Assembly: GCA_050251635.1 (NCBI GenBank)
Contig: JBFWML010000014.1
Location: 1-45,143 of the forward strand
DNA length: 45,143 nt
DNA from: Campylobacterales bacterium
GTDB lineage: Bacteria; Campylobacterota; Campylobacteria; Campylobacterales; SZUA-545
Reading direction: 5' to 3'
The notes under the pieces were generated by a model, which had not been told where the DNA came from, did not search any database, and was given only the letters and a program-made list of their open reading frames with translations. Each line of letters opens with the position of its first letter. Within the stretch, counting starts at the first letter, position 1. This document shows, in pieces, positions 1 to 45,143 of the stretch. The translations under genes were made by a program, and so were the position numbers.

Positions 1-122
1 GTGCAGGTTGCTTTGGTGGTCTAAAACCCCGATCCACCCCTCGTTTAAGATGAGCGCGCACGGATTGACAGCCTCGCTTTGAATCCGGTTGTCAAACTCC
101 ATCCGCCCCCCGTTTTGGTTTG

Positions 123-1325
123 TTAGTGGGCCAGCGACTTAAACCAGCCAGTGGTGTCCAGCTGCTCCCACGGATAGCCCTTGAGGCCGACCTGCCCTTT
201 GGCTGCTACATCGGCGTAAAGGAAGGTGTTTTTAGAGGGCTTGTCCAGATTAAAGGTGCGGGTAATCCACATGGGGGTCAAGGGAAACTGCTTAGCCACC
301 GCGTCGCTGAGCATCTCATCGGTAATACCCGGTGCGGCGGTAAACTGCGTATCGACGCTCACCGAAGTGGGGCGCGCCACACCGATCGCGTAGCTGATCT
401 GAACGAGCGCCTTTTTAGCCAGTCCCGCAGCCACGATGTTTTTGGCGATCCAGCGGGCGGCATAAAGGCCGGAGCGGTCCACCTTGGTGTAGTCCTTAGA
501 AGACTGCGCGCCGCCGCCGATGGGGGCGTAACCGCCGAAGCTGTCCACGATCAGTTTGCGGCCCGTCAGGCCCGAATCGTGCAGCGGGCCGTGGTTAACG
601 TAGCGGCCGGTGGGGTTAATGTGGATAATGCAGTCGTTGGGATTGTAAAGATGGGCGGGCAATCCGGCGGTGTCGATCAGCCCTTTGATTAGCTTGCGCA
701 CTTCGTCGATGTGCAGTTTTTCTACGCTGGGGGCGGAGACAACGATGGTGTGAATCTTCTGGGGTTTGGCCTGAATAAAGTTCTCTTTGGTGCCGTAGTC
801 GATGGTGACTTGGGTTTTAATATCCACACCCAGCTCGTCGGAGTGGGCGAGGGCGTAGGCGTACACCTTGTCGCACAAAAGCCGCGCGTAGCTAATCGCT
901 GCGGGCATATACTCTTCGGCTTCGTCGCTGGCAAAACCGAACATAATGCCCTGATCCCCCGCGCCGATTTCGCCGCCCGCTTGATCAACGCCCTGATTGA
1001 TGTCGGGGGATTGTTTGTTGATATGCACGGCGATATGCAGATCGTCGGGGTGCAGTGTCTGGCAGCGGTCAAAACCGCACTGGCCGCCGTAACCGATTTT
1101 GCTCAAAGCCTCTTTGGCGATGCGTTTGTAATCGGCTTCGGTGATGTTGGCCTTGGTGGTCACTTCGCCGCCGATAAAGAGGTGTTTGCCTGCGATAAAC
1201 ACTTCGGACGCGACGCGGGAGTTGGGGTCCTGCATCAACAAAAAGTCCACAATGCTGTCGGCGACGATGTCCGCGCATTTATCGGGATGGCCGGGGCTGA
1301 CCGCTTCGGAAGTAAACAGATACAT
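123..1325 (-). CDS. metK: S-adenosylmethionine synthetase
   Basis: 400 aa; N-terminal GHPDKCADIVADSIVD, GGEVTTKA and GGGAFSGKD-like motifs typical of MetK. Last gene of the minus-strand operon, 6 nt after luxS. Confidence 0.95.
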   Translation of the reverse strand: MYLFTSEAVSPGHPDKCADIVADSIVDFLLMQDPNSRVASEVFIAGKHLFIGGEVTTKANITEADYKRIAKEALSKIGYGGQCGFDRCQTLHPDDLHIAVHINKQSPDINQGVDQAGGEIGAGDQGIMFGFASDEAEEYMPAAISYARLLCDKVYAYALAHSDELGVDIKTQVTIDYGTKENFIQAKPQKIHTIVVSAPSVEKLHIDEVRKLIKGLIDTAGLPAHLYNPNDCIIHINPTGRYVNHGPLHDSGLTGRKLIVDSFGGYAPIGGGAQSSKDYTKVDRSGLYAARWIAKNIVAAGLAKKALVQISYAIGVARPTSVSVDTQFTAAPGITDEMLSDAVAKQFPLTPMWITRTFNLDKPSKNTFLYADVAAKGQVGLKGYPWEQLDTTGWFKSLAH

Positions 1326-1331
1326 AGACGT

Positions 1332-1847
1332 TTAGCCTTTTTTGCTGAGTTTTTTCATAAGTTTAGGATCAAGGGCAATCTCTTCGTTATTCATCACGCC
1401 GATTCCCTTTTTGAGCACTTTGGTCGCGATTTTCTGCGCGTCTTCGAGGGAGTGCATTTTGTAGGTGCCGCACTGATACTCGTTCAGTTCGGGAATGTCG
1501 CTTTCGCTTTTAACCTTGAGAATATCGTTCATGCTCTTGGCCCACGCCTCGACGATGACCGACTCCTTGGGTTCGCCGATCAGGCTCATGTAAAAGCCGG
1601 TGCGGCAGCCCATGGGGGAGATGTCGATGACCTCGATCCCCTTGAGGTGATCGCGCATAAAACCCGCAAAGAGGTGTTCAAGGGTGTGGATGCCCTTGCC
1701 GCTCATCTTTTTTTTGTTGGGGGTGAAAAAACGCAGATCAAAAACGGTGATCTTGTCCCCCTTGGGGGTGCTCATCGTTTTGGCCTTGCGCACCGCGGGG
1801 CCGCGCATTTTGGTGTGATCGACGCAAAAACTATCCAGTAACGGCAT
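1332..1847 (-). CDS. luxS: S-ribosylhomocysteine lyase (AI-2 / DPD synthase)
   Basis: 171 aa, the canonical LuxS length. Metal-binding HTLEHL motif ([12 protein letters not shown]). Strong SD AAGGAGG 4 nt upstream of the ATG. Confidence 0.9.
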
Positions 1848-1873
1848 GGCGCCTCCTTGTTAAGGTTGAAATT

Positions 1874-2248
1874 CTACTCAGGCTTCTTGAAAGGCTGGCC
1901 CGGTTTCCACTCAATGTAAACGCTGTCTTTTTCTTCGAAGTGGGGGGATTTAACGAAGACCGATTTAAAGGGCTTGTCGGTCACGTTGCGAAAGTAGTGC
2001 GCTTCGCCGGGGCCGCATTGCAGATACTCGCCCGCTTTCAGTACCACCAGCGTGCCGTTGACCCACACTTCGCATTCGCCTTCCAGCGCGTAAAAGGACT
2101 CCTCTTGCTTGACATGGGCGTGGCAGGGGTGCTCTTCGCCGGGCGTGATGATGACGACGCCGAAGTCGATGTTCGGGCCTTTGGCCAGATACTTCGGGCC
2201 GTGATCGCCGAAGCGGTATTCGTGATCGTTCTCGTGGGTTTTATACAC
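1874..2248 (-). CDS. cupin-domain protein (metal-binding HxH...E...H; candidate isomerase/dioxygenase)
   Basis: 124 aa. Cupin motif 1 [19 protein letters not shown] and motif 2 GPGEAHYF. Overlaps the lsrK-like gene by 8 nt. Confidence 0.65.
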
Positions 2249-3791
2249 CGGGGGCTCTCCATAGGGAATTGGTTAAACCCGCTTCGGTCAGTTTCAGTTG
2301 CGCGGCGTAAACAGCCTGCCAGCGCTCTTTAACTTCGCCGTAGAGGGCGTGGTTTTTTGCGTGCGGATCATACCGTTTTTCCCAGCGGATAAGCTGAGCG
2401 GACTCTTCTAAATTTTTCCACACGCCCGCGCCCACTCCGGCGGCAAAGGCGCAGGCCAGCGCGGTCGCCTCTTTCACGACCGGAACTTTCACCTGTTTGC
2501 CCGTCACATCGGCCAGAATCTGACTCCAGAGTTTACCCTTGGAGGCCCCGCCCGCAAAAACGACCTCGCCGCTAGCCGTGCCGGTTAGTTTTTCGACCTT
2601 TTGCAGGTTGATAGCACTCACGATCGCCGCGTTCTCCTGCAAGGCGCGGAACATTTCGGCTTTGCCGCAGCGGGCCGGATCGATGGAGAGGTTAATAAAC
2701 GAGGGCGCGGCGTGAATCCAGCGGCCGTAGTGCATCTCGTCCGAAAAGATCGGCAACACGCCGTTGGCTCCGGCGGGCACACGCTCCGCCATCTCCTCAA
2801 GCAGCGTATAAGGGTCGATCCCCCGCGCCTTGGCCTCGGCCACTTCGTTCTGGCACAGCGCGTCACGAAACCAGCGCATCACAAGGCCCGTAAAAAAGGT
2901 GATCCCTTCGGCCTGACTTTGGCCCGTGATGACATGGGGGTTAATGCGCAAATCCATAGCCGGATCGAGCAATGCGCCTTGGACGTTGACCAGTTGCTGC
3001 CAGAAAGTGCCGCCGAGCACCGCGCTTTGGCCGGGTTTAACCACCCCCAATCCCGCGCTGCCCAGTTGCACGTCGCCGCCGCCCATGACCACAAGTGTTC
3101 CGGCTTTCAGGCCGCACGCTTTGGCCGCCGCTTCGGTGACTTTTCCAATCACGCTTCCCGTTTCGGCCACTTGGGGCAGTAAAGAGCTTTTAATCCCCGC
3201 TTTTTCGGCCAGATCGGGCAGCCATGAGCGGGTTTTTAAAGACAAAAGCCCCGTGGTGCCGCCGTTGGACGGATCGACCGCGATTTCGCCGGAGAGTTTA
3301 AAGAGCGCCCAGTCGCTGATCATCGAGAGTTTATCGGCGGCTTCGTAGAGTTTCGGCTTATGGTTTTTTAGCCACAACAGCCGGGGTAGGGCGGCTAGGG
3401 CAAAGGTTTGACCGCTGGCCTCATACTGCTCTTTTTCCAGGGTCGGAAACTGTTTTTTGAGCGCCACAACCTCCGCGCAGGCGCGACCGTCCACGTTCGC
3501 CACCGCCCACAGCTCCTGACCGTTTTTGTCGTAAACCACAATCCCTTCGCGCATACTCGTCGCGCTGATCGCCAGAATTTTCGACGCATCCACGCTGCTG
3601 ATCGCCCTTTGAATGCAGCGGCATAACAGCGGCCAGTTGGCGGCGCAGTCAAACCCCATCGATCCGGGCACATCCGCTTCGGCAATGTGCATCCACTCCT
3701 CTTGGCCGATCGCAATCTGGTTGCCGTCGGTATCAAACAGTACGGCGCGGCCGCTGCCCGTTCCGGCATCGATGGCGAGTAGGTAATTCAT
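2241..3791 (-). CDS. lsrK: FGGY-family carbohydrate kinase, LsrK-like (autoinducer-2 / DPD kinase)
   Basis: 516 aa. Full-length resemblance to enteric LsrK: [16 protein letters not shown] at the N-terminus, [64 protein letters not shown]-terminal SLWRAPG. ATGA overlap with the upstream aldolase gene. Confidence 0.7.
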
Positions 3792-4948
3792 GCGGTTTTC
3801 CTTAGCTTGGCCTGTTCCAGCTCCCAGTATTCGATCTCAAAAAGCTCTTTTTCCCCCAAGGGTTGCCAGCCGCCCAGTTTTTCGGCCTGCAAAATCGCCC
3901 GGATCGTGTGTTCGGCAATATCGGCGACCGGTTTTAACCCTTTGGCGTCGGGCGAAAGGGCGAAAACGCCTTTGTTTTTGATGACCACCACGCGCGGGGT
4001 GGAGTCAAGCTTGATCTGATCGGTGGCGTGGCGGGCGAAATAGGCGTCGTATTCGCGCCGGTAGGCGGCAAAACTGCTTTCGATCCGGCTTTCGTCGCAC
4101 ACGAGATAAAGCCGTTTGGTGCGCAATACGTGTTCGGGGGTTAAACACCCTTTGGCGATCTTTTCCGCATTCGGCAGGGCGCAGAGGGCCGCCGCTTCGG
4201 GGGTTAACAGCGGTTTGACCGCGAAGTTTTCTCCGGCGGCCAGCCGAACCCGCTCGGCCAGCGAGGAATTTTCCGGCAGGGGTTTAGGCAGCGTTAGCAG
4301 CGCTTTTTCGTTCAGATAGGTTTCGGCCTTGGCGGAAAGCTCGATCATCTTGTCGTAGGCCGTTTTGGCGGAGTCGGCAAAGGTAAACAGGCCGTGGTTT
4401 AAAAGCACCACGCCTTCAAGATCGTTCCAGTCGATCGAGCGTGTGAGGTCACGGATGGTTTTAGCCAGAATAAATCCCGGCATCACATAGGGCACGATTA
4501 GCACCTTGGGGCCGAAAACCGCGCGCAGATGTTTTTCGCCTTCGGGCGCGGCGCTGAGCGCGGCCACCGCGTCGGCGTGGGTGTGGTCAACATAATCGAA
4601 GGGGATTAGCGCGTGCAAAATCGCCTCCACGCTGGGGTTGGGCGCGGACTTATCCAACATAGCCGCCTTTTGCGCCGCGACCATTTCGGTGTCGGTGAGG
4701 GTCTCGCGATCGGCCAGTTCCAACAGCGGAGCCAGTTTCACCGCCGGAAAACCGGGTTTTTCGATGCTGGCCAAATCCCAGCCACTGCCTTTGACATACA
4801 AAATACCGTCCACTTTAACGGAGGTATTGCCCCCGCCGTGAAGCACCAAGTCGGCATCGGCCCCCAACAGGCGGGAGGTGTAAACCCGTAAAGCGACGGG
4901 ATCGTTAGCAAATTGCGCAGCCTCGTGTTCGTTCCAGCGATTGATCAT
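3788..4948 (-). CDS. class II aldolase/adducin-family protein (long RhaD-like aldolase domain, without the fused short-chain dehydrogenase half)
   Basis: 386 aa. N-terminus [45 protein letters not shown] is characteristic of the N-terminal aldolase module of bifunctional rhamnulose-1-phosphate aldolase/alcohol dehydrogenases. Confidence 0.6.
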
Positions 4949-5644
4949 TTAAAGCCTTAATGCGTCGTGCCACTCGACCAGCGTGACGCGGTAACCGGCG
5001 CTCACGGGGTGGACGGTGTGGGCAAAGTAGGGATTGGAAGGGAAAGCAACCATCGTGCCTGCTTTGGGGGTGAGCATGAGCGTTTGGCCGTTTGCGTCTT
5101 TAAGAAAGTCGAAGGTCAGTTTTCCGCCTTCGAAGTCGTCGTTGAGAAACAAAACAGTGGTGATTTTGCGTTGCGTCGCCACCGGTTGCCAGCCGGAAAT
5201 TTCGCCCTTCTCATCCAGCAGAATGCTGCAATTGTCCGCGTGCATCCCGTAAAAGTCGCCGGGGCCGTAGCCTAAAACCTGCAAGCCCGAACCCTCCAGC
5301 AGCAGATGGTTGAAAAACCGTTCAATCTGCGGCTTTTGTTCTAAAAAAGCGGCGCGGTAGATCGCCTGCGAAGTTTCATCCAGACTCAGCCATGCGGTGC
5401 TGCGCAGATTTTTATCGACCCTTGCATGGGGGAGATTGGCCTCTTTAACCTCGGCAGGGACGATCCGGCGCGTTGCGAGCGCATCGGCATAAAGCGCGGC
5501 GCAGGTTTCGGGGGGTAAAAAACCGTCGATCAGCAAAAACGGGTAATCGGCAAAACCGTTGCCCATGAAACTCATCTGGGGCGGCACTTTGCCTTCCAGC
5601 GGCGCGGAGTCATAAAACGCAAGGCGCGAAATGGGGTTTAGCAT
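4949..5644 (-). CDS. 2OG-Fe(II) oxygenase superfamily protein (prolyl-4-hydroxylase-like, P4Hc)
   Basis: 231 aa. HxD...H triad candidates (MHADN ... HTVHPV). P4Hc-like R-x-T-x-L-x-LNDDFEGG-x-L-x-F segment. First gene of the operon, directly abutting the aldolase gene. Confidence 0.55.
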   Translation of the reverse strand: MLNPISRLAFYDSAPLEGKVPPQMSFMGNGFADYPFLLIDGFLPPETCAALYADALATRRIVPAEVKEANLPHARVDKNLRSTAWLSLDETSQAIYRAAFLEQKPQIERFFNHLLLEGSGLQVLGYGPGDFYGMHADNCSILLDEKGEISGWQPVATQRKITTVLFLNDDFEGGKLTFDFLKDANGQTLMLTPKAGTMVAFPSNPYFAHTVHPVSAGYRVTLVEWHDALRL

Positions 5645-5682
5645 ACGCGATTATAGTGCAAGCTTGCCGTGATTTTTCCGCG

Positions 5683-5688
5683 TTATAA
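5683..5688 (+). promoter_or_regulatory. perfect TATAAT -10 hexamer in the 72-bp divergent region, about 28 nt upstream of the binding-protein ATG
   Basis: gcgtTATAATgg. The -35 region is poor (AGCTTG at 17 bp, or TTGCCG at 14 bp). Confidence 0.3.
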
Positions 5689-5716
5689 TGGACGCACTTT
5701 GACAGGGAGGGGTCCC

Positions 5717-6625
5717 ATGAGAGTTATCTGGGTACTGCTGGCGGCGGCCATTGCGCTCTTGGGCGCTGAAGCTAAACGGTTTGTGGTGGGCTTTGCGCAG
5801 GATACGATGACCAACGACTGGCGCGTGGCGCAGGTGCGCGAGCTGGAAGCGGCCTTCAAAAACGACAAAAACATCGAGTTTGTTTACACCGACGGCAAGG
5901 GCAATCTGGCGCTTTCGGTGCAAAATATCGAAGAGCTGATCGCCCGTCCCGTGGATGTGCTGATCGCCAGTCCGCTGGACGCCAAGGCGATGACGCCGGT
6001 GATTGAAAGCGCCTACAAAAAAGGGATTCCCGTGGTGCTGCTTTCGCGCCGGATCGAGGGCGACGGATTTACCACCTTTATTCACCCCGAAAACCGCGAC
6101 ATCGCCAAGCAGGCGGCCCGGTACATCGCCAAAGAGCTGAAGGGCAAGGGCAAGATTTTTATTTTGCAGCACGTACCCACAACCACCCCGGCCATCCACC
6201 GCACCGAAGCGTTTTTTGCCGAGATCAAAAAATATCCCGGCCTTGAAGTGACGGGCATGAAGGTGGCCAACTCCCTGCGGGCCGACGCGATTAAGATGAC
6301 CGAAGAGGCACTGCGCGAAGGGTTGAAGTTTGACGCCGTTTACGCCCAAAGCGACAGCATGGCCGTCGGCGCGATTATGGCACTCAAGGCCGCCGGGGTT
6401 GACCCTAAACCGCTGGTGATTACGGGGATCGACTACATCTCCGAAGCCAGGGCGGCGATTGTGGCCGGGGAGCTGGATGCCAGCTTTACCTATCCGACCG
6501 CCGCAGCCGAGGGGGCCGAAGCGGTGCGCCGGATACTCAAGGGCCAAAAAGTGCCCAAAGAGCAGGTGATCGATTCAACCATGGTCACCCGCGAAAACGT
6601 CCGCAAGATTGAACCGATCTTTTGA
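5717..6625 (+). CDS. periplasmic sugar-binding protein, type I PBP fold (RbsB/LsrB/LuxP/TorT-like)
   Basis: Signal peptide MRVIWVLLAAAIALLGAEA. Start taken at the ATG at 5717, preceded by GGGAGGGG; the track ORF begins at 5669. Typical Peripla_BP segments. Stop overlaps the kinase start (ATGA). Confidence 0.75.
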   Translation: MRVIWVLLAAAIALLGAEAKRFVVGFAQDTMTNDWRVAQVRELEAAFKNDKNIEFVYTDGKGNLALSVQNIEELIARPVDVLIASPLDAKAMTPVIESAYKKGIPVVLLSRRIEGDGFTTFIHPENRDIAKQAARYIAKELKGKGKIFILQHVPTTTPAIHRTEAFFAEIKKYPGLEVTGMKVANSLRADAIKMTEEALREGLKFDAVYAQSDSMAVGAIMALKAAGVDPKPLVITGIDYISEARAAIVAGELDASFTYPTAAAEGAEAVRRILKGQKVPKEQVIDSTMVTRENVRKIEPIF

Positions 6626-8541
6626 TGCGCGCTCGACGGTTAACCCTTAAACAAAAGATGATCCTGCTGCCGCTGACTACGGCGGCGGCGGTGTTGCTGG
6701 CGGTGGGGATTTCGCTTTCGCTGTTTGTGGATCGCTACTACGGCGATATGTCTAAACGCAGCCTCGATCGGGCCGAGGCGAATTTGAATTCGGCTTTTTC
6801 GGCGGCGATGGCGCGGCTTGAGTCCGGCGCGGCGCGGCTGTCGCAGGTTGAGGAGCTGGTTGCAATGGCGGGGTTTATCAGCACCTACCAGCGAACCGAT
6901 GCCTACGAACCGTTGATTTTTGATGTGGAAAAAGAGAAAGTCGCCGATGATCTTGCCCGCCGGTTGACCCTTTCCGGTCACGATCTTGTGGCGATTTACG
7001 ATGCCGAAAACCGTTTGATTGCGGGCGTGCGAAAACGTCTGCGCGACGGCGAGGTGGTGCGCGTCTATGCCACCTACCGCGACCAAAAACCTCTTCTGCT
7101 GGAAAAAACGTCTCAAGGCTGGCAGCCTGCCGGCTTGATTGAGCGCTCGCTCTTTGAATCGCTTCCGCCGACCGCCATGAGCGAACTGGATGCGCAGCGG
7201 GGTTTTTATGTGCAGCGGCTCAAACCGCTGGTGCGGCCTTCGGGCCAGCGGGCGGGCACAATCCGGCTGGCCGATCGCCACGGCGCGCAGACGCTGGCTG
7301 CCATGGTGCGTTCGGAGCTGATTCATACCGGATACCTAACGGCGGGCAACACCATAGCCGGAGATTTTGACGAGGCGCTTTCCCCTGAAATTCGCGGCCA
7401 AATGGCGCTGCGCGAAGGGATGGGCTGGCTTGAAAGCGACGCCCATTTTTTAAAAAGCGTTGCATTGAACGTGGGGCCTGAAGAGTTTTTGCCCGTGGTG
7501 CTGGGGCTGGGAAAAACGATCTATCTCGATCAGCGCAATACGACGCTGTGGATACTCATAGGCGCGCTGGTGCTTTCGGCGCTGCTGGTGGTTCCCTTTG
7601 CGGCAAGGATTGCCAACCGATCGATCGCGCGGCCCGTAGACTGGCTGCTGGAAAAGACCGAAGCCATCAAGGCGGGTCATTATCAAAACCTGGAGCATGA
7701 CGCTTCAAACGATGAGATCGGGCGGCTTTCGCGGGCCTTTGACGCCATGGCCAAAGAGGTTCAGCAACGCGAATGGGAGCTGCAGGAGTACCGCGATCAT
7801 CTCGAACAGAAGGTGCAGGCCGAAATCGCCAAGCGCCAGGAGCAGGAACAGCTGCTGATTCGCCAGTCGAGACTGGCGGCGATGGGTGAAGCGATGAGTT
7901 CCATCGCCCACCATTGGCGTCAACCCCTCAACGCGCTGGCGGCCAATGTTCAGGACCTGCCCGATGCGCAAAAGCACGGCGAGATGACCGTGAACTATCT
8001 CAACCATGTGGTTGATAACTCCATGCGGCTTATCAACGAAATGTCCGGCACGATCGACGCCTTTAAAAACTTCTTTCGCCCCGACGGCAACCGGGTGGCC
8101 TTTTCGGTCAGTCAGGCGGTGCAGCGGACGCTAACGGTGCTTAGCCCCACCTTTACCAACAATCTGGTGACCGTGGAGACCTACTACGAAGACAATCCGC
8201 TGGTGGAGGGGTATCCCAACGAGTTCGCGCAGGTGATTTTACATCTGCTTTCCAACGCGGTTGATGCCATGCTGGAGCGCCAAAGCTCCGTGCGCCGTAT
8301 TTCGCTTTGGGTGGGCAAGGCCGAAAACGGAAAGGCCCGCGTCCAAATCTGCGACAGCGCGGGCGGCATCGATCCGGTGATGCTGGGCAAAATCTTTGAA
8401 CCCTACGTCTCCACCAAGCAAAAAAGCCACGGCAGCGGCGTCGGGCTTTATATGGCCAAGATGATTATCGAATGGAATATGCAAGGCACGATTACGGCAA
8501 GAAACGAAGGGGAGGGCGCCTGCTTTACGATCGAGGTTTAG
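6622..8541 (+). CDS. sensor histidine kinase: TM, about 270-aa periplasmic domain, TM, HAMP, coiled coil, HisKA, HATPase_c; no receiver domain
   Basis: 639 aa. Two hydrophobic segments (LLPLTTAAAVLLAVGISLSLFV; LWILIGALVLSALLVVPFA). H-box SIAHHWRQPLNAL. G-boxes DSAGGIDP and GSGVGLYMAKMIIE. Confidence 0.85.
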   Translation: MMRARRLTLKQKMILLPLTTAAAVLLAVGISLSLFVDRYYGDMSKRSLDRAEANLNSAFSAAMARLESGAARLSQVEELVAMAGFISTYQRTDAYEPLIFDVEKEKVADDLARRLTLSGHDLVAIYDAENRLIAGVRKRLRDGEVVRVYATYRDQKPLLLEKTSQGWQPAGLIERSLFESLPPTAMSELDAQRGFYVQRLKPLVRPSGQRAGTIRLADRHGAQTLAAMVRSELIHTGYLTAGNTIAGDFDEALSPEIRGQMALREGMGWLESDAHFLKSVALNVGPEEFLPVVLGLGKTIYLDQRNTTLWILIGALVLSALLVVPFAARIANRSIARPVDWLLEKTEAIKAGHYQNLEHDASNDEIGRLSRAFDAMAKEVQQREWELQEYRDHLEQKVQAEIAKRQEQEQLLIRQSRLAAMGEAMSSIAHHWRQPLNALAANVQDLPDAQKHGEMTVNYLNHVVDNSMRLINEMSGTIDAFKNFFRPDGNRVAFSVSQAVQRTLTVLSPTFTNNLVTVETYYEDNPLVEGYPNEFAQVILHLLSNAVDAMLERQSSVRRISLWVGKAENGKARVQICDSAGGIDPVMLGKIFEPYVSTKQKSHGSGVGLYMAKMIIEWNMQGTITARNEGEGACFTIEV

Positions 8542-8852
8542 CGGGTTTGCTCGTTTAGCCAGCGCAGATATTCGCTGCCGCCGCCGTCGGCTTCGAAAAA
8601 GATCAATTCGGGCAGATCGTAATCGTGGGTATCAACAAGGGCCCGCTTGAGCGTGTCGATCTGCGAGTGCGTTGTTTTGATAATCAGCAGGCATTCGCTG
8701 TCCTCGTGGAGTTTGCCCTGCCATTCGTAGATGCTGGTGACTTTGGGCACGATATTGACACACGCCGCCAGCCGATCGGCCACGAGAATCCTTGCCAGAC
8801 TTCGCGCCTGCGCTTCATTGGCGCAGGTGGTCAGCGCGACAATCGCCCTCAC
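8538..8852 (-). CDS. cutA: divalent-cation tolerance protein CutA
   Basis: 104 aa, CutA1 family. Characteristic IVPKVTSIYEWQGK ... LLIIKTT core. 4-nt overlap with argB. Confidence 0.8.
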   Translation of the reverse strand: MRAIVALTTCANEAQARSLARILVADRLAACVNIVPKVTSIYEWQGKLHEDSECLLIIKTTHSQIDTLKRALVDTHDYDLPELIFFEADGGGSEYLRWLNEQTR

Positions 8853-9694
8853 CGCGTAATCTCCGTACCGATGCCCTCACTGGTAAAAATCTCCAGCAGC
8901 AGCGAGTGTTCGACGCGGCCATCCAAGATATGCGCCTTCTCCACGCCCCGATCGAGCGCTTCGAGCGCCGCATCGACCTTGGGGATCATGCCGCCGCTGA
9001 TGGTGCCGTCTTTTTTGAGGTTATCCACCTCGGCGCGGCTGAGCGAATGGAGCAGCTCTTTGTTTTTATCGAGCACGCCCGCCGTATCGGTCATGAAGAT
9101 CACCTTTTTGGCCCGGATCGCTCCGGCCACGGCGCAGGCGGCGGTGTCGGCGTTGATGTTGTAGCCGGGATGGCCCGCTTCGTGGCTGGCGGCGATGGGG
9201 GCGATAACCGGGATAAAACGGTCGTTGATCAGCCGCAAAATCACATCGGCGTTGACCTCGGTGACCTCTCCGGTGTAGCCTAAGCCCTCCATGCCCCGCG
9301 CTTTAATGGCCCCGCCGTCTTTGCCGCTCATGCCGATCGCCCGCGCGCCGTGATCGTTTAAGAGACTCACGATTTCGCTGTTGATTTCGCCGCTAAGCAC
9401 CATTTCGGCAATGCGCAGCGCTTCGCGATCGGTGACGCGCAGGCCGTTGCGAAATTCGGTTTTGAGCCCCAGCCGATCGGAGAGTTCGGTAATGCTTTTT
9501 CCGCCGCCGTGGACGATGACGGGTTTAATGCCCACGAGACTCAAAAGCACGACATCCTGTGCGAAGCGGTCTTTAAGCACGGGGTCGATCTGTGCCGCGC
9601 CGCCGTATTTGATGACGACGGTTTCGCCGTAGAAGCGTTTAATGAAGGGCAGCGCATCGAGCAGGGTTTTAACGGTTTGGATTTTGGCTTGCAT
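8849..9694 (-). CDS. argB: acetylglutamate kinase
   Basis: 281 aa. VVIKYGGAA and VHGGG motifs of the amino-acid kinase family, argB-type length. Confidence 0.9.
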   Translation of the reverse strand: MQAKIQTVKTLLDALPFIKRFYGETVVIKYGGAAQIDPVLKDRFAQDVVLLSLVGIKPVIVHGGGKSITELSDRLGLKTEFRNGLRVTDREALRIAEMVLSGEINSEIVSLLNDHGARAIGMSGKDGGAIKARGMEGLGYTGEVTEVNADVILRLINDRFIPVIAPIAASHEAGHPGYNINADTAACAVAGAIRAKKVIFMTDTAGVLDKNKELLHSLSRAEVDNLKKDGTISGGMIPKVDAALEALDRGVEKAHILDGRVEHSLLLEIFTSEGIGTEITR

Positions 9695-9719
9695 GGGGTT
9701 TTCCTCTTAAAAAGTGGCG

Positions 9720-10094
9720 TTATTGTGCGGCGGGGGCGTTTAAAATCTGATTCAAGGGCACCATCACGCCGCCCTGATTGCCGCCAAAATCGAACAGTTT
9801 ATCCAGATAGCTGCTGTCCTTGGCGGTGATATGGCAGCTTCGGCATTCGTTCAGGCTGGCGTGCTGCGGGATTTGCTGCGGAATGGACGAGGGCGCGTGG
9901 CAGGCAAAACAGTTTCCGCCGCAGGGGGCGTCGGGGTTGGTGCTTTCCTTGTGGCACTGGATACATTCGAGCATGACGCGGTGGTGGGTGTCTTGCTGGA
10001 TGTTGGCAACCAGCGCGGGGTGGCAGCTCATGCAGTCGCCGCTGCAGGCCAAGGCGACTAGGGCGGCGCTAAAGAACAGAATCGCTTTTTTCAT
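9720..10094 (-). CDS. small tetraheme cytochrome c (secreted)
   Basis: 124 aa. Signal peptide MKKAILFFSAALVALA. Four CxxCH motifs (CMSCH, CIQCH, CFACH, CRSCH) in about 100 mature residues. Confidence 0.8.
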   Translation of the reverse strand: MKKAILFFSAALVALACSGDCMSCHPALVANIQQDTHHRVMLECIQCHKESTNPDAPCGGNCFACHAPSSIPQQIPQHASLNECRSCHITAKDSSYLDKLFDFGGNQGGVMVPLNQILNAPAAQ

Positions 10095-10118
10095 GGGCCA
10101 ATAGTAGCAAAGCCCCCA

Positions 10119-10391
10119 TTACGGGCGGGTCAGGATTTCCAGTTCGGCAAGGTGGCTAAAGGCGGCTTCGTTGCTTGTGCCGCACATCTGCGCCGTGGGT
10201 TGAAGCGTGTTGCAAAAACCGGGCCGATCGGGGGTGCCAAAAAGCTTGCAAAGGTTGTTTGAATCCAGTTGCACGCAGCGAACCCCGGCGGGTTTTCCCT
10301 GCGGCATACCGGGGATGGGGCTGGTGATGGACGGGGCAATGCAGCACGCGCCGCACCCCAAGCGGCACTCAAAAGGCATGCAAAACCTCAT
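10119..10391 (-). CDS. YkgJ-like cysteine-cluster protein (putative Zn/Fe-chelating CxxxCxxCC domain)
   Basis: 90 aa. CRLGCGACC near the N-terminus plus further conserved Cys. Overlaps the thpR 3' end by 23 nt. Confidence 0.4.
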   Translation of the reverse strand: MRFCMPFECRLGCGACCIAPSITSPIPGMPQGKPAGVRCVQLDSNNLCKLFGTPDRPGFCNTLQPTAQMCGTSNEAAFSHLAELEILTRP

Positions 10392-10869
10392 ACACCGGCC
10401 CCTCGGGGCGCAGAGTGCTTTTATAAAGTTTCCACGGCCCGGCGCATTCGCCCAGCGGTTTGTCGCGCCATTCGCCCAGGGCTTCGTTGAATCGATCGGG
10501 CTCTTTAAATACCTTTGGGCGCATCAGGGTGACATGGGGCGAAAAGGGTTTGTCGCTCACAATCCCCAGCCGATCGCGCACGGTTTTTTCCAGCGTTTTA
10601 AGCTCCGGCGTCAAGGCGCAGCGGGCAAAAAAAACGTTCACCGGACGGCCAAAACTCCCCGCGCCCGCCAGCGTCAGCGGCCCGGCGGGAAAGGTTACAT
10701 CCCCAAGCCGCTCAATCACCCGCTGCGGCGCGTGGGCTTCGCCAATAAAAATCAGCGTCAAATGTAAATTTTGCGGCGGCGTCCAGCGCCCCTTGAGGCA
10801 AGGATTAAACGCCGCTTGCAGGGCGGGATAGTTGTGGAGCGCGGCGCTTCGGCCGATAAAAAGTCTCAC
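10369..10869 (-). CDS. thpR: RNA 2',3'-cyclic phosphodiesterase (ThpR/LigT, 2H phosphoesterase)
   Basis: 166 aa. Starts MRLF with a GTG start overlapping the vapC stop (GTGA). Two H-x-T-x motifs (HLTLIF and HVTLMR). Confidence 0.8.
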   Translation of the reverse strand: MRLFIGRSAALHNYPALQAAFNPCLKGRWTPPQNLHLTLIFIGEAHAPQRVIERLGDVTFPAGPLTLAGAGSFGRPVNVFFARCALTPELKTLEKTVRDRLGIVSDKPFSPHVTLMRPKVFKEPDRFNEALGEWRDKPLGECAGPWKLYKSTLRPEGPVYEVLHAF

Positions 10870-11243
10870 GGCTTAAAAACCCGCAAATTGAGTTCCTGTA
10901 GATAGTCGAAGTGTTTGCGGTTGGCGCTGCACAAGGGCAGGTTGTGTTCGATCGCGGTGGCGGCAATAACGGCGTCGCCCGCCCGCAGGCCGTGCGAAAG
11001 TGCAAACTCTTCCACATACACCGCTGCCCGCTGGCCGATGGCCCCGCTAAGCGGCAGGGTGGAGAAGTTCATCTCCTTCAAAAACGACCGCACGGTTTTA
11101 TGCTGGTTTTTGTTCTGCGCCGCCTGCAAAAGCTCCATATAAGTGTAAATGGAAATACAGGGTTCCGCGCAGTCGTCAATAAGTTTTGCCGCTTCACGGT
11201 TGCCGCGCTGAACCCAGATTAAGACATCGGTATCAAACAACAT
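10866..11243 (-). CDS. vapC: type II toxin VapC (PIN-domain ribonuclease)
   Basis: 125 aa. N-terminal MLFDTDVLI with the PIN acidic residues. 11-nt overlap with the upstream antitoxin gene. Confidence 0.8.
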   Translation of the reverse strand: MLFDTDVLIWVQRGNREAAKLIDDCAEPCISIYTYMELLQAAQNKNQHKTVRSFLKEMNFSTLPLSGAIGQRAAVYVEEFALSHGLRAGDAVIAATAIEHNLPLCSANRKHFDYLQELNLRVFKP

Positions 11244-11475
11244 GAACGCGCCCGCTTCGCAGTTTTTCCATCACGCTTTCGACGCTTTCGGCTTCGTCTT
11301 GATACATGCCAAAAAAAGGGTGCTCGGCGGCGCTCTTGCGCGTCTTTTTGGGCGCGGCAGGTTCGATCGAGCCTTTTAGAACGCCGCGATAGAAGATTTC
11401 AACCTTCTCGTTACGGTCAAGCGCACGGATAATCTCTTTGGTTTTATAACGCAGATCGACCACGCTGGCTTCCAC
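11233..11475 (-). CDS. vapB: type II antitoxin, Phd/YefM-like
   Basis: 80 aa. Small, directly upstream of and overlapping vapC. N-terminal segment resembles Phd/YefM antitoxins. Confidence 0.55.
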   Translation of the reverse strand: MEASVVDLRYKTKEIIRALDRNEKVEIFYRGVLKGSIEPAAPKKTRKSAAEHPFFGMYQDEAESVESVMEKLRSGRVHVV

Positions 11476-11702
11476 AATGACTCCTTTGAAATGTCTAGTT
11501 GGGAGTGTAGCATAGATTCAAAAGGCTTTGAGCCTGTGCTAACCGTTGTGGTGCTGAAATAAGCACCATCATCAGTTTTTGAGCTGGATATTTAAGGTTT
11601 GAATGGCAGAATCTATCGATTTTATAGGTTGTTTCGGCGATAAAAGCAGCCTAGCCCTGTTTTTCTCGTTTTTTCCGATTGGCTTAAGGATAGGATTGGC
11701 AG

Positions 11703-12263
11703 ATGAAAATTTTTGTTTTATGCTTGATTGTATTGACGCTGGCCTTCCCTCAGAATAGTGAAAACAAAAAAAGGTTCAATGAGGCCCCCATTAACACTTT
11801 TGTGTTTATTGGCAACGGATTGGTATGCAAAACAAACCTGAGCGGCGATAGTGTTTATGACTGCTATCGGTTTGGAAAATTTCGGATTGGTGATTCATTT
11901 TCAATCATTCAAAACCACTTTGGCAATTCGAGACAAATTATCAATCAAGACGGTGGCATAAATCACCATGTATATCATTTCCCCACAGACGGGAACATTA
12001 GTGCCTATTGGGTTTTTACAGAAAAAGAAGGTTTGATTGATGCCATTCAGCTCACGGGTAATGCTAGGCATCCTAATTTGAATTTTGCCGGTGTTATGCT
12101 GGGCGACAGCGAGGGGCGGGTGCTGGAGTTGCTTGGCCCAAAAAGAAAAGTATCAACTGTCCCCGATGTTAATGCCACACTTTGGGACTATTCTCCTTTC
12201 CAGATATCGCTTGAGTTTATTAATGGGTTTGTTTATTCAATAAGAATATCTAGTTATCAATAG
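11703..12263 (+). CDS. hypothetical secreted protein encoded in an AT-rich islet
   Basis: 186 aa. Signal peptide MKIFVLCLIVLTLAFP. AGGA SD 8 nt upstream. Local GC about 38-40% against about 60% for the window. No recognisable domain. Confidence 0.5.
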   Translation: MKIFVLCLIVLTLAFPQNSENKKRFNEAPINTFVFIGNGLVCKTNLSGDSVYDCYRFGKFRIGDSFSIIQNHFGNSRQIINQDGGINHHVYHFPTDGNISAYWVFTEKEGLIDAIQLTGNARHPNLNFAGVMLGDSEGRVLELLGPKRKVSTVPDVNATLWDYSPFQISLEFINGFVYSIRISSYQ

Positions 12264-12341
12264 TTCTTGATAGGGCTAAAAACACAGGATGACCATCGCG
12301 CCGATATTGGGTTTGCGGCAATGTGCATTAGCGGGTTTGTG

Positions 12342-13373
12342 TTAAACAATATACCCACCCCCCAACAATCGATCCCCGTCATAAAACACCGCCGCCTGTC
12401 CCGGCGCGATGGCGAATTCGGGGCTGTCCAGCCGCACGGTTGCGCCGCCGTGATTGTCTAGAATGACCGTGCCGGGGTTTTTGGGGTTGCGGTAGCGCAC
12501 TTTGATTAGGGCTTTGAATTCTTTTTGCGCGGGCGTAAAAAACAGGTTTAGGTCGCGCACTTTAAATTCGCTCTCGTAGATGCCCTCTTTGGGGGCGACC
12601 ACAATCTGGTTTTTTTCGGCGATGATGCGTTTAACGTACAGCGGCTCTTTGGCTCCGGGCACCGTAAAGCCGCGCCGTTTGCCGATGGTGTATTGCATAT
12701 AGCCGTGGTGGGTGCCGATGCGGCGGCCCTTTATATCCAGTACTTCGCCGGGGTTTTCCACCTGCAAATGGCGGCTGATCACGTCGATATAGTCGGTCTC
12801 CACAAAACAAATCTCGGTGCTCTCTTTTTGGGTGGCCAGTTCGGTCAAAAAGGGAATTTCAGCGGCCATCGCCTTGACTTCGCTTTTTTGCAGATTGCCC
12901 AGCGGGAAAATCAGGCGGGGCAGGGCCTCTTTGCGGACATTAAAAAGAAAATAGCTTTGGTCTTTGGTGTCGTCTTCGGCCTGGTAAAAAAACTCGCCGT
13001 CGGTGCGGATGTAGTGGCCCGTGGCCAGATAGTCGCAGCCGACCTCATCGGCGTAATCCAGCAGCGCGCCAAACTTCATGACGCGGTTGCAAAAGGTGCA
13101 GGGGTTGGGGGTTTCGCCGCTTTCGTAAATATCGATAAAAGGCTGATACACCAGCTCCTCAAACATCCCCTGACGCTCAAGCACATGGTAGGGAAAGCCG
13201 AAATACTCCGCCACCTTGGCGACCTTGCGGATGTTTTCCCTGTGGCTCTCTTCGCGGCCGTGCAGCTTCATATAAACGCCGGTCAGCTCGTAGCCTTGGT
13301 CGATCAGCAGTTTGGCGGTCATGCTCGAATCCACCCCACCGCTCAGCGCCACTAAAACCTTTTTTTTACCCAT
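12342..13373 (-). CDS. mnmA: tRNA 2-thiouridine(34) synthase
   Basis: 343 aa. PP-loop VLVALSGGVDSS. Typical MnmA length and core. Confidence 0.9.
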   Translation of the reverse strand: MGKKKVLVALSGGVDSSMTAKLLIDQGYELTGVYMKLHGREESHRENIRKVAKVAEYFGFPYHVLERQGMFEELVYQPFIDIYESGETPNPCTFCNRVMKFGALLDYADEVGCDYLATGHYIRTDGEFFYQAEDDTKDQSYFLFNVRKEALPRLIFPLGNLQKSEVKAMAAEIPFLTELATQKESTEICFVETDYIDVISRHLQVENPGEVLDIKGRRIGTHHGYMQYTIGKRRGFTVPGAKEPLYVKRIIAEKNQIVVAPKEGIYESEFKVRDLNLFFTPAQKEFKALIKVRYRNPKNPGTVILDNHGGATVRLDSPEFAIAPGQAAVFYDGDRLLGGGYIV

Positions 13374-13383
13374 TAAAAACTCC

Positions 13384-14211
13384 TCAAAAATCGCAGACGG
13401 TGCCTTCGTAATCGCTCAGCGCCTCAATGCCGTGCTCCCCGCAGACGCGGCATTTGGGGTTCTTTTTGAACCGCACTTTTCTAAAATCCATCGTTTTGGC
13501 GTCAAAATGCAGCATCTGATCGCTCAATGCGTCGCCCGTGCCGATCAGGTATTTAAGCGCCTCGGCAGCCTGAATGGTGCCCAGCATTCCCGCCACCGCG
13601 CCCAAAATACCCGCCGTGGCGCAGGTGGGGACGCTTTCAGCGGGGGGCGGCGAATCGAACACGCAGGCGTAACAGGCGCTTTTATGGGGCAGCACCGTCA
13701 TGGTTTGCCCCGTAAAACGCAAAATCCCGCCGTGGGAGTAGGGTTTGTTTGCCAGTACGCAGGCATCGTTGATCAAAAACTTGGCGGCAAAGTTGTCGGT
13801 GCCGTCGATGACGAAGTCGTAGTTTTTCACCAACGCCAGCAGGTTGCTTGCATTCACGGCCATCACGTGGGGTTCGATGACAATGTGCGGGTTCAAGGCC
13901 CGCATCGACTCCGCCGCCGAAAGCGCCTTGGGCGTGCCGGTGCGGGCCTCAGTGTGGATGACCTGCCGTTGCAGGTTGCTCGGCTCCACCACATCGTGAT
14001 CCACAATGCCGATGCGCCCGACCCCGGCGGCGGCCAGATAGAGCGCCACCGGACTGCCCAAACCCCCCGCGCCGATAATCAGAACGCTGGAGTCCAGCAG
14101 TTTGGACTGCCCCTCGGCCCCCACGCCCTCTAGAATGATGTGGCGGGCGTAGCGTTCGTATTCGTCGTCGGTGAGTTCTCGCACGGGAAATCCTCTTTTG
14201 GTTTGCGCCAT
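13384..14211 (-). CDS. moeB: ThiF/MoeB-family E1-like adenylyltransferase with two C-terminal CxxC pairs
   Basis: 275 aa. Nucleotide-binding GAGGLGS. CYAC ... CRVC zinc motif. 10 nt upstream of mnmA on the same strand. Confidence 0.75.
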   Translation of the reverse strand: MAQTKRGFPVRELTDDEYERYARHIILEGVGAEGQSKLLDSSVLIIGAGGLGSPVALYLAAAGVGRIGIVDHDVVEPSNLQRQVIHTEARTGTPKALSAAESMRALNPHIVIEPHVMAVNASNLLALVKNYDFVIDGTDNFAAKFLINDACVLANKPYSHGGILRFTGQTMTVLPHKSACYACVFDSPPPAESVPTCATAGILGAVAGMLGTIQAAEALKYLIGTGDALSDQMLHFDAKTMDFRKVRFKKNPKCRVCGEHGIEALSDYEGTVCDF

Positions 14212-14265
14212 TCTAACGTCTTTGGGCCGAAAGTTTAATCGAAGGCAAAAATAATGTCAAGTATC

Positions 14266-14294
14266 TTGACAAAGATAATAAACTATTTTAGAAT
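14266..14294 (+). promoter_or_regulatory. sigma70-type promoter for the Rrf2 regulator and cysK
   Basis: TTGACA (14266-14271), 17-bp spacer, TAGAAT (14289-14294). A second possible -10 TATACT at 14351-14356. Confidence 0.45.
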
Positions 14295-14404
14295 TTCACC
14301 GGATTCAATGTTGACCGTGCAACCTGAGATTGTGCTAAGCATCTCTCTCCTATACTGGATGTTTTTAAATCTCTAGTATAAAGCTAAACAATACAGGGGG
14401 AGCG

Positions 14405-14818
14405 ATGGTTTGCGTTTCGTCCAAGGGAGCCTACGGTCTGGCGGCCATGCTGTATCTGGCCCAAAACCGCGATCGGCTGGTGCAGATTAAAGACATTGCC
14501 AAAAGCGGAGACATCCCGCAAAACTACCTCGAACAGTTGCTCGTTCAGCTGAAAAAGGCGGGTTTTGTCGAAAGTATCCGCGGGGCGCGGGGCGGCTACC
14601 GTCTGGCGGCCGATCCCAAAGAGTTGACGGTGTTTCAGATTCTGGGCGCACTGGAGGGCGATTTGGTCAATTGTGACAAATACACCACCGCCAGCCGGAC
14701 GCTGAACCACTTTTGGGCCGAAACCAGCCGCAAGGTTGAGCAGGCTTTTGAGGTTTCGCTTCAGGAGCTGGTCGATAGAAGCCTGAAGCTCGACGAAGCC
14801 GTGATGTACCATATTTGA
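14405..14818 (+). CDS. Rrf2-family transcriptional regulator (CymR/IscR-like)
   Basis: 137 aa. N-terminal Rrf2 winged-helix signature [17 protein letters not shown] ... [32 protein letters not shown]. Immediately upstream of cysK. Confidence 0.8.
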
Positions 14819-14828
14819 AAGGCGAACG

Positions 14829-15749
14829 ATGAAGATTGCCAACAACGTAACCGAGCTGATCGGCAACACGCCGCTGGTGCGGCTAAACCGCGTGGTTCCC
14901 GCCGGTATCCATGTGCTGGGCAAGTGCGAATTTATGAACCCGACCCACTCGGTCAAAGACCGCATCGGTTACAGCATGATCAACGACGCCGTTGCCAAAG
15001 GGCAGATTACGCCGGGCAAAACGGTTATTATCGAACCCACCAGCGGCAACACGGGCATTGCGCTGGCGAGCGTCTGCGCCGGGCTGGGGATTGAGCTGAT
15101 CCTTACGATGCCCAGCTCCATGAGCGTCGAACGCCAGCGGGTGTTGCGGGCCTTGGGCGCCAAGATTGAGCTGACGGCACCGGAACTGGGTATGCGCGGC
15201 GCGGTCGAAAAGGCCGAAGAGCTGCAGCGGGCCAATAAAAACGCCATCATTTTGCAGCAGTTTCAAAACCCCGCCAACCCCGACATTCACCGCAAAACCA
15301 CCGCCGAAGAGATTTGGCGCGATACCGACGGCACGGTCGATATTTTCGTAGCGGCGGTCGGTACGGGCGGCACGTTGACCGGCACGGGTGAGGCGCTCAA
15401 GGCCAAAAACCCGGCCATTGAAATCATTGCCGTCGAACCGGCCGATTCGGCGGTTTTAAGCGGCGGAAACCCCTGCCCGCACAAAATTCAGGGCATCGGC
15501 GCGGGCTTTGTGCCCAAGGTGCTCAACACCAAGCTCTACAAAGAGGTGGTGCAGGTCAGCAACGATGCGGCGATCGAGATGGCCCGCCGCTTGGCCCGGG
15601 AAGAGGGGCTTTTGGTGGGCATCTCCGCCGGGGCCAATGTTCAGGCGGCGATCGAGGTGGCCGCCCGCCCCGAAAACCGGGGCAAAACCGTCGTGACTGT
15701 CCTGTGCGACACGGGCGAACGGTATCTCAGTTCGGGACTTTTTGATTAA
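14829..15749 (+). CDS. cysK: cysteine synthase A (O-acetylserine sulfhydrylase)
   Basis: 306 aa. PLP-lysine motif PTHSVKDR. Glycine-rich [10 protein letters not shown]. Confidence 0.9.
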
Positions 15750-15755
15750 ATTTCT

Positions 15756-15775
15756 GCCCCAAAGGGGCAAGCTTT
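15756..15775 (+). terminator. weak hairpin (GCCCC-aaa-GGGGC) after cysK, followed by AAGCTTT
   Basis: 5-bp GC stem and 3-nt loop. Poor U-tract, so terminator function is uncertain. Confidence 0.25.
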
Positions 15776-15840
15776 AGTGGCCATAGCGGCCCAAGCGTAG
15801 CCGTAGGGGGCTTTGCTCCCTGCGGCGGATAAGGAAAAAA

Positions 15841-17064
15841 ATGAACGGCTTTACGACCAAGGCGCTCCACGCCCCCCGGCCCAAGGCTGACCCCTTCGGC
15901 GCGCTTCGCATGGCCGTGTACGACAACGCGGCCTTCGAGTTTGAAAGCGCCGAGGCGATCGAGGCGACTTTTACGGGCCAAAAACCCGGCCACACCTACA
16001 CCCGCGCCTCCAACCCCACCGTCGAAGAGCTTGAAAACAAAGTCAAACTCCTCAGCGGCGCGCACGGCGTAATCGCCACCGCCAGCGGCATGGCGGCGAT
16101 CACCACGGCGATCTTCGCGCTGGTGCGAAGCGGCGAAAATATCGTTACCACCGATCGGCTTTTTGGACACACCCTGTCGTTTTTCAAAAAAACCGCCAAA
16201 AATCTGGGGATCGAAACCCGTTTTGTGGATGTGCTCGATCCGGCGGCGGTCGCCAAGGCGTGCGACGCAAAAACCCGCGTCATTTTCTTTGAAACCATTA
16301 GCAATCCGCAGCTTCAGGTGGCCGACGCGGCGGCTCTAAGTGCCGTGGCCCGCGAAAAAAACGCGGTACTCATGGCCGACACCACCATGACGCCGATCTA
16401 CCTGTTCGACGCCAAAAAACACGGGGTGGACGTGGAGGTGATTTCGGCCACCAAATACATCTCCGGCGGCGGCACGACGATCGGCGGGCTTATCCTTGAC
16501 CACGGCCTGTTTGATTGGGGCAAGCTGGACGCATTGCGCCCCCATTTTGAAAAGGCCGGGCAAAACGCGCTGATCGCAAAACTCAAAAAAGAGGTGTACC
16601 GCAACCTCGGCCCCGCGCTCAGTCCGCACAACGCCTATTTGCAAAGTCTGGGGCTGGAAACGATGGCGCTAAGAATCGAACGAAGCTGCCAAAACGCGCT
16701 GGAGCTGGCCAAGTGGCTGGGCGAGCAACCGCAGGTAAAAACGGTGAACTACCCCGGCTTGGAAAGTTCGCCCTTTTGCGCGGCGGCCAAAAAACAGTTC
16801 CGCCACGCCGGAGCGATTCTAACCTTTGATCTGGCAAGCAAAGAGGCGATCTACCGCTTTATGAACGCCCTAAAACTGGTGCGCCGCGCCACAAACATCA
16901 ACGACAACAAAAGCCTGATCATCGCGCCCTACCACACGATCTACGCCGAAAACAGCCCCGAAGAGCGCCTCGCGTTTGACGTGCGGCCCACAATGCTGCG
17001 CCTATCGGTGGGGATTGAGGATATTGAGGATTTAAAAGCGGATATTTCGCAAGCCTTGGCATGA
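15841..17064 (+). CDS. metY: O-acetylhomoserine aminocarboxypropyltransferase / sulfhydrylase (Cys/Met-metabolism PLP enzyme)
   Basis: 407 aa. Cys_Met_Meta_PP family layout. PLP-lysine region VEVISATKYISGGG. Confidence 0.8.
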   Translation: MNGFTTKALHAPRPKADPFGALRMAVYDNAAFEFESAEAIEATFTGQKPGHTYTRASNPTVEELENKVKLLSGAHGVIATASGMAAITTAIFALVRSGENIVTTDRLFGHTLSFFKKTAKNLGIETRFVDVLDPAAVAKACDAKTRVIFFETISNPQLQVADAAALSAVAREKNAVLMADTTMTPIYLFDAKKHGVDVEVISATKYISGGGTTIGGLILDHGLFDWGKLDALRPHFEKAGQNALIAKLKKEVYRNLGPALSPHNAYLQSLGLETMALRIERSCQNALELAKWLGEQPQVKTVNYPGLESSPFCAAAKKQFRHAGAILTFDLASKEAIYRFMNALKLVRRATNINDNKSLIIAPYHTIYAENSPEERLAFDVRPTMLRLSVGIEDIEDLKADISQALA

Positions 17065-17462
17065 CCCAAACGCACGAAATTTCCATCCAAACCCGCGCTC
17101 GATCGGAGATGATCAACATCACCGCGCAGGTTCAGCGGTTTGTCGCCGAGGCGGGCGCGCAAAACGGCGTGGTGACGCTTTTTGTGCCCCACACCACCGC
17201 CGCGATTACCATCAACGAAAACGCCGACCCTGACGTGGTGCGCGATATGACCGGGTTTATGGACGCTCTGGTGCCAAACGACCCGGCCTTCCGCCATGCC
17301 GAAGGCAATAGCGACAGCCATATCAAAACCAGCCTCTTTGGCCCCAGTTTGCAGGTGATTGTTAAAGAGGGCCGATTGTGGCTGGGTACTTGGCAGGGCA
17401 TTTACTTCTGCGAGTTCGACGGCCCGCGCAGCCGCAGGCTTTATATGGCGCTGACGGTATAA
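17061..17462 (+). CDS. YjbQ/UPF0047 family protein (secondary thiamine-phosphate synthase-like)
   Basis: 133 aa. Conserved VPHTTAAITINENADPDV and TWQGIYFCEFDGPR segments. ATGA overlap with metY. Confidence 0.8.
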   Translation: MTQTHEISIQTRARSEMINITAQVQRFVAEAGAQNGVVTLFVPHTTAAITINENADPDVVRDMTGFMDALVPNDPAFRHAEGNSDSHIKTSLFGPSLQVIVKEGRLWLGTWQGIYFCEFDGPRSRRLYMALTV

Positions 17463-17492
17463 TCCCGCCCATTTAACCGAAGCGATTTTTCT

Positions 17493-18383
17493 ATGCTAAC
17501 TCCCCTCATTCCCGTTGCCGTTTTGTTTGCCGCCGGGGCGCTTTTTCGCCGTTATAAGGGCGACTTGTCCGTACCGCTCGTTGAAGTGGTCATCTTTATC
17601 ATTTTCCCCGCCTTTGTGTTTAAAACCGTCTGGGCGCTGGAATTGGGCGCGGAGACTTTGCGCGTGGGCGTGATGGCGCTTTTTTCCGTGGCGCTGGGCG
17701 GCGTGTTGGGTTATGCGATCGGGCGGGTGTTTAAGCTCTCGCGCGGCACCACGGCGACGATGATGCTACTCGGCGCGCTGGGAAACACCTCGTTTTTGGG
17801 TTTTCCCTTTGTGGATGCCTATTGGGGGGATGCGGGGCTGGCCCATGCGGTGATTTTTGATCAGATCGCCACGATGCCGATGCTGGTTTTGTACGGCACG
17901 ATCGTCGCGGCGTGGGGAAGCGGATCGTCGGTCAACGCGCTGCAGATACTCTGGCGGATTTTGGCTTTTCCGCCCTTTATCGCGCTGGTGTTGGGGCTTT
18001 TGTTTAACGGGATGCCGTTACCCGATCCGCTGATTGCCACACTGGAAAAGATTGGCTCAGCACTGCTGCCCGTGATTTTGTTGGCGGTGGGGATGAAGTT
18101 CACCCTCTCGGCCCTGCGCGGAAACGCCCGCAACCTGACGCTGCTGCTGGGCATTAAAATGGTGGCTTTGCCGATCGGCGTGGCGCTGATCGCCTTGGTT
18201 TGGGGTGGTTGGGATTTGGCCGCTCAGGTGAGTATTGTCGAAGCGGCCATGCCGCCGATGGTGCTGGCTTCTGTGATGGCCATGCGGCAAAATCTGGACT
18301 CCGATCTGGCGGTGGCGGGGCTGGGGTTTGGGATGATTGCTTCCTTTGCGATCATCCCGCTGATTTATGCGGTGGTGGGTTAA
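17493..18383 (+). CDS. AEC-family transporter (auxin-efflux-carrier / malate permease family)
   Basis: 296 aa, about 10 predicted TM helices, typical AEC length. Confidence 0.75.
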   Translation: MLTPLIPVAVLFAAGALFRRYKGDLSVPLVEVVIFIIFPAFVFKTVWALELGAETLRVGVMALFSVALGGVLGYAIGRVFKLSRGTTATMMLLGALGNTSFLGFPFVDAYWGDAGLAHAVIFDQIATMPMLVLYGTIVAAWGSGSSVNALQILWRILAFPPFIALVLGLLFNGMPLPDPLIATLEKIGSALLPVILLAVGMKFTLSALRGNARNLTLLLGIKMVALPIGVALIALVWGGWDLAAQVSIVEAAMPPMVLASVMAMRQNLDSDLAVAGLGFGMIASFAIIPLIYAVVG

Positions 18384-19222
18384 CGCAGCAGCAAAAGCGG
18401 CTTTTGGGTTTGGGCGATCATCTTGGCGGTAAAACTGCCCAAAAGCGCATCCCTAAAGCGGTTGTGGCTAAAGGCGCCCATCACCGTAAAGTCGATATCG
18501 TGGGCGTTTTGGTAGCTTAACAGCCCGCCGATCGCGTCGCCCTCCACGGTGGCTAAAACCGCGTCGATTCCGCCCGCTTTTAGCACCTCGCCTGCGCGAT
18601 CGAGCAGTTTTTGCGAGTCCGCTTTGGCGCTGCTTGCGTGAACCACATGGCAGTCGAGCTGTTTAAACAGCGGCGCGGTCGCCATCATTTCCAGCGCCTT
18701 TTCGCTTGCAGCCGATCCATCGTAGGCTAGCATCGCTTTTTTGGGCTGCGTAAAGGCTTGGCTGACTAAAAAGATCGGCTTATGCAGAGAGCGGATCACC
18801 TCTTCGATCTGGCCGCCGATCTTGTGGCTCTCTTCGCCGCGAAGCCCCAGCACCAGCACGCGCATCTGATCTTGCAGCTCGATCAGGTTTTCATACGGCG
18901 GGCCGTGGCGCTGGGAAAGCTGTGCCTCTACGCCCATCTTGGCCGCGCAGGTTCTGGCCGCTTCCAGCGCCGCTTTGCCCTTGGCTAGAAGCGTTTTGCT
19001 CTCTTCGCGCTCCTCTTCGGTCAGGCTTTCAAGCAATTCGTCGCGCGCGCCCAGACCGATATTGCCGCTTAAGTCCGTCGGCGCAGGCTTGCTGTGGTGT
19101 TCGACCGCGTGGATAAACTTGAGCGGTTTGCCGATGGTTTGGGCGATCCATGCGGCGTACTCGGCCACCGCGCAGCTTAGTTCCGATCCGTCCACGCAGC
19201 CCAAGACGGTGTTGTTTTGCAT
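18380..19222 (-). CDS. universal stress protein, tandem UspA domains
   Basis: 280 aa. Two Usp modules (VLGCVDGSELS ... and VLVLGLRGE ...). Confidence 0.8.
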   Translation of the reverse strand: MQNNTVLGCVDGSELSCAVAEYAAWIAQTIGKPLKFIHAVEHHSKPAPTDLSGNIGLGARDELLESLTEEEREESKTLLAKGKAALEAARTCAAKMGVEAQLSQRHGPPYENLIELQDQMRVLVLGLRGEESHKIGGQIEEVIRSLHKPIFLVSQAFTQPKKAMLAYDGSAASEKALEMMATAPLFKQLDCHVVHASSAKADSQKLLDRAGEVLKAGGIDAVLATVEGDAIGGLLSYQNAHDIDFTVMGAFSHNRFRDALLGSFTAKMIAQTQKPLLLLR

Positions 19223-20715
19223 TAGTGCCCTCCCAGAACTTTTTGAATCTCTTCGGGTTTGTCGTGAATGCCGAAGCGGTCGATGATGGTCTGACTGGCT
19301 TCATTATGGCCGATGAGCTCCACCTCGGTGCCTTCGCGGCGGAATTTGATAACCGTTTTATCCAGCGCGTACACCGCCGAAACGTCCCAAAAATGCGCGC
19401 GGCTTAGGTCGATGACCACTTTATCCACCACCTCTTTAAAGTCAAAAAAGCTCACCAGCCGATCGGCGGAGTTAAAAAACACCTGCCCCACCACGTGGTA
19501 AGTGCGGGTATTGGTGGCTTCATCTAGGCTGGACTGGACATACATAAAGTGGCTGATCTTGTTGGCAAAAAAAAGCGAAGCCAGCAGCACGCCGGTCAGC
19601 ACCCCGTAGGCGAGGTTGTGGGTAAACACCACCACTAAAACCGTGGCGATCACCACGATATTGGTCGAAAGGGGCAGGGTTTTGGCCCGTTTTACATACC
19701 CCCAGTCAAAGGTGCCAATCGAAACCATAATCATCACCGCCACCAGCGCAGCCATGGGAATGACGGAGATATAATCACTCAAAAACACCACCATAATCAG
19801 CAAGAAAAAGCCCGCAACAAAGGTCGAAAGCCGCCCCCGCCCACCGGATTTGACGTTAATGACCGACTGGCCGATCATGGCGCAACCGGCCATACCGCCC
19901 ATGAGGCCCGAAGCGATATTGGCCACCCCTTGGCCTTTGCATTCGCGGTGTTTGTCGCTTTTGGTATCGGTTAGATCATCCACGATCGTCGCGGTCATTA
20001 ACGATTCCAAAAGACCCACAACCGCCAGCGCGGCGGAGTAGGGCAGAATGATTGCCAGCGTTTCAAAATTTAGCGGCACATCGGGCCAGAGAAACACCGG
20101 CAACGTATCGGGCAGTTCGCCCATATCGCCCACGGTGCGCACCTCGATCCCCAGCACCACCGCAACGATTGTCAGAAAGACGATCGTCACCAAGGGCGAA
20201 GGCAGCAGTTTGCCGACCTTGGGCAGATAGGGAAACAGATAGATAATCCCAAGACCCGCAGCGGTGAGCGCGTAAACGTGCCAAGTGACGTTGGTCAGTT
20301 CGGGCAGTTGCGCCATAAAGATCAAAATCGCCAGCGCGTTCACAAACCCGATCACCACCGCGCGGGCGACAAAACTCATTAAGTGGGCGATTTTCAGGTA
20401 GCCCAAAACGATCTGAATCACCCCGGTTAAAAGCGTCGCCGCCAGCAGGTACTCTAGGCCGTGTTCCTTCACCAGCGTCACCATTAAAAGCGCCATCGCC
20501 CCCGTGGCGGCACTGATCATGCCGGGCCGCCCGCCCACAAAGGCGATCACCACGGCGATACAAAACGAAGCGTACAAGCCGACCTTGGGGTCAACCCCGG
20601 CAATAATCGAAAAGGCGATCGCTTCGGGAATCAGCGCCAGCGCCACCACAAGGCCTGAGAGCAGATCGCCGCGAATATTGCCAAACCACTCTTTTTGGGT
20701 CGAAAGCAGTAACAA
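19222..20715 (-). CDS. SulP-family anion transporter with C-terminal STAS domain
   Basis: 497 aa. SulP N-terminal signature [26 protein letters not shown]-terminal STAS-like region. TTG start with AAGGAG SD. Confidence 0.85.
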
Positions 20716-20791
20716 AAAAGCTCCTTGGGATTAAAAAGGTATGCAGTTCAAAAGAGGAGGAAATGCGGCGCGGATTGTATCAGCCGGGCGG

Positions 20792-21772
20792 TTAGTTACC
20801 GTTCAAGCGGATAGTGAAGCAAACACCCTGCGGCCGGTTTTCAAAACTCAGCCGCCCGCCCATCTGTTTTTCGATGGCGGTTTTCGCGGCGTACAGCGAC
20901 AGGCCCACGCCGCTTCCGGCAAATTTGGTGGTGAAGTAGGGCGAGAACAACATCTTTGCGTGTTCGCTGCTGATGGGTTCTCCGTTGTTGCAAATCATAA
21001 CGGCTATGGAGCCTTCGTGCTGTTCGAGCCGAATTTCGATGCGTCCGCTGCCGGGTTCCAAAACCCCCTCTTTGACGCTGCGCTCGATCGCCTCTCTGGC
21101 GTTGGTCAGGATGGTGAGCAGCGCTTGTTTGAAGGTGCTGGGACTGCCGTTTACGACGGCATCGCCGCCCTCAAGCCGGCTGTCGATGACTACCGTGATT
21201 TTTTCGTACTCCATCAGTTCGCGGACAATCTTGCAGGCGCGATCGACGCTTTGGTAGATGGCGATTTGCTGCTGTTCGTCTCTTTTGCTAAAAAAGTAGC
21301 TGAACTGATCGATCGTGTGGCTCATGGCCTGCATTTCGGACATCATTTTTCCCACGGTGGTCTTGACCTGCTCTTCGCTCAGATCGCCGTGCAGATAGCT
21401 GTCTTCAATATCCTGCGCCATCAAGGCAACGCGGGTGAGGGGCTGGCGCCAGTGGTGGGCCACCAGACGCAGCGTTTCGCTGAGCGCGTTGAGCCGCGCC
21501 TGATTGATCAAAATCTGCTCCCCCTCCCGGCGCTTTGCGACTTCGTATTCGACCCGCTCTTCAAGCTCTGTATTGATTTTTTCAAGTTTTTTGACCAGCC
21601 GGTTGATCAGATAAAAAAGCAGCACGGCCGTAAAGCCCACAAAGCCAATCCCTTTGATGTTTTGCCAAAACACCATATTTTCAGGATTCAAAAGCAGCAG
21701 AGCGCGATCGGAGAGTAAAATCCACAGCACGGAAAGCGCAAGATAGATCAAGGCAATGCGAAGCGGGCTCAT
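20792..21772 (-). CDS. sensor histidine kinase (two TM helices with a minimal loop, HisKA, HATPase_c)
   Basis: 326 aa. H-box LVAHHWRQPLTRV, nearly identical to the kinase at 6622-8541. GSGVGLSLYAAK G-box. Confidence 0.8.
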   Translation of the reverse strand: MSPLRIALIYLALSVLWILLSDRALLLLNPENMVFWQNIKGIGFVGFTAVLLFYLINRLVKKLEKINTELEERVEYEVAKRREGEQILINQARLNALSETLRLVAHHWRQPLTRVALMAQDIEDSYLHGDLSEEQVKTTVGKMMSEMQAMSHTIDQFSYFFSKRDEQQQIAIYQSVDRACKIVRELMEYEKITVVIDSRLEGGDAVVNGSPSTFKQALLTILTNAREAIERSVKEGVLEPGSGRIEIRLEQHEGSIAVMICNNGEPISSEHAKMLFSPYFTTKFAGSGVGLSLYAAKTAIEKQMGGRLSFENRPQGVCFTIRLNGN

Positions 21773-21889
21773 GATGTTCCCTTGCCGGCTTAATTTGTTT
21801 CATTCTGCCCTTTTTATTCTTAGCTCAAGCTGTGGGTTCATTGCCGCAAAAAGGCCCATGTTAAAGGGCCGTGGGCTATACTTTTTGCC

Positions 21890-22336
21890 ATGAAAAAGTT
21901 TTATATAGCCAGCGATCACGCCGGATTTGAGATGAAGCAGGCGCTTATTGAGTACCTCAAAAGCAAAGGGTGCGACGTGGCCGATATGGGCCCGGCGGAT
22001 GCAAGCCGCGTAGATTACCCCGACTATGCGCGCAAGGTGGCGACCGAGGTCGTTAAAGACGCCGAAGCCAGCGGCATTCTGGTTTGCGGCACGGGCATTG
22101 GCATCAGTATCGCCGCCAACAAAGTCGCGGGTGTTCGCGCCGCGCTCTGCCACGATGCCTACACGGCAGGCATGGCCCGGGCCCACAACAACGCCAACGT
22201 GCTTTGCATGGGCGCGCGGGTTGTGGGGCTGGGCGTGGCCGAATCGATGATCGACGCGTGGCTTTCCACCGCCTTTGAAGGCGGCCGCCACGCCGATCGC
22301 GTTAATAAGATTGAGAGCTGCGGTGTTTTTCTTTAG
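21890..22336 (+). CDS. rpiB: ribose-5-phosphate isomerase B
   Basis: 148 aa. MKKFYIASDHAGF N-terminus. Catalytic region ILVCGTGIGISIAANK. Confidence 0.9.
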   Translation: MKKFYIASDHAGFEMKQALIEYLKSKGCDVADMGPADASRVDYPDYARKVATEVVKDAEASGILVCGTGIGISIAANKVAGVRAALCHDAYTAGMARAHNNANVLCMGARVVGLGVAESMIDAWLSTAFEGGRHADRVNKIESCGVFL

Positions 22337-22658
22337 TTGGCTTTTTTTAACCTTCACCATCGTGGTGACGGGGTTTTTGTTCTTCAAGGTTTTTTACTAC
22401 AAAAACCTCATGGAAAAAGAGCACAAAAGCAACATGATCCTCAAAGAGACATTGCGCGAAGCGGAAATTCTCATCCGCAAATACCAGCTTCAGTTGCAGC
22501 GCAGTTTGGGCAACACCGATATTCTCAACGAAGAGATGAACCGCCTGCGCAACGACGTAAAAGCCTTCAAGGCCCGCAACGCGCAGTACCGCATTGAAAA
22601 CGAACGCATCCGCCACAAGATCAAAGACCTCGAAAGCAAGATCGAAGCACTACTCTAA
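22323..22658 (+). CDS. membrane-anchored coiled-coil protein (hypothetical)
   Basis: One TM segment (FFFSWLFLTFTIVVTGFLFF) followed by a heptad-rich region. Start is uncertain: the track ORF begins at TTG 22275 inside rpiB, and a GTG at 22323 is proposed. Confidence 0.35.
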   Translation: MFFFSWLFLTFTIVVTGFLFFKVFYYKNLMEKEHKSNMILKETLREAEILIRKYQLQLQRSLGNTDILNEEMNRLRNDVKAFKARNAQYRIENERIRHKIKDLESKIEALL

Positions 22659-22667
22659 GGAGTCTCC

Positions 22668-23216
22668 ATGCCGCTTAAACACGAAGATAAAGCGTTTTTG
22701 TTCGACAATATCCGCGATGTGCCCGATTTTCCCAAACAGGGCATTTTGTTTAAAGATATCACCACACTGATCAAAAACCCCAAGGCTTCGGGCCTGTTGA
22801 TGGCCCATCTGGTGCGCCGCTACAAAGACAAGGGCATCGACTATATTGCCGGGGCCGAAAGCCGGGGCTTTTTATTCGGCGCGCCGCTGGCCCATGCATT
22901 GGGCGTCGGTTTTGTGCCGATCCGCAAACCGGGCAAGCTGCCCTACACCACGGTGAGCGAAAAATACGCGCTGGAATACGGTTTTGACGAAGTGCAGATT
23001 CACATCGACGCCTTTGCGGGCGTTCACAACCCCAAAGTGCTTTTTATCGACGACCTGATCGCCACCGGCGGCACCGCCGAAGCCTCCATCAAACTGATCG
23101 AAAAGGTCGGCGCCAAATGCGTGGAAGCCTGCTTTATCATCGACCTCACCTTTTTAGAGGGCAAAAAGCGCATCGAAAAACTGACGGAGTTTTATAGCGT
23201 TTTGCAGGTGGATTAA
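22668..23216 (+). CDS. apt: adenine phosphoribosyltransferase
   Basis: 182 aa. PRPP-binding motif [13 protein letters not shown]. Confidence 0.9.
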
Positions 23217-23551
23217 ATCGTCGGGTTTCTGCCTAGAAGCCTGAGTAGAACTTTTCTAAACCCGTTAAGCAGCGGATAAAACACCCTGAGTGGCCGCAGG
23301 GTGTTTTCCAAAACCGCCAACGCCTCGGCCCCCTGATAGATTTTCCCTTCCAAAACCAGAATCATCCCGTTGTTAATCTCAAAACCTTGCGCCCTAAGCG
23401 CCGCGATCGTCCCCGGTTCTTCGCGGGCGTTTTTAAGGGTTAGATTGAACTTGCGGCGCAAACGCACATAGTCGGCGTAACGGCGGCAAAAGGGGCATTC
23501 GCCGTCATAATAAAGTACATTTTCGCCCATCTTTAACCCTTTGACGATCAA
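23213..23551 (-). CDS. thiol-disulfide oxidoreductase, DCC family (DUF393)
   Basis: 112 aa. N-terminal [10 protein letters not shown] motif. Confidence 0.75.
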
Positions 23552-23605
23552 CGCTTTGCAAGCCGCGCGGCGGTATGCTACCCGCTTTTAAAGCGAGGCT
23601 TTTTT

Positions 23606-24811
23606 ATGGAACAGTATATCCCCAAACCTTCCCCCTTTGACCCCGACGAACGCGGCCATTTCGGCATTTTTGGCGGGCGGTATGTGCCCGAAACCCTGAT
23701 GCCGCTTTTGATCGAACTGGAATCGGTGTACCGCGAGGTACGCTGCGATCCCGCCTTTTGGGGCGAGGCGCACAAGCTGCTGGAAGATTACGTGGGCCGC
23801 CCGTCGCCCCTGTACCGCGCCGCAAGCCTGAGCCAAGAGCTGGGCGCGGAGATTTACCTCAAGCGCGAAGACCTCAACCACACCGGCGCGCACAAGGTGA
23901 ATAACACCGTATTGCAAGGGCTGCTGGCTAAACGGATGGGCAAAAAGAAGGTCATCGCCGAAACCGGGGCAGGGCAGCACGGCGTGGCAACCGCCACCGT
24001 GGCGGCACTGCTGGGCTTGGAGTGCGAAGTGTTTATGGGGGAAAAGGATGTGGAGCGCCAATCGCTCAACGTCTTTCGCATGAAGCTGCTGGGGGCCAAG
24101 GTGCATCCGGTTAAAAGCGGTTCGCGCACCCTTAAGGACGCCATGAACGACGCGATCCGCCACTGGGTAACGAACGCGCGCGATACGTTTTATATTATCG
24201 GCACTGTCGCCGGGCCGCATCCGTATCCCATGATGGTGCGGGATTTTCAGGCGATTATCAGCTATGAAGCCCGCGCCCAGATGTTAAAGCAGGCGGGCAA
24301 ACTGCCCGATCGGGTGGTGGCGTGTATCGGCGGCGGCAGCAATGCGATTGGGATTTTTCACCACTTTTTGCAAGATAGCGCGGTGCAGTGCATCGGCATC
24401 GAAGCGGGCGGTTTGGGGCTTAGCACGGGCAAGCACGGTGCCAGCCTGGAAAAAGGCACCCCCGGCGTGCTCCACGGCCAAATGAGTTACCTGCTGCAAG
24501 ACAGCGAAGGGCAGATTATGGAAGCCCACTCCATCTCCGCCGGACTGGACTACCCCGGCATCGGCCCCGAACACGCCGCGCACAAGGACGCGGGCCGCGT
24601 CAAATACGACAACGTCACCGACCAGGAGGCGATCGACGCCTTTGTATGGCTTAGCCGCGCCGAGGGGATTATCCCGGCCTTTGAATCGGCCCATGCGATC
24701 GCCTATCTGAAAAAGATGCCCGACATTAAGGGTAAAACTATTTTGATCGGCCTGTCGGGCCGGGGCGATAAGGATATGATTCAAGCGCGGGAGCTGCTCA
24801 AATTTGACTAA
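23606..24811 (+). CDS. trpB: tryptophan synthase beta chain
   Basis: 401 aa. PLP-lysine motif [17 protein letters not shown] motif. Confidence 0.95.
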
Positions 24812-24836
24812 ACTGCTGGGGCGTTATTTGTAAAAG

Positions 24837-24852
24837 TGGAACGCGGTTTGCT
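24837..24852 (+). promoter_or_regulatory. sigma54 (RpoN)-type -24/-12 promoter upstream of flgF-flgG
   Basis: TGGAAC-gcggt-TTGCT fits TGGCAC-N5-TTGCW with exact GG/GC spacing. It lies about 35 nt upstream of the flgF ATG, and a GAAGGA SD follows. Confidence 0.5.
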
Positions 24853-24886
24853 AAGCGGAGGGTAACTTCCGTGAAGGATTTGCGCC

Positions 24887-25702
24887 ATGCAAACCGGCTT
24901 TTACAGCAACACCGGCGGGATGGTCACCCAGTTTAACCGGCTGGATGTCATCTCCAACAATCTTGCCAACGTCAACACCACGGGTTTTAAACGCGACGAT
25001 GTGGTGATTGGCGACTATATGCGTCTCTACAGTGAAACCCACGACGAACTGCCGCTGCGCAACCACACCCGCCAGGCTTCGCAACACCTCAACCGCGCCA
25101 TGGTGCGCGTGCCGCAGGTGGTCGAAGAGTACACCAATCACGATCTGGGCGGCTTTGTGCAGACGGGCAATGCGCTCGATGTGGCGCTGCAAAGCCCCAA
25201 CCTCTTCTTTGCCGTGCAGACCCCCGGCGGCGTGCGCTATACCCGCGACGGCAGTTTTCGGCTGGATGATCAGGGTTTTTTGGTGGCCAAAGAGGGATTT
25301 AAAGTGCTGGACAATCAGGGCAATCCCATTCAACTGCCCTCCGATCGCCGCGTGACGATCGACGCCGAAGGCACCCTGACGCTGCAAAACGAAAACAACC
25401 TTATCGATCAAGAGCCGGTGGGTACTTTACGGATTGTGCGGTTTGACAACCCCAAATGGCTGGAAAAAACCGGGCACAACTACTTCAAAAACGACGATCG
25501 CAACGAAGCGCCCGTGGCGGCCACCGGCCAGTTCTTAACCGCGCAGGGGTATCTGGAAAAATCCAATATCAACCCCGTTTCCGAAATGACCGCGCTCATT
25601 GAGACCAACCGTCTGGTGGGGATGTACCAAAAAGTCATGGATACTCATATGAATGACATCAATTCCGATGCCATCAACAAACTCGCAACGATTAAAGCCT
25701 AA
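24887..25702 (+). CDS. flgF: flagellar basal-body rod protein FlgF (FlgG2-type)
   Basis: 271 aa. Rod-protein N-terminal domain NRLDVISNNLANVNTTGFKR and conserved C-terminal domain. Confidence 0.85.
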   Translation: MQTGFYSNTGGMVTQFNRLDVISNNLANVNTTGFKRDDVVIGDYMRLYSETHDELPLRNHTRQASQHLNRAMVRVPQVVEEYTNHDLGGFVQTGNALDVALQSPNLFFAVQTPGGVRYTRDGSFRLDDQGFLVAKEGFKVLDNQGNPIQLPSDRRVTIDAEGTLTLQNENNLIDQEPVGTLRIVRFDNPKWLEKTGHNYFKNDDRNEAPVAATGQFLTAQGYLEKSNINPVSEMTALIETNRLVGMYQKVMDTHMNDINSDAINKLATIKA

Positions 25703-25713
25703 GGAGAAAACCG

Positions 25714-26502
25714 ATGATCCGCTCGCTCTATACCGCCGCCACCGGCATGAAGGCCCAACAGCTCAGCATCGACACCGTGTCCAACAACATTGCCAACGTC
25801 AACACCGCCGGCTACAAAAAGCAGCGCGCCGAGTTTGCCGACTTGATGTATCAGGTCATGGAGTACGCCGGCACCTCCACCAGCGCCACCACCATCAGCC
25901 CGACGGGCATGGAAGTGGGTCTGGGCGTGCGCCCCACGGCGATTCAAAAGCTCTTTACCCAGGGCAACTTCAAAGAGACCGGAAACCAGCTCGATGTGGC
26001 CGTCAGCGGCGAAGGGTTTTTCCAGATTCAGCTGCCCGACGGCTCCACCGCCTACACCCGAAACGGCGGCTTTAAGCTCGATGCCAACGGCACGATCGTC
26101 ACCGCCGACGGCTATCCGCTCCTGCCGCAGGTGGTTGTGCCCGCCGATACCACACAGCTCACCATCGGCACCGACGGCACCATCAGCGTGATGCAGGCGG
26201 GTCAAACGCAGGCCAATCAGATCGGCCAGTTCGAGCTGGCGGACTTTATCAACCCCGCCGGTTTGCACGCCTTGGGGGATAACAACTACATCAACACCAC
26301 CGCTTCGGGCGACCCCATCGTGGGCCAGCCGGGACTCAACGGTCTGGGTCAAACCCGCCAGCTCTTTGTGGAGCTTTCCAACGTGCAACTGGTGGAAGAG
26401 ATGACCGACCTCATCAGCGGCCAGCGCGCCTATGAAGCGGGCTCCAAGGCCATCACCACTTCGGATGAAATGCTCAGCACCGTCAATCAGCTGAAACGCT
26501 AA
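25714..26502 (+). CDS. flgG: flagellar distal rod protein FlgG
   Basis: 262 aa. MIRSLYTAATGMKAQQLSIDTVSNNIANVNTAGYKKQRAEF is a near-canonical FlgG N-terminus. Confidence 0.9.
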   Translation: MIRSLYTAATGMKAQQLSIDTVSNNIANVNTAGYKKQRAEFADLMYQVMEYAGTSTSATTISPTGMEVGLGVRPTAIQKLFTQGNFKETGNQLDVAVSGEGFFQIQLPDGSTAYTRNGGFKLDANGTIVTADGYPLLPQVVVPADTTQLTIGTDGTISVMQAGQTQANQIGQFELADFINPAGLHALGDNNYINTTASGDPIVGQPGLNGLGQTRQLFVELSNVQLVEEMTDLISGQRAYEAGSKAITTSDEMLSTVNQLKR

Positions 26503-26517
26503 TAACCGCCCCCTTTA

Positions 26518-26543
26518 GCGCCGGAGTTTTCCGGCGCCTTTTT
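26518..26543 (+). terminator. Rho-independent terminator after flgG
   Basis: Perfect 8-bp stem GCGCCGGA / TCCGGCGC with a 4-nt loop, followed by CTTTTT. Confidence 0.7.
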
Positions 26544-26555
26544 GTACAATCCGGC

Positions 26556-27779
26556 ATGAGATTTTTTTTACCGCTCTTCATTCCGCTGTTGCTTTTGGCC
26601 TGGGAGGTTCCCGATCGGCGTAAAGATCAGTTTGTAGCCGAGCAGGGCTATCTCTTTATGCCCGCGCCCTACAGTATGCCGGGTATCGGCGAAGGGGTGG
26701 CCTTTTACGGCGGGTTTAACAACTATCTGGGCCAAAGCGATCTCTTCGGAGTGCAGACCGTGGGCGACGCCGAAGGCACGCTTTTGGGATTGTGGGATTT
26801 GCACCTGATCAAACGCCGCTGGTTTGTGGATGTGACCTACCTGAACTTTTCAAAAACCGGCATCAATCAGTACTCCGTCCGCGGCATGGATTCAAGCAGC
26901 GACGACTACGCAGTGGCGGCGATGGATCGCTTCGAAAACCTGATTATCAAAAACACGCTGGCCTTCGACGAGCGCCGCTTTGAGATCAGCGCCGAATATG
27001 TCCGCCAGCGCTTTCGCCTCACTGAACTGCTGGATGCGGACGGCAATCTGCTCAGCAGCATCGACGATCCGAAACTGCGAAGCGGCGAAAACATCAGCCT
27101 CAGGGTGTTGTGGGATTTAACCGACGATCGTCAAGACCCCCTACGGGGCGTGCGCATGGGGGCAGAGTTGTCCAAATCCCCGCGCTCAAGCAGCGCCGAT
27201 CCCGACTTTTATACTCTGGGGCTGAACGTGGCGGGCTATATTCCCGTGGGGCGGCAAAGCACCTGGGTGTGGAGTTATATGGCCTCACAGGCCAATGTGA
27301 GCGCCCGCGGCGAGCTCGATCGGGCCGCCATCGCCGCAAATCTCGGCTACGGCTGCTACCCCGCCTGCTCTCAGGCGGCCCTTGAACAGATCGAAAACGA
27401 ATACCTCTACAACCGCTACGGCAACGCCAAAGACCTCGGCGGCGAAAACCGTCTGCGCGCCTATCCGGGCGGACGGTTTAAGGGGGCCCATTCCCAGATG
27501 ATCGGCACCGAACTGCGGCTGAATTTTTCGGCCGAGCGCAAACCGGTGGACTTTTTATTGATGCGCGATATCCGAACGGGCATTCAGCTGGCCCTGTTTC
27601 ATGAGGTGGGGACGGTGGCCGAACGCGCCTCGGACCTGTGGAGCGAAACCCGCAGCGCCAGCGGGTTGGGCGTGCGGTTCGTGATGGGATCGGGCTTTGT
27701 GTACCGGTTTGACTACGCCGTGGGCGACGAGGGCTCACAGATGGTGATTTTCGTCTCCTATCCGTGGGAAGAATTGTAA
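26556..27779 (+). CDS. hypothetical secreted protein, probable outer-membrane beta-barrel
   Basis: 407 aa. Signal peptide MRFFLPLFIPLLLLAW. Alternating-hydrophobic C-terminal strands (GLGVRFVMGSGFVYRFDY). No confident family call. Confidence 0.4.
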   Translation: MRFFLPLFIPLLLLAWEVPDRRKDQFVAEQGYLFMPAPYSMPGIGEGVAFYGGFNNYLGQSDLFGVQTVGDAEGTLLGLWDLHLIKRRWFVDVTYLNFSKTGINQYSVRGMDSSSDDYAVAAMDRFENLIIKNTLAFDERRFEISAEYVRQRFRLTELLDADGNLLSSIDDPKLRSGENISLRVLWDLTDDRQDPLRGVRMGAELSKSPRSSSADPDFYTLGLNVAGYIPVGRQSTWVWSYMASQANVSARGELDRAAIAANLGYGCYPACSQAALEQIENEYLYNRYGNAKDLGGENRLRAYPGGRFKGAHSQMIGTELRLNFSAERKPVDFLLMRDIRTGIQLALFHEVGTVAERASDLWSETRSASGLGVRFVMGSGFVYRFDYAVGDEGSQMVIFVSYPWEEL

Positions 27780-27795
27780 CGGTGCGCGAAGCGCG

Positions 27796-27808
27796 CCTTT
27801 GTTAGAAT
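27796..27808 (+). promoter_or_regulatory. extended -10-like element CCTTTGTTAGAAT (TGn-TAGAAT) upstream of the REC-REC-PP2C gene
   Basis: The identical 13-mer recurs at 42338-42350 upstream of the aldehyde dehydrogenase gene. It implies the true CDS start is downstream of the track ORF start. Confidence 0.3.
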
Positions 27809-27837
27809 CTTTCTCAATAAAAACGGTGGGGGGCTCT

Positions 27838-29307
27838 TTGAAAGCGACGATTCTGGTGGTGGAGGACTCCGCCGCCTTTTCCAAAATGTTGTGCAGCGAG
27901 ATCCGCAAACGGGGTTTTGAGGCCCGGGCGGCCTATTCGCGCACCGAAGCGAGGGCGTTGCTGGAAAAGGGTGAGCGTTTTTTTGCCGCCATGCTGGATT
28001 TGGGGCTGCCCGACGCCCCCGACGGCGAGGTGGTCGATGAGGTGCTGGCCTACGATATTCCCTCGATCGTTCTAACGGGAATGTTCGATCCGAGTACCCG
28101 CGCGTTGATGGACAGCAAGCCGATCGTGGATTTTGTTCTCAAGCAGGGATTTGAAGATATCTACTACGCGATGCGCATTCTTGACCGCATCTACAAAAAC
28201 CGCGAAGTCACAGCGCTGGTGGTGGACGACTCGCGCACCACCCGCGCCCTGCTGGTTTCCCATCTTTCCACCCAATTGCTCAATGTGATCGAGGCGACCA
28301 ATGGCCGCGAAGCGTTGCAGATGCTCGAAAAACACCCCGAAATCTCGCTGGTGGTCACCGACTACAATATGCCCGACATGGACGGTTTTGAGCTGACCCG
28401 CCAGCTTCGCAAGCAAAAAAGCAAGGAAGAGCTGGCGATCATGGCCGTCTCTTCATCCGATCATCCCGACATCTCCAGCCGTTTTCTCAAATACGGCGCA
28501 AACGACTTTCTCTCCAAACCCTTCACCAAAGAGGAGCTCATCAGCCGCGTGCATTTAAACATCGGCATGCTTGAAGCGATCGCCGCGCAACGGGCCGCCG
28601 CCAAGGAGCTTGAAGCGATCAATGCCGCGCTGGTGGCCGAACAGCAGGAGGCCAGAACCAGGCAGATCGGCATGGTGACCAACGACTTCGAAAACGACCC
28701 CGATTTTCTGGTGCAAACCTTCTACAAAGCCAGCGATATTCTTTCCGGCGACGCCTACAGTCTGCACAAAACCCCCCAAGGCGGCGCGCTCATTTATCTG
28801 ATCGACGGCATGGGGCACGGGCTGATTCCCTCCTTTACCGCCTTCGCGGTGGCCTCGGCCATCAAGCAGGGCGTGGCGCAAAAAGACGGCTTTAGCCAGC
28901 TGCTTGGCCGGGTCAGTCAAACCCTGCGCGGCACGCTGAGCGAAGATGAACAGCTCTCCTTTAGTTTTTTTCATCTGCCCCCCGAATACGATCGGCTCGA
29001 ATACGCCATCGGCGGGATGTATCCGGCCCATGTCCGTTTTGGGGAGAGCACCGTGGCCCTTAAGGCCAACAACCCGCCCTTTATGGCCTTTATGCCCGAC
29101 ATCCAACCTTCGCAGCTGCCCGCGCCGGGTTTTGAAAAGCTGTTGGTTTATACCGACGGTCTGGTGGAGGATACCCGGCTGGCCATGGCCCACGAAGATG
29201 TTTCGATTCTGCTGGAGGGGGACACCTTCGTCTGGGTGTGCGAAAAACTGCAGGAGGATACCGTCGAGGACGACACGACGGTGATCTATTTCGAAAAGCG
29301 TCCTTGA
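27838..29307 (+). CDS. response regulator with two receiver domains and a C-terminal PP2C/SpoIIE-type phosphatase domain (RsbU-like)
   Basis: REC1 ILVVEDS...D...K. REC2 ALVVDDSRTTR ... VVTDYNMPDMDG ... KPF. PP2C motifs SGDAY, DGMGHG, YTDGL. Start proposed at TTG 27838 after GGTGGGGGG; the track ORF begins at 27799. Confidence 0.8.
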   Translation: MKATILVVEDSAAFSKMLCSEIRKRGFEARAAYSRTEARALLEKGERFFAAMLDLGLPDAPDGEVVDEVLAYDIPSIVLTGMFDPSTRALMDSKPIVDFVLKQGFEDIYYAMRILDRIYKNREVTALVVDDSRTTRALLVSHLSTQLLNVIEATNGREALQMLEKHPEISLVVTDYNMPDMDGFELTRQLRKQKSKEELAIMAVSSSDHPDISSRFLKYGANDFLSKPFTKEELISRVHLNIGMLEAIAAQRAAAKELEAINAALVAEQQEARTRQIGMVTNDFENDPDFLVQTFYKASDILSGDAYSLHKTPQGGALIYLIDGMGHGLIPSFTAFAVASAIKQGVAQKDGFSQLLGRVSQTLRGTLSEDEQLSFSFFHLPPEYDRLEYAIGGMYPAHVRFGESTVALKANNPPFMAFMPDIQPSQLPAPGFEKLLVYTDGLVEDTRLAMAHEDVSILLEGDTFVWVCEKLQEDTVEDDTTVIYFEKRP

Positions 29308-29354
29308 GCCGCGCTGTGTTAAAATCCGCGCAAAACCGAAACCCCTAAAGGCTT

Positions 29355-29846
29355 GTGATGTCCAAAGCAACCGCTTGGCGCTTCGGCGACGATATCGACA
29401 CCGATCTGATTATCGCCGCGCGCTATCTGAACACCTCCGATCCCAAAGAGCTGGCCAAGCACGTCATGGAAGATGCCGACCCCAAGTTTGTACAAAAGGC
29501 GCAAAGGGGCGATTACATCGTCGCCGGGGAAAATTTTGGCTGCGGTTCCAGCCGCGAACACGCGCCGGTGGCGATCAAAGCCCACGGCATCGCGGGCGTG
29601 ATCGCCAAAAGCTTCGCCCGCATTTTCTACCGCAACGCCTTTAATACCGGCCTGTTTATCTACGAAGTGGCCGAGGCGGACAAGATTGCCGAGGGGGATT
29701 TGATCGAGGTCGATAACGCGGCGGGCGTGGTCATTAACCACACCAAAAACGAGCGCTATCCCTTTACGCCCATCCCGCCCTTTATGCAGGAGCTGGTCAA
29801 TGCCGGCGGTTTGATTCCCTACGCCCGCAAAGAGATGGGGCTTTAA
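29355..29846 (+). CDS. leuD: 3-isopropylmalate dehydratase small subunit
   Basis: 163 aa. [15 protein letters not shown] and [13 protein letters not shown] motifs. Confidence 0.9.
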
Positions 29847-30916
29847 TGAAGAGTTATAACATTGCCGTCATCGGCGGCGACGGCATCGGCCCCGAAATTG
29901 TGCGCGAAGCGATCAAGAGTCTGAATGCGGCGGCGGCCAAAGAGGGCTTTAGCCTAAACTACGCCGACTACCTGATGGGCGGCGCGGCCATCGACGCCAC
30001 CGGCATTCCGCTGCCGACGGAAACCCTCGAAGGGGCCAAAAAAGCCGACGGCGTGCTCTTTGGCGCAATCGGCGGGCCTAAGTGGGACAATCTGCCCCGC
30101 GAAAAACGCCCCGAAACGGGCCTGTTGGCGCTGCGTAAAGGGCTGGATGCCTTTGCCAACCTGCGTCCGACCAAAGTCTATGACGCGCTGGTGGACGCCA
30201 GCACCCTTAAACCCGAAGTCGTCAAAGGGGTCGATCTGCTTGTTGTGCGCGAACTGGTGGGCGGCATCTATTTCGGCGAACCCAAAGGGCGCGACGAAAA
30301 CAAGGGCTGGAACACGATGGTGTACACCATTCCCGAAGTGGAGCGCATCGCCCGCGTGGGTTTTGAAGCGGCGATGAAGCGGCGCAAAAAACTCTGCTCC
30401 GTCGATAAAGCCAACGTGCTGGATGTGAGCCAGCTCTGGCGCGAAACCGTTACGCGCATTGCCAAAGAGTATCCCGAGGTGGAACTGAGCCACATGTATG
30501 TGGATAACGCCGCCATGCAGCTCATCCGCAACCCGCGCCAGTTCGACGTGATTCTCACGGGCAACCTGTTTGGCGATATTCTCAGCGACGAAGCCAGCAT
30601 GATCGGCGGTTCGATCGGCCTGCTGCCCAGCTCCAGTTCCGGCAGCTCCAGCGGCATTTTCGAACCGATCCACGGCAGCGCGCCGGATATTACGGGCCAA
30701 GGCATCGCCAATCCGCTGGCGACGATTCTTAGCGGCGCGATGCTGCTGCAGTACGCGCTGGGTGAAACAAAGGCTGCCGCTCGCATCGAAGCGGCAGTCG
30801 AGAAAGCCCTGGAATTGGGCTACCGCACGACGGATATTGCCAACTACGGCGCGAAACAGGTGTGCAGCACCGAAGAGATGGGCGATCTGGTCGCCAAATT
30901 GATCGCCGAAGGCTAA
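29846..30916 (+). CDS. leuB: 3-isopropylmalate dehydrogenase
   Basis: 356 aa. [14 protein letters not shown]-terminus. [23 protein letters not shown] motif. TAATG overlap with leuD. Confidence 0.95.
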
Positions 30917-30920
30917 GGCG

Positions 30921-31169
30921 GTGCCGGTCAAAACCCTCACGCTGGCTTCCATCTACGAGCTTCAAGGGCTCAAGGAGGAAGCGGCGGAGATTTACCGGGA
31001 GATTCTTTCTAAAAACCCCGACAACCAAGAGGCCCGCTTGGCTCTGCGCCGCTTAAGCGGTCAACACCGCCGGTTCGCGGGGGCCAATAAAGAGATGGTC
31101 AATTTTTTTGTCAAAATGGACTCGCCTGCGGAGATGCAGGAGTTTGAGCGGTGGTTGATTTTTGCATAA
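30921..31169 (+). CDS. hypothetical small protein (single TPR-like helix pair)
   Basis: 82 aa, GTG start. No family assignable. Confidence 0.3.
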   Translation: MPVKTLTLASIYELQGLKEEAAEIYREILSKNPDNQEARLALRRLSGQHRRFAGANKEMVNFFVKMDSPAEMQEFERWLIFA

Positions 31170-31179
31170 GGAAACGGGT

Positions 31180-31584
31180 GTGGATCTAAAGGAGATGGTG
31201 CTTTCGGTGCTGGCGGATATGCAGGCGCAAGAGGCGGTCAAAAAAGCAGCCGAGCCGCCGATCGTGCTGGAGGACGAGCCGCTCCCCGCATGCGAAGTGC
31301 CCCAGGCCGCGATCGCACCCGAACCCGAACCCGTCGAGCCCGAAACCCCTTCGCAAACGCCCATGCCCGCGCAAGAGGCCGCCGTATCCCCCCAAAAGCC
31401 GGTCGGCACGGAGGACGAACAGCAGTTTCTTTCCGATTTGCGCGAACGCTTGCTGGTGATTTTTGAGGGGTTTCAATCCCCCAATAACAAGGCCATCGAG
31501 GCCAAGGTCGATCTGACGCTCAATTTTCTGGAGTATCTGCTCTCCGTCACCGAAGAGCGCCTAGAGGCGCTTAAACGGGCGTGA
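31180..31584 (+). CDS. hypothetical protein with acidic Pro/Glu-rich linker and conserved C-terminal helical region
   Basis: Track ORF is 31162-31584. A GTG at 31180 sits 7 nt after an AAGGA SD. Low-complexity EPEPVEPETP segment. Confidence 0.35.
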   Translation: MDLKEMVLSVLADMQAQEAVKKAAEPPIVLEDEPLPACEVPQAAIAPEPEPVEPETPSQTPMPAQEAAVSPQKPVGTEDEQQFLSDLRERLLVIFEGFQSPNNKAIEAKVDLTLNFLEYLLSVTEERLEALKRA

Positions 31585-32681
31585 CCCTTCCGCACCTTTT
31601 TAAAAAAGATTTTCAAACCCTTTTTGATGCCCTCGCGCCCCTGACAAAACGCGCCTATTTCGTGGGCGGCGCGGTGAGGGATTTTCTGATGGGGCGGCCG
31701 CTTAAGGATGTGGATATCGAGGTTTACGATATTCCGCCCGAACAGTTTTGCGACTTGATGGAACGTCTGGGCGCCAAGGGTGTGGGCAAGAGTTTTTTTG
31801 TTTACAAACTGGGGCTTTTGGATGTCTCCTTGCCCCGCAGCGAGCGCAAGGTTGCCCCCGGACACGCCGGATTTGATGTCAGCTGGTGCAACGATCCGCT
31901 GCTGGCTTCCGCCCGGCGGGACTTTACGATCAACGCTCTGATGATCAATCTCTTTAGCGGCGAGCTGCTGGATTTTCACGGGGGCAGGGCGGATATGGAC
32001 GCGAAACTGTTGCGCCATATCGACGATCGGGCCTTTGGGGAGGACAGCTTGCGGGTGCTGCGGGCCATGCAGTTTGCGGCGCGGTTTTCCTTCAGGATTG
32101 CCCCCAAAACCGTTACGCTCTGCCGCCAAATTCCGCTGGATGATTTGCCCAGAGAGCGTATTTGGGGCGAATTTGAAAAGCTGCTGGGCGCCGATGACCC
32201 CCTCAAGGGAGTTTATTTTATGATTGCGCTTCGCATTGCGCACCGTCTGTGGGGCATTGACCGCGCGCCCTTGGGGTTTTTCCGCGCCGTTAGGCGGTTG
32301 CCGTCGCCCTGTCTGCTCTATGCGCTACGCTCGCGGCTGCATCTGGGCTTGCGCCGTTTGTGTGGCCCGATCGGTGCGCCCAAACGGATTGAGCGCGAAT
32401 TGGCGCGCTGGCCGTTGCCGCCAAAGCGCGTGAGCGATCGTTTCTTGGCGGCCGTGGCGCTTAAGGGTCCGCTCTCGCAGTGGCCGGGGCTCTACGAACT
32501 TGGGCTGGCCGGACGCGCCGATGCGCTGGGTTTGCTGAAAGCACCGCTCGATCCGGGCGTAAACGCCGCCGATCTGCTCGGCGAAGGATATGTGCAAGGT
32601 CCGGCGCTGGGCCGTGAGCTTCGGCGCAGAATTTTAAATAAAGTCAGGAACTATGGAAAAACAGTACCGTCTGCTGATTGA
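31581..32681 (+). CDS. cca: CCA tRNA nucleotidyltransferase / poly(A) polymerase family protein
   Basis: 366 aa. Pol-beta-type head motifs GGAVRD and DVDIE. RRDFTINAL motif. Confidence 0.75.
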   Translation: MTLPHLFKKDFQTLFDALAPLTKRAYFVGGAVRDFLMGRPLKDVDIEVYDIPPEQFCDLMERLGAKGVGKSFFVYKLGLLDVSLPRSERKVAPGHAGFDVSWCNDPLLASARRDFTINALMINLFSGELLDFHGGRADMDAKLLRHIDDRAFGEDSLRVLRAMQFAARFSFRIAPKTVTLCRQIPLDDLPRERIWGEFEKLLGADDPLKGVYFMIALRIAHRLWGIDRAPLGFFRAVRRLPSPCLLYALRSRLHLGLRRLCGPIGAPKRIERELARWPLPPKRVSDRFLAAVALKGPLSQWPGLYELGLAGRADALGLLKAPLDPGVNAADLLGEGYVQGPALGRELRRRILNKVRNYGKTVPSAD

Positions 32682-33495
32682 AACCGAAGACAAACAGGGG
32701 CTTATCCACGCCATCAGCGGCGTTTTGCTCCGCCACAATCTCAACATCGAACAAAACAACGAATTTGTCGAAAAGAGCTTCAACCGCTTCTTTATGCGCA
32801 CCGACATCAGCGGCGAGCCGGATGAGGCGGCATTAATGGCCGATCTGCGCGCCGTTCTGAACGACGATCACCGCATCAATCTGGTGCCCAAAAAGAAAAA
32901 GCGGGTTGTCGTGCTGGCAACCAAAGAGCACCATTGTCTCGGCGATCTGTTGCTGCGTCACCGCTATGAAGAGATGGATATTGATATTGTCGCGGTGGTG
33001 AGCAACTACGACACGCTGCGCGATCTGGTGGAAAACTTCAACATTCCCTACCACTTCGTCACCCACGAAGGCCACACCCGCGAAAGCCACGAAGAGGCCC
33101 TGCTTGAGACGATCGCGCCCTATAATCCCGAATATCTGGTGCTGGCTAAATATATGCGCATTTTAACCCCGCGCTTTGTGGGGGCCTATAGCGATCGTAT
33201 TATCAACATTCACCACTCCTTTTTACCGGCTTTTATCGGAGCAAATCCCTACCGGCAGGCCTACGACCGGGGCGTCAAGATTATTGGCGCAACCGCCCAT
33301 TTTGTTAATAACGATCTCGACGAGGGGCCGATTATCGCGCAAAGCATTCTGCCCGTCGATCACACCCACAACGCCGTCGATATGGCCCGCGCGGGCAAGG
33401 ATGTGGAAAAGCAGGTGCTGGCCAAGGCGCTGCGGCTGGTCTTTGACGATCGGGTCTTTATCTTCAGGAACCGGACGATTATTTTCGAGTCGTGA
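32653..33495 (+). CDS. purU: formyltetrahydrofolate deformylase
   Basis: 280 aa. N-terminal ACT domain. Formyltransferase core with IINIHHSFLPAF and the HFV...LDEGPII motif. Confidence 0.9.
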   Translation: MEKQYRLLIETEDKQGLIHAISGVLLRHNLNIEQNNEFVEKSFNRFFMRTDISGEPDEAALMADLRAVLNDDHRINLVPKKKKRVVVLATKEHHCLGDLLLRHRYEEMDIDIVAVVSNYDTLRDLVENFNIPYHFVTHEGHTRESHEEALLETIAPYNPEYLVLAKYMRILTPRFVGAYSDRIINIHHSFLPAFIGANPYRQAYDRGVKIIGATAHFVNNDLDEGPIIAQSILPVDHTHNAVDMARAGKDVEKQVLAKALRLVFDDRVFIFRNRTIIFES

Positions 33496-34091
33496 TCAGG
33501 CTACTGCTCGATCAAAACGTCGCCAAGCAACAGCGCATCTATGAGCGGCTGTTGCAACGCCACAGCACGGGCCACAGGGCCCTGCACTGGTCGGCCCCGC
33601 AAAGCCAGCAGATTCGTTTCGAGCAGTTTCTTAAGGCGGGCGATTTGCGGGGGGCCAGAATTTTGGATCTCGGCTGCGGGCTGGGTGATTTTTACGGTTT
33701 TTTAAAAGAGCGGGGCATCGAGACGGACTACACCGGGTACGACATTGTTCCGGGCTTTGTCAAGGCGGCCCGCTTGAGATTTGATTTCGCCGGTTTTGAG
33801 GAGCGCAATATTCTGAAGCGCCCGCCCGCGCAGCAGTTTGATTATGTCTTTGCCAGCGGTCTGTTCGCCTTCGGTTCGCGCCTTTTTTTCAAAGAGATGA
33901 ACCGCGCCGCTTACGCTCTAGCGGCCAAGGCGTGGGTCTTTAACCTCTACCGTCCAAGCGGTGACGATTCGCGTTTTTTGCAACTCTCCAAGGCCGATGC
34001 GCTCAAGCTTTGCGGCCAGCTACAGCCTTCGAGCCTGAGTCTGGATGAGGGCTACCTTGAAGACGATATTACTTTTTACTTATACAAATGA
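33492..34091 (+). CDS. class I SAM-dependent methyltransferase
   Basis: 199 aa. Motif I ILDLGCGLG. ATGA overlap with purU. Confidence 0.6.
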   Translation: MIRLLLDQNVAKQQRIYERLLQRHSTGHRALHWSAPQSQQIRFEQFLKAGDLRGARILDLGCGLGDFYGFLKERGIETDYTGYDIVPGFVKAARLRFDFAGFEERNILKRPPAQQFDYVFASGLFAFGSRLFFKEMNRAAYALAAKAWVFNLYRPSGDDSRFLQLSKADALKLCGQLQPSSLSLDEGYLEDDITFYLYK

Positions 34092-34110
34092 TAATAAAAA
34101 CTTATGTTCA

Positions 34111-34139
34111 GTTGCCGTTAAAGGAAAAGGTGGGATAAT
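34111..34139 (+). promoter_or_regulatory. sigma70-type promoter upstream of trxA
   Basis: TTGCCG, 16-17 bp spacer, GATAAT/ATAATC. GAGGAG SD 6 nt before the trxA ATG. Confidence 0.35.
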
Positions 34140-34169
34140 CCCCGTCACTTCATAACAGAGGAGAATCCT

Positions 34170-34487
34170 ATGGGTAAAGCTCTTGAGCTGACCGCTTCCA
34201 ATTTCGACGCTACCATCAAAGAGGGTATCACCGTTGTAGATTTCTGGGCACCTTGGTGCGGGCCTTGCCGCATGGTTGCACCCGTCATCGAAGAGCTGGC
34301 CGGCCAGTATGAAGGCAAAGTCAAAATTTGCAAAGTCAACACCGACGAAAATCAGGACGTTGCCGTTAAGTTCGGCATCCGCTCCATCCCGACCATTATG
34401 TTCTTCAAAAACGGCGAACAGGTCGATACCATTATCGGCGCTGCCGCAAAGCAGGCGTTTGAGCAGAAGATTAACGCGCTTTTGTAA
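34170..34487 (+). CDS. trxA: thioredoxin
   Basis: 105 aa. WCGPC active site. Confidence 0.95.
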   Translation: MGKALELTASNFDATIKEGITVVDFWAPWCGPCRMVAPVIEELAGQYEGKVKICKVNTDENQDVAVKFGIRSIPTIMFFKNGEQVDTIIGAAAKQAFEQKINALL

Positions 34488-34490
34488 ATC

Positions 34491-34949
34491 TTGCTTGCCC
34501 TGCAAAGACCGCAACGGCGGTTTAAAACTGTTTTCCTAGCTTCCTTTGTAGCGGCTGCCATGGTGGCGGCCGCTTACACCTACTTTCATATCACCTTCTC
34601 CCGTTTTAATTTTATTAACTTTACCGAGTGGGTTTTTTACACCGGAGACACCACGGTCTTCGAGCCCGACGCCCAGCGGTATCTGGTGGTTGTTTACAGC
34701 AGCTTTCAAAAAGAGGCGGATGAGATTCTTAAGGGCGTCCATAACCCCAAGGCCCATCCGGTGCTGTTGATCGACCTTTCCCAGTCGCGAAAACCCTCTT
34801 CGGGCGAGACGATTTACTTAACGGCGGGGATGAACACTTTGCTCGAAACCGTGCAACGTTTTCATATCCGCCACTCGCCGTCCGCCTTTTGGATCGAACG
34901 CCGTTCCGAAGGGCTCTACAAGCAGGCTTCCGCCGTCGAGCGGCTCTAG
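34491..34949 (+). CDS. hypothetical protein (one N-terminal hydrophobic segment) between trxA and trxB
   Basis: 152 aa, TTG start in the track. An internal ATG at MVAAAYTYF is an alternative start. No family assignable. Confidence 0.3.
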   Translation: MLALQRPQRRFKTVFLASFVAAAMVAAAYTYFHITFSRFNFINFTEWVFYTGDTTVFEPDAQRYLVVVYSSFQKEADEILKGVHNPKAHPVLLIDLSQSRKPSSGETIYLTAGMNTLLETVQRFHIRHSPSAFWIERRSEGLYKQASAVERL

Positions 34950-35013
34950 GCCCGCTTAGACAAAGTGTGTTAACATTCGCCCGCTTTTGCGGGGCTCATT
35001 CAAGGAGCAAATT

Positions 35014-35964
35014 ATGTTGGATTTAGCAATTATCGGGGGCGGCCCGGCCGGTTTGGCGGCGGGGTTGTATGCGACGCGCGGCGGTCTGAAAAATGTCGTC
35101 ATGTTCGAACCGGGCATGCCCGGCGGTCAGATCACCCAGTCGAGCGAAATCGAAAACTATCCGGGCCAGCTTGAGGTGGTGAGCGGCATGCAGTTGATGG
35201 AGAGCTGGACGCCTCAGGCGACCCGCTTCGGCCTGAAGCATGAAATGGAAGAGATCGCGCGCGTAACCAAGCGTGCCGACGGCTCTTTCGAGCTGCTTTC
35301 CACCTCTGGCAACCGCCATGAAGCCGTCAGTGTTCTGGTGGCGACCGGCAGCGTTCCCAAACCGGCAGGGTTTGAGGGGGAAAAAGAGTTTTTAGGCCGC
35401 GGTGTCAGCACCTGCGCGACCTGCGACGGCTTTTTTTACCGGGGTAAAGAGGTAGCCGTCATCGGCGGCGGAGATACCGCCGTTGAAGAGGCGATGTATC
35501 TGGCGGAAATCTGCACCAAGGTTTACCTCATCCACCGCCGCCACGAGTTCCGTGCGCCGCCCGCGATGATCGAGCGGCTGATGACCCATAAAAACATCGA
35601 ACTGATTCTGGGCGCTAAACCCAAAAAGGTTTACGGCGACAATATGGGTGTCAACGGTCTTGAGGTCGAGCTGGAGGACAAATCGGTGCGCAATCTGAAA
35701 GTACCCGGCGTCTTTGTCTTTGTGGGCCGAAACGTTAAAAATAACGTACTGGTTCAAGAGGGCGGCGGTTTTCTGTGCGAGATGAGCGAGTGGGGCGAGG
35801 TGAAGGTCAACCTGCGTATGCACACCAATGTCGAGGGGCTTTTTGCCGCAGGCGATATCCGCGTGGATGCACCCAAACAGGTGGTTTGCGCCGCCAGTGA
35901 CGGCACCATTGCCGCGCTGGAGGCGATCGCCTATGTTAATGAACACAAGGCCGAAAGGAAATAA
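35014..35964 (+). CDS. trxB: thioredoxin-disulfide reductase
   Basis: Start at the ATG preceded by AAGGAG. GGGPAG FAD motif. Redox-active CATC. GGGDTA NADPH motif. Confidence 0.9.
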   Translation: MLDLAIIGGGPAGLAAGLYATRGGLKNVVMFEPGMPGGQITQSSEIENYPGQLEVVSGMQLMESWTPQATRFGLKHEMEEIARVTKRADGSFELLSTSGNRHEAVSVLVATGSVPKPAGFEGEKEFLGRGVSTCATCDGFFYRGKEVAVIGGGDTAVEEAMYLAEICTKVYLIHRRHEFRAPPAMIERLMTHKNIELILGAKPKKVYGDNMGVNGLEVELEDKSVRNLKVPGVFVFVGRNVKNNVLVQEGGGFLCEMSEWGEVKVNLRMHTNVEGLFAAGDIRVDAPKQVVCAASDGTIAALEAIAYVNEHKAERK

Positions 35965-36734
35965 TGGCGGACTTCGGGATTTACGGCGCAACCGGCCGTG
36001 TGGGCAAACTGCTTTCGGAGCAGCTTGCCAAAAACGCCGATCATAAGCTTGCCAGCGTCTATGTGCGCAAAGAGCTGGACTTTTCGCTGCCTGCTCAAAC
36101 CCTCGTCACCAATGACGTGGCAACCTTCCTGAAAAGCAGCGATATTGTGATTGATTTTACCTCCCCGGGCGGCACAGAGGTGCTGCTCGAGGCGGCGATG
36201 GCGGGCAATCCTACGCCGCTGGTGATCGGCACGACGGGACTTGAGACCCATCAGCAAAACCTGATGAAACAGGCCGCCGAAAAGATGCCGATCCTTTACG
36301 CCACCAACATGTCGCTGGGTGTGGCGCTGCTGAACAAACTGGTGTTTATGGCCGCCAAGGCGCTGCCCGATTTTGATATCGAGATTGTCGAAATGCACCA
36401 CAAGCACAAAAAAGACGCCCCCAGCGGAACGGCTCTGACTTTGGCGGCCACGGCGGCCAAGGGGCGTGACCTGGAGCTGGATAAGGTGCGCGTTAGCGGG
36501 CGTAACGGCCAGATCGGCGAGCGCACCGCCGATGAGATTGGCGTGCTGGCACTCCGCGGCGGTGATATTGTCGGCGAACACACGGTGGGCTACTACGGTG
36601 ATGGCGAACACATCCGCCTGACCCATACCGCCACCAGCCGGGCCACCTTTGCCGTGGGGGCGATCAAGGCGGGCCATTGGCTGATGCAGCAGCCAAACGG
36701 CCTCTATTCCATTCAGGACTATTTCCAGCTCTAA
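35964..36734 (+). CDS. dapB: 4-hydroxy-tetrahydrodipicolinate reductase
   Basis: 256 aa. GATGRVG N-terminus. E-x-HH-x-x-K-x-D-APSGTA motif (VEMHHKHKKDAPSGTA). Confidence 0.9.
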   Translation: MADFGIYGATGRVGKLLSEQLAKNADHKLASVYVRKELDFSLPAQTLVTNDVATFLKSSDIVIDFTSPGGTEVLLEAAMAGNPTPLVIGTTGLETHQQNLMKQAAEKMPILYATNMSLGVALLNKLVFMAAKALPDFDIEIVEMHHKHKKDAPSGTALTLAATAAKGRDLELDKVRVSGRNGQIGERTADEIGVLALRGGDIVGEHTVGYYGDGEHIRLTHTATSRATFAVGAIKAGHWLMQQPNGLYSIQDYFQL

Positions 36735-36746
36735 AAAGGTTTTCTC

Positions 36747-38102
36747 TTGCACGATTTACAGGAAAAATGCGCCGTTGTTGGGCTCTTTGGGGTACAGGGG
36801 GCTGCCAAACTGGCCTATCTGGGGCTGTATGCGATGCAGCACCGCGGTCAGGAAGCGACCGGCATTTCGGTCAGCGACGGCAAAAAAATCGCCACCATTA
36901 AAGATCGCGGCCTTGTGTCGCAGGTTTATAACGATGCCAAGCTGGCCAAGCTTCAAGGCGAAAATGCCGTTGGCCACAACCGCTACTCCACCGCCGGAGA
37001 GGATTCGATCCTGGATGCTCAGCCGGTTTTTGCCCGCTATGCGCTGGGTGAAATGGCCATCGCCCACAACGGCAATTTTCCCAACGGCCCCAAAGTCCGC
37101 CAGCAACTGATCGACGAGGGGGCGATTTTTCAGTCCTCCATGGACACCGAAAACCTCATCCATCTGATCGCCCGCAGCAAGGAAGCCCGGCTGCGCAACC
37201 GTATTCTAGACGCCCTCAGACAGGTGGACGGTGCCTATTCCCTGCTGTTTTTGAGCCGCACCAAACTCTTTGCTGCCCGCGATCCGCAGGGCTTCCGGCC
37301 GCTTTCCATCGCCAAGCTGGGCGATGGATATATGGTGGCCAGCGAGACCTGCGCCTTTGACCTGGCGGGCGCGGAGTATATCCGCGACATCGAACCGGGT
37401 GAAATGGTGATTTTCCAAGCCGGATGCGAGCCCGAGTCGATCCGTTTTGCCGAAGCCAAGCCCAAGCACTGCATTTTTGAGCACGTCTATTTTGCCCGTC
37501 CCGACAGCTTCCTCTTCGGCGACAGCGTTTACAACATCCGCAAAGAGCTGGGACGGATGCTGTGGCGCGAAGATCCGGTCGAGGCGGATATGGTCATTCC
37601 CGTGCCCGACTCCTCCATTCCCCATGCGATCGGCTATTCACAGGAGAGCGGCTTGCCCTTTGAGCTGGGCATTATCCGCAATCACTATGTGGGCCGGACC
37701 TTTATTGAGCCCATGCAAGAGATTCGCGACCTGAAGGTCAAGAAAAAGCTGAGCCCCATCAAGGAGTTGATCCGGGGCAAGCGGCTGGTGATTGTGGATG
37801 ATAGCATCGTCCGCGGCACCACCAGCAAAAAGATCGTGCAGCTGCTGCGCGAAAGCGGCGCTAAAGAGGTGCATATGCGCATCGCCTCTCCCCCGGTGGC
37901 TTTCCCCTGTTTTTACGGGATCGACACGCCCCATCAGGAGGAGCTGATCCGTCACCGTATGAATGTGGATGAGATGCGTACCTATCTGGGGGCCGATTCC
38001 CTCTCCTTTTTGTCGATCGAGTCACTCTCCAAGGCGGCCTCATCCCACGGTCAGTTCTGTCTGGCCTGTTTTGACGGGAACTATTTCCACACCGCTTCAT
38101 GA
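36747..38102 (+). CDS. purF: amidophosphoribosyltransferase
   Basis: 451 aa. Ntn-amidotransferase start (..KCAVVGLFG) after a short 7-residue propeptide. PRTase motif VIVDDSIVRGTT. C-terminal Cys ligands for a 4Fe-4S cluster. Confidence 0.9.
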   Translation: MHDLQEKCAVVGLFGVQGAAKLAYLGLYAMQHRGQEATGISVSDGKKIATIKDRGLVSQVYNDAKLAKLQGENAVGHNRYSTAGEDSILDAQPVFARYALGEMAIAHNGNFPNGPKVRQQLIDEGAIFQSSMDTENLIHLIARSKEARLRNRILDALRQVDGAYSLLFLSRTKLFAARDPQGFRPLSIAKLGDGYMVASETCAFDLAGAEYIRDIEPGEMVIFQAGCEPESIRFAEAKPKHCIFEHVYFARPDSFLFGDSVYNIRKELGRMLWREDPVEADMVIPVPDSSIPHAIGYSQESGLPFELGIIRNHYVGRTFIEPMQEIRDLKVKKKLSPIKELIRGKRLVIVDDSIVRGTTSKKIVQLLRESGAKEVHMRIASPPVAFPCFYGIDTPHQEELIRHRMNVDEMRTYLGADSLSFLSIESLSKAASSHGQFCLACFDGNYFHTAS

Positions 38103-39046
38103 GGCCTGTTGCCACCTTCGGGCGGTATCTCTTTGCGCGTTTCGGGTTTCCGGTGCGCAAGATTCCGCTCTCCATTCCCGGCTTAACCTGCCCGAATATC
38201 GACGGAACATTGGGGCGGGGCGGCTGCACCTACTGTGAGAACGAATCCTTTAGCCCCAACCTGAAAGAAAAAAGCCGCTTTTTTCTCTCGCCCAAAACCT
38301 TGGAAAATCCGCTGATCGAGCGTCAGATCGAGGCGCTGACTAGCCAGTATCTCTCCACCGCAAAGGCGTTAAAAAAGCAGGGGTTTCGCGGGTTTATCGC
38401 CTATTTTCAATCTTTTTCAAACACCTATGCACCCGTCGAAACCCTCAAAAGACTCTATGAGCGCGCGCTAAGGTTGCCCGGTTGCGTGGGGCTTTCCATC
38501 GGAACCCGAGCCGACTGCATTACCCAGGAGAGTTTGGATTATCTGGCCGATCTGGCGCGGCGGACGGAGCTTTGGGTGGAGATTGGCGTTCAGAGTAGCC
38601 ATGACAAAACGCTGGACTTGATTAACCGTTGCGAACGGTTTGAGGCGGTGGCGCAGATGATTGGCCGCCTAAGGGAGCGCAACATCCGCGTGTGCGCCCA
38701 TCTCATCTTCGGCCTGCCTGCGGAGGATGGGGCGATGATGCTCGAAACGTTGCGGCGGGTTGTGGCCTTGGGTGTAGAGTCGATCAAAATCCATCCACTC
38801 TATGTCGTTAAAAATACGGCGCTGGCCGCCTCTTTGCGGGCGGGCGGTTTTGAGCCGATGGATGAAGAGACCTATTTAGCGTTGGTGACCCGTGCGCTTG
38901 CGCAGTTGCCCGAGGGGATAATTGTTCAGCGCGTGAGTGCCGGAATCGATGACGAATCGCTGCTTGCGCCGTCGTGGTGCCGCAATAAAAACCGTGTGAT
39001 GGGCAAGCTGCGTGCGCGGCTGCTCAAAGAAGGCCTGAACTACTAA
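38099..39046 (+). CDS. TIGR01212-family radical SAM protein (YhcC-like)
   Basis: 315 aa. CPNIDGTLGRGGCTYC cluster motif. ATGA overlap with purF. Confidence 0.8.
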   Translation: MRPVATFGRYLFARFGFPVRKIPLSIPGLTCPNIDGTLGRGGCTYCENESFSPNLKEKSRFFLSPKTLENPLIERQIEALTSQYLSTAKALKKQGFRGFIAYFQSFSNTYAPVETLKRLYERALRLPGCVGLSIGTRADCITQESLDYLADLARRTELWVEIGVQSSHDKTLDLINRCERFEAVAQMIGRLRERNIRVCAHLIFGLPAEDGAMMLETLRRVVALGVESIKIHPLYVVKNTALAASLRAGGFEPMDEETYLALVTRALAQLPEGIIVQRVSAGIDDESLLAPSWCRNKNRVMGKLRARLLKEGLNY

Positions 39047-39567
39047 CGGCAGCGCAGATTGATTGAAACGGTGAGGTTTTGTTCGTAAGTGACGCCGGGT
39101 AGCTCCACCTCAAAGGGGTGGCGCATTTGCGGCGCGATTGGATGGCTGAGTGTCTGCTCGCCTTGGGAGAGCGGGCGCACCAGCTTGAAAAGATAGTCCG
39201 CAATACCCGTCGGGGGAGGGTAGCCTTTGGTTTTGATCACGCAGCCGTACAGGGTTTGAGAGCCGACGTTGAGCACATGGCCCCGGACGATCGCCTTGTC
39301 TTGATAGTAGAGGTTTTGCAGGGTGACCTCTTGCATAACGGCGGGTTTGTAGAGGCTTTCGACGGCCCAGTAGGCTGCCAAAGGTCCCGCCGTCAGCATG
39401 GCCAGCGAGGTCATCTGCAAAATCAGTGAGGTTTTTGGGCGGTAGGCCATAAAGATGGCGGCCGCCAGAAAGAGAATCACCAGAATAAAAGTGACGCCGA
39501 AGGCGATGGCGTGCCAATGGGTCAGGGAGTAGAGAAAATCGTCCCCCCACGCAATAACGCGCGCCAC
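39043..39567 (-). CDS. hypothetical membrane protein (two TM helices, DUF2393-like)
   Basis: 174 aa. Hydrophobic segments AIAFGVTFILVILFLAAAIFMAY and LAMLTAGPLAAYWAV. Confidence 0.45.
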   Translation of the reverse strand: MARVIAWGDDFLYSLTHWHAIAFGVTFILVILFLAAAIFMAYRPKTSLILQMTSLAMLTAGPLAAYWAVESLYKPAVMQEVTLQNLYYQDKAIVRGHVLNVGSQTLYGCVIKTKGYPPPTGIADYLFKLVRPLSQGEQTLSHPIAPQMRHPFEVELPGVTYEQNLTVSINLRCR

Positions 39568-39611
39568 TTCGGGGTGGCCCGTGAAGCGTTCAAGCGCGAT
39601 ATTGAGCTGCT

Positions 39612-40280
39612 CTAGCTGTTTCGTTGCCGTTTCTCCTCAAGGCCGCTGAGGCCTTCGCGCCGCGCAAGCTCCTGACGGATGAGATCGGGGCTGACTCCTT
39701 TGTGGCCCAGCGCAACCAGTGTGTGAAAAAGCAGGTCCGCCGCTTCGTAAACGATCTGTTCGCGATCGTTGTCCTTAACGGCAAAACAAAACTCCCCCGC
39801 CTCTTCGACCACCTTTTTCAAAATGGCGTTGTCACCCTTTTTAAAAAGCGAAGCCACATAGGAGCTGCCCGCGTCGGCCTGTTTGCGCTCCAGGATTGTG
39901 TGATAAAGCGCATCCACAACCCCATAGGCGGTGGCGGGGTCTTTGATGGGTTCGCTGATGATTTTTTCGCTTTGCACGTCGTTGAAAAAGCAGCTTTTGC
40001 GGCCCGTATGGCAGGCCGGTCCGGTCTGTTCAACCACATACAAAACCGCGTCGCCGTCGCAGTCGGAGAGGACTTGCGTAATCTTTTGCAGATGGCCGCT
40101 CTCTTCACCCTTTTTCCACAGCCGTTCGCGGCTGCGGGAATAGTAGTGGGCGTAACCCGTTTGCAGGGTCAGTTCGTAGGCTTCGCGGTTCGCATAGGCC
40201 AGCATCAACACCTCGCCCGTGCCCGCCTCTTGCGTGACAACGGGAATGAGCGGGGTTTTTTGCCAGTCGATGCGAATCAT
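39612..40280 (-). CDS. hisIE: bifunctional phosphoribosyl-AMP cyclohydrolase / phosphoribosyl-ATP pyrophosphatase
   Basis: 222 aa. HisI region with CHTGR.SCFF. HisE MazG-like C-terminal region. Confidence 0.9.
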
Positions 40281-40281
40281 G

Positions 40282-41361
40282 TTAGCGGCCGATGGAGGAG
40301 GCGCGCTGCGCGTCTTTGTTGTCCACCCAGATATTGGGCACCGCCCCGCCGGGGGTCAGGAAGATTTTGGCGTCTTTGTTTTCGCGCAAAGCTTCGTTGA
40401 ACTTGCCCTGAACTTCGATCTGGCGGAGGTTGATCAGGTTGGGGGTCAAGGACTGGGCGATCAATGCGTTGGCCTTGGCCTGCGCTTCGGCCTCAATGCG
40501 GGTCCGATCGGCGCGGCCCTGAGCGGAAATCCGCTCGGCTTCGGCCAGACCGCGCGCCTCTTCGGCTTTGCGCAGGGCTTCTTGTTTGGCCTGCTCAACC
40601 AGGTTGCGGGCGCGTTCGGCTTCCTGACGGGCCACTTGCACCTGTTCGATCTGCTCTTTGATCCGCGTGGGCAGCACAATGCCGCGCAGCTGAATACCCA
40701 GAAGTCCGATGGACTGGCCGTCGATCTTTTCCAGCGCTTCACGCATACGATCTTCGATTTGCGTGGCGATGACGTTGCGGTTAAGGGGCAGCTCTTCGGC
40801 GGTGTAGTTGCCGATCACGCTGCGCACCACATCGCGGGCGGCGGGGCTGATGGTTTTATCTTCCCAGTTCAGGCCCAGCGTGGCAATGGTAAAGGGAGCC
40901 TGTTCGGCTTTGAGGGCGTACTGGATGGTAATCTCCACATCAACGGGCAGACCGCGGGCGTCCAGAACCGAGATCGGCGGGCGCTCGTTGATACCCCGGC
41001 GATCGCTGATCGCTTCGGCGGCGCTGTAGTTGACCACGCGCATGCGGGTGTCCTGAATGATCACCTTCTGCACAAAGGGAATCACCACATGAAAGCCCGG
41101 CTGCAAAGGCCGCTCTTCGTATTTACCCAGCGTGACCAAAATGCCCACTTCGCCGGAGTTGACAATCACAAAGGGGCGCGCCAGCACCAGCAGCACAACA
41201 AGGCCGATCACGGCATAGATCCAGCCGCCCTTGGGTGCGCCAAAGTTTTTCATAAAGTCCGGGGCGTTCATACCCGGAGGGCGGGGGCCGCCACCGCCGC
41301 CTTCGCCGCCGCCGTTTCCGGCACGCTGTTTCTTGAAATAATCGTTCATATCTGCAGGCAT
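40282..41361 (-). CDS. SPFH/band-7 (prohibitin/HflK-like) membrane protein with Gly-rich N-terminus and C-terminal coiled coil
   Basis: 359 aa. One TM helix ([15 protein letters not shown]). SPFH core. AEAQAKA heptad region. Confidence 0.8.
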
Positions 41362-41371
41362 TGGTTTCCTT

Positions 41372-42289
41372 TTATTTGATCAATGTCAGGTAGTGGCTGT
41401 AGGCCGGGTTGCGGCCGTAAACCACGTCGAAATAGGCGTTTTGCAGCTTTTCGGTCATTTCGCCGCGCTTGCCGTTGCCGATCGGGCGCGAATCGATTTC
41501 GCGGATGGGGGTCAGCTCCGCCGCGGTTCCGGTGAAAAACGCTTCGTCGGAAACATACACTTCGTCGCGGGTCAGGCGGCGGCGTTCAACGGTGATTCCC
41601 ATGCTTTTTGCCAGCTCGATCACGGTCGCCTGAGTGATGGACTCCAGCGAATTTTCGTTGGGGGGCGTGATCAAAACGCCGTTGCGGACGATAAAGAAGC
41701 ACTCGCCGCTGCCTTCGGCGATAAAACCCTCTTCATCCAAGAGCAGCGCCTCGTCGTAACCCGCCTCTTTGGCTTCGTACTTGGCCATCTGGGAGTTGAG
41801 GTAGTTGGCGCTCGCTTTGGCTTTACCCATCGTGGAGCGGATGGAGTTGCGGGTAAAGGAGCTGATTTTAACGCGAATGCCGTTTTTCAGGCCGTCTTCA
41901 CCCAAGTATGCGCCCCATTCCCACGCGGCGATCGCCACATTGACGGGCGCTTGTTTGTGGTAAACGCCCATGACGCCGTAACCCAAAAAGACGATCGGGC
42001 GCAGATACACGTTGCCGTCGAAGCTGTTTTTCTTCAGCAGTTCGATCTGCGCCTTTTCCAGCTCTTCTACGGAAAAGGGGCAGTTGATCAGCGTGATCTT
42101 GGCGGAGTTAAGAAGCCGCTTGGTGTGGTCACGCAGGCGGAAGATTGCCAGTCCCTTGTCGGTTTTGTAAGCGCGGGTGCCTTCAAACGCGGTGTTGCCG
42201 TAGTGGAGCGAGTGGGTCAGCACGTGAACCTTCGCATCGTCCCATGCCACAAACTTGCCGTCCATCCAGATATATTGAGCCGCTTTCAC
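41372..42289 (-). CDS. ilvE: branched-chain amino acid aminotransferase
   Basis: Class IV aminotransferase. IWMDGKFV N-terminus. E-x-GxxNxF motif (EGSGECFF). Start proposed at GTG 42289; the track extends to TTG 42331. Confidence 0.85.
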   Translation of the reverse strand: MKAAQYIWMDGKFVAWDDAKVHVLTHSLHYGNTAFEGTRAYKTDKGLAIFRLRDHTKRLLNSAKITLINCPFSVEELEKAQIELLKKNSFDGNVYLRPIVFLGYGVMGVYHKQAPVNVAIAAWEWGAYLGEDGLKNGIRVKISSFTRNSIRSTMGKAKASANYLNSQMAKYEAKEAGYDEALLLDEEGFIAEGSGECFFIVRNGVLITPPNENSLESITQATVIELAKSMGITVERRRLTRDEVYVSDEAFFTGTAAELTPIREIDSRPIGNGKRGEMTEKLQNAYFDVVYGRNPAYSHYLTLIK

Positions 42290-42337
42290 TGCTATGCCTT
42301 CTTGTGTAAAAAATCGCGCCCATCTTACCAAAACGCC

Positions 42338-42350
42338 CCTTTGTTAGAAT
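42338..42350 (+). promoter_or_regulatory. CCTTTGTTAGAAT extended -10-like element upstream of the aldehyde dehydrogenase gene
   Basis: Same 13-mer as at 27796-27808. AAGGA SD follows, 6 nt before the ATG at 42381. Confidence 0.3.
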
Positions 42351-42380
42351 TGCGCACGACAACGGCAAAAAGGACACTCA

Positions 42381-43802
42381 ATGCAAAACCGGGCGGAGAT
42401 TTTGATCGGTTCTCAAGTCAGACAGGCGGCGGATTACACGGTGGTAAAAAACCCCTACGACGGCGCAGAGGCGTCGCGGGCGGCGGTGTGCGGCGTGAAC
42501 GACGCGCTGGACGCGATCGAAACCGCTTACACAGCCCGTAAAAGCGCTGCCAATGCGCCTTTGCACCGCCGGATTGCATGGCTCAATGACGCGGCCTTGC
42601 GGATCGAGCAGAACAAAGAGCTCTACGCCCGCGCCGTCACCGCCGAGAGCGCCAAACCGATCGGCGCGGCGCGTGCAGAGGTGGACCGCTGCATCGAAAC
42701 GATCCGCGTAACGGCAATGGAGGCGCTTAACCTCGGCGGCGAACTGTTTAACACCGACGCCACGCCGTCGGGGGTGAAAACATTGGCCTTTTACAAACGG
42801 GTTCCGGTGGGGGTGGTGGCGGCGATTACCCCCTTTAATTTTCCGCTGAACCTCGTGGCCCACAAAATGGCTCCGGCGCTGGCGGCGGGCAATACGATGG
42901 TGCTCAAACCCGCGCCGCAAACCCCCTATTGCGGTTACCTGCTGGCCCGCGCGTTTATCGACAGCCCCTTTGCCACACCCGACGCGCTGAGCGTCGTGTA
43001 CGGCGACGCAGAGGTGGGCACGGCGCTGATTGCCAACGAGCTGGTGCGCAAGGTCAGTTTTACCGGATCGGTTCCGGTGGGCAAAATTATTCTCAAAAAC
43101 GCGGGGCTGAAAAAGGTGTCCCTCGAATTGGGCGGTAACGCGGCGACCTATGTGACCAAAGAGGCCGACTTGGTTCATGCCGCCGCCCGTTGCGCGATTG
43201 GGGCGTTCGGCAACGCGGGGCAGGTGTGTATCAGTTTGCAGCGCATTTACGTCGATGCCGACGTGCATGATCAGTTCGCGCACCTGCTGGCTAAAGAGGC
43301 GGCCAAACTCAAGGTGGGTAGCTGCCACGACGCGGAGACCTTTATTTCGGCCTTGATCGATGAAAACGCCGCCAAGCGGGCTAAAAACTGGGTCGATCAG
43401 GCCGTGGCCGCTGGGGCGCGGGTTGTCAGCGGCGGCGAGCAAAAAGGCGCGGTGCTTAGCCCAACGGTGCTGGCCGATGTGACCGACGAGATGGCGGTGG
43501 TGTGCGAAGAGGTGTTCGCGCCGATCGTCAGTCTGGTTAAGGTGTTTAGCGCCGATGAGGCCTTTGAGCGGATGAACGATTCGCCCTACGGACTCCAATT
43601 TTCGGTCTTTACAAACGATCTGGCCCTTTCAAAACGGGCAATGGAGGAGCTTGAGTGCGGCGGCGTGGTGATTAACGACATTCCGACCCTGCGGTTCGAT
43701 CTGCAGCCCTACGGCGGCGTCAAATACAGCGGCATCGGGCGCGAGGGGCCGAAATACGCGCTGGAGGAGATGACGGAGATCAGAAGCATCGTGATACGAT
43801 AG
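42381..43802 (+). CDS. NAD(P)-dependent aldehyde dehydrogenase
   Basis: 473 aa. Glu motif LELGGNA. Catalytic Cys region GQVCISLQRIYV. Confidence 0.85.
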   Translation: MQNRAEILIGSQVRQAADYTVVKNPYDGAEASRAAVCGVNDALDAIETAYTARKSAANAPLHRRIAWLNDAALRIEQNKELYARAVTAESAKPIGAARAEVDRCIETIRVTAMEALNLGGELFNTDATPSGVKTLAFYKRVPVGVVAAITPFNFPLNLVAHKMAPALAAGNTMVLKPAPQTPYCGYLLARAFIDSPFATPDALSVVYGDAEVGTALIANELVRKVSFTGSVPVGKIILKNAGLKKVSLELGGNAATYVTKEADLVHAAARCAIGAFGNAGQVCISLQRIYVDADVHDQFAHLLAKEAAKLKVGSCHDAETFISALIDENAAKRAKNWVDQAVAAGARVVSGGEQKGAVLSPTVLADVTDEMAVVCEEVFAPIVSLVKVFSADEAFERMNDSPYGLQFSVFTNDLALSKRAMEELECGGVVINDIPTLRFDLQPYGGVKYSGIGREGPKYALEEMTEIRSIVIR

Positions 43803-43838
43803 TCGCAAAAGTTTACAACTTAAGAAAACGGGGTTTTT

Positions 43839-45143
43839 ATGCCGTTTAAGTGGCTGGGTTTTCAAACTGTGTCCGATGAGGAGCATGTCGCAATCCGTCC
43901 CATTCGTGAGGCGCTGAGCATCTGGCTGATGATGGCGGTCATTGCCGCCGCCAGTTTCGGATGGATCTATCAGCGTTCCCTCGCGCTTCAACAGCAGACG
44001 ATCGATCAGGAGCTAACCTGGCTAGCTTCGACCGCCGCGTCGCTGATCGACGGCGAAAAACACAAACTAATTACGCAGCCGGAACAGACCGACGGCGATC
44101 TGTACAAAAGCCTGATCGCACCGCTGGTGGGTTACCACCGCGCCGCGCCCTCCTTGTATTACGTTTATACGGTGACGCTGATTGACTCCAAAGCCTATTT
44201 TGTGCTGGATACCGCCAAATATGTGCGCGATCTGCGCCCCACCGTCGCGCTTTCCCCCAGCCGCGTGATGGATGTGTACGAAGAGCCCGATCCGGCGATG
44301 GTGCGGGCCCTTGAAAAGGGGATGATCACCGTCGGCGAACTTTACACCGACGAGTTCGGCACCTTTAAAAGCGCCTACGCCCCCTTTTATGATGCAAACA
44401 AAGAGCCCGCCGGCGCGGTCGGCGTGGATTTGAGCGCGCAGGAGTATATGGCCCGCATCGACGAGGTATTTATGGTCTGCCTCTACGGACTGCTCATCTC
44501 CGTGGCGCTGGCGACCCTGATCGCGCTGCTCATTTACAAGGTGCGCTCCAATACCCTCAAGCGCGAGCTGCAATACGACATCGAGCGGCGGGAAAAAGAG
44601 CGGCTCTTGGCGGAGAAAAACCGGGAAAACGAGCGGCTGCTGGCCAACATTCTGCCTCACGCGATCGCCCTGCGGCTTAAGGGGGGCGAAGGACTGATCG
44701 CCGACGCCCACGAGCGGGTGACGGTCGTATTCGTCGATCTGGCGGGTTTTACCCGTTACAGCGCCGGACAGCCCGCGCGGCGTGTGGTGGATACCCTCAA
44801 CCGCATTTTTACGATGATGGATAACCTGACGGTCAAATACAATCTGGAAAAGATCAAAACCATCGGCGATTCGTATATGGTGGTGGGCGGCCTGGATCCG
44901 CTGGATGATGAACACCTAAGCCGCGTGGCGGAGATGACCTTGGAGATGATTGCCGAGTTTGAGACCATTAAAAAGGCGCTCAACGCGCCGGAGTTTAATA
45001 TCCGCGTGGGCGTGGCGACCGGGCCGGTGGTGGCCGGGGTGATCGGCAGCGTGAAGTTTGTCTATGACCTCTGGGGCGATACGGTCAACACCGCCAGCCG
45101 GATGGAGTCCCACTCGCAGCCGGGCAAAATCCAGTGCAACGAA
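43839..45143 (+). CDS. class III adenylate/guanylate cyclase with N-terminal TM-periplasmic-TM sensor module (3' partial, runs off window)
   Basis: Not in the ORF track because it has no stop in the window. ATG at 43839. Two TM segments flank about 170 periplasmic residues. Cyclase motifs VTVVFVDLAGFT, KIKTIGDSYMVVGG, VYDLWGDTVNTASRMES. Confidence 0.75.
   Translation, partial: MPFKWLGFQTVSDEEHVAIRPIREALSIWLMMAVIAAASFGWIYQRSLALQQQTIDQELTWLASTAASLIDGEKHKLITQPEQTDGDLYKSLIAPLVGYHRAAPSLYYVYTVTLIDSKAYFVLDTAKYVRDLRPTVALSPSRVMDVYEEPDPAMVRALEKGMITVGELYTDEFGTFKSAYAPFYDANKEPAGAVGVDLSAQEYMARIDEVFMVCLYGLLISVALATLIALLIYKVRSNTLKRELQYDIERREKERLLAEKNRENERLLANILPHAIALRLKGGEGLIADAHERVTVVFVDLAGFTRYSAGQPARRVVDTLNRIFTMMDNLTVKYNLEKIKTIGDSYMVVGGLDPLDDEHLSRVAEMTLEMIAEFETIKKALNAPEFNIRVGVATGPVVAGVIGSVKFVYDLWGDTVNTASRMESHSQPGKIQCNE

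Follow-up and report, generated by a model that had tools for sequence, protein, structure and literature searches.

The window analysed here, a 45,143-nt stretch of a Campylobacterales MAG, carries near its start a block of six minus-strand genes in the order oxygenase, aldolase, FGGY kinase, cupin, luxS, and metK (gene calls, positions 123 to 5644; Table 1). An earlier note made from the sequence alone had described this block with an order, coordinates, and spacing that were found to be exact to the base, and its family assignments held for all six genes in profile searches, with scores above the NCBIfam or Pfam cutoffs (Cupin_2, FGGY_N/C, Aldolase_II, and 2OG-FeII_Oxy_3 each exceeded the Pfam cutoff). 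Two features had been omitted: (i) a seventh co-directional gene, encoding a WD40-repeat protein; and (ii) a divergent pair encoding a binding protein and a histidine kinase.

Table 1. Genes, junctions, and intergenic features at the luxS-metK locus
Feature	Coordinates or spacing	Strand	Evidence or sequence
WD40-repeat protein gene, 5′ end	1..102	-	ATG at 102; runs off window
metK, methionine adenosyltransferase (SAM synthetase)	123..1325	-	TIGR01034, 359 bits (cutoff 309)
luxS/metK gap	6 nt	-	
luxS, S-ribosylhomocysteine lyase	1332..1847	-	NF002602 equivalog, 294 bits (cutoff 197)
cupin/luxS gap	26 nt	-	
124-aa single-domain metal cupin	1874..2248	-	Cupin_2, 63.8 bits
kinase/cupin junction	8-nt overlap	-	GTGTATAA
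lsrK orthologue, autoinducer-2 (DPD) kinase	2241..3791	-	NF008187 equivalog, 854.8 bits (cutoff 528)
aldolase/kinase junction	4-nt overlap	-	ATGA
Long SDR-less class II (metal-dependent) aldolase	3788..4948	-	Pfam Aldolase_II domain and fold
oxygenase/aldolase junction	0 nt	-	TAAATG
2OG-Fe(II) oxygenase, prolyl-hydroxylase-like	4949..5644	-	2OG-FeII_Oxy_3 (PF13640), 56 bits
Divergent intergenic region, 72 nt	5645..5716	.	Read from sequence
Periplasmic sugar-binding protein (Peripla_BP_4)	5717..6625	+	Pfam, 158 bits
Membrane histidine kinase	6622..8541	+	~265-aa periplasmic domain, HAMP, HATPase_c (Pfam)

A Shine-Dalgarno-like motif was read before every start of the six-gene block, that of luxS being a strong AAGGAGG. 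When 9 kb were scanned for terminator-like hairpins, 11 were detected compared with 12.9 ± 3.3 in shuffled sequences; all 11 were weak 5-7 bp stems within coding sequence and none fell in an intergenic gap, in agreement with the earlier observation that no terminator hairpin intervenes. The WD40 gene starts 20 nt past the metK stop, encodes 709 aa in full in a longer Logan copy (L001), and is kept after metK in three relatives (L082, L083, and L086); it is probably the seventh member of the transcription unit. As read from the sequence, the arrangement oxygenase-aldolase-lsrK-cupin-luxS-metK(-WD40) is best explained as a single translationally coupled transcription unit. Its promoter and that of the facing genes presumably both lie within the divergent region, where a TATAAT on the minus strand ends 5 nt ahead of the oxygenase ATG and a consensus scan found no sigma-70 pair. 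At the distal end of the block, MetK displayed three S-AdoMet_synt Pfam domains in profile searches, and the LuxS translation includes the HTLEH motif and the conserved Cys. The products of LuxS are homocysteine and DPD.

The kinase was found by sequence comparison to be a true LsrK orthologue, for which DPD phosphorylation at C5 is predicted. It is ~60% identical over its full length to the biochemically defined E. coli LsrK (5ya0; 686 bits, with the next match, a glycerol kinase, at 131 bits), and residues 3-516 align to 23-540 of 5ya0 with the C-terminal SLWRAPG tail included, such that the full-length resemblance noted earlier was upheld. Similarly, the identification of the kinase as LsrK and not a rhamnulo-, fuculo-, or xylulokinase was confirmed, as its 855-bit equivalog score compares with 69 bits for RhaB, 146 for FucK, and 189 for XylB, the next best FGGY model. 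In the Lsr system of E. coli and Salmonella (lsrACDBFG and lsrRK), import and phosphorylation by LsrK are followed by isomerisation by LsrG and thiolysis by LsrF to DHAP and acetyl-CoA (PMC8016206). In addition to the orthologous LsrK, the locus shares with this system a predicted DHAP end product. It differs in that LsrB/LsrACD, LsrR, and LsrF are missing from the genes around lsrK, LsrG is also missing from the window, and a class II aldolase and a cupin are present instead. When the 45 kb were searched by tblastn (E ≤ 1e-3), no match was detected to enterobacterial LsrA, LsrB, LsrC, LsrR, LsrF, or LsrG, or to the ABM protein described below, in keeping with the absence of LsrF, LsrG, LsrACDB, and LsrR reported previously for this stretch. 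Since only 45 kb of the MAG is visible, LsrF, LsrG, or an importer could be encoded elsewhere. The description of the route as lsr-independent stands in part: the window is devoid of LsrF, LsrG, the importer, and LsrR, but the route uses LsrK and, in most relatives, an LsrG-like ABM protein as well. The location of these genes in one operon with luxS and metK, a further difference from Lsr, makes endogenous DPD the likely substrate.

We examined the best 80 LsrK loci in GTDB species genomes and found 16 to be canonical lsr loci and 64 to be non-canonical, the latter from Campylobacterota, Motiliproteus, and Shewanella. LsrF, LsrB, LsrACD, and LsrR were encoded in none of the 64, and no importer gene was detected within 6 kb of LsrK in any of them. 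Partners at these loci, which are not phylogenetically independent, included the aldolase (35/64), an LsrG-like ABM protein (32/64), and the cupin (19/64, placed after LsrK), and most cassette relatives carry the ABM protein beside LsrK. An ABM protein and/or cupin was identified in 18 of 19 well-flanked aldolase loci, while 6 of 31 well-flanked non-canonical LsrK loci were without a nearby partner gene. In L082, all six genes and the binding-protein gene recur, with the aldolase 84% identical; in L083-85 the order is argB-aldolase-LsrK-cupin-luxS-metK-WD40, with the aldolase 55% and metK 80% identical. Conservation of the block, a check named in the earlier note, was found in relatives, for all six genes in L082 and for aldolase-LsrK-cupin-luxS-metK in L083-85. 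Judged from these gene neighborhoods, aldolase-LsrK-cupin is a conserved, movable cassette; the combination is not peculiar to this genome and is instead a widespread cassette of three or four genes with variable linkage to luxS/metK.

This variability could be taken to mean that the cassette processes P-DPD but adjoins luxS-metK and the oxygenase through synteny alone, linked to them neither in function nor in transcription. The cassette is indeed found in many neighborhoods, with luxS or metK within 6 kb in only 8 of the 19 well-flanked aldolase loci, the oxygenase and sensor pair are demonstrably separate from it (see below), and luxS and metK are 166 nt apart in L083. Nonetheless, less than 1% would be expected per gene in a genome of ~2 Mb compared with the 8 of 19 observed; the cassette lies directly 5′ of luxS in two lineages in which the aldolase is 55% and LsrK 64% identical, and is divergent from luxS in Sulfurimonadaceae; and the cupin, luxS, and metK genes of the window are closely spaced with no terminator. 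We regard mere synteny as very unlikely.

The aldolase retains the class II fold together with the His/His/His/Glu and phosphate-binding motifs, and H122, H124, H185, E108, and H37-G-G-G-N41-T-S43 were invariant among 41 sequences. By analogy with the FucA-type motif, H122, H124, and H185 are the putative metal-binding His residues, E108 is the putative catalytic residue, and GGN(T/S)S is the putative phosphate-binding motif. The best-named relatives in profile searches were rhamnulose-1-phosphate aldolase fusions. The highest score to the bifunctional aldolase/SDR family PRK08324 was 399 bits, below the cutoff of 831, and the aldolase was found to cover only profile positions 1-401 of 657 and to be devoid of the SDR domain (Pfam/NCBIfam). 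The protein shares ~50% identity with the first ~400 residues of the RhaD-ADH, YuxG/RhaEW family, a region that includes a conserved extension of ~170 residues beyond the aldolase fold. It differs from this family in missing the SDR half, in having no rhamnose genes nearby, and in scoring below every family cutoff; the gammaproteobacterial cassette aldolases keep a degenerate SDR remnant of ~170 aa. A metagenome scan revealed that 10 of 11 SDR-less aldolases adjoin LsrK or LsrB compared with none of 18 full-length bifunctional ones, whose neighbors included MtnA (7 loci) and LsrF (3 loci); the direct adjacency to LsrF suggests that these two enzymes can be complementary rather than interchangeable. 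In two genuine lsr operons (L106 and L108, LsrB 74% identical), where lsrR lies alongside lsrA-C-D-B, the usual lsrF/lsrG slot after lsrB is taken by a free-standing aldolase (45% identical), and the order lsrB-aldolase was observed in L105 and L121. These importer-operon aldolases form a lineage apart from those linked to LsrK, and the metagenome contexts tie the aldolase family independently to lsr genes. The aldolase is a candidate LsrF analogue, which may convert P-DPD/P-HPD to DHAP and a two-carbon unit.

The cupin belongs to a tight family (64-85% identity) with invariant residues H43, H45, E49, E50, and H84, plus R12, K19, and Y20; an HxH...E...H metal site (3-His-1-Glu) is present together with invariant Arg/Lys. 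In comparisons made with the AF2 model (pLDDT 95.9), the nearest folds were small monocupins, archaeal phosphomannose isomerases among them, and the structural neighbors of the model do not discriminate an isomerase from a dioxygenase. Within the cassette, the cupin is a candidate for isomerising P-DPD or for an accessory enzymatic role. The ABM protein of the relatives had LsrG as its sole NCBIfam match (31.6 bits, E 1.8e-7, under the cutoff of 135), with 42% identity to LsrG across the core.

The pairing of an FGGY kinase with a class II aldolase and an isomerase-like partner, which the locus shares with FucK/FucA and RhaB/RhaD, is also compatible with a variant of the DHAP shunt, in which 5-deoxypentoses derived from SAM by-products other than DPD (5′-deoxyadenosine, MTA) are the substrates. 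In parallel to RhaA/RhaB/RhaD and FucI/FucK/FucA, the cupin would isomerise 5-deoxyribose to 5-deoxyribulose, the kinase would generate the 1-phosphate, and the aldolase would release DHAP and acetaldehyde. The linkage to metK fits this scheme as well, as do the rhamnulose-1-phosphate aldolase fusions among the aldolase relatives, the sugar and sugar-phosphate isomerases among the structural neighbors of the modelled cupin, and a locus (L021) in which aldolase-LsrK has MtnA and a short gene resembling class II aldolases as neighbors. The earlier suggestion of a link between the aldolase and the DHAP shunt for SAM by-products was also substantiated by the bifunctional relatives beside MtnA. In its logic the locus resembles the shunt (MtnP/MtnK, MtnA, class II aldolase Ald2; DrdK/DrdI/DrdA), in that a phosphorylated SAM-derived 5-deoxypentose skeleton would be cleaved by a class II aldolase to DHAP and a two-carbon product. 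However, the kinase is an FGGY-type LsrK and not of the MtnK type, the by-product here would be S-ribosylhomocysteine-derived DPD, and an acid, not an aldehyde, is predicted as the two-carbon product. No MtnA match was detected in the window, which, judged on MtnA, thus falls outside the shunt. Moreover, the kinase passes the LsrK equivalog cutoff by a wide margin, with low scores to the RhaB and FucK models. In contrast to FucK/FucA and RhaB/RhaD, the kinase is not of the ketose-1-kinase type; LsrK adds the phosphate to a terminal CH2OH that neighbors a CHOH. Further points against this variant are the aldolase homologues in operons with the lsrACDB importer and lsrR, the LsrG-like ABM protein as the usual partner, luxS, the source of DPD, as a recurrent neighbor, and the loss of the SDR half, which is more easily explained if no aldehyde is made. 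Overall, we find it quite unlikely that the cassette serves such a shunt and favor DPD as the substrate.

Counter to its proposed place in a DPD module, the oxygenase was found to be the first gene of the operon but to lie outside the LsrK cassette. Its H135, D137, and H209 (HxD...H facial triad) and the 2OG-binding R219 were invariant among 16 homologues, and its best PDB match was a prolyl 3-hydroxylase (35 bits). The gene lies directly 5′ of luxS-metK in L086/L087 and L088, all without the aldolase, LsrK, and cupin, and was found at none of the other 64 non-canonical LsrK loci; the backbone of the operon is luxS-metK. The binding protein and histidine kinase likewise belong to this backbone and not to the cassette, as the pair adjoins oxygenase-luxS-metK in the cassette-free L086/L087 and is absent from the cassette-bearing L083-85. 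The binding-protein ORF opens at GTG 5669, with the start likely to be ATG 5717, ahead of a signal peptide. In the PDB, the binding protein was most similar to the sensor domain 2x7x, at 142 bits, and to ribose-binding proteins; neither LsrB nor LuxP was among the best 60 matches listed, and no similarity to enterobacterial LsrB was detected by tblastn.

These two genes raise the question of whether the cassette handles imported AI-2, for sensing or quorum quenching as in enterics, with the pair as a LuxP/LuxQ-like AI-2 sensor controlling the operon. The canonical substrate of LsrK is imported AI-2 (PMC8016206), some aldolase homologues reside in importer operons, the binding protein is of the ribose/furanose-binding class, and the two sensor genes, which share 4 nt, are divergent from the operon across 72 nt. 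As in LuxP/LuxQ and TorT/TorS, the gene for a binding protein is translationally coupled to that for a kinase whose periplasmic domain is large, here beside luxS. Yet the binding protein has no detectable relationship to LuxP or LsrB, the kinase is not a hybrid, no response regulator adjoins it, and the presence of the pair does not track that of the LsrK cassette. With no importer either in the window or near LsrK in the 64 non-canonical loci, handling of imported AI-2 is considered unlikely.

The reading that we find somewhat more probable than its competitors taken together is a short cytoplasmic version of Lsr, in which LuxS-made DPD is salvaged through LsrK and the aldolase/cupin to DHAP and a two-carbon unit. 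We infer substrates, products, and a physiological role as follows, including which of the cupin and aldolase would isomerise and which would cleave. LuxS would yield DPD from S-ribosylhomocysteine, and LsrK would phosphorylate it at C5, trapping it within the cell. The metal cupin and class II aldolase would then act on the metal-bound enediolate common to P-DPD and its isomer P-HPD, with the LsrG-like ABM protein, or ABM plus cupin, filling the role of the cupin in most relatives. The P-HPD skeleton is the 4-keto counterpart of the 5-deoxypentulose-1-phosphates that the DHAP shunt cleaves (PMC12632272). The aldolase would release DHAP and a two-carbon unit, most likely acetate, and would replace the LsrF thiolase in function while lacking its class I fold. 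We know of no direct precedent for a class II aldolase that cleaves its substrate by hydrolytic retro-Claisen chemistry.

No prior description of the cassette was identified in the searched literature, consistent with the novelty suggested in the earlier note, and the conserved luxS-metK-cassette route is apparently undescribed. The operon with metK would close the activated methyl cycle, with three of the five ribose carbons recovered as DHAP, and the signal precursor is probably returned to central metabolism by this route. If so, the recovery of DHAP would be useful to chemolithoautotrophs, and the operon would also set the amount of AI-2 that leaks out.

Upon re-calling of the open reading frames (ORFs), the six minus-strand genes described in the earlier note were recovered at identical coordinates, and all of the gene families it had named were supported by both Pfam and NCBIfam.

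Coordinates of the operon genes in the window
Feature	Position	Strand	Basis
metK	123-1325	minus	ORF call and Pfam/NCBIfam
luxS	1332-1847	minus	ORF call and Pfam/NCBIfam
cupin	1874-2248	minus	ORF call and Pfam/NCBIfam
FGGY kinase (LsrK)	2241-3791	minus	ORF call and Pfam/NCBIfam
aldolase	3788-4948	minus	ORF call and Pfam/NCBIfam
2OG-Fe(II) oxygenase	4949-5644	minus	ORF call and Pfam/NCBIfam

The junction sequences were TAAATG (oxygenase/aldolase), ATGA (aldolase/kinase), and GTGTATAA (kinase/cupin), with gaps of 26 nt between cupin and luxS and 6 nt between luxS and metK, and a Shine-Dalgarno-like motif was found ahead of the gene start at each operon junction. Terminator-like hairpins numbered 11, compared with 12.9 ± 3.3 in shuffled sequence, and none was intergenic, in agreement with the earlier observation that the genes of the block are not separated by a hairpin. 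A riboswitch or other RNA element as a control of the operon was dropped from consideration, as no Rfam family reached the gathering score across the whole window. Upstream of the oxygenase (window 5645-5660, minus strand), a perfect TATAAT was found to end 5 nt before the ATG without a Shine-Dalgarno motif, which suggests that the transcript is leaderless or that the true start lies downstream at Met24 or Met27. A WD40-repeat gene, absent from the earlier note, starts 20 nt past metK (window 1-102, minus strand) and continues beyond the window edge. This WD40/beta-propeller protein is 709 aa in a longer copy of the locus (L001, 8844-10973), its post-metK position is kept in L082, L083, and L086, and it is an unusual partner for luxS-metK.

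The kinase is identified from its sequence as LsrK. Against the equivalog model for autoinducer-2 kinase it scored 854.8 bits (cutoff 528), compared with 189 for XylB, 146 for FucK, and 69 for RhaB, and its full-length alignment to E. coli LsrK in a PDB search reached 686 bits, the SLWRAPG tail included; the second-best PDB match was glycerol kinase at 131 bits. Grouping with the rhamnulo-, fuculo-, or xylulokinases, which had been named beforehand as counting against this identity, was not seen, since the scores for the LsrK equivalog and E. coli LsrK dominate. The canonical lsr partners, said earlier to be absent, were indeed missing from the 45-kb window: the enterobacterial proteins LsrA, B, C, R, F, and G gave no tblastn matches at E ≤ 1e-3, and no LsrG/ABM protein (ABM being a small LsrG-like protein of relatives), LsrF, LsrR, importer, or MtnA was detected elsewhere in this 45 kb.

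To examine conservation, the kinase was used as the query against one genome per GTDB species, and the best 80 loci (58-63% identity) were compared. Sixteen of these 80 were canonical lsr loci (Yersinia, Serratia, Sodalis, and others). The other 64 were mostly from Sulfurimonadaceae, Sulfurovum, Sulfurospirillum, and Arcobacter, with Motiliproteus, Shewanella, and Algicola also represented, and none of these 64 carried LsrF, LsrB, LsrACD, or LsrR. Within this non-canonical set, the long aldolase was found in 35/64 loci, a 95-aa ABM protein in 32/64, and the cupin in 19/64. LsrG was the sole NCBIfam match of the ABM protein, at 31.6 bits and under the cutoff, and the core of the protein is 42% identical to LsrG. 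Of the 19 aldolase loci flanked by 3 kb or more on both sides, 18 had ABM and/or cupin; the two are not strictly alternative isomerases, both being present in 6/35 aldolase loci. In two Sulfurospirillum loci, L045 (7474-9898) and L071 (9404-9902), small toxin-antitoxin-like and other small genes split the aldolase from LsrK.

Comparison of gene orders in relatives revealed the modularity of the block. The same six genes together with the binding protein of the sensor pair were found in L082, whose aldolase is 84% identical to that of the window, so that the block is kept as a unit in at least this relative. Loci L083-85 have the order argB-aldolase-LsrK-cupin-luxS-metK-WD40 without the oxygenase and sensor pair (metK 80% identical), L086/87 (metK 82%) lack the cassette and read argB-cutA-(kinase, binding protein)-oxygenase-luxS-metK-WD40, and L088 has argB-cutA-oxygenase-luxS-metK. 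Based on these gene orders, aldolase-LsrK-cupin is a three-gene cassette put in directly 5′ of luxS, and the oxygenase and sensor pair are part of the luxS-metK backbone. Identity between L083 and the window is uneven (cupin 82%, luxS 75%, metK 80%, LsrK 64%, and aldolase 55%), which hints that the LsrK and aldolase genes were replaced or are evolving faster. The oxygenase retains the HxD...H triad and an Arg and is prolyl-hydroxylase-like; its proposed membership in a DPD-disposal pathway was abandoned, as it lies beside luxS-metK in cassette-free relatives and is carried by none of the other LsrK loci. A rival explanation is that the cassette and luxS-metK are merely syntenic. Among the best 80 loci, luxS and metK were each found within 6 kb of LsrK in 7/64 of the non-canonical ones.

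Divergent from the operon across 72 nt is a sensor pair that the earlier note had not reported (window 5717-8541, plus strand), in which a ribose/fructose-type periplasmic binding protein overlaps by 4 nt with a HAMP histidine kinase that has a periplasmic domain of ~265 aa and no adjacent response regulator. The pair also adjoins oxygenase-luxS-metK in L086/L087, which are without the LsrK cassette. This neighbor brings in a second rival explanation, that imported AI-2 is processed with the sensor pair as its receptor, to be set against the missing importer. No support was obtained for the binding protein as an LsrB/LuxP homologue, with no LsrB similarity by tblastn and neither protein among its best 60 PDB matches. 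The remaining window genes are housekeeping, including cutA, argB, mnmA, thiF-like, cysK-like, metY-like, flagellar rod, leuB, and others. Two genes at 14829-17064 (plus strand), one for a cysK-like PLP enzyme and the other O-acetylhomoserine sulfhydrylase-like (Cys_Met_Meta_PP), lie ~10 kb from luxS-metK; thus, sulfur amino-acid genes are loosely clustered. The region 11001-12263, with a GC content of 0.455 compared with ~0.57 elsewhere and an ORF (11703-12263) without a Pfam match, may be foreign DNA.

A metagenome scan with the window aldolase as the query was performed, and the counts of contexts that follow refer to that sample. In L106 and L108, lsrR and lsrA-lsrC-lsrD-lsrB (LsrB 74% identical to the enterobacterial protein) are followed by a stand-alone 416-aa aldolase in the lsrF/lsrG slot, with nothing lsr-like past it; the lsrB-aldolase junction was also found in L105 and L121. 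The L106 contig (locus 179-7251) continues for another 4.6 kb to the left of lsrR, and lsrK may be located in that part. Other contexts included luxS/aldolase-ABM/LsrK and cupin-aldolase-LsrK loci. In three loci (L110, 4652-7732; L126; and L127) a bifunctional aldolase/SDR, in which the second half is a short-chain dehydrogenase, directly precedes an LsrF orthologue; in L110 the former is 704 aa and the latter (3-hydroxy-5-phosphonooxypentane-2,4-dione thiolase) scored 484 bits (cutoff 297). This SDR might supply P-HPD for thiolysis by oxidising a 5-deoxypentulose-1-phosphate. At seven further loci (L100, L104, L115, L116, L118, L122, and L123) the bifunctional enzyme is beside MtnA (methylthioribose-1-phosphate isomerase, 400 bits, cutoff 279), the DHAP-shunt arrangement for MTA and 5′-deoxyadenosine (PMC12632272), which suggests that DHAP-shunt enzymes are among the members of this large 'RhaD-like' family, whose annotation is vague. 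A 5-deoxypentose route instead of DPD is accordingly a third rival. Of the SDR-less aldolases in the sample, 10/11 adjoin LsrK or LsrB, compared with 0/18 full-length bifunctional enzymes. By these independent contexts, the aldolase family is tied, at the level of gene neighborhoods, to AI-2 and SAM by-products.

In neighbor-joining trees, which are unrooted distance trees to be read with caution, the lsrB-linked aldolases formed a lineage apart from the LsrK-linked clades, and the gammaproteobacterial cassette aldolases fell at the base of the bifunctional clade in one tree and among LsrK-linked clades in another. The Motiliproteus and Shewanella aldolases (L007, L017, L048, and L064) have a C-terminal tail of ~170 aa resembling a degenerate, truncated SDR Rossmann domain and may be evolutionary intermediates between the bifunctional and stand-alone forms. 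Elsewhere, ABM and aldolase are paired in a planctomycete with no LsrK nearby, the neighborhood of a Fulvivirga bifunctional relative has neither rhamnose nor lsr genes, and L021 of Sulfurovum sp. UBA1140 (6182-9689) has MtnA and a short 206-aa class II aldolase/MtnB-like gene divergent from the long aldolase-LsrK, which look like a small SAM by-product salvage island.

Across 41 aldolase sequences, H37, N41, T42, S43, E108, H122, H124, and H185 were invariant, as were many positions of the C-terminal extension of ~170 residues. The cupin family is very tight (64-85% identity), with invariant H43, H45, E49/E50, and H84; R12, K19, and Y20 are also invariant and would suit an anionic ligand. A fold search placed it near small monocupins, among them archaeal phosphomannose isomerases, and did not tell isomerase from dioxygenase. 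In the canonical route, LsrK makes P-DPD, LsrG isomerises it, and LsrF yields DHAP by passing the acetyl group on to CoA (PMC8016206). Viewed from its phosphate end, P-HPD would be a 1-phospho-2-keto-3-hydroxy compound with a 4-keto group, and thus the 4-oxidised analogue of the 5-deoxypentulose-1-phosphates that are class II aldolase substrates; the metal-bound enediolate stabilised by these aldolases would also be the intermediate of P-DPD/P-HPD isomerisation. On the basis of this analogy and common intermediate, we propose that the aldolase, aided by the cupin and/or ABM protein, would convert P-DPD to DHAP and acetate, with water attacking the acetyl carbonyl in the cleavage. In DHAP-shunt members the SDR half would deal with the aldehyde that is formed; lsr-linked members, in which no aldehyde would arise, could dispense with it. 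We consider such cytoplasmic processing of P-DPD by LsrK, aldolase, and cupin/ABM to be fairly probable. Endogenous DPD is the most likely substrate, given that luxS shares the operon and no importer is present, in which case the operon would complete the activated methyl cycle, salvage carbon, and set AI-2 leakage.

No description of the arrangement was found in literature searched for LsrK with a class II aldolase, for LsrK with LsrG plus cupin, and for LsrK in Epsilonproteobacteria, Arcobacter, Sulfurimonas, and Shewanella, nor in the text of an AI-2 review from 2026; the searches agree with the earlier note that a metK-luxS operon with such enzymes is not known to have been described. A previous genomic survey did not find lsrB in epsilon-proteobacteria (PMC2561040). 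On the basis of comparative genomics, the arrangement is classed as a probable variant of the Lsr processing pathway for which no earlier description was found. More tentatively, as a possible rather than a probable reading, SDR-less long class II aldolases may be unrecognised CoA-independent terminal AI-2 enzymes that, with LsrK and a cupin/ABM isomerase, form a third SAM by-product salvage branch (S-ribosylhomocysteine to DPD to P-DPD to DHAP and acetate), widespread in Campylobacterota and marine Gammaproteobacteria and recruited at least twice into lsr clusters; luxS-positive, receptor-less bacteria would consume their own DPD and therefore control any AI-2 release. If the proposed pathway exists, (i) AI-2 biochemistry would gain a non-homologous replacement of LsrF, and perhaps of LsrG; (ii) a mechanistic connection would be made between AI-2 turnover and the DHAP shunt that handles other SAM by-products; (iii) it would become clear why one branch of the aldolase/SDR family, which is large and poorly characterised, lost its dehydrogenase half; and (iv) candidate AI-2-degrading enzymes would be available for quorum-quenching work. 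In the many luxS-positive bacteria that lack known receptors, the status of LuxS/AI-2 as signal or metabolic by-product has been debated for two decades. The operon, which is predicted to couple SAM synthesis, DPD production, DPD phosphorylation, and new downstream enzymes, offers a concrete, testable pathway for this question in the environmentally dominant sulfur-oxidising Campylobacterota.

Follow-up and report, generated by a model that had tools for sequence, protein, structure and literature searches.

A conserved two-gene sensor, built like Vibrio LuxP-LuxQ, that pairs a periplasmic binding protein with a membrane histidine kinase beside luxS and lsrK in a Campylobacterales bacterium

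Several described receptors combine a periplasmic binding protein with a signalling protein in the membrane. In the LuxP-LuxQ system of Vibrio the gene for the binding protein is co-transcribed with that of the membrane kinase LuxQ, a hybrid kinase with a tandem-PAS periplasmic domain and a C-terminal receiver. The gene of the type I binding protein TorT also adjoins that of a membrane kinase, and TorT controls this hybrid kinase, TorS, which has a helical (HBM-like) sensor. In the hybrid two-component protein BT1754 of Bacteroides thetaiotaomicron (PDB 2x7x) the binding-protein domain is fused to the kinase and serves signalling, not transport. NspS-MbaA is an SBP-controlled c-di-GMP enzyme in which NspS is PotD-like. 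According to a review, the genes of SBPs that stimulate kinases adjoin signalling genes, and SBP-controlled c-di-GMP enzymes are listed there as a class (PMC8050422).

The window, i.e. the 45,143 nucleotides of contig JBFWML010000014.1 that were analysed, contained a gene pair for a periplasmic binding protein (PBP) of sugar type and for a membrane histidine kinase (Table 1). The pair is genuine and constitutes a two-gene sensor that is conserved in many species and resembles Vibrio LuxP-LuxQ in its construction. The reading frame of the PBP opens with a GTG at position 5669, and the gene had been placed from there in an earlier sequence-only reading of this DNA; the likely start was moved to the ATG at 5717, which has GGGAGG ahead of it and a Sec signal peptide after it. 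The overlap of the PBP stop with the kinase start was borne out, although its sequence is not ATGA as previously given. The junction reads TGATG, with the stop codon TGA at 6623-6625 and the start codon ATG at 6625-6627, and the overlap is 1 nt. The same junction was also kept in the relatives L002 and L003.

Table 1. Features of the gene pair and of the adjoining intergenic region in the window.
Feature	Position	Strand	Basis or remark
Periplasmic binding protein (PBP), type I, Peripla_BP_4, 302 aa	5717-6625	+	Pfam PF13407, E 3.4e-46
PBP Sec signal peptide, residues 1-19, MRVIWVLLAAAIALLGAEA followed by K	5717-5773	+	
Predicted PBP pocket residues: N33, W35, R36, S110, R111, R162, S186, S212, D239, Y259			
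Membrane sensor histidine kinase, 638 aa, without receiver domain	6625-8541	+	Start codon has one base in common with PBP stop
TM1, about residues 13-35	6661-6729	+	
Periplasmic double-Cache-like sensor domain (predicted), about residues 36-305	6730-7539	+	Flanked by TM1 and TM2
Sole strongly conserved sensor stretch, Y88-x3-Y-x-P-x-I-F-D100-x-E-K-x2-L-A	6886-6945	+	77 partner proteins
TM2, about residues 306-329	7540-7611	+	
HAMP, residues 331-380, then coiled-coil signalling helix	7615-7764	+	Pfam PF00672, E 4.8e-6
DHp and catalytic core	7822-8535	+	NCBIfam AtoS, 117 bits over residues 400-636; PDB ZraS, E 2.5e-12
H-box SIAHHWRQPL, predicted phospho-acceptor His429	7909-7911 (His429)	+	
HATPase_c, residues 531-637	8215-8535	+	Pfam, E 3.6e-17
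Divergent promoter region, 72 bp	5645-5716	.	Sequence
TATAAT -10 box for PBP-kinase operon	5685-5690	+	Invariant in alignment with relatives
TATAAT -10 box for oxygenase-...-luxS-metK operon	5655-5650	-	Invariant in alignment with relatives

The domain layout of the kinase agreed with the earlier description (a large periplasmic domain between two TM helices, HAMP, HATPase and no receiver) except for HisKA, whose Pfam match was below significance; the DHp domain is supported instead by the matches of AtoS/ZraS type. Pfam detected no Response_reg domain in the protein. Only four full-length homologues of the kinase were found among 5.8 billion proteins, and the region of HAMP and signalling helix was nearly invariant among the four. 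The periplasmic domain was modelled from these four sequences as an alpha/beta double-Cache fold, with LuxQ among the structural matches, though not the best of them. The predicted fold of the sensor is thus like that of LuxQ and not like that of TorS. It gave no Pfam match up to E 10, including LuxQ-periplasm and dCache_1, and no NCBIfam family; in the sensor of a relative dCache_1 reached E 0.047 and 13.7 bits, against a cut-off of 45. With no dCache_1 match, the window sensor falls outside the dCache_1 AI-2 receptors of the PctA type, which carry R126, W128, Y144, D146 and D173 (PMC7584622). A search of a word-indexed protein database with the sensor only returned zero matches despite the presence of a 99% identical protein, which is a limit of the indexing; an exhaustive profile search succeeded. 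The divergent kinase allele is not explained by positive selection, as dN/dS was 0.13-0.25 at dS above 1.

An AF2 model of the PBP had a pLDDT of 96. Comparison by profile or structure with LuxP, LsrB, TorT and RbsB had been suggested earlier, and the nearest relatives turned out to be the BT1754 sensor domain and RbsB, with LsrB, LuxP and TorT weaker. The fructose sensor domain of BT1754 was the best PDB match by sequence (E 2.7e-40), profile (1e-57) and Foldseek (TM 0.86), at 33% identity and with the motifs D-W-R, R-x-E-G-F, G-I-D and F-x-Y-P-T common to both. Whereas that domain is fused to its kinase, the PBP is secreted as a protein of its own and would have to dock on the double-Cache domain. 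In hhalign comparisons of the PBP family RbsB, which has the same fold and belongs to the same family, gave an E value of 1e-22, LsrB one of 3e-7 and LuxP one of 1e-5, and TorT was the weakest match with a probability of 68%.

Of the two architectures named in the sequence-only reading, that of LuxP/LuxQ was retained, since the PBP gene is predicted to be co-transcribed with the gene of a membrane kinase whose periplasmic domain is modelled as a double-Cache. The locus nevertheless differs from LuxP/LuxQ in the lack of a C-terminal receiver and of a Pfam LuxQ-periplasm match, and in a sensor module that in other species also drives GGDEF-EAL or HD-GYP proteins. The likeness to TorT/TorS was given up: it is limited to a type I PBP gene adjoining that of a membrane kinase, whereas the sensor here is predicted to be alpha/beta rather than helical and the kinase has no receiver. 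No tor genes occur in the window.

The pairing of PBP and sensor goes far beyond chance. In 71 of 80 loci from other GTDB species the gene immediately downstream of a PBP orthologue encoded a membrane protein that shares the sensor domain, and in four more such a protein was encoded within 3.5 kb; the remaining five loci, mostly of Arcobacter type, had the PBP without the sensor. Gaps between the two genes were 0-30 nt, or the genes overlapped, and the gene order was kept despite differing outputs. These were GGDEF-EAL in 35 cases, GGDEF alone in one, a kinase in at least 27 and HD-GYP in one, and hybrid kinases also occurred. PBP and sensor form a conserved module of two genes whose outputs are interchangeable. 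In the one example that was traced the other way, from the sensor, the PBP likewise lay upstream. Altogether 168 loci with the module were detected in GTDB species genomes. In most other species it is wired to a GGDEF-EAL protein, which resembles NspS-MbaA, although the PBP is like RbsB and BT1754 and not PotD-like, and the copy in the window has a kinase output. The PBP orthologues had a median identity of 55%, compared with 18% for the fast-evolving sensor domain. In the 77 partner proteins Y88 was conserved in 99% and D100 in 96%, and the remainder of the domain was about 18% identical.

A permease of the RbsC/LsrC type (CUT2) was found neither in the window nor in any of the 87 loci analysed, and a role of the PBP in transport was rejected because no permease is nearby. 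Sugar transporter or sugar catabolic genes adjoined none of the modules. The pair is thus an SBP linked to a signalling gene and not to a transporter, in a conserved arrangement, as is general for SBP-dependent membrane sensors. PBP-coupled sensors are so far a handful of studied cases; the module described here appears uncharacterised and is widespread, with a sensor that has no Pfam model and a nearly invariant PBP pocket. Once its ligand is found, hundreds of sensors could be annotated in one step, in gradient bacteria of environmental importance.

The pair is a binding-protein-dependent two-component sensor that probably works like LuxP-LuxQ; the docking of the two proteins, the direction in which it acts on the kinase, the class of ligand and the partner regulator are what we infer. 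The PBP would be exported via its Sec signal peptide and close around a small ligand resembling a sugar or polyol, in a pocket that hardly varies within the family. It would then dock on the membrane-distal part of the double-Cache domain, for which the conserved Y88...IFD100-EK motif is the candidate surface. This contact could be passed on through TM2, HAMP and the signalling helix and switch autophosphorylation at His429, from which the phosphoryl group would go to a response regulator encoded elsewhere. The AtoS/ZraS-like DHp domain hints at a partner of NtrC type. That no cognate response regulator is encoded in the window, as had been stated, applies to the adjacent genes only; the window also encodes a REC-PP2C protein at 27799-29307. 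As a gene with a receiver domain occurred within 1.5 kb of the module in only seven loci, adjacency gave no clue to the partner.

The conservation of the pocket was determined for 40 family members. Seven of the ten positions were invariant and the other three were kept in 80-85% of the members. Six positions (W35, R36, R111, R162, D239 and Y259) were identical to BT1754, and the four changes (D to N33, D to S110, W to S186 and N to S212) argue for a ligand other than fructose. Compared with RbsB, four of ten ribose contacts were identical (the equivalents of N13, R90, R141 and D215) and six were changed. The ligand probably is a conserved molecule that resembles a sugar or polyol but is neither ribose nor fructose itself. 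A simple role in nutrient sensing, with one of these common monosaccharides as the ligand and the PBP as a detached version of the BT1754 sensor domain, would agree with the six shared positions and with the top rank of BT1754 by sequence, profile and structure. It is nonetheless unlikely, given the differences in the pocket from both proteins, a score of the PBP in the RbsB equivalog model of 100 bits against a cut-off of 337, and the lack of rbsAC-type genes here and of sugar transport or catabolic genes beside any module. Many of the host taxa (Rhodocyclales, sulfur oxidisers, Arcobacter) are, moreover, probably poor sugar users. The BT1754 domain itself binds monomeric fructose (PMC3404733).

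Upstream of the pair a divergent operon of six genes encodes, in this order, a 2OG-Fe(II) oxygenase, a class II aldolase, LsrK, a cupin, LuxS and MetK, and the gap of 72 bp reported earlier was correct. From this position a DPD-derived ligand such as AI-2 had been put forward as a leading candidate for the PBP; the pair might then monitor AI-2 outside the cell and could also act back on the luxS/lsrK operon. The neighbourhood has points in favour of this: the two operons are arranged back to back with conserved -10 boxes, lsrK is a true orthologue by its score with the NCBIfam AI-2 kinase model (855 bits; cut-off 528), and luxS adjoins the module in all four members of the clade, even where the kinases are only about 50% identical. 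The PBP belongs to the furanose-binding lineage of RbsB and BT1754, and its pocket may be roomier after three changes from a large residue to Ser.

The residues of the known AI-2 receptors were, however, largely missing. LuxP contacts S-THMF-borate through residues that we take to be Q77, S79, W82, N159, R215, T266, W289 and R310, and of these eight only R215 is kept in the PBP, as R162, a generic Arg common to RbsB; R310 aligns to Y259. The LuxP sequence used was checked against 1ZHH, and the letters agreed at all eight positions. LsrB-type receptors are defined by conserved K35, D116, D166, Q167, P220 and A222 together with more than 63% identity to LsrB of S. Typhimurium (PMC3386761). These six residues align to D29, S110, P158, A159, Q211 and D213 of the PBP, hence none is present, and the identity to E. 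coli LsrB, used as a stand-in, was 17% over the part aligned by hhalign. The likeness to LsrB thus consists of the type I fold and the nearby lsrK orthologue; lsrACD, lsrR, lsrF and lsrG are absent from the window, which gave no LsrA or LsrC match.

The distribution of the module also speaks against AI-2. Only in the clade of the window was luxS found within 8 kb of the module, and the pocket hardly varies among more than 70 species in which neither luxS nor lsrK lies close to the module. Two syntenic relatives, L001 and L002, lack lsrK and indeed the entire aldolase-lsrK-cupin cassette, and none of 80 metagenome loci of the aldolase-lsrK type contained the module. Because synteny with the clade relatives covers the entire region, to the left as well as to the right, adjacency to luxS/lsrK is not specific evidence, and the position is best read as clade-specific synteny rather than functional coupling. 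As luxS is adjacent across the whole clade, a local functional tie between it and the module may exist. The proposal of a DPD-derived ligand was consequently not supported and must be regarded as quite improbable, even though Epsilonproteobacteria carry luxS without LuxP or LsrB (PMC2561040) and new types of AI-2 receptor without known motifs are still turning up (PMC7584622). For AI-2 the result is mainly a caution, namely that adjacency to luxS/lsrK is here not evidence of AI-2 sensing. A broader version, which we consider highly speculative and less probable again, is that the conserved orphan PBP family constitutes an unrecognised class of receptors whose signal is AI-2 or a related compound of DPD or furanosyl origin. 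A fast-evolving double-Cache adaptor would connect these receptors with kinases in Campylobacterota and, in Rhodocyclales, sulfur oxidisers and magnetotactic bacteria, with c-di-GMP enzymes, and the window would keep an ancestral luxS link.

Least probable is that the two proteins do not signal jointly, i.e. that the PBP works for an ABC importer encoded at another locus or is a bystander to a kinase sensing its ligand via the double-Cache pocket; most characterised double-Cache domains in the structural match list do bind small ligands directly and a few loci have the PBP without the sensor, but the gene order is kept in 71 of 80 species with minimal spacing and differing output domains, no CUT2 permease is near any locus, and the pocket regions of the sensor are unconserved as opposed to the highly conserved PBP.

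Rfam produced zero matches in the entire window, and a generic sigma-70 scan detected no full -35/-10 site between the divergent genes. The -10 boxes were identified through the alignment with L001, L002 and L003, in which both were invariant and the remaining spacer had diverged.

The binding protein (PBP) and the kinase were encoded on the same strand (see the table). The likely PBP start was ATG 5717, which was preceded by a GGGAGG Shine-Dalgarno sequence and followed by a Sec signal peptide. The PBP stop codon (TGA 6623-6625) and the kinase start codon (ATG 6625) had one base in common, so that the overlap described in the sequence-only reading was present, but the junction read TGATG rather than ATGA. 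The kinase (638 aa) had the anatomy ascribed to it earlier, with about 270 periplasmic residues bracketed by two hydrophobic segments, followed by HAMP and HATPase_c domains; a domain search of the whole protein found no receiver domain.

Features of the window and domains of the studied kinase
Feature	Position	Strand	Remarks
metK	123-1325	-	divergent operon
luxS	1332-1847	-	divergent operon
lsrK cassette region	1874-4948	-	lsrK between class II aldolase and small cupin
TATAAT box	5655-5650	-	spacer
PBP ORF	5669-6625	+	type I periplasmic binding protein; Pfam Peripla_BP_4, E 3e-46
Kinase	6625-8541	+	
Kinase HAMP	residues 331-380	+	domain search
Kinase HATPase_c	residues 531-637	+	domain search
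PIN-domain protein	10866-11243	-	
Small ORF	11233-11475	-	upstream of and overlapping PIN-domain gene
Sulfur/amino-acid genes	13384-20715		ThiF-family protein, PALP cysteine-synthase-like protein, Cys/Met-metabolism PLP enzyme, SulP/STAS permease
Small soluble kinase	20792-21772	-	HisKA/HATPase; domain search
REC-PP2C (SpoIIE) phosphatase	27799-29307	+	sole receiver-domain gene of the window

Full-length homologues of the kinase numbered four in 5.8 billion proteins, and PBP relatives at 50-68% identity numbered hundreds. When one genome was scanned for each GTDB species, 168 PBP loci were obtained, and the best 80 were analysed for a downstream partner. In 71 of these 80 loci a membrane protein was encoded directly downstream of the PBP on the same strand, usually with a gap of 0-30 nt, and its N-terminal periplasmic domain and the window's sensor domain (kinase residues 36-305) were of one family. 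Four further loci had a sensor-family protein within 3.5 kb of the PBP, not immediately adjacent, and five had none near it. In a reverse check of one sensor-side match, a PBP gene was also located just upstream. The output was GGDEF-EAL at 35 loci, a histidine kinase or hybrid kinase at at least 27, and GGDEF alone or HD-GYP at one locus each. Across the gene pairs the PBPs were 48-67% identical to that of the window (median, 55%) and the sensor domains 10-24% (median, 18%), with sensor conservation concentrated in the motif Y88-x3-Y-x-P-x-IFD100-x-EK. A conserved detector, a plastic adaptor and swappable outputs are the pattern expected of a PBP-dependent sensor. The PBP gene lies next to a signalling gene, in agreement with a published rule for SBPs that stimulate kinases (PMC8050422). 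The module is apparently a new, uncharacterised family within a known kind, the SBP-dependent membrane sensors; no description of it was found in full-text literature searches.

No Pfam match to the sensor domain was found. Its confident model (pLDDT 83) comprised a long helix and then two alpha/beta modules, a LuxQ-like fold, without special closeness to LuxQ, and not a TorS-like one. For the PBP (model pLDDT 96), sequence, profile and Foldseek comparisons agreed on BT1754, a Bacteroides hybrid kinase, whose fructose-binding periplasmic domain (2x7x) was the best match, followed by ribose-binding proteins. LuxP, LsrB and TorT were absent from the top 50 structural matches. With the PBP family profile as the query, hhalign gave E values of 1e-22 for RbsB, 3e-7 for LsrB, 1e-5 for LuxP and 5e-5 for TorT. 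The proposed likeness to TorT/TorS was not supported for either protein.

The pair is quite likely a LuxPQ-style sensor, in which the PBP would dock on the double-Cache domain of the kinase and control phosphorylation. The PBP would close on its ligand and dock on a membrane-distal helix-loop motif of this domain. This contact would be transmitted through TM2 and on through HAMP and the signalling helix, toggling phosphorylation of His429. The signal would then go to an unlinked regulator, possibly of the NtrC type because the kinase DHp domain (H-box SIAH429HWRQPL) is AtoS/ZraS-like. A cognate response regulator had been reported as missing from the window. A receiver gene does exist, that of the REC-PP2C protein. 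Besides the studied kinase, the window's two-component parts are just this protein and the soluble kinase, and neither is obviously its partner.

A plain nutrient sensor for fructose or ribose, although in line with the best PBP matches, is doubtful, since the pocket, compared at the ten positions that correspond to ribose contacts in RbsB, was identical to BT1754 at six and to RbsB at four. Three of the ten carried Ser instead of Asp, Trp/Phe and Asn. Among 40 family members seven positions were invariant, and the other three were held by 80-85%. A pocket conserved in the family yet different from those of RbsB and BT1754 points to what is probably one specific ligand, a sugar- or polyol-like molecule other than ribose and fructose. 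Efforts to identify a ligand would be well spent on the family-level module and its invariant pocket.

AI-2 or a DPD-derived molecule, favoured earlier from the adjacent luxS/lsrK genes, is an improbable ligand. The LuxP sequence used for residue mapping was verified, and of its eight contact residues the PBP kept only a generic Arg (LuxP R215, PBP R162). LuxP R310, the second borate-binding Arg, aligned with Y259. None of the six LsrB signature residues (PMC3386761) was kept, the aligned PBP residues being D29, S110, P158, A159, Q211 and D213.

Homologues of luxS, metK, cutA and argB were found near the PBP only in the window's clade (loci L001, L002, which shares its contig with L040, and L003), where the whole region was syntenic on both sides. 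The aldolase-lsrK-cupin cassette was present in the window and L003 only; L001 and L002 had the PBP-kinase pair and luxS without it. In 80 metagenome loci with LsrK relatives (58-63% identity), neither the PBP nor the sensor was encoded. The two gene sets thus travel independently, and their adjacency in the window is best explained as inherited synteny. The AI-2 angle behind the original finding loses its support. Sulfur and amino-acid genes cluster close to metK and luxS, in keeping with a setting for luxS in metabolism rather than in signalling. That PBP and kinase are functionally uncoupled, or that the Cache domain senses directly, is very improbable given the PBP-sensor order kept in 71 loci and the lack of a CUT2-type permease in any locus analysed and in the window.

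As noted earlier, 72 bp separated the PBP-kinase pair from the divergent operon, which was tightly packed and encoded a 2OG-Fe(II) oxygenase, a class II aldolase, LsrK (855 bits; cut-off, 528), a cupin, LuxS and MetK. In an alignment with relatives, the conserved elements of the spacer were two TATAAT boxes, one per direction. The minus-strand box lay only 5 nt ahead of the annotated oxygenase start codon (5644); either the operon mRNA lacks a leader or translation truly begins at a codon further downstream. L001 and L002 carried a 23-nt insertion around window positions 5642-5660. The cassette aldolase corresponded to RhaD-like aldolase/SDR proteins in their N-terminal half, and lsrACDB, lsrR, lsrF and lsrG were not found beside the window's lsrK, itself a bona fide lsrK. 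Among the 80 metagenome loci the same class II aldolase adjoined lsrK in 45, some also with metK, cupin or luxS, and only two had a canonical lsr operon. The location beside metK and luxS and the recurrence without the Lsr importer suggest that the cassette is a cytoplasmic disposal route for LuxS-made DPD; it may represent a pathway not yet described that salvages DPD or P-DPD in the cytoplasm and is linked to the activated methyl cycle.

Window positions 6500-8750 were compared with L003 (9880-12120), a nearly identical strain. Flanking genes were 93-100% identical at the protein level (MetK, 99%; ArgB, 100%), and the kinase was 71% identical overall and 61% in the sensor, across which nucleotide identity dropped to about 61%. 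The dS was 1.1-1.4 at the sensor versus 0.13-0.38 in the flanks. The kinase allele looks as if it was replaced by a divergent one through recombination; positive selection was rejected as the cause, since this dS and a sensor dN/dS of 0.13-0.25 point to allele replacement. The cutA gene was also divergent (78%). The window PBP shared 67% identity with the PBP of an unrelated MAG, tcs-49, and 51-53% with those of the syntenic L001 and L002, and the sensor domain was 30-32% identical to the syntenic relatives and 18% to tcs-49. Judged from these identities, the histories of PBP and kinase disagree (tree incongruence).

The window's species had no representative in the GTDB scan, in which the best PBP match was 67% identical. 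The window derives from an uncultured member of the Campylobacterota: it encoded CiaD-like and DUF2393 proteins, which are Campylobacterota markers, and relatives were labelled Epsilonproteobacteria MAGs. Its own sequence was present in a metagenome assembly. The G+C content was 53-59%, which is unusually high for Campylobacterota. The PIN-domain gene and its overlapping ORF are likely a toxin-antitoxin pair.
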